IMG/VR virus record: IMGVR_UViG_3300038829_000258
Location: 1-39,665 of that record
DNA from: a virus
Taxonomy: Duplodnaviria; Caudoviricetes
Reading direction: 5' to 3' (one strand)
DNA length: 39,665 nt
Below the pieces are notes generated by a model. The model did not search any database and had not been told where the DNA came from. It saw only the letters and a list, made by a program, of their open reading frames with translations. Position numbers and translations under genes: made by a program. Shown here piece after piece: positions 1-39,665 of the stretch (within the stretch, counting starts at the first letter, position 1; the number at the start of each line of letters is the position of its first letter).

Positions 1-984
1 TTAGGCCGCTTTTTTGCGGCCGGCCCTGCCCCGCCCCTGCCCCGCCGCCGCCGACTTGGCCGCGATCCGACCCACGGCGCGCTGCAGGTCTGCCGTCCCA
101 AGGTGGGCATAGCGCCCGGTCGGCTGCAAGCTGGAGTGGCCGAGCAGGTCGCGCACGGCTGTGATCGGAGCGCCCGACTGGACCAGCCAGCTCGCGTAGG
201 TATGGCGCAGGTCGTGGAAGCGAATGTGCGGCATCCTGGCGCGCGCGCGGGCACGGTCGAAGCCCTTGCGCAGCTCGTCGACCGTGAGCTGGAGCGGCAG
301 GCGGATCTTCTGAGCCTCGGCCGGCAGTGGCACCAGGCGCGGCCGGCCGTTCTTGCTGTCTGGCAGGTGGAGCGCGCCGTCGCGCCGATCGCCGGCGGAC
401 AGGCGCAGCAGCTCGCCCTTGCGCAGGCCGGAGGTCGCGGCGAGCACGATGGTGTCGGCGACGCGCCGATCGCGCGCGGCGCCGGCGAGCTTCTTCACGT
501 CTTCCGGCGTGAGGTAAACGTGGCGCGACTTCTCGCCGGGTAGAAGGCGCACGCGGCGGCCGAGATCCTCTTCGAGCCACATCCATTGCGTGTAGGCGAG
601 ATTGGCGACGCGGCGCAGGATGGCCAGGCGCCGGTTGATGGTGGCGGGCGTGAGGCCATCATCGAGGCCTGCGCTCTTGACCGCTTCTGCGGCCTCGGCG
701 ACATCGACCAGCGCGCGGCCCTTGATGTGCGGCAGCAGCGTGCGGACCTTGTTCTTCAGGTTGGCGAGAGTGCGCAGCGCGCGCGCCTCGCCGGTCAGCC
801 AGCGTTCGAGCGCTTCCTCGATGCTGTAGCGCGGTGTGCGGCCAACTCGACGATCGGCGATCCGGTTGCGGTTGAGCCGTTCCCATTCGAGCGCTTCCGG
901 CCTGGTCCCAAAAGTGCGGCTAGACCGATCCCCAGCGTGCTGCACTCGCGCTTCCCAACCTTTACCGTGTCGTCGGACTGGCAT
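1..984 (-). CDS. int: Tyrosine recombinase / phage integrase
   Basis: Catalytic R (SGLRKGE), K (SKNG), HxLR (FHDLRH), LGH and Y (RYAH) motifs. Confidence 0.95.
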   Translation of the reverse strand: MPVRRHGKGWEARVQHAGDRSSRTFGTRPEALEWERLNRNRIADRRVGRTPRYSIEEALERWLTGEARALRTLANLKNKVRTLLPHIKGRALVDVAEAAEAVKSAGLDDGLTPATINRRLAILRRVANLAYTQWMWLEEDLGRRVRLLPGEKSRHVYLTPEDVKKLAGAARDRRVADTIVLAATSGLRKGELLRLSAGDRRDGALHLPDSKNGRPRLVPLPAEAQKIRLPLQLTVDELRKGFDRARARARMPHIRFHDLRHTYASWLVQSGAPITAVRDLLGHSSLQPTGRYAHLGTADLQRAVGRIAAKSAAAGQGRGRAGRKKAA

Positions 985-1163
985 GAAGTCGAAACCCTGT
1001 TGCGTTGGCGATAGTCGTCGAGGGCGGCGGCCGGGATGCGCACCAGCCGCCGGACTTTTACCGCGCCGAGGTTGCCGGCGTCAACTTCGCGCCGCACCGT
1101 GCGCGGCGAGACGTTGAGCTGCGCAGCGGCTTGCTCGATGGTGAGGTCGGGCTGGGCGCTCAT
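795..1163 (-). CDS. xis: Excisionase (HTH_17/MerR-like DNA-binding protein)
   Basis: LTIEQAAAQLNVSPRTVRR...GAVKVRRLVRIP motif; directly upstream of and overlapping int. Confidence 0.8.
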   Translation of the reverse strand: MSAQPDLTIEQAAAQLNVSPRTVRREVDAGNLGAVKVRRLVRIPAAALDDYRQRNRVSTSCQSDDTVKVGKRECSTLGIGLAALLGPGRKRSNGNGSTATGSPIVELAAHRATASRKRSNAG

Positions 1164-1780
1164 GCGCGTTTAAACTCCACAACCCACACCCACGGATTCG
1201 CTGCTGCATGTCCCCGTCCGTTGATGTGATCCCACAGCGCGATGTAGTTCAGCTCCGGCCAGTGCGATGGCGTGATCCACTTCGGCGGCGGCTGCTGCTC
1301 GGCCGCCCAGCAGACGCCTTCCGCAGCGGCGTCCTTGCGGCTGATTGAATGTAGGCGCTCCACGCGCACGTCGGTCACATCGAGGACCAGGCGGCAGAGC
1401 GCTCGCGGCATGTGAATCCCGGGTGTCCACCGGCACGCTGCTTCGCCATCGGCGCGGTAGAGCACGCGCGCCGCCGCAGCTTGGCGCGCATCGCAGAACG
1501 TCTCGCGCACCCAAAGTCTGTCGCCGAGCTCGCCGTAGGGGCACCACGACAGCCACGATCCCAGCGGGGCGTGCGCGCCGTCCTCGGCGAATGGCCAGCC
1601 CCACGACATCGGATCGTTGGCCGCGCCGGAGAACTGATCACTGTGCAGGCGCAGGTTCACGAGCGGCCACTTGCCGGACCTGCCGAGCGGCCCGACAACC
1701 CGCCGCGTTTGCGTCTTCCGCCCGGCGAGAATCGCCTGCACCATCGGGCCGCTGAACAGGATCGGGCGCTCTTTCATCAT
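1160..1780 (-). CDS. ASCH/PUA-like conserved phage protein
   Basis: MKERPILFSGPMVQAILAGRKTQTRR, CPYG..GDRLWVRET, PGIHMPR and NPWVWVVEF motifs; start reassigned to the ATG overlapping the upstream stop. Confidence 0.8.
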   Translation of the reverse strand: MMKERPILFSGPMVQAILAGRKTQTRRVVGPLGRSGKWPLVNLRLHSDQFSGAANDPMSWGWPFAEDGAHAPLGSWLSWCPYGELGDRLWVRETFCDARQAAAARVLYRADGEAACRWTPGIHMPRALCRLVLDVTDVRVERLHSISRKDAAAEGVCWAAEQQPPPKWITPSHWPELNYIALWDHINGRGHAAANPWVWVVEFKRA

Positions 1781-2349
1781 CGGACCGCCTCCACATGCCG
1801 CTCCGCCGCCTTGATCGTGCGCGCGGGCGCGTCGCGCAGCCGATCGCGCCAGGTGTCCGAAAACACTGGCTCGAAGACCTGGCGCAGCTCGCGGTGCGTG
1901 CGCGGCCGGACCTGCTGGAGCAGATCCGGGTTCGTAACGAACACGCGGAACATCTCGGCGAACCACTCCGCATCGTTCGGGCAGTAGGACGTGATCGGCT
2001 TCTCGCCGGCGACCTGCCTGAGCCTGATGCCGAAGTCGCCGTAGTAGTTGCCGCGCCGCGTGCTGCGCTCGACGTCGACGTGGTGGCCCAGCTCGTGCTG
2101 CACGACGCCGTAGGGCGTGCGGTCCACGGTGTAGCCCGGGTAGGACCAGGCGCGGCCGGCTACGCCGATCGCGGCGCACTTCGGTACGCAGATGTGGATC
2201 GTGGCGGGGCGGTAGTAGGCGCACACGCCGAACGACCATGAAGCTGGGCTCGCCTCGTTGACCTCCGGCTGCCGGAGGGAATTGAGGGTGCAGAAGTCCA
2301 CCATCAGCTTCACGCCTGCCACCAGCAGGTTGGGCTTTGAAATGTTCAC
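1777..2349 (-). CDS. Putative zincin-type metallopeptidase
   Basis: HELGH (HExxH) plus downstream EWFAE; GTG start overlaps the ThiF stop (GTGA). Confidence 0.6.
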   Translation of the reverse strand: MNISKPNLLVAGVKLMVDFCTLNSLRQPEVNEASPASWSFGVCAYYRPATIHICVPKCAAIGVAGRAWSYPGYTVDRTPYGVVQHELGHHVDVERSTRRGNYYGDFGIRLRQVAGEKPITSYCPNDAEWFAEMFRVFVTNPDLLQQVRPRTHRELRQVFEPVFSDTWRDRLRDAPARTIKAAERHVEAVR

Positions 2350-3224
2350 AGGCATCCTTCCTTGCTTCTCGCGGTCTTAGGGCGCGGCGTGTAGCCGAAT
2401 CGTTCCCACGCCGCGAGGTCGCACCGAAGCGGCGTGATCCGGCCGGAGGCGGCGTTCACGAACACGCCGTGGTAGTCGGTCTGCTTGTGGCGGAAGAGCT
2501 GCCAGAGGAGCTGCAGGGCCTGGCTGGCCACGAGCTGGTTGATGAAAAGCTCTTGGCGCCCGAGGGCCTCGGCGAGGGAGCAGCTCGGCGCGCGGTCCGC
2601 GCGATCCAGGCGGTTCGCGGCGCGGCCGGACGTTTCGCCCGCGAAGAGGTCGGTGAACATCGGCAGCCGGCCCCACATGCGGCGATGCTTGCGGTTCATC
2701 GGAGGCACGCCGAGGATCACCTGGCCGTCCGCAGCGCGGTTGCCGAGGTCCATCCAGTAGAAGGGCGTGCCGTGGCGGCCGGAGAACATGCTGCCGCCGG
2801 ACGGGTCGAGCACGTCCGCGATCATGCTGCGCGCCGCGCGGGTATCGACGCACGAGATCAGGATCCCGGTGTTGGCGTCGCGCTTCACGCGCCCCCAGTG
2901 TTCCGGCTCGGCGTACCAATCCAGCCCGAAGAAGCTGTTGAGGCGGTGGACCAGCACGGTGGCCTTGTTGCGGCCGACGTCGGCCGGGGAGAAGAGCTGG
3001 CGGCCGACGTTCGCGGGCGAGACGGCGTCGCCGTCGAACACCGCGACGAAGAGGCCCGGGTGGCCCAGCGCGCGCAGCGCCAGGTGCAGGCGGGCGAGGC
3101 CGGTGAGCATCTGGCTGCCGTTGCCGCCGCAGCCGACCAGGCTGACGTGGACTCGCTCGTCGAGAAGCCGTGGATGGATGCAGTGGAGGAACGGGCCTTC
3201 TGGCTTGCGCTCGTCGTATCTCAT
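2346..3224 (-). CDS. PRTRC-system ThiF/E1-like adenylating enzyme
   Basis: VGCGGNGS nucleotide-binding loop, DGDxVSxANVGRQLF, ISCVDT, WMDLGN, PSCSLAEAL (putative catalytic Cys). Confidence 0.88.
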   Translation of the reverse strand: MRYDERKPEGPFLHCIHPRLLDERVHVSLVGCGGNGSQMLTGLARLHLALRALGHPGLFVAVFDGDAVSPANVGRQLFSPADVGRNKATVLVHRLNSFFGLDWYAEPEHWGRVKRDANTGILISCVDTRAARSMIADVLDPSGGSMFSGRHGTPFYWMDLGNRAADGQVILGVPPMNRKHRRMWGRLPMFTDLFAGETSGRAANRLDRADRAPSCSLAEALGRQELFINQLVASQALQLLWQLFRHKQTDYHGVFVNAASGRITPLRCDLAAWERFGYTPRPKTARSKEGCL

Positions 3225-3817
3225 GCGCTTTCCTCGATGAACATGCCGAGCAGGCACAGCCGGCGGGCGTACGTGAGCTCCTGGTCGACGTTGCCGATCA
3301 CCACCGAATACTTGACCTCGCCGGCGTCGTCCTCGTCGTCGGTGCCGGAGAAGCAGGCGCCGATCGCGCCGTGCGAGTGGATGTCGATCGCAAGGTGCAG
3401 GTGATCCTGCAGGCGTGGGCGCTCCAGATCCACGCTTCCAGGCGTTGCCGCCGTGGCGATCAGGGGCCAGTAGTCGAGCTTGCCAGTTCTTTCGTCGTAC
3501 ACGCCCCACGCGGCGCACTCGTTGGGGAAGGCGCGCGCCGCGTCGTGGAGGAAGCGGTGCTCGATCTCCTCGAGATCGGGCTGCGCGAAGGCGTACGTGA
3601 TCCTCTGCTCCACAGGCCCGTACGGCAGCGGGATCTCCGCCGCGGCGACGGGTACCCGCGCGTGGAGCCACGGCCGCAGCACTTCGAGCCAGAGGCCGTC
3701 GCGCGCGGCGAGGTAGCGGTGCCCCGGCTTCTCGGGCAGGGCCAGCGCGCCGAAGCTCGGCACCATCACCACGGGCACGTGGGCCTGCAGCACCTGGTCG
3801 CGTCGATCGAGCGTCAT
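3221..3817 (-). CDS. PRTRC-system protein A (JAB/JAMM metallo-isopeptidase)
   Basis: NECAAW (Glu) and IHSHG...FSGTDDEDD JAMM motif; N-terminal GHRYLAARDGLWLEV typical of PRTRC-A. Confidence 0.85.
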   Translation of the reverse strand: MTLDRRDQVLQAHVPVVMVPSFGALALPEKPGHRYLAARDGLWLEVLRPWLHARVPVAAAEIPLPYGPVEQRITYAFAQPDLEEIEHRFLHDAARAFPNECAAWGVYDERTGKLDYWPLIATAATPGSVDLERPRLQDHLHLAIDIHSHGAIGACFSGTDDEDDAGEVKYSVVIGNVDQELTYARRLCLLGMFIEESA

Positions 3818-4575
3818 TTCCCTTCCCTCTCGAACGAGCGGAGCAGCGACTCCAGGGTGTGCCTGCCGTGGGGCCGGAGCGAGGCCTCGGGGAAGGTCTT
3901 GTGCTTGCCGTCGAGCAGGTCGCGCCACAGCGCATGCACGCCGCCGCGGTACAGGGTGAGCGCCTTGTCGCTGGCGTTGGGGTGCGTGAAACGGGAATGG
4001 AAGAACGCCCGCTCGAACTGCGCCAGCGTGTCGGGCGACACGCGCTCAGGCCTGCGGACGTTGCCTTCGCAGATCGCGCCGTCCTCGTGGACGTTGAAGT
4101 GCGGCGCGCGGAAGAGCTGCGTGTCGGGCCGCGGCCGCGCGGCGCCCTTGACCGCGTACACGTGCCAGCGGCCCTCCACGAGCATGTGGACCAGGCCGGG
4201 CTGGTGCAGGCGCCCGGTGCGGTTGCCGATGTGGCGCCTGGCGTTCTTCTCGTCGATCGTCTCGAAGAACATCGTCGCGACCGCCGGCGCGCGCCACCAG
4301 GCGACGGTGCGCGGCCCGACGAACAGGATCTCGGGCGCGATCCACCCGTTGAAGGCGGCGCGGTCTGTCATGGCGCGCGCGAAGATCTCGCAGGCCTTGG
4401 CGGTCGCCGGCCGGCCGGGGCAGAGGCGGGGGCCGCCCTTCCGGTTGCGCTCGATGTCGTGCACGGTCGCGTACACGTTCTTGTCGCCCATGCCGGTGCG
4501 CGACGTGTAGAGCAGGATCGCCGAGTCGAGTTCGTACCTGGAGGTTCCGCCCGAGCGGACGGTGACGTCAGACAT
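3814..4575 (-). CDS. PRTRC-system protein B (prokaryotic E2 family D)
   Basis: AILLY..ATVH, VAWWRAP, PGLV, LFRAPHFNV..DGAICEGN (putative active Cys), FFHSRFTHPN. Confidence 0.85.
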   Translation of the reverse strand: MSDVTVRSGGTSRYELDSAILLYTSRTGMGDKNVYATVHDIERNRKGGPRLCPGRPATAKACEIFARAMTDRAAFNGWIAPEILFVGPRTVAWWRAPAVATMFFETIDEKNARRHIGNRTGRLHQPGLVHMLVEGRWHVYAVKGAARPRPDTQLFRAPHFNVHEDGAICEGNVRRPERVSPDTLAQFERAFFHSRFTHPNASDKALTLYRGGVHALWRDLLDGKHKTFPEASLRPHGRHTLESLLRSFEREGK

Positions 4576-5503
4576 TTTTCTGCTCTCCTTCAAGGATCAG
4601 GACCAGGGCATCGACGGCGCGCAGGACGGGCGCAGTCTTCGCGATCGACGTGAGGAAGTACTCCAGCACGGGCCCGATCGAGGCCGCCGAGCGCGCCGCG
4701 TTGGTCATGTGAAAGAGCGAGCGCTGCTCCTCCTGGCGCTGGTTGCGGTAGGCGTCGAGGAGCTGCATGTGCCCGCTTTTGTAGTCGTACGACTTCTCGC
4801 AGTGGACGATCAGCGGGAAGGTGGTGAGTTGCCCCGAGGTCGTCGGCAGCTTCAGCTCGCGGATCTTCGCCACCGCGTCCTCCACGGCCAGGATGGCGCG
4901 CGCGAGCCTGGCGGGGAACTGCGCGCCCGAACGCTTGGTGATGCGCTGGAGCGATTCGCGCGGCAGCATGGCCGGGCTCAGCATCCATGCCGCGTACTTG
5001 CCCAGGTACTCGACCATGAACTTCCGGCCGGCCGCCATGCGCAGCATCGTTTCGGGGAGCAGGATGGGCACCGACGCGTCCGCGGCATGCGCCAGCGCGC
5101 TGAGCGCGGATTGACCGAGGCCGGTCACCTGTTCCGCGGCGCGCAACCCTTTGCCCAGCGCGCACTGCGTCGGGGCGCCGGATTTCGCATTCAGGTCGAT
5201 GCGAAAGGACCCGTCCTCGTCCTCCTTGTATTCCACCCTGAAGCGGTAGACGCTCCGGCCGCCGTGCATGCGCGCCGCGAGCGTGGTGGCCTGCGGATCG
5301 CCCGGCTTGTACTGGAGTTCCTTCAGCCAGCCGTCCAGCACGCGCGCGATCACGGGAGCGGCAATGGTTTCGCTGCCGGCGTGGTGCCCGTACGTGCCGT
5401 CCAGCATGGCAAGGGCAACCTTCGCGGACACCGGCGACGCGTGATAGACCGTGTACGCGCGCGGGGCCCGGCCAAGCTCCGGCAGTTCGAGGACGGCGTT
5501 CAC
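4568..5503 (-). CDS. Divergent PRTRC protein F-like protein
   Basis: Position between protein C and protein B, ~310 aa, N-terminal LELPEL..P motif; similarity weak by eye. Confidence 0.45.
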   Translation of the reverse strand: MNAVLELPELGRAPRAYTVYHASPVSAKVALAMLDGTYGHHAGSETIAAPVIARVLDGWLKELQYKPGDPQATTLAARMHGGRSVYRFRVEYKEDEDGSFRIDLNAKSGAPTQCALGKGLRAAEQVTGLGQSALSALAHAADASVPILLPETMLRMAAGRKFMVEYLGKYAAWMLSPAMLPRESLQRITKRSGAQFPARLARAILAVEDAVAKIRELKLPTTSGQLTTFPLIVHCEKSYDYKSGHMQLLDAYRNQRQEEQRSLFHMTNAARSAASIGPVLEYFLTSIAKTAPVLRAVDALVLILEGEQKNV

Positions 5504-5751
5504 GGCAGAGGCGGCAGCGCTTCGGGTGCGGCGAAGATCAGGCCTTCGCCCGGCACCGTGATCGGGGCGTCCTCGGCTTCGTTTTCGTCCACGCCGTAGT
5601 CCGTCTGCATCGACTCGCGCACCAGCTCCGCGCAGGCCTGCGCGAACGGCGCCGCGGCGGCATGCTCCTCCGGCAGCACGGCGTTGCCGCGCGGGCGCTT
5701 CGCCTGGCCGGTGGCGAGCGCCTGGAGCTTGGCGCGTGCTTCTGTGCTCAC
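5500..5751 (-). CDS. Small hypothetical protein inside the PRTRC cassette
   Basis: GTG start overlaps the Ubl stop; its stop overlaps the F-like start; acidic and Pro-rich C-terminus. Confidence 0.55.
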   Translation of the reverse strand: MSTEARAKLQALATGQAKRPRGNAVLPEEHAAAAPFAQACAELVRESMQTDYGVDENEAEDAPITVPGEGLIFAAPEALPPLP

Positions 5752-6140
5752 GCTGCTCTCCGCGCGCGCCAGGCCTTCTGGCATTCCCTGCAGTGACGGT
5801 GCAGCCCGGCGGGGCCGGTTCCCTTGCTGAAGGCCGGCAACGGCTTGTCCACCTTGCAGCCCGCGCAGCGCTTCACGTCAACGCCGTCCACCAACTTCGG
5901 GAAGGCCTTGCGCGCGGCCGGGCGCGGCACGAAGTTGTATCCCTTAGTCCCGACAGCGCGCCGGAACGTGTACACGCGCTTGCCGTCCTTCAGCTCGGGG
6001 CCCTCGATCGCGGCGCTGACGATCTCGGGGTAGGTTGCCGAGTAGAGGTTGCGGACGTCGACGGCGTCGTGCTCGGGGCCCGGGTCTTCGAGCTCGATGT
6101 TGTTGTAGCGGAAAACGCGGGGCAGCTTGTCGTGGCTCAT
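5748..6140 (-). CDS. PRTRC protein C (ubiquitin-like) fused to a C-terminal CxxC...CxxC zinc finger
   Basis: RVFRYNNIELEDP...YSATYPEI..A.IEGP...YTFRRAVGTKG (Gly67) followed by KRCAGC..KPLPAF...HCRECQK. Confidence 0.82.
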   Translation of the reverse strand: MSHDKLPRVFRYNNIELEDPGPEHDAVDVRNLYSATYPEIVSAAIEGPELKDGKRVYTFRRAVGTKGYNFVPRPAARKAFPKLVDGVDVKRCAGCKVDKPLPAFSKGTGPAGLHRHCRECQKAWRARRAA

Positions 6141-7075
6141 GTGGACTCCGAGGTCTTCGGTGCGTCAAGGGTCGCGGAGTCCGGCTTGGCTTCCTCTGCG
6201 GCTCTGGCTGCCGCCTCGGCCTTCGTCTCCACCTGGATCTCGCGCTTCTCGGCGTCGATCGACACGACGGTGAAGAAGCCGGCGCTGCAGTTGAACGGAT
6301 CGCCCGGTTTCTTCTCGAAGATGGTGGCGCCGAGCGTCTTGCCCTTGGCCTTCACGGTCCACGGGCCCGGCGGCGCTGGCTTCGTGGGCTTGGGCTTGGA
6401 CTTGGGCGCTGCCGCTGCCGGTACCTTCGGGGCCTTCGCCGGCTTCGCAGCGCTGGTCTTCGCTGCCGCGGGCGCCTTCTCGCCCAGGCACGCGGCGCGC
6501 AGCTTGGCGAAGTTGGTGATCCGTTCGTAGCGCCGGCCGATCTTCTTGATCAGGCCCTCGCGGTCGAGGCTCGGGTTCGCCTTGAAGAGCGGCTTGGCCT
6601 GGTTGATCAGGTCCTCCAGCGCGGAGTTCTGGCCTGGCCTTGCGCGGGGAGCGGAGCGCTTGGGTGCGGCGCGCTTGGGTGTGGAGCGTTTAAACGATGC
6701 CGGCTTCTTAGCGGCCGGTTTCTTCTTCGCCGTCTTCCGCACGGCTTTTGCCTTGGCTACCGGGGCCGTAACACCCGGGCGGCCGTAGATCTCGCTCCGC
6801 ACGTGGAGCATGGCGGCGAGGTTGATCACGTCGACCATGTCGCCCTTGTCCACATGCTCGCGAAGCGAGGCGCGCAGGTCGGCGTCGATCTCGGGCTTGG
6901 GCTGGTGCCACCCGCCGCGGCCGTCCAGGCGTTTCTTCGCCAGCTTCTCGGTCATGGCCTTGCCGGCCAGGTCCACCAGCATGGCGTCGGCCTTCTCGTC
7001 GGCGAGCGCGCTGATGAAGGTGGAGAGTGACGCGGACGGTTGCGGCAGGGCGGCGTCGCTCGGTTTCTTTTTCAT
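6137..7075 (-). CDS. Lys/Ala/Pro-rich (histone H1-like) protein with N-terminal helical phage domain
   Basis: SD AGAAAGGA; N-terminal AMTEKLAKKR..GRGGW...EHVDKGDMVDVINLAAML; AKKKPAAKK/AKPAKAPK repeats. Confidence 0.65.
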   Translation of the reverse strand: MKKKPSDAALPQPSASLSTFISALADEKADAMLVDLAGKAMTEKLAKKRLDGRGGWHQPKPEIDADLRASLREHVDKGDMVDVINLAAMLHVRSEIYGRPGVTAPVAKAKAVRKTAKKKPAAKKPASFKRSTPKRAAPKRSAPRARPGQNSALEDLINQAKPLFKANPSLDREGLIKKIGRRYERITNFAKLRAACLGEKAPAAAKTSAAKPAKAPKVPAAAAPKSKPKPTKPAPPGPWTVKAKGKTLGATIFEKKPGDPFNCSAGFFTVVSIDAEKREIQVETKAEAAARAAEEAKPDSATLDAPKTSEST

Positions 7076-7347
7076 GGCGTTCCTTTCTGTGGAGCGGGTT
7101 TGCGGGTGAACCATCGGGCATGCACGTAGATGCTCGATGTGATGCCGGTGACGCCGCCGAGGAGGTAGGCGGCGCACTGGGTGACGCTGGCCTCGGGCAG
7201 GATCTTGTAGAGGACGAGGCTCGCGCCGCCGATGAACAGGCTGGTGATCGCGGCCATGACGTACTGGCCCTGATTCACGTTGCGGCTCTGGAAGCCGAGC
7301 GCGAAGACGGTGATGAAGGTGGAGGCGAAGAGCATCAGCTCGGTCAT
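7072..7347 (-). CDS. Small membrane protein (about 3 TM)
   Basis: Three hydrophobic segments; ATGA overlaps at both ends. Confidence 0.7.
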   Translation of the reverse strand: MTELMLFASTFITVFALGFQSRNVNQGQYVMAAITSLFIGGASLVLYKILPEASVTQCAAYLLGGVTGITSSIYVHARWFTRKPAPQKGTP

Positions 7348-7619
7348 GGCGTGCCCGGCACCCACCGCTGCACCAGCTTGAGCAGGCCTGCCGGCGAGCG
7401 GCTCTTGCCGAGCTTCGTGGTGGGCTGTTGGAACATCGCCTGCCGGTAGAGCAGGTACACGGGCACCTGGTGGCCCTTCACGGTGTCTTGCTTCTCCACG
7501 ACGAACATGTGGTGCTGGCCGGCGAGCTGCCGCGCCTCCCACAGGATCTGATGCGGCAGCGGCTTGGCCTTCTTCTCCCGCTTCGCGCGCGCCGGGGCGG
7601 GATGGTCAGCCAGTTCCAC
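7344..7619 (-). CDS. Hypothetical protein
   Basis: Fits the chain of overlapping leftward ORFs; SD GGAGG-like context not clear. Confidence 0.55.
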   Translation of the reverse strand: MELADHPAPARAKREKKAKPLPHQILWEARQLAGQHHMFVVEKQDTVKGHQVPVYLLYRQAMFQQPTTKLGKSRSPAGLLKLVQRWVPGTP

Positions 7620-7794
7620 CGACGGCCTTCTTGTACGAGCGCTCCGCGTGCGCCGCGAACACGCGGCGGGAATCCTGCAGATACTGCTCGGTGGCGGCGA
7701 TGATCACGGCCTCGGGGCTGAGGTCGCGCAGCTCGGCGTAGCGCCGCAACGTCTCGTCCAGCTGCGCCGGGAGCCTGACGTTGCGGCCTCTCAT
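7606..7794 (-). CDS. Ribbon-helix-helix (CopG/Arc-like) protein
   Basis: RNVRLPAQLDETLRRYAELRDLSPEAVIIAATEQYL strand-helix-helix pattern. Confidence 0.65.
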   Translation of the reverse strand: MRGRNVRLPAQLDETLRRYAELRDLSPEAVIIAATEQYLQDSRRVFAAHAERSYKKAVGGTG

Positions 7795-8063
7795 GCGCCG
7801 CCCGGCACTTTCAGCACGCGCCGCTCCACGCAGTGGAGCTTCCAGTCGCCGGCGTCGGCGCGCTTGGCCAGCGTGTCCATGCCGCGGCGCTCGCAGCGCG
7901 CGGACCAGATCACCGTCTCGGTGGTCTTCTGCCGGCGCGCGACGCGGGCGAGCTTCTCCTCGGTCCACGTTTCGATGGCGTCGGCGGCGTCGTGCGTGTT
8001 GGCGTGCATGCTGGCGAGGACCAGCACCAGCGCGCCGAGGATGGTGTTCACGAGTCGCCTCAC
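7791..8063 (-). CDS. Hypothetical membrane-anchored/secreted protein
   Basis: N-terminal hydrophobic stretch; GTGA overlap with the upstream gene. Confidence 0.55.
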   Translation of the reverse strand: MRRLVNTILGALVLVLASMHANTHDAADAIETWTEEKLARVARRQKTTETVIWSARCERRGMDTLAKRADAGDWKLHCVERRVLKVPGGA

Positions 8064-8251
8064 CGGCCGATGCTCCAGGTGGAGGCCCACGCGGCGAGGT
8101 CGGGCAGCGCCCACAGGAACAGGCCGAACACTCCGAACGCCAGCGCGGTCGCGAGCAGCACGACGCGGACGCTGGCCGGTTCGCGTGGCACGCGATCGGC
8201 GGGGAGGGTGAAGTCGTAGGGCGTACCGTGCGGGGTGCGGTCGCGGGTCAT
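8060..8251 (-). CDS. Small single-TM protein
   Basis: SD CAGGAG before ATG; hydrophobic VVLLATALAFGVFGLFLWAL. Confidence 0.6.
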   Translation of the reverse strand: MTRDRTPHGTPYDFTLPADRVPREPASVRVVLLATALAFGVFGLFLWALPDLAAWASTWSIGR

Positions 8252-8293
8252 GGCTGGCTCCTGTCGTAGACTTGGGGGACGGAGGGAACCGCC

Positions 8294-8632
8294 ATGGAGA
8301 AAGTCGAACGCTCGGAAGTCACGCTGCACCCCGAATCGCAACAACTGTCCATCGCGTTCCACGGAGGCGGAAAACACTCAACGATCCGCCTTGGCTACGA
8401 CGATGCCTGGCCGCTGTGCCTCGCGGTGATGCAGCAGCTTGTCCGCGCGACCTATGCGCAGGTCCAGAAGCAGCCGTCGCTACACGCCGATGAAGTGGCG
8501 AAACTGCCGCGCCTGGCGCCGGCCGAAGTGTCGATGAGCCGGGTCGGCGACCGATTCCTTTTCGTGTCGATGCTGTCGCCGACGTCGCCGTTCCAGTTGA
8601 GATGGACCGGAACACTGCAGAAGGACTGCTGA
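8294..8632 (+). CDS. Counter-oriented hypothetical protein (possibly frameshifted near 8597)
   Basis: SD GGAGGG upstream; globular-looking sequence; opposite strand to flanking genes. Confidence 0.55.
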   Translation: MEKVERSEVTLHPESQQLSIAFHGGGKHSTIRLGYDDAWPLCLAVMQQLVRATYAQVQKQPSLHADEVAKLPRLAPAEVSMSRVGDRFLFVSMLSPTSPFQLRWTGTLQKDC

Positions 8633-8712
8633 CGGCGCTGAGCACACTCCTGCAGCGCGGATCGAATAGCAAACCGAGTTAGCGGTCTTCGACAGCACGA
8701 CGGCCGGGCGCT

Positions 8713-8904
8713 TCACGCGCGGTCCACCCGCACGAGGTCAACGCACTGGCCGGCGCCCGCGATCAGCGCGGCGCTGGCGGTGGGGAAGGTGTCGGCGTCC
8801 TTCGGTTCAACCGACCGGAAGCCGGCGGTGGTGAGCGCTACACCGAGGCCGGTGGCGGTCTGTTCGAGGCGGTAGTGCGGGTATTTCTTCTTCGTGCTGG
8901 CCAT
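8713..8904 (-). CDS. Hypothetical protein, first gene of the leftward early operon
   Basis: SD GGAGGG; immediately downstream of the pL-like promoter. Confidence 0.65.
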   Translation of the reverse strand: MASTKKKYPHYRLEQTATGLGVALTTAGFRSVEPKDADTFPTASAALIAGAGQCVDLVRVDRA

Positions 8905-8930
8905 GTGCCCTCCGTCGTTTGACGGAAGGC

Positions 8931-8970
8931 ATTAAACACCTTGTTTAGTCTAGTGTCAACACGGTGTTTA
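8931..8970 (-). promoter_or_regulatory. pL-like sigma70 promoter with two 15-bp operators
   Basis: Minus strand TTGACA (8959-8954), 17 bp, TTTAAT (8936-8931); operators TAAACACCTTGTTTA (8933-8947) and TCAACACGGTGTTTA (8956-8970). Confidence 0.8.
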
Positions 8971-9408
8971 GTCTTGCCATGCCACGAGGCGGTCGTCCTC
9001 GAGATACACGTAGCGCTTCGGCGACTCATACACCAGCTGGTGGCGCTCGCCGCGACCACTCACGGTCCTGTTGCCGTGGCTGGGTTCGCCGATCGCGGCG
9101 TACACCGCGCACCAGGGCATGCCGACGCGGAGCCGGCGTTCCCGGATGTAGCCGGTATCGTTCGGCAGTATCTGGTAGTCGCGCGCGCGATCGAGCATTG
9201 CCTTCTCCCACCGCTGTCCGCGCTCGCTGACGTCTGGCTTGCGGAGCAGGCGGCCGAGCTGCAGGCAGAACGCGTTGGGCTTGATCATTGATGCCTTGAT
9301 GCGGAGATCCTGATCGGTCTCGGGCGCCTTCTTGGACTGAGCATTCGCTCCACACGCGAGCGCCAGGCTCGCGGAAGCTATTGCCAATCGCATCGACGAG
9401 GCGGTCAC
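8968..9408 (-). CDS. Exported protein co-transcribed with the repressor (SmpA/BamE-like C-terminal fold; superinfection-exclusion candidate)
   Basis: Signal peptide (RLAIASASLALACGANA-Q); LRVGM...AAIGEP...QLVY..YVYLEDDRLVAWQ; GTGA overlap with the repressor stop. Confidence 0.6.
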   Translation of the reverse strand: MTASSMRLAIASASLALACGANAQSKKAPETDQDLRIKASMIKPNAFCLQLGRLLRKPDVSERGQRWEKAMLDRARDYQILPNDTGYIRERRLRVGMPWCAVYAAIGEPSHGNRTVSGRGERHQLVYESPKRYVYLEDDRLVAWQD

Positions 9409-9890
9409 TTTTTCTTCGCCGGCGCTCGGCCTGGCGGGAGGCCGTAGGCTGCTTCGACCTTGCGGTCGTCGACGGGTGTGGCGGCGATTTTCGCCAGCAG
9501 GATCGTCATGCTCTCCGCAGCTTCATCCTGGACGTCGTCGCCGCGCAATTTAGCCATGTGCTTGATCGCGATCTTCCATCGACCGGTTGCAGCACGGTAC
9601 AGATCGAGTAGCTCTCGCTCGTCGTCGGTGAGATAGCTGCCGGTGACCTGACGCGCGACGTGGGATGTGGCCTGGCCAGTCTCCTTGAGGTATTGCTCGA
9701 CGGAAATGCCGAGCGCGGCGGCGACGGCAGGTAGTTCCGCTGCGGGAATGCCCCGACGTTTCCAGTTGGTCAGTCGCTGGTGGCTGATACCGCTCCCGAG
9801 CGCGAACTTGGCGGCCGCGCCGAACGAATCGCCGATGCGCGTGAACAGCGGCTCGGACGAGATTTTCCTAGTGTTGTCGCCCCTCGGCAT
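9405..9890 (-). CDS. cI: CI-like HTH repressor (no S24 peptidase domain seen)
   Basis: HTH GISHQRLTNWKRRGIP..LPAVAAALGISVEQYL; LTDDERELLDLYR C-domain; divergent from cro. Confidence 0.75.
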   Translation of the reverse strand: MPRGDNTRKISSEPLFTRIGDSFGAAAKFALGSGISHQRLTNWKRRGIPAAELPAVAAALGISVEQYLKETGQATSHVARQVTGSYLTDDERELLDLYRAATGRWKIAIKHMAKLRGDDVQDEAAESMTILLAKIAATPVDDRKVEAAYGLPPGRAPAKKK

Positions 9891-9925
9891 GAGGAAAAGC
9901 GTATTCCCGATTGCGCCCAATGGGT

Positions 9926-9966
9926 TACACAATACGTTGACAAAGATTAAACACGGTGTTTACACT
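9926..9966 (+). promoter_or_regulatory. pR-like sigma70 promoter with operator(s)
   Basis: TTGACA (9937-9942), 18 bp, TACACT (9961-9966); perfect palindrome TAAACAC-G-GTGTTTA at 9948-9962; degenerate copy at 9926-9940. Confidence 0.8.
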
Positions 9967-9973
9967 CTCGGCC

Positions 9974-10261
9974 GTGAACTCGACTCAATCCGAACCGCAG
10001 AACCCCGGCCTTGAGGCCGCAATTCTCGTCGCTGGTAGCCCCGGCGCGCTGGCGCTCCTGCTGAGCGTTGAGCCGCAGGTCGTCACCAACTGGCGCAGGC
10101 GTGGTGTGCCGCCTCACCGAGTGCTTGCCGTCGAGCAGGCGGTGTGTGGCGCGGTGACGCGCTACGAGCTGCGGCCCGAGATCTACGGCGAGAAGCCTGC
10201 CGACTGGGTGTCGCCGTTCGTGCGCAACGAGCCGGCGGCAATGTCCGCGGGTGCGGGGTAA
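9974..10261 (+). CDS. cro: Cro/YdaS-like repressor
   Basis: AGSPGALALLLSVEPQVVTNWRRRGVPPHRVLAVEQA...VTRYELRPEIYG; divergent from cI. Confidence 0.85.
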   Translation: MNSTQSEPQNPGLEAAILVAGSPGALALLLSVEPQVVTNWRRRGVPPHRVLAVEQAVCGAVTRYELRPEIYGEKPADWVSPFVRNEPAAMSAGAG

Positions 10262-10274
10262 GCGTGGCTTACGC

Positions 10275-10299
10275 ATGGACGAGATCGTCCATTTTTTTT
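10275..10299 (+). terminator. tR1-like intrinsic terminator
   Basis: ATGGACG-AGAT-CGTCCAT hairpin followed by a T run, between cro and the CII-like gene. Confidence 0.65.
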
Positions 10300-10318
10300 G
10301 CGTTGGGAGGATAGACAA

Positions 10319-10750
10319 GTGACGACAAAACTTTTGACGACGGTTGAAGGTGCGCAGCAGCCGCTGCCATTGCACCGAGCCGTGACGCCCGAGGACGTGT
10401 CGCTGGAGACGATCGTCAAGCGCCGCTCGATGCTCGGCGCGATCAATCTGATGATCGACGTGTCCGGCCTCGAGGACAAGGAACTGTACTCACCGCTGGA
10501 TATCGACGCCGGGCACTGGTCGAAGATGCGCAAGGGGCAGGCGCAGTTCCCCGTCGATGAACGCCTCGGCCGCGCCATGGACATGTGCGCCAGCGAAGTG
10601 CCGCTCATCTGGCTGGCCAATTCTCGCGGCTACGGAATCCACCTTCTCGAATCTGAGGCCGCGCGCCAGTTGCGTGCCGAGCGCGAGCTGCGCATTGAAG
10701 CCGAGAAGAAGGTCGATCTGCTCACCGGAATTCTGAAACGGCAGGCATAG
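10319..10750 (+). CDS. CII-like HTH regulator
   Basis: SD GGGAGG; position after cro; LDIDAGHWSKMRKG helix-turn-helix-like segment and coiled C-terminus. Confidence 0.6.
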   Translation: MTTKLLTTVEGAQQPLPLHRAVTPEDVSLETIVKRRSMLGAINLMIDVSGLEDKELYSPLDIDAGHWSKMRKGQAQFPVDERLGRAMDMCASEVPLIWLANSRGYGIHLLESEAARQLRAERELRIEAEKKVDLLTGILKRQA

Positions 10751-10940
10751 CGGGACGCAGGAAACGACCGGCGGGGGCCGGCGAAAAGAACGAGGGGTAA
10801 GGCGATGGGGAAGGGTCAGCGAGGCAAGGCGCGGTTCAAGACGGTCATTCTCCAAATTCCTGGCGGACCGGCGGTCAAGACTCGGGTGCTGATCGAGCGC
10901 TCGGCACCAAGGCCGAAGCTGAAGCCGGGCGAGGTTGCTG

Positions 10941-11153
10941 TCAATTTCCCTGGGCTTGGCTGGCCGATAGCGATTCGAGTACCGCAATCGCCCGCTTCAT
11001 CGCCCGTTGTTGAAGCTGCACCATCGTCGCGGCCTTGTCCTGCTGGACGAGGACCGAAATCTCCACCACCTCGCCGCCGATCCGGTAGCGCGCGTCCACG
11101 CGCAGCTGGCCGTTCTCGTTGCTGAAGCCGACTTCATTGTCTCCGACGACCAT
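10941..11153 (-). CDS. Counter-oriented small hypothetical protein
   Basis: SD AAGGGGGA before ATG; compact beta-beta-beta-alpha-like sequence. Confidence 0.5.
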   Translation of the reverse strand: MVVGDNEVGFSNENGQLRVDARYRIGGEVVEISVLVQQDKAATMVQLQQRAMKRAIAVLESLSASQAQGN

Positions 11154-11210
11154 GGAATCCCCCTTTGTGATTGGTAAGCCCGGGAGTGTAGCCCGATGGG
11201 GTGCGCCAGC

Positions 11211-11735
11211 ATGACGCTGGCTGAGTATCTCGAACCTGAGCTGGCGCGGAGGATCTGCGCCGTGATGCCGGGCTTCGACCCGGGCGCGTATCTCGTGCTT
11301 CGCGTTATCACGCACACCCCGGACGGTATTTCGCAGGTCGAGGACACCGACAGCCGTGCCACCGCCGCGAGGATCAGCCTGGAGCGGCAGATCGTCGCCG
11401 CGCAGGTGGAGCGCAGGCCTGCCGCCGTGCCGCCGCCGGCGCCCGCGCGGCAGCGCGCAGGGTTCGGTGCGCCAAAGCGTTCCGAGACGAGGCCCTGGCC
11501 GCGCGGCAAGAACGGGCTGCGCTACCTGGTGCTCAAGCTGATCGGCGGCAGCCGCAAGCCGAATGTGGAGTTCTCCGACCTGCAGGGGCGCGTCGGCTCG
11601 GCGACGCCGCAGCAGATCTACATGGAGCTGCGCGCCATGTCGGACGACAAGTGGCTGGAGCGGACGGGCGCGAAGATGCACTACCGCTACTCGATCACCG
11701 AGGTCGGCCGCAAGGCGCTGGAGTGGGAGGGCTGA
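11211..11735 (+). CDS. Hypothetical protein with C-terminal winged-helix domain
   Basis: LRYLVLKLI...QIYMELRAMSDDKWLERTG...YSITEVGRKAL (PadR-like wHTH pattern). Confidence 0.6.
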   Translation: MTLAEYLEPELARRICAVMPGFDPGAYLVLRVITHTPDGISQVEDTDSRATAARISLERQIVAAQVERRPAAVPPPAPARQRAGFGAPKRSETRPWPRGKNGLRYLVLKLIGGSRKPNVEFSDLQGRVGSATPQQIYMELRAMSDDKWLERTGAKMHYRYSITEVGRKALEWEG

Positions 11736-12190
11736 TGCCCGCGCCGCGCACGTCCGACGAGCGGTTCCTCAAGCTGCTGGAGCGCATGCCGGCGCCGATG
11801 GACACGGGCGACATCGCCTCCACGCTGGGCTGGACGCGCCAGAACGTGCAGCTCGTCGGCTCGAGGCTTGAGCGCGCGGAGAAGGTGGTCCGCCTGAAGG
11901 GCGAGCGCGACGGATCCACGGGCAGGCCCGCGGACTCGTGGGCGCTGACGGGCACGGTGCCCAAGGGCAGCGTGGCGGCGGTGAAGCAGATCGCGCCCGA
12001 CTCGATCGTGATCACGCCCACGGGCGAAGAGGCGCGCGTGATCGGCGCGAAGGGCAAGTGCTTCGTGGAGTTCGAGTACATCACCGGGCCCGAGCGCTTC
12101 CAGCGCGGCACGCTCCACGTCAACCTGCTGCGCGAGTACCAGCCCGGCCGCGAGAAGCCGGAGCCGGTGCGGATCGGGGAGGCGGCCTGA
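11735..12190 (+). CDS. Winged-helix DNA-binding protein
   Basis: PMDTGDIASTLGWTRQNVQLVGSRLERAEKV...GRP..W pattern; TGATG overlap. Confidence 0.65.
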   Translation: MPAPRTSDERFLKLLERMPAPMDTGDIASTLGWTRQNVQLVGSRLERAEKVVRLKGERDGSTGRPADSWALTGTVPKGSVAAVKQIAPDSIVITPTGEEARVIGAKGKCFVEFEYITGPERFQRGTLHVNLLREYQPGREKPEPVRIGEAA

Positions 12191-12549
12191 TGCTGCTCTG
12201 GATCGACACGGCCGATGCGACCGCGTTTGTGGAGATGGACCGCGCCTCCCAGTACACAACGACGACGATGGCCACGGTGCTGGTCTTGGATTGCGGCACC
12301 CGGGGCACGAGCGTGTATGGCTTCGAGAGGCTCCGCGAGCGGGTGATGGAATTCAAGGCGGACGAGTTCGTCCGCGAGATCCGCGCGATGCGCCGGCGCA
12401 ATGCAGAGGCCTCGATCGCGACGATCCGTGAATTGGCGCGGCGGGCAGGGGAGTGGGCGGCGTGGAAGGCTCCGCACGTCTACTTCCCCGCCCGCCGCGC
12501 GTGTGGTGCGGTGCCGGCGCGGCAATCGTTCTACCAGGGGGCGTTCTAG
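12190..12549 (+). CDS. Hypothetical protein
   Basis: TGATG coupling with the upstream gene. Confidence 0.5.
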   Translation: MLLWIDTADATAFVEMDRASQYTTTTMATVLVLDCGTRGTSVYGFERLRERVMEFKADEFVREIRAMRRRNAEASIATIRELARRAGEWAAWKAPHVYFPARRACGAVPARQSFYQGAF

Positions 12550-12818
12550 TGGCCACCATCGAGAACTACGGGACCGTGCCGCGAAGGGATTTCGTCGCCG
12601 AGCTCAGGACGATGGAGGACGCGACGTTGATCGCTCAGCAAGTGTGCCAGCAAGGTGCCGTGCACGCCATTGCGTACCTGATGAAGGCAGGCGTGACCGA
12701 AGCGACCGCGACGGCAATGCTGGACTCACTGCGCGTGAACATGCAGCTCGTCCGCGAAGAGGCAGTTCGGCGGGGCATCGCGAATCTGTTTCCCGAAGAT
12801 CAAACGGGGTTCAGCTAG
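12549..12818 (+). CDS. Hypothetical protein
   Basis: TAGTG coupling; helical sequence. Confidence 0.5.
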   Translation: MATIENYGTVPRRDFVAELRTMEDATLIAQQVCQQGAVHAIAYLMKAGVTEATATAMLDSLRVNMQLVREEAVRRGIANLFPEDQTGFS

Positions 12819-12821
12819 TCG

Positions 12822-13010
12822 ATGACGCGCGCCGAGCTCCTTACCAAGGCCGCCGGCAAGCTGACCGAGCAGGCGCGCGATCTGAAGGACGCGCACTCGG
12901 TGCAGGGTGATTGGTTCGTGAACACGCCAGAAGACATGCGCGCACGTGTGGAGCATGACGAGCTGATCGAACTGAGCGCAGGCCTGCTCGCGATGGCGAA
13001 CATCCAGTGA
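12822..13010 (+). CDS. Hypothetical protein
   Basis: Tightly packed ORF in the rightward operon. Confidence 0.55.
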   Translation: MTRAELLTKAAGKLTEQARDLKDAHSVQGDWFVNTPEDMRARVEHDELIELSAGLLAMANIQ

Positions 13011-13243
13011 AGCGCCCGCCGCCGAATCCGATGATCAAGCAGTCGAAGACGGCTGATGGCCTGGCGCAGCGCATCGTCGCCATGCTGAAGGACAGCGGCC
13101 CGCGCAACGTGATGTGGTGGCTGTCCTACGCGAAGACCGAGGCGATGTTCTACGACGCGATCGGCCGGCTGTTCGTGCGTGGACAGGTGAGGTTCATCGG
13201 CAAAGGCAAGGGGCGACGGCTCGCACTCGCGGGTCGAGGATAG
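13007..13243 (+). CDS. Hypothetical protein
   Basis: GTGA overlap; precedes the primase. Confidence 0.55.
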   Translation: MKRPPPNPMIKQSKTADGLAQRIVAMLKDSGPRNVMWWLSYAKTEAMFYDAIGRLFVRGQVRFIGKGKGRRLALAGRG

Positions 13244-13251
13244 CTGCCAGC

Positions 13252-15852
13252 GTGATCGCACCCGAGGAACTCCGCCACCGGCAACAGTGGCTGCTCTGGC
13301 GCTTTGAGCCCAATCCGAAGAAGCCGGACGGCAAGAAGCTCAAGGTGCCGTACTACATCTCCGGCAAGCGGCGCATGGGCACGCAGGGCAGCGACGACGA
13401 CCGCTCCTGGCTGTCGCTCTACCACTCGGTGATCGACGAACTGTCGCGCAGCCGCGGCTCCAGGTTGCCGTATGACGGCATCGGGTTCGCGTTCCTGCCT
13501 GGCGACGGCCTGATCGGGATCGACCTGGACCACATGCTGGACAAGGACACCGGCGAGCTGTCGCAGCGGGCGCTCTCGATCGTGCAGGCCTGCGCGAGCT
13601 ACACGGAGTGGTCGCCATCGAAGGCCGGGCTCCACATCATCGTCAAGGGCGAGACGGTCACCAACAAGTCCGACAAGATCGGCGTGGAGATCTTCTGCGG
13701 AGCGCAGTACTTCACCTTCACGGGTGAGCTGTACTCCGGCGCGCCGTCCGAAGTGGCGGAGATCTCGGCCAAGGCGCTGGCGCGGCTGCATGCAACCGTG
13801 AACGAGGCGAAGGGCAAGAGCAGGCCCGCTCCCGCTGCGCCTGGCGCAGCCGCAAAGCCTGCCGCCGGCGTCCGTTCACTCGACAACGATTTCAAGAAGG
13901 TGAACGACGCCGCGCTCGCGAATCTCGACGCGTGGGTGCCGGCGCTGTTCCCGGACGCGAAGCGATCGAGCAAGGGCTACCGCGTGACCTCGCACAGCCT
14001 CGGGCGGGATCTCGAGGAGGATCTCTCGATCACGCAGGATGGCATCAAGGACTGGGGCGTGGCCGACATCGGCGATCCGCGCGAAGGCGGACGCACGCCG
14101 ATCGACCTGGTGCTGGAGTGGGGGCCGGCGAAGAAGCCCAAGGACGCGCTGCATTGGCTTGCCGCGCAGCTCGGCATCACGCTCTCCAGTCGCGCCCCCG
14201 CACCCCGAGGAACGGGGAGTGGTGGTAACACGCCTCCTCCGGGTGGATGGGGGCGCGGGCCCAATGAAGACGGGGATTCCGGCGAGCCGCCGCCCGAAGG
14301 TGTGCCGGTGATCAAGGTGAAGGCCGGCCTGCTGCCGCAGGCGGTGGACCTTGCGGAGCAGGCGCTGCTCGATTTCCCCGAGCGGATCTATCAGCGCTCG
14401 GGGTTCATCACGCGGGTGGTGAAGCGCGACCGGCCGAGCGTGCGCAACTACACGCGCGACGCGGGCTCGCTCGGCGTCCACACCGTGGACCAAAACTATC
14501 TGCTCGAACTCTTCAACCGCGCCGCGGTGTGGGAGAAGTGGAACGTGAAGTCCGAGGCCTGGGTGCGCTGCCACTGCCCGGACCAGGTGGCGTCGTTCTA
14601 CCTCGCGCGCGTCGGCCGATGGAAGCTGCCGAAGCTGTGGTCAGTGGTGAGCGCGCCCACGTTGCGGCCTGATGGCACGCTGCTGCAGAAGCCGGGCTAC
14701 GACGAAGCGACGAACACGTACTACGACCCGTGCGGAGTGAAGTTCCCCGCGATCCCGGACAAGCCGTCGCGCGAGGATGCCGAGGCGGCTTTGAAGCTGC
14801 TGCTGGATCTCTTCAAGTCCTTCCCCTTCGAGCAGGAGCTGGACCGCGCGGTGGCGCTCAGCCTGGCGCTCACGGCGCTGGTGCGGCGTGCGCTGCCGTC
14901 CGCCCCGCTCGGGGCCTTCACCGCGCCGATCATGGGCTCGGGCAAGACGCTCATGGCCGATTGCATCTCGATCCTCGCGGCCGGGGTGTCTGTGCCAGCG
15001 ATGACGTACCCCGAAAGGGAGGAGGAAGCCGAGAAGACCGCGCTCTCGGTGCTGATGGAAGGCGACCCGGTGGTGCTGATCGACAACGTGGAGCGCCCGC
15101 TGCAGGGCGCCTGGCTGTGCTCGATACTCACGCAGGAGGTCTACCAGCAGCGCGTGCTCGGCCGCTCGGAGATGATGCGCGTGCCCACGACCACGCTGTG
15201 GCTCGCCACCGGCAACCAGCTCGTCGTCGCCGGCGACCTTCGCACCCGCACCCTGTTGTGTCGGATCGACCCCAAGTCCGAGCATCCCGAGCAGAGGTCG
15301 TTCGCCGGTGATCTGCGCGAATGGACCACCAGCAACCGGCCGGCACTCGTGGCGGCGGGCTTGACGCTGATCCGCGCCTTCATGGCCACAGGGACGCCGG
15401 TGTCCGAGATCTGCAAGCCGTGGGGCCGCTTCGAGCGCTGGAGCGAGATGGTGCGCGCGCCGCTGATCTGGCTCGGCTGCGACGATCCTTGCCGCAGCCT
15501 GGCCGCGCTCGAAGGCGACGACCCCGAGCGCAACGAACTGGCGCGCATGCTCGCCTCGTGGCGGGCTTGCTTCGGTATCGAGCCGACCAGCGCAAGGGAA
15601 GCGGTGGAGCGAACCATGCCGACGATGGCGGGGCTCGACGGGGATGCCAAGGCGCTCGGCGACGTGCTGAAGGAGATCGCGGCGGAGCGCGGAGGGGGGC
15701 TGAGCGTTCGCCGCCTCGGCAAGTGGCTCCAGAAGCACAGCGGCCGGCGGATCGACGGCAACTTCTTCACGAAGGCTAGCGAGCGTGACCACGTTGCGCT
15801 TTGGAAGGTCATGTCCAGCGACAAGGGAGGCACCGCACCAGCTACGGGCTAA
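13252..15852 (+). CDS. Primase-polymerase (AEP) fused to a P-loop helicase
   Basis: QWLLWR..KVPY, GIGF...GIDLD, EWSPSKAGLHII (AEP motifs); Walker A GSGKT and Walker B VLIDNV; GTG start inferred. Confidence 0.85.
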   Translation: MIAPEELRHRQQWLLWRFEPNPKKPDGKKLKVPYYISGKRRMGTQGSDDDRSWLSLYHSVIDELSRSRGSRLPYDGIGFAFLPGDGLIGIDLDHMLDKDTGELSQRALSIVQACASYTEWSPSKAGLHIIVKGETVTNKSDKIGVEIFCGAQYFTFTGELYSGAPSEVAEISAKALARLHATVNEAKGKSRPAPAAPGAAAKPAAGVRSLDNDFKKVNDAALANLDAWVPALFPDAKRSSKGYRVTSHSLGRDLEEDLSITQDGIKDWGVADIGDPREGGRTPIDLVLEWGPAKKPKDALHWLAAQLGITLSSRAPAPRGTGSGGNTPPPGGWGRGPNEDGDSGEPPPEGVPVIKVKAGLLPQAVDLAEQALLDFPERIYQRSGFITRVVKRDRPSVRNYTRDAGSLGVHTVDQNYLLELFNRAAVWEKWNVKSEAWVRCHCPDQVASFYLARVGRWKLPKLWSVVSAPTLRPDGTLLQKPGYDEATNTYYDPCGVKFPAIPDKPSREDAEAALKLLLDLFKSFPFEQELDRAVALSLALTALVRRALPSAPLGAFTAPIMGSGKTLMADCISILAAGVSVPAMTYPEREEEAEKTALSVLMEGDPVVLIDNVERPLQGAWLCSILTQEVYQQRVLGRSEMMRVPTTTLWLATGNQLVVAGDLRTRTLLCRIDPKSEHPEQRSFAGDLREWTTSNRPALVAAGLTLIRAFMATGTPVSEICKPWGRFERWSEMVRAPLIWLGCDDPCRSLAALEGDDPERNELARMLASWRACFGIEPTSAREAVERTMPTMAGLDGDAKALGDVLKEIAAERGGGLSVRRLGKWLQKHSGRRIDGNFFTKASERDHVALWKVMSSDKGGTAPATG

Positions 15853-15859
15853 GGGTTAT

Positions 15860-16029
15860 CCGGGCGATGTTTTCGGCCCTTCTCTCTTTTTTCGCCATTT
15901 TCGGGAGGGGCCTACGTCCTGCGTCCTTACACGGGCTTTCGCCCTTTCTTCTTTAACTATTAATGCGCGAGAAAGAGAAAGAGAAAAAGAGATGCCAAAT
16001 CATAGAGAAGGGCCGAAAACATCGCCCGG
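15860..16029. repeat. 26-bp perfect inverted repeat around an AT/purine-rich core (candidate replication origin)
   Basis: CCGGGCGATGTTTTCGGCCCTTCTCT (15860-15885) and its reverse complement (16004-16029). Confidence 0.8.
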
Positions 16030-16060
16030 TCATCCCGTAGCCCGTCGCCCTCGGCGTGGC

Positions 16061-16558
16061 GTGATCACTGGCGCGACCAACGCGAAGCGCCCGCCGCTCG
16101 ATCCAGTAGATGCTCGTCGTGTCGAGGAAGCCGAGACGGGCAGGCTGATGCAGAACTGGGCGCAGTGGAAGTCGGGCGCGTCGATCAGCGTGGCCGTGTC
16201 GAGCGCGTTCAACCTGGAGGCGAGGGGCAGGCGCGAGGCCGTGTCGGTGCCGCTGCTCAACGGCGAGGCGTCGGACGTGGACGCTGCTGTCGATGCGCTG
16301 CCCGCTGATCTGCGCGCGGTGGTGACCGAGCACTGGCTGGCCAAGGGCACGGCAGAGAAGCACGCGAAGGTGTGCGGCTGCGAGATCAGGACCTACTACC
16401 GCCGCCTCGATCACGCGCACGAGCGCATCCGCGCACTGATGCGCGCCAAGCGTACGGAGGCCGAGCGCACGCGCACTGCCTACCGTGCGCACCACGCCAA
16501 TCACAGCGATGGAAATCTGCGCGCACCACCCGTGCGTGCACCCGAGGAAAGCGATTGA
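16061..16558 (+). CDS. Q-like late antiterminator (sigma region-4-like HTH)
   Basis: LMQNWAQW, VDAAVDALPADLRAVV..W, AKVCGCEIRTYYRRLDHAH; sits before the packaging genes; start uncertain. Confidence 0.7.
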   Translation: MITGATNAKRPPLDPVDARRVEEAETGRLMQNWAQWKSGASISVAVSSAFNLEARGRREAVSVPLLNGEASDVDAAVDALPADLRAVVTEHWLAKGTAEKHAKVCGCEIRTYYRRLDHAHERIRALMRAKRTEAERTRTAYRAHHANHSDGNLRAPPVRAPEESD

Positions 16559-16600
16559 AGCCTTGTCAAAGGTGCGTTTAAACGCTGAAGCCTTGTCAAA
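16556..16600 (+). repeat. 15-bp direct repeat flanking a 12-bp palindrome (late promoter region)
   Basis: TGAAGCCTTGTCAAA at 16556-16570 and 16586-16600; GCGTTTAAACGC at 16574-16585. Confidence 0.75.
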
Positions 16601-16816
16601 CCCCCTTGTAAGACTGACATGGTGGGGGGCACACTCCGCTACCCTTGGCAGAGCCATCGCCGGGAAGATCGCAACAGGGCTGCCCCCGGCTTCAGACCAA
16701 AGAGGTCAATCGAATGAACACCACCGTGAGAAAGAAGTAGGGCGAGGTCGGCAGCGTCGTAGGCTGTCATAGCCCGCAGTGCGCCCGAGCAATCGGCGGC
16801 GCTGCCGACCGAACCA

Positions 16817-17131
16817 ATGAGTGGTCTCTACGATTACCGATGGCAGCAGGCGCGAGCGAAGTTCCTCGCGCTGCCCGAGAACGTGCTGTGCCGATGTGTC
16901 GAGTGCGTAGCGTTTAAACGCCGACGCGTCACCAACGTGGTGGACCACGATCCGCCGCACCGTGGAGATCCCGCCAAGTTCTGGGATCGCAGCAGCTGGC
17001 GAGCGATGGCAAAGCAGTGCCACGACTCGTTCAAACAACGGCTGGAGAAGTCAGGACGCATCGCCGGTGCGGACACGAAGGGCGTGCCGATTGATCCTCG
17101 CCACCCGTGGAACCAACCGCCGAGGGGATAG
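16817..17131 (+). CDS. HNH endonuclease (HK97 gp74-like packaging cofactor)
   Basis: W...RAKFL..LCRCVEC...VVDHDPPHRGD..KFWD..W..M..QCHDS.K; upstream of terS. Confidence 0.85.
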   Translation: MSGLYDYRWQQARAKFLALPENVLCRCVECVAFKRRRVTNVVDHDPPHRGDPAKFWDRSSWRAMAKQCHDSFKQRLEKSGRIAGADTKGVPIDPRHPWNQPPRG

Positions 17132-17234
17132 GGGGTTCGATCTCTGGCTCGTGTTTTCCTAGACCGAGCCTCCCTGTGTACGTGTATCACCGCGTTACTC
17201 GATAGGGGGGGGGTAGTAGGACAGGGGCACCATC

Positions 17235-17819
17235 ATGGGACGACCGAACAAGCCAACCGCCGATCACGCTGCCCGAGGAAACCCGGGGAAGCGTGCGCGC
17301 AATCGCCAGGAGCCGGACCCCGAGTACCTGGACGACATGACGCCTCCGACCTGGTTGTCGGAGGCGGCGCGCAAAGTGTGGACCGAGTGCGCGCCGAAGA
17401 TGCGCAAGGCGAAGGTGCTGACCGTCCTCGACGTGGAGCCCTTCTCCCGCTGGTGCGTGCTGGTGGTCCGCTATCGCGCGGTGGTCGCGGATCTGGAGCG
17501 GCTCGGCGTGATGGTCGGGCCCAGCGAGGACAGCGCGAAGTCGGCGCCGGCCAAGGACGCGGCAGCAACGAAGGACGCAACGCCGGCTAAGCCAGCACGG
17601 CAGGTCGTCATCAACCAGCTCGTGTTTGTGGAGTCAATGCTGCAGAAGCAGCTGCTGGCGATCGAGCGCGAGTTCGGCATGACGCCGGCGGCGCGCACGC
17701 GGGTCCAGGTGGAGCCGCAACTGACACTCTTCGGGAAAAATGACGGCGACAGCGCCGAACACGGAAAGCCGCCGCAAGCGAAAGGTTCGGCCTACTTCAC
17801 GGGCTCCGCTCCGCACTAA
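17235..17819 (+). CDS. terS: Terminase small subunit (P27 family)
   Basis: GRPNKPT...GNPGKR, PPTWLSEAARKVW, EFGMTPAARTRV. Confidence 0.9.
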   Translation: MGRPNKPTADHAARGNPGKRARNRQEPDPEYLDDMTPPTWLSEAARKVWTECAPKMRKAKVLTVLDVEPFSRWCVLVVRYRAVVADLERLGVMVGPSEDSAKSAPAKDAAATKDATPAKPARQVVINQLVFVESMLQKQLLAIEREFGMTPAARTRVQVEPQLTLFGKNDGDSAEHGKPPQAKGSAYFTGSAPH

Positions 17820-19659
17820 GCCCAAGGCGCGCGATCAAGCGGAGGCGCGCCGCAAGGTTTTCGAGAAGGTCCGCGCGGCCGGCGATCCGGCAACCGCGTA
17901 CGCGCGGGCTGTAGTAGGTCGCCGCATTCTCGCCGGGCCGTACGTCAGGAACGCGTGCAAGCGCCACCTGACCGACCTGGTGGAGGGACCAAAGCGCGGG
18001 CTGGTGTGGGATGTCGCCGCCGGCCAGCGCTTCATCGGATTTTGCCGCGACGTTTGCAAGCTGAACGGCGGCCAGTGGGAAGGCAAGCCCTTCGAGCTCA
18101 ACGCCTGGCAGTGCTTCGTAGGGGGAGTGCTGTTCGGTTGGAAGCGAAAAGATGGATTCCGGCGGTTCACCACCGCCTACATCGAAACGGGCAAGGGCTC
18201 GGGTAAGTCTCCACTGGCCGCCGCGGTTGGGCTGTACGGCCTGACATCGGACGGCGAGGCGCGCGCGGAGATCTACGCGGCGGCGACGAAGAAGGACCAG
18301 GCGATGGTCCTCTTCCGCGATGCCGTCACGATGTACGACCTGTCGCCGGCGCTGAAGCATGTGCTGAAGCCGTCCGGGGTCCACGAGCGCACGTGGAACC
18401 TTGCGTACCTGGCGACCGGGAGCTTCTTCCGGCCGATCAGCTCGGAGGACGGGCAGTCTGGACCGCGCCCGCACTTCTCGCTGCTGGACGAGATCCACGA
18501 GCACAAGACCAACATGATGGTCGAGATGCTCAAGGCCGGCCAGAAGTTCAGGCAGCAGCCGCTGATGATGATGATCACCAACAGCGGCGTGGACAAGACG
18601 TCGGTGTGCTTCGAGTACCACGAGCACGCGATCAAGGTGTGCTCTGGCGCGGTGCAGGACGACGGCTTCTTCGGCTACGTCTGCGCGCTCGACAAGAAGG
18701 AGGATCCGCTCAAGTCCGAGGCGTGCTGGCCGAAGGCCAACCCGAGCCTCGAGGAGTCGGACCTGCCCGGAATGAAATACCTGCGCGACCAGGTGAGCGG
18801 CGCGCGCGGGATGGCATCGAAGGCGAGCCTGGTGCGCCGGCTCAACTTCTGCCAGTGGGTGGAGGCGAGCAACCCTGCGATACCGCGGGAGATATGGGAG
18901 GCCTGCGCGGATGCGGGCTTCGATGTGGACAAGCTGCGCGGCCGGCGCTGCTGGGCGGCGCTGGACTTGTCCTCCACCACCGACTTGACGGCGGCGGCCT
19001 GGCTGTTCGAGCCGACCGACGACGATCCGCACTGGCGCCTGCTGGTCCGCTTCTGGATCCCGGGCGACGAGCTGACCGACAAGGAAGATCGCGACAAGGT
19101 GCCGTACGTCGCGTGGAGGGACGCGGGGCACATCGTCGCGTTGCCAGGCCGCGCGATCGACAAGCTCGCGGTGGCACGGCAGTGCGCGAAGGATGCCGCC
19201 GCGTTCGACCTGCAGGGCATGGCGTTCGACCGTTGGCGGATCGAGGACTTCAAGCGAGTCCTGGAAGACGAAGGCATCGAGCTGCCGCTGGAGCCGCACG
19301 GCCAGGGCATGCAGTCCATGACCCCGGCGATCGAGGCCTTCGAGACGATGCTGGTCGCGGGCTCCGCAGTGGCGAAGGGCAAGCCGGTGCCGTCTGTGGA
19401 GCCGCAGGGCGACACGCCCGAAGCGGTGGAGAAGGCGGAGCGCATGGCGCGCATGAACAAGCCGCTGCGGCACGACGACAACCCGTGCCTCACCTGGTGC
19501 GCGGCGAACACCGTGTACGCCACGGACGCCGCGGGCAACAGGAAGCCGGACAAAAAGAAGGCCACGGGGCGGATCGACGGCATCGTGGTCGCGAACATGG
19601 CAGCCGGGCTTGCCTCGAAACGGGTGGGCGGCGGCAAATCCTTTTGGGAGACAGCGTAG
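17740..19659 (+). CDS. terL: Terminase large subunit
   Basis: GKGSGKS Walker A, LLDEIHEH Walker B, LDLSSTTDLTA nuclease motif, RIDGIVV. Confidence 0.95.
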   Translation: MTATAPNTESRRKRKVRPTSRAPLRTKPKARDQAEARRKVFEKVRAAGDPATAYARAVVGRRILAGPYVRNACKRHLTDLVEGPKRGLVWDVAAGQRFIGFCRDVCKLNGGQWEGKPFELNAWQCFVGGVLFGWKRKDGFRRFTTAYIETGKGSGKSPLAAAVGLYGLTSDGEARAEIYAAATKKDQAMVLFRDAVTMYDLSPALKHVLKPSGVHERTWNLAYLATGSFFRPISSEDGQSGPRPHFSLLDEIHEHKTNMMVEMLKAGQKFRQQPLMMMITNSGVDKTSVCFEYHEHAIKVCSGAVQDDGFFGYVCALDKKEDPLKSEACWPKANPSLEESDLPGMKYLRDQVSGARGMASKASLVRRLNFCQWVEASNPAIPREIWEACADAGFDVDKLRGRRCWAALDLSSTTDLTAAAWLFEPTDDDPHWRLLVRFWIPGDELTDKEDRDKVPYVAWRDAGHIVALPGRAIDKLAVARQCAKDAAAFDLQGMAFDRWRIEDFKRVLEDEGIELPLEPHGQGMQSMTPAIEAFETMLVAGSAVAKGKPVPSVEPQGDTPEAVEKAERMARMNKPLRHDDNPCLTWCAANTVYATDAAGNRKPDKKKATGRIDGIVVANMAAGLASKRVGGGKSFWETA

Positions 19660-19850
19660 TGCGCGAAAAACTCAAAGCGGCGGCGCTGTTCGTGGTCAGT
19701 TTGGCGGACCTCCGGGACCTCGTGACCATTGCGGGCCTCGGGTGCATCGGCTACGGGCTGAGCCTGGTGTACGTGCCCGCCGCGTGGGTCGTGGTCGGCT
19801 GTCTGCTGTTCTGGCTGGCCGTCGGGCGGAGGACCAATGGGGTTGCTTGA
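19659..19850 (+). CDS. Small 2-TM membrane protein between terL and portal
   Basis: DLVTIAGLGCIGYGLSLVYVPAAWVVVGCLLFWLA; typical position in HK97-like phages. Confidence 0.7.
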   Translation: MREKLKAAALFVVSLADLRDLVTIAGLGCIGYGLSLVYVPAAWVVVGCLLFWLAVGRRTNGVA

Positions 19851-21099
19851 CCGGCTCGAAGGAAAGGCCATTTCGCCGCGGGATCTCCTGCTCGATGGGC
19901 TTGCCGAGCAACAGGGCGGCGGGTCGATCTACGCCGGTAGCCGCAGCAAGAGCGGAAAAAACGTCACCTGGCGGACCGCGCTGCAGGTCTCCACAGTGCT
20001 GGCGTGCGCGCGCGTGATCGCCAACGGCCTGGCGCAGGTGCCCTTCAAGTTGATCAAGGAAGCACCGGACGGCAAGAGCACGGTGCCGGCGAAGGATCAC
20101 CCGCTCTACAACTTGCTGGCGCTGAAGCCGAACTTCTTTCAGACGTCGTTTGAGTACCGCGAGACGCTTGGGCTCCACGCGGTGCTGACGGGCACGCACT
20201 TCAGTTTCATCAACCGGGTGCGCGGCAAGGTCCACGAGCTGATCCAGTTCGAGCCGCAGAACGTCAAGGTTCTGCGCGACGTCAACACGCTGGAGTTGTC
20301 GTATGACGTCACGCCCCCGAACGGGGGAGCTGCGGAACGCTTCCCGGCGAACTCGATCTGGCAGCTGCGCGGCCCAAGCTGGAACAGCTACCAGGCGCTT
20401 GAGGCCGTGAAGCTCGCCCGCGAGGCGATCGGGCTGGCGATGGCGACAGAGGAAGGGCACGCGCGGCTCCACAAAAACGCGGCGCGCGTCGGCGGACTGA
20501 TCTCCGTAGAGGGTTCGTTGACAGAGCCGCAGTACGAAAAGATGCACAAGTGGGTGCAGGAGCACTTCCTCAACGAAGGCGCCTACAGCACCATGATCCT
20601 CGACCGCAGCTCGAAGTTCACGAGCGCGGCGCAGAGCGGTGTGGAGACGCAGCACCTTGAAACCCGCAAGTACCAGGTGGAGGAAGTCTGCCGGGCGATG
20701 GGCGTGATGCCGATCATGGTGGGCTACTCCGACAAGGCGGCCACGTACGCGAGCGCGGAGCAGATGTTCCTCGCGCACCTGGTGCACACGCTGTCGCCCT
20801 GGTACCAGCGGATCGAGCAGTCGGCGGACGTGAACCTCCTCACCGAGGAAGAGCGCAAGGAAGGCTACCGTTTCAAGTTCATCGAAGAAGGCCTGCTGCG
20901 CGGCTCGCTCGACGCGACCAAGAACTTCCTGCTGGCGATGGTCAACGGCGGAATCATGACCGCCAACGAAGGCCGCGCGAAGCTGGACCTGAACCCGGAC
21001 AGCGACGCGGCAAGCGACAAGCTGCGCGTGCCCGTGAATTTGACCGTAGACCCGGCCGCGCTCGTTGGCGCCGGCAAAGACAAACCCGAGAAGGAGTAG
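19837..21099 (+). CDS. Portal protein (HK97 family)
   Basis: ALQVSTVLACARVIA, HPLYNLL..KPN.FQT, ETRKYQVEEVCR..GV.P, GIMTANEGR. Confidence 0.93.
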   Translation: MGLLDRLEGKAISPRDLLLDGLAEQQGGGSIYAGSRSKSGKNVTWRTALQVSTVLACARVIANGLAQVPFKLIKEAPDGKSTVPAKDHPLYNLLALKPNFFQTSFEYRETLGLHAVLTGTHFSFINRVRGKVHELIQFEPQNVKVLRDVNTLELSYDVTPPNGGAAERFPANSIWQLRGPSWNSYQALEAVKLAREAIGLAMATEEGHARLHKNAARVGGLISVEGSLTEPQYEKMHKWVQEHFLNEGAYSTMILDRSSKFTSAAQSGVETQHLETRKYQVEEVCRAMGVMPIMVGYSDKAATYASAEQMFLAHLVHTLSPWYQRIEQSADVNLLTEEERKEGYRFKFIEEGLLRGSLDATKNFLLAMVNGGIMTANEGRAKLDLNPDSDAASDKLRVPVNLTVDPAALVGAGKDKPEKE

Positions 21100-21104
21100 C
21101 GACG

Positions 21105-21800
21105 ATGATCGAGCGCCTGGCCTGCGGAATGATGGAGCTGAAGTTCGACCCCAGCTCCGAAGTGGCGATGAAGTTCACCGGCTACGGGGCCGTATTCGGC
21201 AACGTGGACGCCTACGGCGACGTGATCATCCCCGGCGCCTTCGCTGACACCATCGCCAGCGCGCGCAAGAGCGGCCTGTGGCCGGCGATGCTGTCCCAGC
21301 ACGGCGGCTGGGGAATGAGCGCGGATGACCTCACGCCCGTTGGCGTGTGGACCGACCTGGCCGAGGACGGCAAGGGTCTGCGCGTGGAAGGGAAGTTCGC
21401 CGACACGCCCCGCGGGATCGAGCTGTACAAGCTGATGAAGATGGAGCCGCGGCCGGCCATCAACGGCCTGTCGATCGGCTACATCCCAAAGGAATGGACC
21501 GCGCGGAGCAAGCCGGACGAGCCGCGCCGGACCCTGAAGAAGATCGACCTCATCGAGATCAGCCCCGTCACGTTCCCCGCGAACGGCAAGGCGCGCGTGC
21601 AGTCGGTGAAGGCGATCGAAGAACTGCAAAAGCTGGGCGATGTGGAGCGCTTCCTGCGTGATGCAGGCGGCCTGTCGCGCAGCGAAGCCGTGGCACTCGT
21701 GTCGCGGATCAAGAGCCTCGGACAGGGCGATCCTGATGGTGGCGGAGTCGACGAGCTCGCAGCGCTCGTGAAGCAAGGCACCGAAATCCTCCAATCCTAA
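21105..21800 (+). CDS. Prohead maturation protease (HK97 family)
   Basis: FTGYGAVFGNVD..GDVI.PGAF, MLSQH, GLSIGY, EISPVTFPAN. Confidence 0.93.
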   Translation: MIERLACGMMELKFDPSSEVAMKFTGYGAVFGNVDAYGDVIIPGAFADTIASARKSGLWPAMLSQHGGWGMSADDLTPVGVWTDLAEDGKGLRVEGKFADTPRGIELYKLMKMEPRPAINGLSIGYIPKEWTARSKPDEPRRTLKKIDLIEISPVTFPANGKARVQSVKAIEELQKLGDVERFLRDAGGLSRSEAVALVSRIKSLGQGDPDGGGVDELAALVKQGTEILQS

Positions 21801-21811
21801 AAGGAATGTTC

Positions 21812-23164
21812 ATGAAAACGTACGTGGAGCAAAATGCGATGCGCCTGATGGCCGTCGTCGTCGTGCTGGGCATGGTCGCGCTCGGGGCTTTCCCCGATCC
21901 CGCGCTCGCGGGCATGGTGATCGCCGCGCCCTTCCTGGTCGGTGACACCGATCCGGGGCTGAAGGAACTGCTCGAAAAGCAGAACAAGGCGTGGGAAGAG
22001 TTCAAGGCGGCCAACAACGCGCGCCTGGAAGCGGTCGAGAAGAAGGGCTACGCGCCCACGGAGCTGGTCGGCAAGGTCGACGTGATCAACGCGGACCTGA
22101 ACAAGCTCTCCAAGGACGTGTCCGACGCCATCGCTAAGATGCAGCGCCCCGGTGCCGGCAACGACGGCAAGGGACTTACGCCCGCGCAGCTGGAGCACAA
22201 GGCCGCATTCGGCAAGTTCCTGCGCAAGGGCGACGAGGCCGGCCTGCAGGAGCTGGAGCGCAAGGCGGCGATGAACTCCACGGACGACACCCAGGGCGGC
22301 TACCTGGTGCACGCGGAGCTGGACAAGGAGATCGACCGCATCGCCGCCACCATGAGCGCAATGAACCGCCTGGCGCGCGTGGTCACCATCGGCACGCGTT
22401 CGTGGCAGAAGCGGGTCAAGACCTCCGGCATGACGATGGCCCGGCCGGGCGAAGGCGGGACCTCGGGTGAGACGACCGAGCCGCGCTACTCGCGGATCGA
22501 GGTCGTGGTGCACCCGGCGGAAGTCGAGCCGTGGGTCTTCAACGAAACGCTGGAGGACGCGGACATTGACCTCGAGGGGGATCTCGCGATGGAAGCGGCC
22601 GTCGGGTTCTCCGAAGGAGCCGGCGCGGAATTCATCACCGGCAACGGCGTGGCTAAGGCGATGGGCATCACGAGCTACACGAACGTCGCGAACGCCTCCT
22701 ACGCGTGGGGCAAGGTCGGCTACATCGTCTCCGGCAAGTCGGCGGCGTTCGCCTCGGTGGCACCCGCGGATGCCTTCGTCAGCCTGCAGCACGCGCTGAA
22801 GGCGCAATACCGCAACGGCGCGGCGTGGATCATGAACGACACCACGCTGGGCGTCGCGCGCCAGATGAAGGACGCTTCGGGCGCGTACTACCTCTGGAAT
22901 CCCGATCCCCTGATCGGTTTCGGCGGGCGGTTCCTCGGCTCGCCTGTGGAAGTGGACGACAACATGCCGGCCATCGCCGCCAACAGCTATTCGGTGGCGT
23001 ACGGCAACTTCCAGCGCGGCTACGCGATCGTCAACCGGACCGGCACCACGCTGATCCGCGACAACGTCACGGCCAAGGGCACCACGAAGTTCAACTTCCG
23101 CCGCAGGTTCGGTGGCGGGATCTACAACTTCGAGGCCATCAAGCTGATGAAGTTCTCGACCTAA
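21812..23164 (+). CDS. Major capsid protein (HK97 fold) with hydrophobic N-terminal leader
   Basis: Coiled delta domain, GGYLV, FITGNG, YRNGAAWIMN, YGNFQRGY.IV.R, RFGGG...EAIKLMKF; SD AAGGA (alternative ATG at 21806). Confidence 0.93.
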   Translation: MKTYVEQNAMRLMAVVVVLGMVALGAFPDPALAGMVIAAPFLVGDTDPGLKELLEKQNKAWEEFKAANNARLEAVEKKGYAPTELVGKVDVINADLNKLSKDVSDAIAKMQRPGAGNDGKGLTPAQLEHKAAFGKFLRKGDEAGLQELERKAAMNSTDDTQGGYLVHAELDKEIDRIAATMSAMNRLARVVTIGTRSWQKRVKTSGMTMARPGEGGTSGETTEPRYSRIEVVVHPAEVEPWVFNETLEDADIDLEGDLAMEAAVGFSEGAGAEFITGNGVAKAMGITSYTNVANASYAWGKVGYIVSGKSAAFASVAPADAFVSLQHALKAQYRNGAAWIMNDTTLGVARQMKDASGAYYLWNPDPLIGFGGRFLGSPVEVDDNMPAIAANSYSVAYGNFQRGYAIVNRTGTTLIRDNVTAKGTTKFNFRRRFGGGIYNFEAIKLMKFST

Positions 23165-23208
23165 TCGGGGCCGAGCCACAGCTGCCGCAGTAAGCGAAGC
23201 ACAACGGG

Positions 23209-23235
23209 AAGGCCCGCCTCGGCGGGCCTTTTTTT
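23209..23235 (+). terminator. Intrinsic terminator after the capsid gene
   Basis: AAGGCCCGCC-TC-GGCGGGCCTT followed by a T run. Confidence 0.8.
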
Positions 23236-23258
23236 CGAGCTATTCCAAGGAGAAAGAC

Positions 23259-23693
23259 ATGCACGATCTTCACAATCACGTCTCGCTCAAGCGAGTGGTC
23301 GATTCGGCTGCGATCGGGGCCAACGCGACCAAGACCGGCCTGGTCGTCGACCGTCAGAACTTCGGCGGCGTCGAGTTCATCCTCAACTACGGCGCGGTCA
23401 CCACGACCGGCACCATCGTCACGGTGGTCGCCAAGGAAGGCGATGCCACCGGCACGCTGACCAGCGTCGCCGATGGCGACCTGATCGGCACCGAAGTGCT
23501 GGCGAGCCTCCTGGCCGCCACGCCGCGGGCGTCGAACACCACCAAGCTGGTGTGGAAGCGCCTCGGCTACAAGGGCAAAAAGCGCTACGTCAGCCTCGAC
23601 CTGGTGCAGACGGGCGTCACGTCCGTCGGCTACGTCTCGGTGGTCGCGGCGCTCCACAGCCCGCGCGTCGCGCCGGTCGACAACCCGGGCTAA
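23259..23693 (+). CDS. Putative capsid decoration/cement protein
   Basis: 144 aa, beta-rich, directly after the capsid gene; VDRQNF.GVEF and RLGYKGKKRYV motifs; SD AAGGAG. Confidence 0.55.
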   Translation: MHDLHNHVSLKRVVDSAAIGANATKTGLVVDRQNFGGVEFILNYGAVTTTGTIVTVVAKEGDATGTLTSVADGDLIGTEVLASLLAATPRASNTTKLVWKRLGYKGKKRYVSLDLVQTGVTSVGYVSVVAALHSPRVAPVDNPG

Positions 23694-23801
23694 TCCCCGG
23701 CGCAGGAAACGCTGCGGCTAGGTTGATCGCCGAAAGCGGGGGCCTCCTGACCCCCGTTGCCGCGGTGTCTTTTTCTCAGGCTTCTATGACAGGAGATAGA
23801 G

Positions 23802-25172
23802 ATGGCAATGAACGATGGCGAAAGGCAAGTGGCGCCCACGGTGGACGGCATCAGGTGCGATCACGTTGCACGGTACGAATGGGCCGCAAAGCTGGTCAAG
23901 GGGCGGGTGATCGACCTCGCCTGTGGAGTCGGCTACGGCACCGCGATCCTCGCGGCTGCAGGTTGCAAGGCGATCGGCTTCGACCGCGCGTCGGAGGCGA
24001 TCGGATATGCCCGCAAGCACTACGCGGGCACGGGCGCGGAGTTCACGTGCGCCGAGGCGATCCAGATCGACAAGGGCAAGGCCGACGCCGTCGTGTGCTT
24101 CGAGACCGTCGAGCACCTCGAGGAGCCGGCGCCGGTGCTGATGAACCTGCGCGCGATCGCGCCGCTGCTGCTTGTGAGCGTGCCGAACGAAGACGTGGTG
24201 CCGCACGACGGGAGGGCCAAGTTCCACTTCCGGCACTACACGAAGGGCCAGTTCCACGCGCTGCTGAGCACCACGGGCTGGGCCGTGAAGGAATGGTGGG
24301 GGCAGGCGGGCATCGAGTCAGACGTCGAGCTGGACGTCGCGGGGCGCACGCTGATCGCGGTGTGCGAGCGCATGGAGATTCCGCAGAAGTTGGCGCCGTC
24401 GCCGATCAACGTCGCGCCGCCGCAGCCGGATCGTCCCGTGCCGGAGCACGTCGCCATCCTGGCGCTGGGCCCGAGCCTCGAGAAGTATGTCGACGTGGTG
24501 AAGCGCGTGGGCGGCAAGCACGCCTACTGCGACGAAACGTGGGGCATCAACGCGGTGGGCGGCGTGGTCCTGTGCGACCGCATCTTCCACATGGACGACG
24601 TGCGGATCCAGGAGATCCGGGCGAAAGCCAGGCCTGACACCAACATCGCGCGCATGCTGGAGTGGATCAAGGTCCATCCGGGCCCGATCATCACCAGCCG
24701 CGCGCACCCGGACTATCCGGGGCTGGTGGAGTACCCGCTGCGGGACGTGATCCACACGTTCCAGCACGCGTACTTCAACTCCACGGTCGCGTATGCGGTC
24801 GCGTACGCGATCTGGCTGGGCGTGAAGAAGATCAGCCTGTACGGCCTGGACTTCACTTACGCGAACTCGCACGACGCGGAGAAGGGCCGCGCGTGCGTCG
24901 AGTTCTGGCTCGGCATTGCAGCGGAGCGGGGCATCAACTTCATGATCCCCAAGGATTCGACCCTGCTGGACGCGATGAACACGCAGGCCGAGCGGCTCTA
25001 CGGCTACGACACCGTCGATGTGCGGATCAGCGCTGTGAAAGGCGACACGGTGGTGGAGTTCACCGAGCGGGCGCAGCTGCCCACCGCCGACGAGATCGAG
25101 GACCGCTACGACCACGGCCGGCACACCAACGCGCTCGTGGAGCAAAGCCTGGCTGCGGCCGGCGAAGGATAG
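23802..25172 (+). CDS. Class I SAM methyltransferase fused to a DUF115/MptE/Maf-like transferase domain
   Basis: HVARYEWA, VIDLACGVGYG, CFETVEHL; then VAILALGPS, WGIN, YFNSTVAYAVAYAI.LG.K.I.LYGLDF. Confidence 0.7.
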   Translation: MAMNDGERQVAPTVDGIRCDHVARYEWAAKLVKGRVIDLACGVGYGTAILAAAGCKAIGFDRASEAIGYARKHYAGTGAEFTCAEAIQIDKGKADAVVCFETVEHLEEPAPVLMNLRAIAPLLLVSVPNEDVVPHDGRAKFHFRHYTKGQFHALLSTTGWAVKEWWGQAGIESDVELDVAGRTLIAVCERMEIPQKLAPSPINVAPPQPDRPVPEHVAILALGPSLEKYVDVVKRVGGKHAYCDETWGINAVGGVVLCDRIFHMDDVRIQEIRAKARPDTNIARMLEWIKVHPGPIITSRAHPDYPGLVEYPLRDVIHTFQHAYFNSTVAYAVAYAIWLGVKKISLYGLDFTYANSHDAEKGRACVEFWLGIAAERGINFMIPKDSTLLDAMNTQAERLYGYDTVDVRISAVKGDTVVEFTERAQLPTADEIEDRYDHGRHTNALVEQSLAAAGEG

Positions 25173-25190
25173 AGAAGATCCTGGAGGTTG

Positions 25191-25219
25191 GCGGGCCCCT
25201 TCGGGGGCCCGCTCTTTTT
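25191..25219 (+). terminator. Hairpin/terminator with a cUUCGg loop
   Basis: GCGGGCCCC-TTCG-GGGGCCCGC followed by TCTTTTT. Confidence 0.75.
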
Positions 25220-25238
25220 CAACAGAAACGAGGAAACC

Positions 25239-25457
25239 ATGGCGAAGAAAAAAGCAGCGGCATCGGGCGCGGTAGCGGCGGGCGCAGTGGAGCGCGCGTG
25301 GACCTACGACATCGGCCAGAAGGTGGCGACCGACGCCGGCGGCGGCGAGGTCGTGTGGCGCCGCGAGTCGGCCACCGGCGCGCGCGACTACCTCGTGCGC
25401 ATCGGCGAAGTCGAGGCCTGGCTGCCCGAAGGGGCGCTCGCGAAGCGGGCGAAGTAA
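25239..25457 (+). CDS. Small hypothetical protein (SH3/KOW-like pattern)
   Basis: SD GAGGA; YDIGQKV...GEVVWR...YLVR...W..E..L. Confidence 0.6.
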   Translation: MAKKKAAASGAVAAGAVERAWTYDIGQKVATDAGGGEVVWRRESATGARDYLVRIGEVEAWLPEGALAKRAK

Positions 25458-25480
25458 CGCACGAGGCCTGAGCGCGCTCC

Positions 25481-26311
25481 ATGACTGACCGCCTCTTCAT
25501 CGCCCCGCTCGCCGAGCCGATCCACCTGGATGAGGCGCGCGCGCACCTGCGCGCGCCGTCCGGGCAGACCGCGCAGGACGCGCAGATCAAGGGCATGATC
25601 CGCGCCGCGCGCTCGCGGGCCGAGGCTCTGTGCCGGCTCGCCTTGGTGCGGCAGCAGCGTGTGCTGAAGCTCGACAGCTTCGACTGCGAGATCGAGCTGC
25701 CCGTGCGGCCGTTGCGCGCCGTGCAGTCGATCACGTACGTGGACAGCGCCGGCGAGACGCAGACCCTCGCCTCCAGCGCCTACCGCGTCCTCGGCGTGGT
25801 GGGTGGGGTAGGCGGCGATGCTCCGGCGGCGGGCCGCATCGAGCCCGCCTACGGTACCGTGTGGCCCTCCACGCTGGACATCACCGAGGCCGTGACGGTG
25901 AAGTACACGGCCGGCTTCGCGGTGCCGGTGTCCACCTTCGACACGAGCGGCGACGCGGTCACCGCGGCCGGGCACGACCTGGTCGCGAGCGACCCGGCGC
26001 GGCTCTCGAACTCGGGCGGCGTGGTGCAGAGCGGGCTGTCGCTGGACCTGAACTACTACGTGAAGGCGCCGGCCACCGACACGCTGCAGCTCTCGCTCAC
26101 CGATGGCGGCGCCGCGGTGGACATCACTGCCACCACCGCGGGCACTGGCACCACTTTCGTGGGCGTGATCCCGCCCGACATCATCAGCGCGCTGCTGTTG
26201 ATCGTGGAGCACCTGTACCAGAACCGCTCGGAGAACTCGGACTTCGAGATCTTCGAGATGCCGCTCGGCGCGGATCGGCTGCTGCAGCCGTTCCGGCCGT
26301 ACCGCTTCTGA
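25481..26311 (+). CDS. Head-tail connector (gp6-like) with an inserted beta domain
   Basis: EPIHLDEARAHLR...AAR..AE, VQSITYVD, V.VKYTAGF, PPDI..ALLLIVEHLYQNR. Confidence 0.85.
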   Translation: MTDRLFIAPLAEPIHLDEARAHLRAPSGQTAQDAQIKGMIRAARSRAEALCRLALVRQQRVLKLDSFDCEIELPVRPLRAVQSITYVDSAGETQTLASSAYRVLGVVGGVGGDAPAAGRIEPAYGTVWPSTLDITEAVTVKYTAGFAVPVSTFDTSGDAVTAAGHDLVASDPARLSNSGGVVQSGLSLDLNYYVKAPATDTLQLSLTDGGAAVDITATTAGTGTTFVGVIPPDIISALLLIVEHLYQNRSENSDFEIFEMPLGADRLLQPFRPYRF

Positions 26312-26322
26312 GCGTTTAAACG

Positions 26323-26646
26323 ATGCGCACCGGCAAGCAGCGCCTGGAGGCGACGATCCAATCCGTCGCCTCCACGCAGGACACGATAGGCGGGGAGGTC
26401 AAGACGCCTTCCACGGCGACAGCGACCTGGTACTGCGAGCTGGTCCACGTCAACGGCGGCGAGGTCTTCCGCGGGCGCCAGGTCCACGGCAGCGCGAACT
26501 ACGCGGCCATCGGGCAGTACGTGGCCGGCGTGACGACGAAGCACCGGCTGGTGATCGGCGCGCGGACCTTCGAGATCCTCGCTTGCAACAACGTGGACGC
26601 GCGCGATCGCGAGCTGCGGCTAGACCTGCTCGAGCGGGGCGTTTAA
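26323..26646 (+). CDS. Head closure / head-tail adaptor (SPP1 gp16-like)
   Basis: MRTGK.R...IQ...QD..GG, GVTTKHRL...RTFEI, RELRL. Confidence 0.8.
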   Translation: MRTGKQRLEATIQSVASTQDTIGGEVKTPSTATATWYCELVHVNGGEVFRGRQVHGSANYAAIGQYVAGVTTKHRLVIGARTFEILACNNVDARDRELRLDLLERGV

Positions 26647-26649
26647 ACG

Positions 26650-27147
26650 ATGGCGATTCTGAACACGGTCGGCGGCACGGAAGTGGTCCACGGCATGCGC
26701 GAGGTCGCGCTCAACCTGGAAGGCTTCCCCGAGAAGCTCCAGCGCAAGGCCCTGGCCACGGCGCTGCGAGCGGCCGGCCGGGTGGTGCGAGACATCGCGC
26801 GGAGCAAGGTGCCGGTGAAGAGCGGCAAGCTGCGCCGCTCCATCCGCGTGACGATCGTGCGCAAGGGCGGCAATTTCACCGCGCGCATCATCGCCGGCCG
26901 GCGCGTGAAGAAGGACGACCCGTTCTACGCGTGGATGGTGGAAGGCGGCACGAAGGCCCACGAGATCCGGCCAAAGGGGAAGAAGTCGCTTTTCCTCGCC
27001 GGCATCTTCGCGGAGCAGATCCAGCATCCGGGCGCGGACGCAAAGGCGTTCCTCGGGCCCGCGCTCGAAGCCGGCGCTGTTGCCGCGCTGGAAGCCATGC
27101 GTGAGCGGCTCGCCAGCGAGATCGAAAGCATGGGGAGCCTGGCGTGA
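26650..27147 (+). CDS. HK97 gp10-like neck/tail-completion protein
   Basis: ALRAAGRVVRD.AR..VPV.SGKLRRSI, FYA.MVE.GT, FLGPA. Confidence 0.85.
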   Translation: MAILNTVGGTEVVHGMREVALNLEGFPEKLQRKALATALRAAGRVVRDIARSKVPVKSGKLRRSIRVTIVRKGGNFTARIIAGRRVKKDDPFYAWMVEGGTKAHEIRPKGKKSLFLAGIFAEQIQHPGADAKAFLGPALEAGAVAALEAMRERLASEIESMGSLA

Positions 27148-27554
27148 TCGAAGTCGCCGTGAAGACCATCGGCGGCGCGCACGCTGGCTTGTCCGCGCTG
27201 GTGGGCAGTGGAGCCACGAGCCGGATCTATGCCGGCCAGGCGCCGCAGAACGCGACGCTGCCGTACGTCGTGTTCGTGAAGGACGGCGCGTTCCGCCCGG
27301 TCGCGGCCATCTACGTGAACTCAGGCTGGGGCCACTCGGACATCACCTTCGAGTGCCACGCCTCCACGCTGAAGGCGGCCAAGGAACTGATGCTCCAGGT
27401 GCGCGCCGCGTACGACCGCTACTTCGGCACGTCCGAAGGCGTGCAGATCGACCCGATCGGCACGCTGGCCACCGGCGGCGGCGGCGAAGACTACGAATTC
27501 GACCTCGACCACCACGTGGTGGAAGAGGAGATCACCTTCTTTCACACGGAGTGA
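27144..27554 (+). CDS. Tail terminator (DUF3168-like)
   Basis: LSALVG..RIY..QAPQNATLPYVVF; position before the tail tube gene. Confidence 0.75.
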   Translation: MIEVAVKTIGGAHAGLSALVGSGATSRIYAGQAPQNATLPYVVFVKDGAFRPVAAIYVNSGWGHSDITFECHASTLKAAKELMLQVRAAYDRYFGTSEGVQIDPIGTLATGGGGEDYEFDLDHHVVEEEITFFHTE

Positions 27555-27724
27555 TGACGATGAACCAACAGGACGAACACGCGGGGCAGGGCGGCAGCTA
27601 CGTCGTCGGCAAGGACGGCAAGCGCCAGCTCGTGGAGCGCACCGCGGAACCCAAGCAGACGCAGGAGGCGGTGCCGGAGCCGGCCGCCCCTGCGGACGAC
27701 AAACCGGCCTCCAAAAAGCGTTAA
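27554..27724 (+). CDS. Small hypothetical protein
   Basis: GQGGSYVV..DGKR.LVERT motif; TGATG coupling. Confidence 0.55.
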   Translation: MTMNQQDEHAGQGGSYVVGKDGKRQLVERTAEPKQTQEAVPEPAAPADDKPASKKR

Positions 27725-27736
27725 GGAGCCACCGCC

Positions 27737-28681
27737 ATGTCCGCAGCCCTCGCCGTCAAGCGCCACCTGCTCGCGAAAATCGAGTCCACCTACGCCACCG
27801 ATCCCACGCCCGTCGTCGGCTCGAACGCGATGATCGTGAAGAACCTGCAGGGACCCTCGCCCGTCAGCCTGTCCTACGCCTCGCGCCAGGGCATCGCGCT
27901 GCAGAGCTTCGGCCGCCTGTCCTCGAAGACCGCCTTCACCTGGCGCGAAGTGTCGTTCGACGTCGAGGTCGGCGGCGCCTCCGCGGCCGGCACCGCGCCG
28001 CCCTACGGCCCGCTGCTGCGTGCCTGCGGCCTGGCCGAGACGATCGTGCCCAGCACGAGCGTCACGTATGCGCCGATCTCCGCCGCGCTTGAAAGCGTCA
28101 CGCTCTACGGCAACCGCGACGGCATGCAGTACAAGATGACCGGCTGCCGCGGCAGCGTGTCGCTCGCCTTCGATGCCGAGCAGATCCCGGTGTACCGCTT
28201 CCGCTTCATCGGCCTGTACGCTGTGGCCACGGACACCGCGATGTCAGCGCTCACGCTGTCGGCCTGGCAGACGCCCAAGCCGATGAACAAGACCAATACC
28301 ACCAGCATCTCGCTCCACAGCTACGCGTGCGGTCTGTGGTCGGCGCAGATCGACCTGGCGAATGTCCTCAACTACGTCCCGTTCCCGGGCGGCTCCGAGC
28401 AGGTGTTCATCACCGACCGCGAGCCGAGCGCCTCCGCCACCATCGAGTACCCGACGATGGCGCAGAAGGACTTCGATTCCATCGTCGTGTCCGGTGCCAC
28501 GGGCAGCTTCACCTTCGTCCACGGCTCGGGCGCCGGCACGATCCTCACCGTCACCGCGGCGCAAGCGCGCCTCACCAACCCGCGCGACGGCGACGTGAAG
28601 GGCGTGCGCACCTACAGCGTGGACATGGAGCTCGCGCCCACGCTGGCCCTCAACAACGAGCTTTCGCTCGCCTACACGTAA
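27737..28681 (+). CDS. Major tail tube protein
   Basis: LLAKIESTY..DPTP, GTAP.YGPLLRACG, GCRGSV...F.F.G.Y; SD AAGGAG. Confidence 0.8.
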   Translation: MSAALAVKRHLLAKIESTYATDPTPVVGSNAMIVKNLQGPSPVSLSYASRQGIALQSFGRLSSKTAFTWREVSFDVEVGGASAAGTAPPYGPLLRACGLAETIVPSTSVTYAPISAALESVTLYGNRDGMQYKMTGCRGSVSLAFDAEQIPVYRFRFIGLYAVATDTAMSALTLSAWQTPKPMNKTNTTSISLHSYACGLWSAQIDLANVLNYVPFPGGSEQVFITDREPSASATIEYPTMAQKDFDSIVVSGATGSFTFVHGSGAGTILTVTAAQARLTNPRDGDVKGVRTYSVDMELAPTLALNNELSLAYT

Positions 28682-28735
28682 CCGCAGTACGGGCGCCGGT
28701 GCAGGGCCGGCGCCCGATTCACTCAGGAGAATTTC

Positions 28736-29068
28736 ATGTTCGTGCTCAGCAACAAGCCCACCTACAAATTCAAAGTGGTCGTCAAGCGCCCGAGCGAGGC
28801 CGGCGCGTGGGAGTCCATCGACTTCACCGCCGAGTTCAAGCGGCGCTCGCGGCCGGAGATCGAGGCCATGGTGGCAAAGGGGCTGCCGCCCGATGCCGAG
28901 ATCCTCGCCACCGAGCTGGTCGGCTGGAGCGACATCAAGCAGCCCGACGGCTCGCCGCTCGAAGTGAACGAAGCCAACCGCGTGGCGCTCCTGGCGGAGC
29001 CGTTCGTGCAGACCGCGATCGTGCTCGCCTGGCTCGAAAGCGCGGTGAAGGGTCCGGCAAAAAACTGA
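28736..29068 (+). CDS. Tail assembly chaperone (gpG-like)
   Basis: Between the tail tube and tape measure genes; ends GCA AAA AAC TGA. Confidence 0.8.
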   Translation: MFVLSNKPTYKFKVVVKRPSEAGAWESIDFTAEFKRRSRPEIEAMVAKGLPPDAEILATELVGWSDIKQPDGSPLEVNEANRVALLAEPFVQTAIVLAWLESAVKGPAKN

Positions 29069-29421
29069 AAGACGCCGCCGCCTGGTGGGTCCGGGGCGGC
29101 GGCGAGATGGACAAGGCTCGCGAGGACGCGCGTGCCTTCGGCGCCACCGAAGAAAGCATCACCGAGGCGCACGGACCTGACGACAAGGATTGCCACGTCT
29201 GGCCCGATAACTGGGCCGCGTGGCAGGCATTCCTTGCCGTGCAGACGCAGTGGAACACCGGCTCCGCCGGGTACACCGGGCTCGACTACACGCGCGTGAG
29301 TAGCGGCCTGCGCATGGCCGGCATCGCGGAAACACCGGAGCTTTTCGACAAGCTCCGCATCATCGAAGCGGCCGTGCTGAATCTCCTGGCCAACAAGGAC
29401 AAAGCGAGCAACGAAACGTGA
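29059..29421 (+). CDS. Tail assembly chaperone -1 frameshift extension (gpGT-like, DUF1799-like)
   Basis: Slippery A AAA AAC at 29059-29065; -1 frame reads ..LKDAAAWW...VWPDNW.AW..F....TQW....GLDY. Confidence 0.78.
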   Translation, partial: KKLKDAAAWWVRGGGEMDKAREDARAFGATEESITEAHGPDDKDCHVWPDNWAAWQAFLAVQTQWNTGSAGYTGLDYTRVSSGLRMAGIAETPELFDKLRIIEAAVLNLLANKDKASNET

Positions 29422-32400
29422 GAGCTGGAACCCTCGTCGTCGATATCGCGGCCAACGTCGCGCGCCTCCAGACGGACATGGCGTCCGCCAAGGGCATCGT
29501 TGCGGGCGCGATGAACGACATCACGCGCTCAGTGAACGTCGCCAAGACGGCGCTCGGCGCGCTCGGTGTGAGCCTTGGCGCGGGCGCCTTGGCCGCCATG
29601 GCGTTGAGCGTCACCAAGGCCACAGCGGCGCTGGACGACATGGCCGAGGTGACCGGCGCGGCGGTGGAGGAACTCTCCAAACTCCAAGTCGTGGCGAAGA
29701 TCGGGGGGCATGATTTCGGCCTGGTTGAAGACTCGCTCGTCAAGCTCACCAAGGGATTGAAGGGCACCGAGGAGGAAACGAAGAACGCCAGGCAGGCGCT
29801 CGTGTTCCTGGGCATCCAGGCTAAGACCGCCGCCGGGGCTCTGCGCGATCCGGGCGAGATGATGCGAGAAGTGGCGCTAAAGCTCGCGACATTCGAGGAC
29901 GGCGCGGGTAAGACCGCCCTGGCGCTGGACCTCTTCGGCAAGTCTGGCGCGAAGCTCCTCCCATTCCTGAAGGACATGGCCGAGGAAGGCACGGTCAACG
30001 CCCGAGTCACTGCGGAGCAGGCAGCCGAGGCTGAGAAGTTCGAGAAGGCGATGGGGCGCCTCAGCGTGGTGATGGACGACGCACGGCGGCAGGCGATCAT
30101 GCCGTGGACCAGCACCGCAAAAGATATGGTGGAGCAGCTCTCCGAAGGGCTGAAGATCTTCGGTGGATGGACGTCAGCGCTCTACAACGTTGGCTTCGCG
30201 ATTGATCCCCTGAAGAGCATCGCGGGGAACATGAAGGCGATCCGCGAGGAGCTGGAGTTCATTGAGCGGATGAAGAGCGCGCCGCCACGCCTGGCGGCCG
30301 GCGTCGGCATCGGGGACGAAGGGCAACTGCGCAAACGGCTGCAGTTTCTTCAGTTCATGGAGCGGCAGGGCGCGCTGGCCAACTCCGGCCCCGGCGACTA
30401 TGACGCGCGCGATCTCATGGTCCGGGGACCGAAGCCTAAGGCCGACTATCGCAGTCTTGGGGACAGCAAGCCAGGCAAGACCGCCGCTGATCTACTCAAC
30501 GAGCTGGCTGGGGTCAGCAAGGATTTTTACAAGGATCTCGAACTGCTCCACGCTGAGTTGCGCGGCGGTCGGGTGTCGCTGGAGCACTACCAGGGCGCGG
30601 TCGGCAAGCTGATCGAGAAGCAGGCGTTCGCCAAGGAGCTTGAGCGCCAGCACAAGGACGAGATCAAGAAGCTCACCGAGGCGAGCCGCGAGGCGTTCGA
30701 GGCGAGCCGCGAGGCGTTCGAGGCCGAGCAGCGCCGCGGCGTTCAGATGATCGAGTTCACCAGCGCCGCCAAAGCGGAGCTGGACCAGCTCGAGTTCGAG
30801 AACTCACTGATCTACCTGAACAGCGTGGAGCGCGAGAAGGCGATCGCGCTTCGCCGGATCGAGAACGACCTGAAGAAAGCCTCCAAGGGACTGTCCGAGG
30901 AGGAAGCGGCGACACTGCGCATCGAGGCCGACGCCGCGAAACAGCGCACGATCGCGCTGCTGGATACGAAGGAGGCGCGCGAGCAGGCCCGTGACGCGTC
31001 CAAGGCGGCCTCCGAAGAGTGGCTGCGCGCGCAGGGCTCGATGTGGCAGTCCATCGACCGCACCGCGCACGACACATTCGTGTCGATCTTCGACTCCGGC
31101 AAGAGCGCGTTCGACCGGCTGAAGGACACGCTGAAGAACGGCCTGTTCGACCTGCTCTACCAGATGACGGTGCGGCCGTTCATCGTGAACATCGCCGCTG
31201 CGGTGAGCGGCGGCAGCGTGGCGCAATCGGCGTTCGGCGCCAGCGGGGGGCTGTTCAGCGGCGGCGGTGGTGGCGGCGGGTTCGGTGGCATCGGGAACAT
31301 TGCCAGCAGCGCGAACAGCCTCTTCGGGGGCGGCGGCGGTCTGTTCGGCGCCAATGGCGCGATCGGCTCGTCAATCGCCAACATCGGGGGCGGCACCATG
31401 CTGGCCGGCGGAGCGGCCGGAACCGCGCTTGCGGGCGAGGCGGCGGCCCTGGGAATTGCGCAGATCGGTGGCTCGGGCGCTGGGGCGCTCGGTGCGATCG
31501 GAACCGCGATGCCGTATGTCGGCGCCGCGCTCGCCGTCGCCTCTATGCTCGGCATGTTCGGCGGCGACGGCGGCGGGCCGAAGCCCTCGCAGCTCCTGCT
31601 GCGCTACGCGGACTACAACGCGGAAGGCAGCAAGTTCGACATCGGCGACGCGAATCTGCCAGGCGGCCCGAGCATGGCCGCGATCGAGGCGCTGGAGAAG
31701 GAACTCAACGACCCGGACAAGTACGACCCCGAGATCCTCGCTGGCATCGTGGGGCCGAACCACGTCTTCGAGACGAACGGCCGGTGGATCGACGGCGAGC
31801 CCGGCGAAAGCCAGGAGCAGATGATGCAGCGGCTGCTGCAGATCGTCGCGCCGGCGGCCAACACCGGGCCCACGCGCTCTGCACTGCGCTCGTCGCTGCT
31901 TTCCGCGCAGAACCCCGCCGGCTACTGGAAGGGCCAGGTCGGCGAGCTGGGCGCGGGGCTGGGCACGTCTGCCTCCACCATCGAGGAATGGCGCGCGGAG
32001 TTCCTGAAAGCGCTTGACGAGCCGATCGGGCAGTCGACCATCGAGAAGTGGCAGGCGCTCGGCGCCGCGATCGAGCAGGCGACCAACGCCGCCGGCGTGG
32101 CCGCGTCGGCGATCTCCACGTCCGCCTTCTCCACGCTCGTTGACTACCGGCGCGCGGTGCGCCTGGCGGGCGGCATCCCGAAGTTCGCATCGGGCGGCTA
32201 CCACGGCGGCGGCATGGCGCTGGTGGGCGAGATGGGGCCCGAGCTGATGAACCTGCCCGCGGGCCGGATCTACAGCAACAGCGAATCGCGCCGGATGATG
32301 GACATGTCCGGCGTGGAAGGGCGCCTCTCAAAGCTGGAGAACGGTATCGCCGCGGTGGCGCTCCACACCAGCCGCATCGCCACGCGCATGGACGAGTTCC

Positions 32401-32468
32401 GCGGCAAGGGCATGCCGGTGCGCGGCGTTGACCCCTCGACGCCGCTTGAAGTGTCGGTGGCCTCGTGA
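29418..32468 (+). CDS. Tape measure protein
   Basis: 1016 aa, Ala-rich and helical; N-terminal GTLVVDIAAN; C-terminal FASGG..GG..LVGE.GPEL. Confidence 0.9.
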   Translation: MRAGTLVVDIAANVARLQTDMASAKGIVAGAMNDITRSVNVAKTALGALGVSLGAGALAAMALSVTKATAALDDMAEVTGAAVEELSKLQVVAKIGGHDFGLVEDSLVKLTKGLKGTEEETKNARQALVFLGIQAKTAAGALRDPGEMMREVALKLATFEDGAGKTALALDLFGKSGAKLLPFLKDMAEEGTVNARVTAEQAAEAEKFEKAMGRLSVVMDDARRQAIMPWTSTAKDMVEQLSEGLKIFGGWTSALYNVGFAIDPLKSIAGNMKAIREELEFIERMKSAPPRLAAGVGIGDEGQLRKRLQFLQFMERQGALANSGPGDYDARDLMVRGPKPKADYRSLGDSKPGKTAADLLNELAGVSKDFYKDLELLHAELRGGRVSLEHYQGAVGKLIEKQAFAKELERQHKDEIKKLTEASREAFEASREAFEAEQRRGVQMIEFTSAAKAELDQLEFENSLIYLNSVEREKAIALRRIENDLKKASKGLSEEEAATLRIEADAAKQRTIALLDTKEAREQARDASKAASEEWLRAQGSMWQSIDRTAHDTFVSIFDSGKSAFDRLKDTLKNGLFDLLYQMTVRPFIVNIAAAVSGGSVAQSAFGASGGLFSGGGGGGGFGGIGNIASSANSLFGGGGGLFGANGAIGSSIANIGGGTMLAGGAAGTALAGEAAALGIAQIGGSGAGALGAIGTAMPYVGAALAVASMLGMFGGDGGGPKPSQLLLRYADYNAEGSKFDIGDANLPGGPSMAAIEALEKELNDPDKYDPEILAGIVGPNHVFETNGRWIDGEPGESQEQMMQRLLQIVAPAANTGPTRSALRSSLLSAQNPAGYWKGQVGELGAGLGTSASTIEEWRAEFLKALDEPIGQSTIEKWQALGAAIEQATNAAGVAASAISTSAFSTLVDYRRAVRLAGGIPKFASGGYHGGGMALVGEMGPELMNLPAGRIYSNSESRRMMDMSGVEGRLSKLENGIAAVALHTSRIATRMDEFRGKGMPVRGVDPSTPLEVSVAS

Positions 32469-33622
32469 AGCTCGTCCCGCCGCTCGAAGTCACGGACGCG
32501 GTGCTGGTGTCCTCCACCGTGCCGGAGGACGACGCCGAGGTCTGGAGCGCCTCCAAGTACTACGCCACCGGCGACGAGGTCATGGTCACCACCGGCGTGC
32601 ACCGTGTCTATGAGGCGCTGACCGGCACGTCCGGGGTGGTGACCATGACCATCGCCTCGCCGTGCGTCATCACCTGGCCGGGCTCGGCGCCGGCGGCGAA
32701 TACGCCGTTCCAGATGTCCACCACCGGGGCGCTTGCCACCGGCCTGGTCGCCGGGACCACGTACTACGTCAAGGCGCCCAGCGGCGCCACGTCGAACGTT
32801 TCGGCTACAGCGGGCGGCGCGGACATCAACACCAGCGGCAGCCAGAGCGGCGTCCACACCGCGCGCTACGGGGCGAACTTCAACAAGTCGCCCCCGAGCT
32901 ACTCCGACCCGGAAGCCGTCTCGCCAGACTGGCTGGAAACCGGCGCGACCAACCGCTGGCGGCTCTTCGACGAAGTCGTGGGCCAGCAGTGCACCGACAC
33001 CGACGAGATCGAGGTCGTGCTCGCGCCGACCGAACGCTGCACCACCGCGTCGCTCTTCAACCTGGACGCGGCTGAAGTCACGGTGGTGGTCGTGTCCGAT
33101 TCCGAAGGCGAGGTTTACAACGAAACCTTCAGCCTGACGGACGACGGCGGCATCACCGATTGGTACTCGTGGTTCTTCTCGCCGATCGAGCGCCTCTCCA
33201 CCTTGGTGGTCAACGACCTGCCGGCGCACTCGGACACGGAGGTCACCGTCACCATCACCGGCGCCGGGACGATCGGCTGCGGCGAGGTCGTGCTCGGCTT
33301 CGCGCGCGAGATCGGCGACACCATGTGGGACACGCAGCTCGGCATCAACGACTACTCCTACAAGGCGCAGGACGACTTCGGCAACTGGCGCATCACGCAG
33401 CGCGCGTTCTCCCGCGCCGCGCAGTTCCCGGTGTGGCTCGATGGCTCGCGCACCGATGCCGTGATCCGGCTGCTGGAGCGCTATCGCTCCACGCCGGTGG
33501 TGTGGATCGGCATCGAGGGCACCACCAGCACCTACGTCTACGGCTTCTATCAGTCGTTCGTCCTGGCGATGAAGAACTTTCCGCAGTCGCTCTACAACCT
33601 TGAGATCGAGGGCCTGACATGA
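32465..33622 (+). CDS. Tail tip/distal tail protein
   Basis: Directly after the tape measure gene; W...GATNRWRLFD, GI.DYS.K..DDFG, YGFY..F motifs. Confidence 0.65.
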   Translation: MKLVPPLEVTDAVLVSSTVPEDDAEVWSASKYYATGDEVMVTTGVHRVYEALTGTSGVVTMTIASPCVITWPGSAPAANTPFQMSTTGALATGLVAGTTYYVKAPSGATSNVSATAGGADINTSGSQSGVHTARYGANFNKSPPSYSDPEAVSPDWLETGATNRWRLFDEVVGQQCTDTDEIEVVLAPTERCTTASLFNLDAAEVTVVVVSDSEGEVYNETFSLTDDGGITDWYSWFFSPIERLSTLVVNDLPAHSDTEVTVTITGAGTIGCGEVVLGFAREIGDTMWDTQLGINDYSYKAQDDFGNWRITQRAFSRAAQFPVWLDGSRTDAVIRLLERYRSTPVVWIGIEGTTSTYVYGFYQSFVLAMKNFPQSLYNLEIEGLT

Positions 33623-34926
33623 GCATCGAAACCCCGCCGACCGCGCCCAGCCGCAGCCAGGTGGCCGCGACGTTCAACACGAACGTCGAGGCGTATCTCG
33701 CGTGGCTGGAGGAGGACTTCATCCCGGGCGTGAACGCGCTCGCCGCCGCCGGCGCGTTCGATGCGGACCTGTGGGTGAGCGGCACCACCTACGCGATCGG
33801 CGACCTGACGTGGAGCCCGATCGACTACGCCGTTTACCGGCGCATCACCAACGGCGCGGGCACGACCGACCCGTCTGCTGACGCCACGAACTGGGCGGCC
33901 GTGATCTCGGTTCCGACCAGCACCGTGCCGCGGTTGCTGGAGAACGCTGGCTTCTCGGTGACGATGGCGGCGAACGCGGTGACGATCGCGCTTACCGGCG
34001 CCAACGGCAGCGCGCCGTCCAGCAGCAACAAGGTCGGCACCGGCTTTCGCAGCGCCACCATCGCGAGCGGAGACTCGTCGAAGGTCCAGTCCATAGCGGC
34101 GTCGTCCACGGTCATCAGCTCTGGCTCCACCGGCGGATCGGTGTCCGCGATCAAGTCGCAGATCTGGGTCGCGGAGATCCTGGTCTCCGGTGCCAAGGAA
34201 ATTGCGTGGATGAACCCGAAGGCTTCGACGGGTGGCATTACCAACATCGACGAAGGCGCGCTGATCTCGACAACGGCGGAAGGCGGCGCTGGCGCCGCCG
34301 ATTCTGCTGGTGTGTGGTATTCGACGACCGCGCGCTCGAACGTGCCCTTTACGGTGCTCGGGTACTTTGAATCGACGCAGGCGACTGCCGGCACGTGGGT
34401 GACGGCGCCCTCAACGGTCGTCGTCAATCCGAAACATCGTCCCGGGGATGTCCGGCACGGCATGTTCGCCCCGGTCGCGACCACCAGCGGCGCGTCGAAA
34501 GATTTCACCGGGTTCCCCGAGGGGACGTTCAGGATAACGGTGATGCCCAACGGCGTGTCCGTGAGCGGCACCTCGCTCATGCTGATTCAGATCGGGGACG
34601 CCGGCGGGATCGAAGCCACTGGCTATATCTCTCAGGGCGTGACGGGCGGCGGGACGGCGGCCAGCAGCACAGCGGGATTCCTGATGGATGCCGAGGGCAG
34701 CGCGGGTTATGCCTTCCACGGCGCGATGGTTCTCGAATTGATCGACGCATCGACGAACACGTGGTCGTGTACCAACAGCGTGGGGGAAGCTGTCAGCGTG
34801 CACCATATTTCGGCGGGCAGAAAAGCGCTTTCCGATGTGCTGACACAGCTCCGCTTCACGTGCGTGAACGGCACAGACACCGGCGACGCCGGGACGCTGG
34901 GCGTTTCTTTCGATTGGCGGCCGTAG
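33619..34926 (+). CDS. Tail fiber / receptor-binding protein
   Basis: N-terminal PTAPSR...F and WVSGTTY..GD...DPS.D.TNW; Ser/Thr/Gly-rich beta C-terminus. Confidence 0.65.
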   Translation: MSIETPPTAPSRSQVAATFNTNVEAYLAWLEEDFIPGVNALAAAGAFDADLWVSGTTYAIGDLTWSPIDYAVYRRITNGAGTTDPSADATNWAAVISVPTSTVPRLLENAGFSVTMAANAVTIALTGANGSAPSSSNKVGTGFRSATIASGDSSKVQSIAASSTVISSGSTGGSVSAIKSQIWVAEILVSGAKEIAWMNPKASTGGITNIDEGALISTTAEGGAGAADSAGVWYSTTARSNVPFTVLGYFESTQATAGTWVTAPSTVVVNPKHRPGDVRHGMFAPVATTSGASKDFTGFPEGTFRITVMPNGVSVSGTSLMLIQIGDAGGIEATGYISQGVTGGGTAASSTAGFLMDAEGSAGYAFHGAMVLELIDASTNTWSCTNSVGEAVSVHHISAGRKALSDVLTQLRFTCVNGTDTGDAGTLGVSFDWRP

Positions 34927-34944
34927 AACGGCACTGGAGATAAC

Positions 34945-35469
34945 GTGGAATTCACAAAAAATGCGCAAATATTCGACGAAGCCGTCGAAGTGGCAAAGGC
35001 GTCCGGCCGCCTGTTCCGCACGGAGAGCCATTTCACGCTCGGCAACAGGGTCGTGTACTTCACCGACCAGGAGGCCACCACCGCTCAGGAGCGTACATTG
35101 GCGGTCGCGCCGGGCGAAGCCGTGGCCGTCGTGAACGTGGAGTTCGAGCGGGCTGCCGCCCGCCTGCTGTCTGACTTCCCGCCGAGCGAGCGTCTATCCT
35201 GGCCCATCCAGGAGGCCGAGGCGCTCGCGTGGAATGCGAACAACAACGCCGCGACGCCTTACATCGACGTTTGCGCTTCCGCGCGCGGCATCACGCGCAC
35301 CCTCTACCTGCAGAAAACGCTCGTCAAGGTGCAGGCGTTCCGTGCCGCTTCGGCGCGGATGATCGGCACCCGGCAGAAGGCGCTCGATGCGGTCGCGGTG
35401 GCGCAGGATCTGGCGGGTATCACCGCGGCGCGCGATGCCGCAATCGCGGCGCTCAGGGCGATGCCGTGA
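34945..35469 (+). CDS. Tail fiber assembly/chaperone-like protein
   Basis: P.SER.SW..QEAEA.AW...TPYID..A..RGI...L..K motif; follows the fiber gene. Confidence 0.6.
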   Translation: MEFTKNAQIFDEAVEVAKASGRLFRTESHFTLGNRVVYFTDQEATTAQERTLAVAPGEAVAVVNVEFERAAARLLSDFPPSERLSWPIQEAEALAWNANNNAATPYIDVCASARGITRTLYLQKTLVKVQAFRAASARMIGTRQKALDAVAVAQDLAGITAARDAAIAALRAMP

Positions 35470-35966
35470 AGTACTCGCTCCACCGCGACAGCATCCAGTC
35501 CGGGCACCTGCTCGCGTGGACGCACCGCTCGTGGGCGAGCTGGTACGACATCCAGATCCAGCTCGTGCGGACCTTCACGCAGAGCGAGTACTGCCACGTC
35601 GGCGTCGCTTGGCGCGCGGCGGGCCGCGTGTTCGTGCTTGAGGCCGTGCAGACCGGGATCCGCATCTTCCCGCTGTCGCGGCTGCTGCCCTGCTACTGGC
35701 TGCCGATCGCGGGCAAGTGGGAGTCCGAGGTCGAGGCCTGGGCCATGGAGCAGGTCGGCGAGCCGTACTCGAAGTGGCAGTGCATCCTCGCCGGGCTCGG
35801 GCTGCTCAAGCCTGGCGTGGACAACATCTGGCAGTGCGCCGAGTTCGCGCAGGAAGTCGCCATGCGCTACGGCGTGCCGCTCGCCTGCAACCCCACCCCG
35901 GCCGCGGTGGTGAACGCCGCGCTCGCCGAAGTGGACCTCACCCTGCTCACGAAGGACGACCGATGA
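35466..35966 (+). CDS. Permuted papain-like NlpC/P60 (YiiX/YebB-like) protein
   Basis: IQSGHLLAW, TQSEYCHVGV (His), VLEAV, GEPYS, WQCAEF (Cys). Confidence 0.72.
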   Translation: MKYSLHRDSIQSGHLLAWTHRSWASWYDIQIQLVRTFTQSEYCHVGVAWRAAGRVFVLEAVQTGIRIFPLSRLLPCYWLPIAGKWESEVEAWAMEQVGEPYSKWQCILAGLGLLKPGVDNIWQCAEFAQEVAMRYGVPLACNPTPAAVVNAALAEVDLTLLTKDDR

Positions 35967-36274
35967 AAATCGCCGCCGCGCTGGTCGCGTTCTTCTTCCT
36001 CTGGCTGCCGTTCTCGGTGACGGCGCTGGTGGCGATCGTGGTGTCGCTCCTCGCCATCCTGCAGTTCAACGTGCCCTACGCCAAGGATCTGCTGCGCGCC
36101 ATGGACCGGCTCGGCGCCGCGGTGTTCGGCTGGGGCGGCCGGTACAGCGTGAGCGCGGAGTGCGGCTCCAGGCGCTCGGGCTGCGTGTTCTGCCGCGTCG
36201 CCTGCGCGCTCCTCAACCTGGTCCAGCCCGGACATTGCAAGGGCGCGGCCGATCACGAAGGGCTCAAACCATGA
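35963..36274 (+). CDS. Phage membrane protein
   Basis: N-terminal TM; AMDRLGAAVFG...SVSAECG...C..L....PGHC motif. Confidence 0.6.
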   Translation: MKIAAALVAFFFLWLPFSVTALVAIVVSLLAILQFNVPYAKDLLRAMDRLGAAVFGWGGRYSVSAECGSRRSGCVFCRVACALLNLVQPGHCKGAADHEGLKP

Positions 36275-36750
36275 AAGTCGCCAACCGCCACATGCTGTAC
36301 GCCGAAGGCCTCGCCGGGTGGTTCGCCGCCTCGGGCGGGATCTCGGTCTGGCTCTCCAAGGGCATGCTGTGGAGCGTGTTCGCGGAGCGCAGCGCGTCCG
36401 GCGCCTACGCGGCCGGGCTGGGCATCCCGCTGATCCTCTTCGGCCTGGCGCTGATGGCCGTGTGCACGTGGGAGCTGATCTCCGGGCGGGAGTGGAGCGA
36501 GCCGCAGCTCCTCTTCGGCTCGCGCGTGCGGGAGTATCTCAACCTGGCTCTGTGCCTCGCGCACGCCGCCTTGCTCGTGGCGCTGATTCAGGTGTCCGCG
36601 CTATGGGAGGCGCCGGCGGTGACGATTAACACGGTGGGCCTGATCGTCGTATTCGCCTTTGCCACGATCAAGGCGCGGCGCCTGTGCTACGCGCTCGATC
36701 CCCGCTATCCGACCCAGCGCCTGCGGCAAGAGATCCCGAGGTCCCTGTGA
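36271..36750 (+). CDS. Multi-pass membrane protein (about 4 TM)
   Basis: Four hydrophobic segments; ATGA coupling. Confidence 0.6.
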   Translation: MKVANRHMLYAEGLAGWFAASGGISVWLSKGMLWSVFAERSASGAYAAGLGIPLILFGLALMAVCTWELISGREWSEPQLLFGSRVREYLNLALCLAHAALLVALIQVSALWEAPAVTINTVGLIVVFAFATIKARRLCYALDPRYPTQRLRQEIPRSL

Positions 36751-37142
36751 TCGTGGAGCAAAAGACTCTGCTGTACGGCATCGCCGGCGCCACCGCTGGC
36801 ACGCTCGCGGAGATCGCCGGCTGGGGCGTGGTCGTTGTGATCGTGAGCCTCTTCGGCTGGGCGGTGTCCTCGCTCGACCAGCTCGCCGGCTGGACCGACG
36901 ACGCGACGCGGCTGACGAAGCTCTCCATCGTCAAGGGCGTCTTCGCCAGCATCGCCGCGGCGGCCCTGGTGGTACTGCTCGGGCACTGGCAAGGCTGGCA
37001 TCCCCTCGTGAACGTCGTGGCCGCCTTCCTCGGCGGCATGTCGGGCGACAAGCTCCTGCGCCCGATGGCCGACGGCATGATCGCGCGCCTGCAGCTCGCG
37101 CTCGACGCCGTGTTCGGCTCGAAGAAACCGCCGACCGGCTGA
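36747..37142 (+). CDS. Putative holin
   Basis: About 3 TM, AFLGGMSG motif, basic C-terminus, upstream of the endolysin. Confidence 0.55.
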   Translation: MIVEQKTLLYGIAGATAGTLAEIAGWGVVVVIVSLFGWAVSSLDQLAGWTDDATRLTKLSIVKGVFASIAAAALVVLLGHWQGWHPLVNVVAAFLGGMSGDKLLRPMADGMIARLQLALDAVFGSKKPPTG

Positions 37143-37477
37143 TGGTCCCGCGAGATCCGTACACGCCCTGGAAGCTGTGGGCGGCGCTAGCGGCTGTCCT
37201 GATCGCGCTGCCGATGGCCTGCAGCCAGGCGCACGCCGCGCCCGTGCTCGAGACTCGTTTAAACGATCGCGTCCACATCACGCTCCACAACGACGCCTGC
37301 ACCATCGAAGCGGTGCGCGGCGGCGAGTACCTGCGCGCGGCGTGGGTGGAGGACGGCAAGCTCGTCGAAGGCTGCTGGGCCTACATCGCGGCGGCCGGCG
37401 TCGTCGTCTTCTACTTCGCCGACTTCACGATCGGCGCGATCCCCGGCCGGCAATTCCACAAGGTGGTGGAGTCGTGA
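37142..37477 (+). CDS. Exported hypothetical protein
   Basis: Signal peptide ending AHA-A; C...EGCW motif. Confidence 0.6.
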   Translation: MVPRDPYTPWKLWAALAAVLIALPMACSQAHAAPVLETRLNDRVHITLHNDACTIEAVRGGEYLRAAWVEDGKLVEGCWAYIAAAGVVVFYFADFTIGAIPGRQFHKVVES

Positions 37478-37968
37478 TCCTCACGCCGGAGATGTACTGG
37501 ATGGGGCGCGACGTGCAGTACGCGCACGAGCTGACCAACGAGATCCGCGACAACGCCGCGGACTGGCTCGGCAAGGCCAACCTGCTGCTCGCCTTCGCCG
37601 AGGCCGATGGCGTCGAACCCGGCATCGACCAGGTGACGCACACGCCGATCGCCAGCGGCTGGCGCCCGCTCGGCGTGAACTCGCGCACGTCCAACGCCGC
37701 GACGCTCTCCCCGCACATCAAGGGCAACGGCGGCGACCTGCAGGACCAGCTCAGCCGCGCGCTCGCCGCCTGGTGCCTCGCCAACGGCGACGCCCTCAAG
37801 CAGGTCGGCCTGTGGATGGAGCGTCCGCAGTGGACGTGCGGCAAGAACAACGACGACCCGTGGGTGCACTGGCAGCGCGTTCCGCCGAGATCCGGCAAGA
37901 GGTTCTTCATCCCTAGCACCGCGCCGGCCGGCTGCGCGCCGATGCCGGGCGAGCTGGAGGTTGCATGA
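37474..37968 (+). CDS. Endolysin, peptidase M15 family
   Basis: SGWRP..VN, SPH..G...D (Zn ligands), WVHWQ. Confidence 0.78.
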   Translation: MILTPEMYWMGRDVQYAHELTNEIRDNAADWLGKANLLLAFAEADGVEPGIDQVTHTPIASGWRPLGVNSRTSNAATLSPHIKGNGGDLQDQLSRALAAWCLANGDALKQVGLWMERPQWTCGKNNDDPWVHWQRVPPRSGKRFFIPSTAPAGCAPMPGELEVA

Positions 37969-38408
37969 CGGTAGACCAGCGCACCGACCACGACTGCGTA
38001 TTCGTATGCCTTGCGATGGTGCTGGGGTTGACGTACGAGCAGGCGGCTGCGCGCGCCGGCGCGGCGTTCATGGAGATCCTGCAGGTGCAAGGGTGCACGG
38101 GCGTGATGGAGGACGCACTGTACGCCGCATTCGGGCTCAAGAAGGACGTGGACTACGTGGAGCGCGTCTACTCACCGCACTGGGGCACGGTTGGCGGAAT
38201 CAAGAACATGCTGTGGGGCCGTCGCGCGATGGTGACCGTCCGCAGCAAGAACATCCCGGACGGGTGGTACATGCTCTACTGGGACGGCGAGAAGGTCTAC
38301 GACCCGAGCCGGAAGAAGCGCTACGAAAGTTGGGATGAGGTCGAGCCGGTGGAGATGGTCCTCTTCCACCACCACCAGCGCCCGATCGGAGCACCGCCGT
38401 GCCAATGA
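37965..38408 (+). CDS. Peptidase C39-like protein
   Basis: QRTDHDC...CLAMVLG..YE and YWDG.KVYDP; the expected His appears to be Tyr. Confidence 0.55.
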   Translation: MTVDQRTDHDCVFVCLAMVLGLTYEQAAARAGAAFMEILQVQGCTGVMEDALYAAFGLKKDVDYVERVYSPHWGTVGGIKNMLWGRRAMVTVRSKNIPDGWYMLYWDGEKVYDPSRKKRYESWDEVEPVEMVLFHHHQRPIGAPPCQ

Positions 38409-38716
38409 CTCGGCTCAGCGCGATCCTCGCCGAGGCCTCGCCCGGGTACATGGCGCTGAAGGGCAAGACGCTGGCGCATTGGTGCCCTGGCTGTGACTCG
38501 CTCCACGTCATCAACGTGGAGAAGCCGAACCACTGCAATGCACTGTGGACGTGGGACGGCAATGTGGAGCAACCGACCTTCAGCCCGTCGATCAACATCG
38601 TCGGCGTGTGCCACTACTTCATCAAGGCGGGGCAGATCGAATTCTGCTCCGACAGCCGCCACGCGCTGGCCGGGCAGACCGTGCCGCTGCCGGAGCTCAC
38701 CGAGGACATGCTATGA
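38405..38716 (+). CDS. DUF6527-like metal-binding protein
   Basis: HWCPGC..H, WTWDGN...PTFSPSI, CHYFI..G.IEFC.D..H.LAGQTV.LP. Confidence 0.65.
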   Translation: MTRLSAILAEASPGYMALKGKTLAHWCPGCDSLHVINVEKPNHCNALWTWDGNVEQPTFSPSINIVGVCHYFIKAGQIEFCSDSRHALAGQTVPLPELTEDML

Positions 38717-39297
38717 AAACGAACGATCGCGGCTTTGCCCTGATGGAGCTGGGCATCGTGCTCGGCATTCTGCTCGCGCTCGGCGCGCTGCTGTACGGCG
38801 TGACGAGCTACCTGGAGCACGTCGAGACGGAGGCTCGCGCTGCGGAGCGCAAGGCGGTGCTGCTGGAGGTCGCCGATCGCGACAACAAGAAGCTCGCCGC
38901 CGCCCTCGCGCGGGTGAAGGAACTCGAGGCCGCGGCTCGCGGCGAGGAGCAGCGCAAGCAATCCGCCGTCAATGCGGCGGTCACGGTACACGCCAAGGAG
39001 AAAGCCGATGTCGAAGAAAAGCATGATCGTCTTGTCGCTCGCCTGCGCAATGGCGACTTCGGCCTGCGTGACGCCGGCGCCGAAGGTGGGGGCCGGTGCC
39101 CCGGAAGTGGTGAGCGTGGAGGGGCCGCGGTTGCCGGCGATCCCGCCGGAGGTCCTGGACGAGTCGAAGGAAGAGAGCTTTTCCGACAAGATGGAGAATT
39201 TCTTGTCGCGGAAGCCCGCCGCGCGGACCTCAAACTGAAGGCGCTGCAGCTCTGCCGCGCCACCCTCAAGGCCGAGCGCGCGCCGCCAGGCGGTTGA
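38713..39297 (+). CDS. i-spanin (Rz-like)
   Basis: N-terminal TM, coiled coil, LRNG..GLR, EARRAD...LQ.C; contains a nested lipoprotein ORF. Confidence 0.78.
   Translation: MKTNDRGFALMELGIVLGILLALGALLYGVTSYLEHVETEARAAERKAVLLEVADRDNKKLAAALARVKELEAAARGEEQRKQSAVNAAVTVHAKEKADVEEKHDRLVARLRNGDFGLRDAGAEGGGRCPGSGERGGAAVAGDPAGGPGRVEGRELFRQDGEFLVAEARRADLKLKALQLCRATLKAERAPPGG
39008..39238 (+). CDS. o-spanin lipoprotein (Rz1-like), nested in the +1 frame
   Basis: SD AAGGAG; signal MSKKSMIVLSLACAMATSA-C lipobox; Pro-rich PRLPAIPPEVL. Confidence 0.78.
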   Translation: MSKKSMIVLSLACAMATSACVTPAPKVGAGAPEVVSVEGPRLPAIPPEVLDESKEESFSDKMENFLSRKPAARTSN

Positions 39298-39363
39298 GGG
39301 TTGACCTGGCGGCGATGGAAGCGCAGAATCGCGGCATCTAAAGTCCGCCTTGCCCGCTGTACC

Positions 39364-39399
39364 CGAAGCCCCGCTCTCCTGATCGGGGCTTCGTCTTTT
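39364..39399 (+). terminator. Intrinsic terminator after the lysis genes
   Basis: CGAAGCCCCG / CGGGGCTTCG stem followed by TCTTTT; lies between convergent genes. Confidence 0.7.
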
Positions 39400-39665
39400 C
39401 AGGCGAGCCAGTCCGGGATCGGCTGGCCGGTCTTGATCAGGTACAGCTCGAACAGGCCCGGGTGCATGCGGCGGCCGTTCGCTCCCGAGTCTTCGTAGGC
39501 CTGCCAGGAGCGCAGCGTGCCGCGAATGCGCGCGGCGGCATCGCTCTGCGTTTCCTTCGCTACCTCGCGCGCGGCGATCACGTCGGCCGCGCGCGGCTCG
39601 CGCTTCGCGCCTGGCTGGCGGCTGCGGTTCGGATGGTTGGCCACGCTGGCGATATTAGCAGCCAT
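39399..39665 (-). CDS. Small XRE-type HTH protein
   Basis: AAREVAKETQSDAAARIRGTLRSWQAYE....RRMHPGLFELYL. Confidence 0.7.
   Translation of the reverse strand: MAANIASVANHPNRSRQPGAKREPRAADVIAAREVAKETQSDAAARIRGTLRSWQAYEDSGANGRRMHPGLFELYLIKTGQPIPDWLA

Follow-up and report, generated by a model that had tools for sequence, protein, structure and literature searches.

The six consecutive genes analyzed here form, as read from their sequences, a temperate-phage version of the PRTRC cassette, which is type 6d in the classification of Iyer, Burroughs and Aravind (2006; PMC1779556). The window, IMGVR_UViG_3300038829_000258, is the whole 39,665-nt stretch that was analyzed, from an uncultured temperate phage, and is 86% complete according to CheckV. 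It holds the PRTRC gene set with intact predicted active sites, an in-frame fusion of the ubiquitin-like protein (Ubl) to a zinc finger, and operator-like sites, and the cargo behind the Ubl has been exchanged among relatives. By analogy with characterized systems, we favor on balance a ubiquitin-like conjugation pathway made by the phage, in which the encoded tag would be a precursor with an exchangeable passenger attached. The features are listed in Table 1.

Table 1. Cassette genes and control sites in the window
Feature	Position	Strand	Evidence
PRTRC protein C Ubl domain, residues 1-67, predicted mature tag, end AVGTKG	5940..6140	-	TIGR03738 residues 4-67; PF14454; junction hexapeptide
Zinc-finger cargo, CxxC...CxxC, 63 aa in frame, residues 68-130, first residue Tyr, mobile module	5748..5939	-	Weak endonuclease VII/HNH zinc-finger matches; stand-alone homologs
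Small ORF X, 83 aa, putative conserved unnamed PRTRC component, precedes F	5500..5751	-	Identity to fused tail of P0005; slot profile
Diverged PRTRC protein F, 311 aa	4568..5503	-	Independent F profile, E 2.3e-12; below TIGR03742
PRTRC protein B, E2-like (Prok-E2_D), C169 and H198	3814..4575	-	TIGR03737; Prok-E2_D; residues; weak UBC-fold matches
PRTRC protein A, JAB-N and JAB/JAMM metallopeptidase	3221..3817	-	TIGR03735; PF09436; PF14464; conserved residues
PRTRC ThiF-family E1-like adenylyltransferase, C215	2346..3224	-	TIGR03736; weak yeast Uba1 sequence match
Putative protein-E chimera, 312 aa	6137..7075	-	phrog_8298 domain; Lys/Ala/Pro-rich linker; C-terminal module common to close relatives' E proteins
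pL-like promoter and two operator-like palindromes	8931..8970	-	Sequence reading; palindrome count
pR-like promoter, same operator-like palindrome	9937..9966	+	Between repressor-like gene (9405-9932, -) and cro-like gene (9956-10261, +)

Gene content and family assignment

The six minus-strand ORFs follow one another, the first (5748-6140) encoding both the Ubl and the zinc finger. All five junctions overlap, by GTGA, GTGA, 8 nt, ATGA and ATGA from 6140 towards 2346; an earlier note on this DNA had described overlapping stop/start codons. Every frame is open and GC3 is 0.88-0.96 throughout. The same note had named Ubl, E2-like, JAB and E1 genes, and an HMM search agreed with it. All four exceeded the NCBIfam PRTRC cut-offs, with 91.7 bits for protein C (TIGR03738; cut-off 45.95), 217 for B (TIGR03737; 131.45), 205.1 for A (TIGR03735; 101.8) and 289.6 for ThiF (TIGR03736; 144.75), and Prok_Ub, Prok-E2_D, DUF2016 with Prok-JAB, and ThiF (PF00899) were above cut-off in Pfam. 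The components described for type 6d, which corresponds to PRTRC (TIGR03734-03742), are all present: a Ubl with Gly, a JAB with JAB-N, an E1-like protein, an E2-like protein with Cys and a downstream His, and a rapidly diverging alpha-helical protein, F (PMC1779556). The gene order C-F-B-A-ThiF is common to the window, pMOL28, pPNAP01 and other plasmids. The features that set apart Bil (multidomain BilD), Bub (BubCD fusion) and CBASS (CD-NTase) were not found, the best models were those of PRTRC, and the cap2_3 model scored 30 bits against a cut-off of 320.

The predicted catalytic residues of E1, E2 and JAB had been called intact, and conservation among homologs supports this. G31-x-G33-G34-x-G36 and C215 of E1 are kept in 137/137 homologs; C169 of the E2-like protein B is found in 141/141 and H198 in 94%; and E100, H147, H149, S157 and D160 of the JAB are conserved in 99%. 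The JAB-N Arg and Trp of protein A (R34 and W50) are also conserved. B and E1 show a few deviations at near-invariant positions. The weak sequence match of E1 was to the adenylation domain of yeast Uba1. The structure model of protein B (pLDDT 88.7) matched mostly E2/UBC-fold chains among the top 37, with low Z scores (best 5.2, rmsd 4.1, 118 aligned). Foldseek returned nothing for this model at E 0.001, protein B and the Ubl profile matched no PDB sequence at E 1, and a viral scan using protein B alone as the query gave no matches.

The gene previously called F-like is a diverged F. It misses the TIGR03742 cut-off but matched, at E 2.3e-12, a profile of 139 F proteins from which the window F and its four nearest loci had been left out; reversed controls gave no score. 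Several positions conserved in 87-100% of F proteins, Trp/Asp among them, are not kept in the window F. Its relatives are full length at 42-88% identity and show what appears to be a long-lived subfamily. The F model (pLDDT 68.9, built from 8 sequences) had no Foldseek match at E 0.001, and a structural comparison (VIA) gave a best Z of 5.0, scattered over secretion-chaperone-like folds and within noise. Matches in the Atlas were unnamed and of low recognition, and single-template hhalign against the F of Ralstonia phage Dina was weak (probability 9.6%).

The small ORF mentioned in the earlier note is present, but its nature had been missed: homology marks X as a conserved unnamed PRTRC component that is fused to the Ubl in many relatives. 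It matches the fused tail of P0005 at 73% identity over 77 aa, and the Ubls of P0005 and the window are 97% identical. An ORF occupies this slot in 100 loci, 81 of which match a profile of the fused tails. The window X joins the wider family only via profile comparison, with hhalign values of 81-86% to two X clusters and 6% to the largest. X was also considered as the ancestral tail, a view that was not kept: plasmid Ubls are mostly free, and of the 15 plasmid Ubls inspected just 1, with 1 more marginal case, had an X-like ORF detected behind it.

The Ubl precursor and its tail

Assignment of the Ubl gene to the PRTRC C family stands, but half of the 130-aa ORF is a zinc-finger tail that had gone unmentioned. 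The 67-residue predicted tag ends in AVGTKG and the 63 residues of the zinc finger follow in frame. Gly67 is found in 99% of 141 homologs and is internal here, with the tail after it. AVGTKG stands at the junction in 323/332 homologous sequences and the tails form 46 clusters, of which 38 have no relation to X, in a set that includes protein/locus duplicates; the Ubl end is invariant in this set while the tail varies. The type 6d Ubl was described as small and standalone with a terminal Gly (PMC1779556), whereas the window Ubl carries cargo, and plasmid C proteins have tails of 0-9 aa in 14/16 cases. Tails of at least 25 residues occur in 75/84 phage cassettes compared to 2/16 plasmid cassettes, a contrast confounded by lineage because phages were selected for similarity to the window Ubl (the best 80 of 96) and the plasmid set was 16 of 92.

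Among the 27 Ubls at least 78% identical to that of the window, 13 are followed by X and the other 14 by tails from 11 further families. In two sets, identical Ubls have different cargos. L165, with an identical Ubl and tail, was omitted from the tree and later counts as non-independent. On the Ubl tree, which has 78 rows, only 62 columns and unsettled bootstrap support, the 5 rows with the zinc-finger cargo required 5 changes, and supported branches force no fewer than 3 of these. Tail labels required 45 changes compared to 57.6 when shuffled, i.e. they are more clustered than shuffled labels. The tails as placed on this tree do not strictly follow it, pointing to exchange of cargo among relatives, though the labels are still clustered. 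For loci with an E1 (n = 153), all 146 tailed loci have a JAB, and the JAB-less class consists of 2 loci only, both tailless.

The zinc finger weakly matched zinc fingers of the phage endonuclease VII/HNH families. Stand-alone homologs of 65-70 aa exist (P0129, P0133, P0137 and P0144), the module is also found fused to other domains, and annotated phages gave two weak matches only. An assembly chimera at the Ubl/zinc-finger junction was unsupported, as contigs of two runs from one sample span it without differences. The idea that the Lys-Gly codons serve as a ribosome site for separate translation of the tail was rejected as a general rule, since an in-frame start at +2 to +5 occurs in just 31/154 junctions; ATG is about as frequent at codons +11 to +20 as at +2 to +5. 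The window junction has AAGGGA 9 nt ahead of an in-frame GTG.

Phage context, protein E and promoters

The earlier note implied that PRTRC is rare in phages, which did not hold: the cassette is common in IMG/VR (96 stretches), annotated in RefSeq in Ralstonia phage Dina, and published for Burkholderia phage AB2 as a putative partitioning cassette with ParB (PMC13366799). The word "ubiquitin" does not occur in the available text of that article, and its section on the AB2 cassette is silent on the tail. The phage location of PRTRC is not new, and many cassettes like that of the window exist; what distinguishes this one is its zinc-finger cargo, its E chimera and its diverged F. Dina, AB2 and Burkholderia phage BgVeeders33 resemble the window in being temperate, in gene order, in a C of about 129 aa, and in a cassette located in the left arm near a repressor-like gene and an integrase. 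Unlike the window, they keep a typical E. The Ubl of Dina is fused to X, and BgVeeders33 has another cargo and a separate X. An integrase lies downstream of the cassette in 34/70 viral loci with at least 5 kb downstream, and an N-6 DNA methylase gene is near it in 3/6 plasmid regions viewed widely. A DUF6527 gene was rejected as a system member (present in 0/50 related phage records).

Compared to plasmid PRTRC, where annotated ParB stands beside E in 13/16 cases, the window is without ParB, its E domain is replaced and its F falls under the family cut-off. It had been stated that neither ParB nor E is recognizable. This is right for family models: PRTRC ParB had no match even at E 10 in the 39.7-kb record, and nothing in the record, the gene in the E slot included, matched the E model TIGR03741. 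However, a chimeric E remnant fills this slot, and only the E domain is lost. The phage accessory domain phrog_8298 occupies residues 25-95 (E 1.2e-15), where the E domain would be. The protein contains 44 Lys and matches the protein in the E slot of L006 at 65% identity over 48 aa; the N-terminus of the L006 protein is still E-like, though diverged. By these matches, the upstream gene is a protein-E chimera minus its E domain, in which the linker and C-terminal module remain. The proposed survey of phage cassettes was conducted, and PRTRC ParB was over cut-off in 0/80 related phage records (the best 80 of 96). Its absence is the apparent rule among phage cassettes and its loss would therefore be normal in phages.

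The cassette was also said to lie downstream of a repressor-type pL promoter, and the sites found agree with this. An operator-like palindrome lies in two copies across a pL-like site (TTGACA-17-TTTAAT, 8959-8931) and is repeated at the cI/cro promoter, with 6 matches (3 sites) compared to 0.05 by chance. The consensus promoter scan missed the pL-like site and found no promoter proper to the cassette, and a consensus scan of 1-10400 found no minus-strand terminator. An opposite-strand ORF (8294-8632, +) lies between the pL-like promoter and the cassette.

Proposed pathway and alternatives

Since no PRTRC activity was found in the literature searched, cleavage, thioesters and conjugates are proposed by analogy. 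Bil (type 6c), Bub (type 6e) and CBASS Cap2/Cap3, as far as the available accounts describe them, use the E1-E2-JAB-Ubl chemistry predicted for the window. Their JAB-processed precursors include BilA, with up to nine extra residues trimmed by BilC, and the Ubl-E2 fusion BubAB, split by BubC after a conserved Gly. They differ from PRTRC in belonging to other families and host-side defence loci and in having fixed tails, and Bub forms oxyesters; PRTRC, unlike them, includes F, X and E, retains Cys in both E1 and E2, and its tails are exchangeable. In eukaryotes, UBA52 and RPS27A encode ubiquitin fused ahead of a small ribosomal protein that binds zinc, and a deubiquitinase releases the tag; these fusions have been fixed for more than a billion years. 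The passenger is fixed there and swapped among close relatives here, and the likeness is an analogy only.

The JAB would very likely cut after Gly67, giving the mature Ubl and a free zinc finger. The position after AVGTKG may tolerate and trap neighboring phage genes because any tail would be cut off. E1 would then probably adenylate Gly67 and form a thioester at Cys215, from which the tag would move to Cys169 of E2 and on to a lysine of the target. There is no E3 gene, so F and X would probably act as adaptors. Expression from pL, after induction or on infection, seems fairly likely. As a tentative guess, the purpose could be establishment in a newly entered cell through tagging of a host DNA-surveillance, defence or replication protein, and the same role would apply to the cassette on conjugative plasmids. 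The analysis does not discriminate between the targets suggested in the earlier note, namely host defence proteins, a competing phage or the phage's own repressor. The window copy may be impaired because F lacks conserved residues and E has lost its conserved domain.

The tag could instead be placed on the element's own proteins, likeliest the lysine-rich E (on plasmids, ParB), and so regulate replication, segregation or the choice between lysis and lysogeny. This alternative has the first four steps in common with the preferred explanation and differs in the target alone. E stands directly before C in 80/84 phage loci, E linkers are lysine-rich, and an acidic-hydrophobic peptide such as DLF forms the end of many E proteins, all of which fit self-modification; yet the window E lacks both the E domain and a DLF-like end motif while the enzymes are intact, and phage cassettes manage without PRTRC ParB, leaving it doubtful. 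We consider a Bil-like role in prophage-borne defence or competition, with the proteins of superinfecting phages as targets, somewhat less probable still. In the accounts available, an anti-phage role is described or proposed for the characterized bacterial E1-E2-JAB-Ubl systems, but this cassette sits in overlapping genes below an operator-covered promoter and would be off in a lysogen, and no promoter of its own was found, though it could act on co-infecting phages in lytic growth.

Decay of the cassette, with the cargo fusion and E chimera as harmless rearrangements in a non-working copy, would account for the replaced E domain, the missing Trp/Asp of F and the departures in B and E1. The open, overlapping frames, their GC3, the intact catalytic residues and the full-length relatives of F make decay improbable. 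Most E1s of the ThiF family serve small-molecule modification of the sulfur/acyl-carrier type. The Ubl could accordingly be a carrier like ThiS or MoaD for small-molecule or nucleic-acid modification rather than a protein tag, and F has been proposed to be an enzyme (PMC1779556). The presence of an E2-like protein with an invariant Cys and the lack of a sulfur-transfer gene among the 22 left-arm proteins scanned render this very improbable.

A broader form of the preferred conjugation pathway, which we regard as a long shot, is that temperate phages of Betaproteobacteria direct it at the host and use the tag gene as a fusion expression slot, with dozens of unrelated accessory proteins made behind AVGTKG 1:1 with the tag. 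The JAB cut would then both arm the tag and free an effector with a non-methionine N-terminus, activating it or setting its half-life.

PRTRC/type 6d was predicted in 2006, and no biochemistry or phenotype was found for it in the literature searched. The phage form is compact, without ParB and with a natural on-switch, which opens its function to experiment. A cut after Gly67 is the sharp prediction that follows from the exchangeable tail, and the tail may also be a way for phages to acquire accessory genes. The characterized relatives all serve the host, and an early-operon version in many temperate phages would move ubiquitin-like tagging to the virus side.

Cassette genes and protein E

The six ORFs assigned to the cassette in the earlier note lie where it placed them, and every neighbouring pair overlaps. 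The assignment of protein C (Ubl), B (E2-like), A (JAB) and ThiF (E1) was supported by HMM searches, in which PRTRC cut-offs were exceeded about two-fold, and the Pfam matches were Prok_Ub, Prok-E2_D, DUF2016 with Prok-JAB, and ThiF. The putative catalytic residues are intact, as proposed: in a comparison with 137-141 non-identical homologs from fetched loci, E1 C215 and E2 C169 never vary, and the window also keeps the conserved JAB zinc site and the residues with which E1 binds its nucleotide. The predicted fold of protein B is confident (pLDDT 88.7), and almost all of the solved structures closest to it are chains of the E2/UBC fold, albeit at Z <=5.2. The F-like gene was missed by TIGR03742 but matched an F profile over most of its length (E 2.3e-12). 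This profile contained 139 F proteins and left out the window and its four nearest loci; its seeds were the F that RefSeq annotates in phage Dina and the corresponding BgVeeders33 protein. The window F sits in a diverged subfamily (8 clusters), without several Trp/Asp residues conserved in other F proteins.

Protein E had been called unrecognizable. Its domain is indeed gone, but a chimera fills the slot before Ubl, which holds an E domain in 80 of 84 phage loci (the best 80 of 96 from IMG/VR, three named phages and the window); the window's three nearest relatives have a diverged E domain. The window E is chimeric rather than deleted because it retains the Lys/Ala/Pro linker, along with a C-terminal module (65% identity over 48 residues to the protein of locus L006), while the N-terminus is phrog_8298, a common phage accessory domain. 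Protein E of another locus (L159:116-1081) has in its variable part what we take, by eye, to be a SWIB/MDM2 domain, in keeping with a modular E. In many E proteins (loci L003-L164) the C-terminus is an acidic-hydrophobic peptide (DLF, DLL, DIF or DMY), which the window's chimera lacks.

The window cassette matches operon type 6d of PMC1779556 in its gene set and belongs to this type on all its defining features. It is not a full plasmid-type PRTRC, having neither ParB nor the E domain.

Phage context and regulation

The window takes up the whole of its 39,665-base record, which is classified as a provirus and is 86% complete, with a tyrosine integrase and excisionase at its left end and terminase, portal, protease, capsid and tail tube genes in its right part. 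The sequencing runs containing it are labelled groundwater metagenome. The host is likely a betaproteobacterium, since most of the named genomes that encode related Ubls belong to the Burkholderiales and Rhodocyclales.

Features of the window outside the core cassette
Position	Strand	Feature
1777-2355	-	192-aa protein with HExxH; overlaps the stop codon of E1; Peptidase_M90 match is weak; homologs absent from 163 related loci
6137-7075		E slot
8294-8632	+	112-aa ORF opposed to the left operon; strong ribosome site; no family match
8959-8931		Putative pL, TTGACA-17-TTTAAT
9405-9932	-	Repressor-like gene; weak YdaS-type HTH match
9.4-10.8 kb		Switch region, repressor/cro/cII-like
13258-15852	+	864-aa replication protein, primase-helicase-like by eye; no Pfam match at E 0.001
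23802-25172	+	456-aa fusion of a methyltransferase with an MptE-like domain, within head gene block
38399-38716	+	Stand-alone DUF6527 gene, lysis region (E 4.5e-14)

Two palindromes cover the candidate site of the proposed pL and recur at the cI/cro promoter, as expected for repressor control. Down to the integrase, the minus strand showed no terminator, but an opposite-strand ORF lies between the putative promoter and the cassette. The repressor-like gene has no S24 peptidase match, and therefore induction may not be RecA-dependent.

A phage location, implied to be rare, is not very unusual, judging by annotated phages, a publication and the 96 IMG/VR stretches that encode a related Ubl. A near full-length E1 homolog was found in 4 of 50,697 annotated phage records (three phages). 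RefSeq labels Dina genes PRTRC E, C, F, B, A and ThiF, and no ParB is annotated among that phage's 55 genes. The suggested survey for ParB-less phage cassettes gave PRTRC ParB above cut-off in none of the best 80 of the 96 stretches and a short ParB-like gene in five of these 80. An integrase lies downstream of the cassette in 34 of the 70 loci with enough sequence. A 2026 paper on Burkholderia phage AB2 (PMC13366799) described its cassette as a putative partitioning unit whose function had not been studied, and a preprint reports that protein B is a hotspot of mutation in a Phocaeicola prophage (10.64898/2026.10.01.756045). The literature searches, which covered the main text of openly available papers (PMC11601603 among them), turned up no functional PRTRC study and no description of exchangeable Ubl tails. 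The cassette is real, and the system of which it is a variant is known but unsolved.

The probable Ubl precursor and its exchangeable cargo

Ubl is encoded as a probable precursor, a point missed in the earlier note. Ubl models stop at residue 67 (AVGTKG), and the ORF extends 63 residues further as a CxxC...CxxC zinc finger. Contigs of one sample, from two of its runs, cross this junction unchanged. The same junction, followed by a tail, occurs in all 120 homologs among the matches listed, from a search admitting only 71-228 aa proteins; the DNA-based sets had no such length filter. Among the 84 phage loci, 50 encode Ubl-cargo and then the separate small ORF X, 24 have X fused to Ubl, nine have a Ubl that is free or almost so, with X or a different ORF after it, and one Ubl locus is truncated. 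Tails of at least 25 residues are present in 75/84 phage loci (63/72 once identical Ubls are removed) and in 2/16 plasmid cassettes (16 of 92 found). AVGTKG marks the junction in 323 of 332 sequences, whose tails form 46 clusters, 38 of them not X-like.

Some of the cargos are accessory domains of an ordinary kind in phages, present elsewhere in other genes. The window's zinc finger also occurs as a stand-alone gene of 65-70 aa, in fusions with other domains, and as the tail of five other Ubls that share only about 68% identity with the window's. On the Ubl tree (62 columns, rough support) the members of cargo families lie scattered, and Ubls that are identical can differ in cargo, yet cargo labels overall are still clustered above chance. 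In the nearest relative, P0005, Ubl is 97% identical to the window's and is fused directly to an X that shares 73% identity with the separate X of the window, which places the zinc finger between Ubl and X in this lineage. Tolerance alone accounts for most of these data, since a stop codon is no longer needed where there is a cut site; the alternative is that fusion is selected.

Proposed processing and role

BilC and BubC, the JAB peptidases of the Bil and Bub systems, cut their Ubl precursors after a conserved Gly, according to 10.1101/2023.09.26.559546 and PMC11601596. All 146 tailed loci with E1 have JAB, and both JAB-less loci are tail-free. From this precedent and this co-occurrence, we infer that protein A would cut after Gly67. 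By E1/E2 chemistry, E1 would then adenylate the tag, thioesters would form at Cys215 and then Cys169, and the tag would be transferred to a lysine; F and X would probably act as adaptors. In plasmid loci L247 and L250, protein A is unannotated and Ubl ends exactly at Gly (annotation only).

DUF6527 is the family of BubE, the Bub deconjugating protease, and the window's gene of this family is absent from 50 related PRTRC phage records. Its product, a putative protease, could possibly counter a host Ubl defence. As for the cassette, self-modification of E by the tag and competition with other phages are both live explanations of its role. The role we favour, though as a guess at somewhat less than even odds, is that it would serve establishment at cell entry by acting on a host protein, since conjugative plasmids and phage early operons carry the same cassette.

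What the first reader, a model, noticed from the sequence alone, without database searches (positions are those of the whole stretch)
5748..6140. Ubl is a precursor fusion: GTKG followed by a zinc finger
Seen: the Ubl domain ends ...RAVGTKG at Gly67 (5942-5940), where PRTRC-C proteins normally stop. Here it continues 63 aa into a basic CxxC-x(n)-CxxC finger (KRCAGC...HCREC). Inference: the JAB protease may cut after Gly67, releasing both an activatable Ubl and a Zn-finger effector, as in eukaryotic ubiquitin-ribosomal protein fusions. Caveats seen: the codon after Gly is TAC (5939-5937), one base from a stop. A GTG at 5930 preceded by AAGGGA could start the finger independently. A lost stop codon or a sequencing error is therefore possible.
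Basis: partly seen in the sequence, partly recalled or inferred. Interest (0 to 1): 0.85.

Follow-up and report, generated by a model that had tools for sequence, protein, structure and literature searches.

The report
Phage ubiquitin-like fusion with swappable passenger
A prophage gene joins a ubiquitin-like protein to a small zinc finger, and relatives carry dozens of other small proteins at the same joint, so the neighbouring protease likely cuts the two apart and the finger is probably a replaceable passenger rather than a fixed partner.

Summary
The fusion is real. A relative at 77% nucleotide identity keeps Gly-Tyr and the finger in frame, the finger is under purifying selection (dN/dS 0.12), and six proteins carry it. 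The premise that these Ubls normally stop at Gly is wrong: 37 of 41 phage loci run on for 61 or more residues. The passengers form about 74 unrelated classes. The finger sits on six separate Ubl lineages (AU p 3e-76) and also occurs as a stand-alone gene (L044). A relative lacks it and fuses the Ubl to the next gene. The adjacent JAB has an intact active site, and a model threads Ubl residues 60-70 through it (0.82, best control 0.00). The cut is not shown. Reading: a PRTRC/type-6d Ubl precursor whose cut site works as a slot for swappable phage genes; a dedicated effector is not supported. The scan found this theme before on other DNA. I found no paper on it.

The parts
5940..6140 (-). Ubiquitin-like domain (PRTRC protein C / Prok_Ub), residues 1-67, ending RRAVGTKG at Gly67
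   Evidence: TIGR03738 91.7 bits; PF14454 85 bits; Gly64, Lys66 and Gly67 invariant in 38 aligned homologs
5877..5939 (-). 21-residue linker starting at Tyr68; predicted cut between Gly67 and Tyr68
   Evidence: pLDDT under 50 for residues 63-74; 13 of 21 residues shared with L046, no indel; dN/dS 0.59
5748..5876 (-). C4 zinc finger (C92, C95, C117, C120) with basic C-terminal helix; its stop overlaps the next gene's GTG
   Evidence: PHROG endonuclease VII and HNH models hit residues 88-128, best E 9e-6; Atlas structure matches TM 0.80-0.91 over 45-50 residues; model pLDDT 90.6; dN/dS 0.12
5500..5751 (-). Unnamed 83-aa 'PLP-tail' gene; in many relatives it is the Ubl's fused passenger
   Evidence: Own HMM: fused in 13, separate in 35, not detected in 13 of 61 loci; fused in P0006 and in a contig of run X3
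4568..5503 (-). 311-aa protein in the position of PRTRC protein F (family not confirmed)
   Evidence: No NCBIfam hit itself; its 43%-identical homolog in L046 hits TIGR03742 weakly, E 0.0075, below cut-off
3814..4575 (-). E2-like protein (PRTRC protein B, Prok-E2_D)
   Evidence: TIGR03737 216.9 bits; PF14460
3221..3817 (-). JAB/JAMM peptidase (PRTRC protein A) with E100 and H147-x-H149-x7-S157-x2-D160
   Evidence: TIGR03735 204.2 bits; these residues invariant in 27 aligned homologs
2346..3224 (-). E1-like ThiF-family enzyme of the PRTRC cassette
   Evidence: TIGR03736 287.2 bits; translation

Best explanation
The gene encodes a ubiquitin-like domain joined in frame to a zinc finger, and the operon's JAB peptidase likely cuts it after Gly67, which would free a Ubl that the adjacent E1 and E2-like enzymes could activate and would release the finger, probably a replaceable passenger. 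Shown: the fusion, its conservation, the intact JAB/E1/E2 genes, and that the codon after the Gly is a joint at which many unrelated small genes are found. Inferred: the cut; that this trimming frees the stop codon from selection, so any small gene landing between the Ubl and the PLP-tail gene can be read through; and that recombination at the conserved 3' end of the Ubl moves passengers between lineages. The finger is a selected phage accessory protein in its own right, predicted to bind nucleic acid, and the fusion is one way of expressing it. Released with N-terminal Tyr, it would likely be a ClpS substrate and short-lived. Odds: cut after Gly67 about 0.8; passenger not a dedicated partner about 0.85.
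For: Fusion kept in six proteins and in L046 with the same Gly-Tyr junction. Extensions are the norm: 37 of 41 viral loci have 61 or more residues; 14 of 19 genome loci have 40 or more. Gly67 is invariant in 38 homologs, fused or not. Three-residue tails (L009, L015, L061) also need trimming before adenylation, as BilA does (PMC10557695, passages). JAMM motif intact in 41 of 41 JAB hits. JAB-Ubl model: score 0.82, best of 3 controls 0.00; the mark was reached by 116 of 157 solved and 2 of 215 mismatched pairs (counts hold only roughly here); runs agree in at least 95% of contacts; partner pLDDT at least 85; Lys66 touches His147 and Asp160. First residue after Gly: A/G/S in 48 of 74 passenger classes against 21% background, never P, D or E. 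Swapping: finger-bearing Ubls need 6 changes on an 88-row tree; one clade rejected, p-AU 3e-76; a contig of run X3 joins 5941 to 5724 with 34 other letters; stand-alone finger genes L044 and P0130.
Against: No cleavage, conjugation or expression was measured. Tyr is the first residue in only 1 of 74 passenger classes, so this joint is atypical and may be cut poorly. The first-residue bias could be inherited from an ancestral Ala codon, not selected. The complex pass may reflect likeness to the solved BilC-BilA type of complex, although neither profile found a solved relative by sequence. A second in-frame GTG (Val84, 5891) is shared with L046, so internal initiation is not excluded. The tree has only 63 columns and its bootstrap had not settled. 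Cluster representatives over-count fusions.
Confidence: 0.68

Rival explanations
1. Dedicated pair: the finger needs the Ubl fusion for folding, 1:1 dosage or timed release, as ribosomal proteins fused to ubiquitin do.
For: The Gly-Tyr junction and linker are kept in frame between the window and L046 at 77% nucleotide identity. The same finger family reached the slot in six Ubl lineages.
Against: Stand-alone finger genes exist (L044, P0130). The closest Ubl (P0006, 97%) has another passenger. Other passenger families are also scattered over the tree.
Confidence: 0.13
2. The finger is made mostly from an internal start, so the read-through is incidental to it.
For: AAGGGA lies 9 nt before the GTG at 5930. 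The GTG for Val84 is shared with L046. L047 keeps an ATG four codons after Gly. 12 of 39 loci have a start-type codon within 8 codons of the Gly.
Against: The 5930 GTG is CGT in L046 and Arg in P0139. The purine-rich word before Val84 lies 12 nt away. Met is no commoner in the first 10 passenger residues (15 of 74) than in residues 21-30 (16 of 74).
Confidence: 0.08
3. The protein is not cut and works whole, with the finger as a targeting or E3-like module and the Ubl as a binding domain.
For: Tyr after Gly is rare (1 of 74). The finger model has weak likeness to RING, FYVE and ClpX fingers, Z 2-3.
Against: Internal Gly67 is invariant whatever follows it. The JAB is intact and the model seats residues 60-70 in its active site. 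The linker is predicted to be flexible.
Confidence: 0.06
4. The finger is the relic of a homing endonuclease gene that inserted at the Ubl end and lost its nuclease domain.
For: Closest families and models are the fingers of phage HNH and endonuclease VII proteins. The finger in L047 has foreign GC3, 0.58 against 0.91 for its Ubl.
Against: dN/dS 0.12. The PLP-tail gene follows directly in the window, L046 and L047, leaving no room for a nuclease remnant. Stand-alone copies are also short.
Confidence: 0.04
5. Sequencing error or a recently lost stop codon.
For: TAC is one base from a stop.
Against: Contigs of two runs agree. L046 has TAC and P0139 has Tyr at the same place.
Confidence: 0.01

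Closest known systems
PRTRC cassette (TIGR03735-03738, TIGR03742) = operon type 6d of Iyer, Burroughs and Aravind 2006 (PMC1779556)
   Same: Ubl, JAB with N-terminal extra domain, E1-like, E2-like and a further protein in one operon; four models pass their cut-offs.
   Different: The paper describes the Ubl as a small stand-alone protein with a C-terminal glycine (section 14, read whole). Here and in most relatives the glycine is internal. An unnamed PLP-tail gene also belongs to most cassettes examined.
Type I Bub (BubAB cut by the JAB domain of BubCD; PMC11601596) and Bil (BilA trimmed by BilC; PMC10557695)
   Same: Ubl made as a pre-protein and cut right after a conserved Gly by the operon's JAB; BilC also cuts a BilA-GFP fusion.
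   Different: Different families. Their extensions are a fixed E2 (Bub) or at most nine residues (BilA). Bil is an anti-phage system, whereas this cassette lies in the leftward early region of a prophage and its passenger varies.
Eukaryotic ubiquitin fusions: ubiquitin-eL40/eS31 (review PMC11354881, passages) and the varied fusions of Bigelowiella and Guillardia (PMC6332867, abstract)
   Same: Linear Ubl-passenger precursor; in the algae the partners vary, and the review lists a zinc finger protein among them.
   Different: The ribosomal fusions are fixed and essential. The algal situation is the better analogy. No homology of the passenger is implied.
C4 finger of phage HNH / endonuclease VII proteins; Stc1-like finger (PF12898); finger of Hpy99I (3fc3)
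   Same: CxxC...CxxC pattern and predicted fold (Z 5.0, rmsd 3.6, 46 aligned).
   Different: No nuclease domain. The PF12898 hit is below cut-off. DNA binding is untested.

Membership tests
PRTRC / type 6d cassette | Ubl of family PRTRC_C / Prok_Ub above cut-off | tested here: met
   TIGR03738 91.7 vs 45.95; PF14454 85 vs 25
PRTRC / type 6d cassette | JAB with N-terminal domain, ThiF-like E1 and Prok-E2_D in the same operon | tested here: met
   TIGR03735, TIGR03736, TIGR03737; PF09436, PF14464, PF14460
PRTRC / type 6d cassette | Alpha-helical protein (PRTRC F) | tested here: inconclusive
   No hit for 4568-5503; its homolog in L046 hits TIGR03742 at E 0.0075, below cut-off
PRTRC / type 6d cassette | ParB-related protein and proteins D and E of the full plasmid cassette (names recalled) | tested here: inconclusive
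   No such hit among the 14 nearby ORFs scanned; the rest of the window was not scanned against NCBIfam
PRTRC / type 6d cassette | Ubl ends at the conserved Gly, as described in PMC1779556 | tested here: not met
   63 further residues. Most members fail this too, so the description is too narrow; membership rests on the models above.
JAB-processed Ubl precursor (Bil/Bub type) | Cognate JAB with intact JAMM motif | tested here: met
   E100, H147, H149, S157, D160 invariant; motif intact in 41 of 41 JAB hits
JAB-processed Ubl precursor (Bil/Bub type) | Cleavage right after the conserved Gly | not testable with these tools
   Only a predicted complex
JAB-processed Ubl precursor (Bil/Bub type) | Conjugation of the mature Ubl through E1 and E2 | not testable with these tools
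   Genes present; activity not measured
Dedicated ubiquitin-fusion pair (eL40/eS31 type) | One fixed partner inherited together with the Ubl | tested here: not met
   About 74 passenger classes; one clade of finger-bearing Ubls rejected
Homing endonuclease (HNH / endonuclease VII) | Nuclease domain after the finger | tested here: not met
   The frame stops 10 residues after C120 and the PHROG hits cover only the finger

The most novel reading that the evidence does not exclude
Phages run a natural ubiquitin-fusion expression slot. Any small gene that recombines in behind the invariant Gly is made 1:1 with the Ubl and released by JAB with a non-Met N-terminus, and that first residue sets its half-life. 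This lineage uses Tyr to make the finger a short-lived nucleic-acid-binding regulator timed by JAB activity.
Probability: 0.2. Interest if true: 0.78.

Novelty: new variant of a known kind. Interest (0 to 1): 0.52.

Why it matters
I found no experimental study of the type-6d/PRTRC system in the searches made, and its 2006 description has a stand-alone Ubl. The data change that picture: the Ubl is usually a precursor, and its cut site takes up unrelated phage genes. This gives a simple substrate for a first biochemical test of the pathway and a bacterial parallel to variable ubiquitin fusions in algae. It also points to a JAB that probably tolerates many passengers. The finger itself is a minor part of the story.

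Tried and rejected
No RNA holder listed. Only contigs could be laid, so read-level support at 5937-5939 was not seen. A word search with the finger alone found no candidate. The finger alignment found 1 viral locus among 121 pattern matches and 3 metagenome loci among 565; one of these, L045, is the window's own sequence and was not counted as support. A second finger-like match at 32881-33021 (E 1.7e-4) lies in another frame of a long ORF and has no cysteine pattern in the sequence shown; I treat it as chance. Foldseek gave no match at E 0.001 or better for the whole model. PADLOC gave only weak E1 hits. The Atlas gave no family for 4568-5503. No solved relative by sequence for the Ubl or JAB profile. 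Avoidance of N-degron residues (L, F, Y, W) after the Gly was not significant: 6 of 74, p 0.08. Look-ups of earlier notes by sequence and by place returned nothing. No supplementary files were read, and bioRxiv supplements are closed; operon tables there could already list such fusions.

Full report
Observation. The ORF at 6140-5748 on the minus strand gives 130 residues. Residues 4-67 match PRTRC protein C (91.7 bits) and Prok_Ub. An open frame is weak evidence here, since 46% of random 63-codon frames in the window have no stop.

Setting. The window is a provirus record, 86% complete, with integrase, excisionase, primase, terminase, portal, head and tape measure genes. The gene lies in the leftward early region. 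It is followed by an 83-aa gene, a 311-aa gene, an E2-like protein, a JAB and an E1-like protein, and at each junction from the upstream gene to the gene after E1 the start overlaps the previous stop. This is the PRTRC cassette, type 6d of PMC1779556 (section 14 read whole, plus passages).

The fusion is real. Contigs of two runs of one sample match the junction with no difference; this sample may be the window's source. Independent support comes from homologs. Six proteins carry Ubl plus this finger (P0001-P0005, P0139). Locus L046 is 77% identical over the passenger and keeps GGC-TAC, with no indel in 63 codons. Between the two, dN/dS is 0.12 for the finger, 0.59 for the linker and 0.32 for 39 codons of the Ubl (one pair only). 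The GTG at 5930 is CGT in L046, so that start is not conserved. A later GTG (Val84) is shared, so an internal start is not excluded.

The premise is wrong. Of 41 viral loci found with the Ubl alone, 37 continue for 61 or more residues, 2 for three residues and 2 stop at Gly. Of 19 genome loci, 14 continue for 40 or more, 1 runs off its contig after 33, 1 has three residues, 1 stops and 2 lack the motif. Of the best 150 of 773 representatives at 50% identity, 111 have 40 or more extra residues, 16 have 16-39, 2 have 1-15, 19 have none and 2 lack the motif; clustering favours fusions. The 218 extensions of 30 or more residues fall into 92 BLAST clusters, or 74 classes after merging clusters that match the PLP-tail HMM and dropping two poly-Ubl proteins. 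Several match unrelated phage accessory families.

The finger is a mobile passenger. The nearest Ubl, P0006, is 97% identical, yet it is fused to the protein that the window encodes separately at 5500-5751. A contig of run X3 joins 5941 to 5724 with 34 other letters in between. An HMM of this PLP-tail finds it fused in 13, separate in 35 and not at all in 13 of 61 loci; the seeds came from the same families, so the fused count is partly by construction. On a tree of 88 Ubl domains, chosen as the closer part of the 260 proteins held, the six finger-bearing rows need 6 changes, as shuffled labels do, and starred branches force at least 5 (63 columns, bootstrap not settled). One clade is rejected, p-AU 3e-76. 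The other five finger-bearing Ubls are only 67-68% identical to the window's. The finger also stands alone, in L044 and as P0130. In L044 it lies next to a homolog of window gene 7072-7347, with no Ubl within 3 kb. In L047 its GC3 is 0.58 against 0.91 for the Ubl, which suggests recent arrival.

What the finger is. It has four cysteines and a basic helix, and models at pLDDT 90.6. The closest families are the fingers of phage endonuclease VII and HNH proteins, and the top solved match is weak (Hpy99I, Z 5.0, rmsd 3.6, 46 aligned). It has no nuclease domain. Nucleic-acid binding is an inference from charge and kin.

The cut. Gly67 is invariant in 38 aligned homologs. The JAMM motif is intact in all 41 loci with a JAB hit; of the 41 viral loci only L015 has none, and its contig ends there. 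Residues 63-74 are predicted to be flexible. A model of JAB, zinc and Ubl residues 1-75 scored 0.82 against a best control of 0.00; this mark was reached by 116 of 157 solved and 2 of 215 mismatched pairs, the runs agree in at least 95% of contacts and partner pLDDT is at least 85. The interface includes E100, H147, H149, S157 and D160 with Ubl residues 60-70. This supports binding and does not show it; it may reflect likeness to solved JAB-Ubl complexes, though no sequence relative is solved. BubC cuts BubAB right after Gly229 (PMC11601596, abstract and sections 3, 5, 6), and BilC cuts BilA-GFP after Gly97 (PMC10557695, passages). The first residue after the Gly is A, G or S in 48 of 74 classes (background 21%) and never P (p 0.006) or D/E (p 7e-5). 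That fits a protease site; Pro is the one residue that blocks full release of ubiquitin by Ubp1 (PMC12258705, passages). Shared ancestry of the first codon could also produce it. Tyr occurs in 1 of 74 classes, which counts against easy cleavage here. If cut, the finger would start with Tyr, which ClpS recognises in E. coli (PMC12258705, figure legend passage).

Mechanism. Shown: in-frame fusion, selection on the finger, intact enzyme genes, many passengers at one joint, scattered lineages. Inferred: JAB cuts after Gly67; the mature Ubl is activated and probably conjugated; trimming relaxes the need for a stop, so genes that arrive between Ubl and PLP-tail are read through; recombination at the conserved Ubl end spreads them. 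The targets of the Ubl and the role of the finger remain open.

Known and new. The cassette is known. JAB-processed Ubl pre-proteins are known from Bil and Bub. Variable ubiquitin fusions are known in two algae (PMC6332867, abstract; PMC11354881, passages). My searches found no paper on passengers of the type-6d Ubl (listings only; the library lacks most subscription journals; no supplements read). Earlier notes of this scan report the same theme on other genomes; they are unchecked and are not evidence. Verdict: new variant of a known kind, interest 0.52.

Noticed in passing
window 5500-5751 (-): Unnamed ~62-83-aa gene ending in a Pro-Leu-Pro-like motif; found in 48 of 61 cassettes, fused to the Ubl or right behind its passenger; no Pfam, NCBIfam or PHROG hit. 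Probably an unrecognised core part of the cassette.
   Followed up: partly
window 1777-2355 (-): Gene directly after the E1, overlapping its stop, with an HELGH motif and a below-cut-off Peptidase_M90 hit (E 8e-5); possibly a second peptidase beside the cassette.
   Followed up: no
proteins P0241, P0224, P0235: P0241 is a 291-aa head-to-tail repeat of Prok_Ub-like units, each ending GTKG (5 matched stretches), a bacterial polyubiquitin-like precursor; P0224 and P0235 have two matched stretches.
   Followed up: no
protein P0243: Ubl fused to a 313-residue passenger, about the size of the F-position protein; identity not tested.
   Followed up: no
L008, L009, L015, L011 just after the Ubl: One passenger family occurs fused with its own ATG (L011), separate after a stop at Gly (L008) and separate after a three-residue tail (L009, L015): all states of the joint in close relatives.
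   Followed up: partly
window 7072-7347 (-): Small membrane protein with a holin-class PHROG hit (E 2e-11) in the early region; its homolog lies next to the stand-alone finger gene in L044.
   Followed up: partly
window 6137-7072 (-): Lys/Ala/Pro-rich protein directly upstream of the Ubl, with an N-terminal domain of unknown function (phrog_8298); its stop overlaps the Ubl start.
   Followed up: no
window 23802-25172 (+): Methyltransferase-like gene (weak PHROG hits) between the head and head-tail adaptor genes.
   Followed up: no
window 32881-33021 (+): Weak match to the finger region (E 1.7e-4) in another frame of a long ORF; judged chance.
   Followed up: yes
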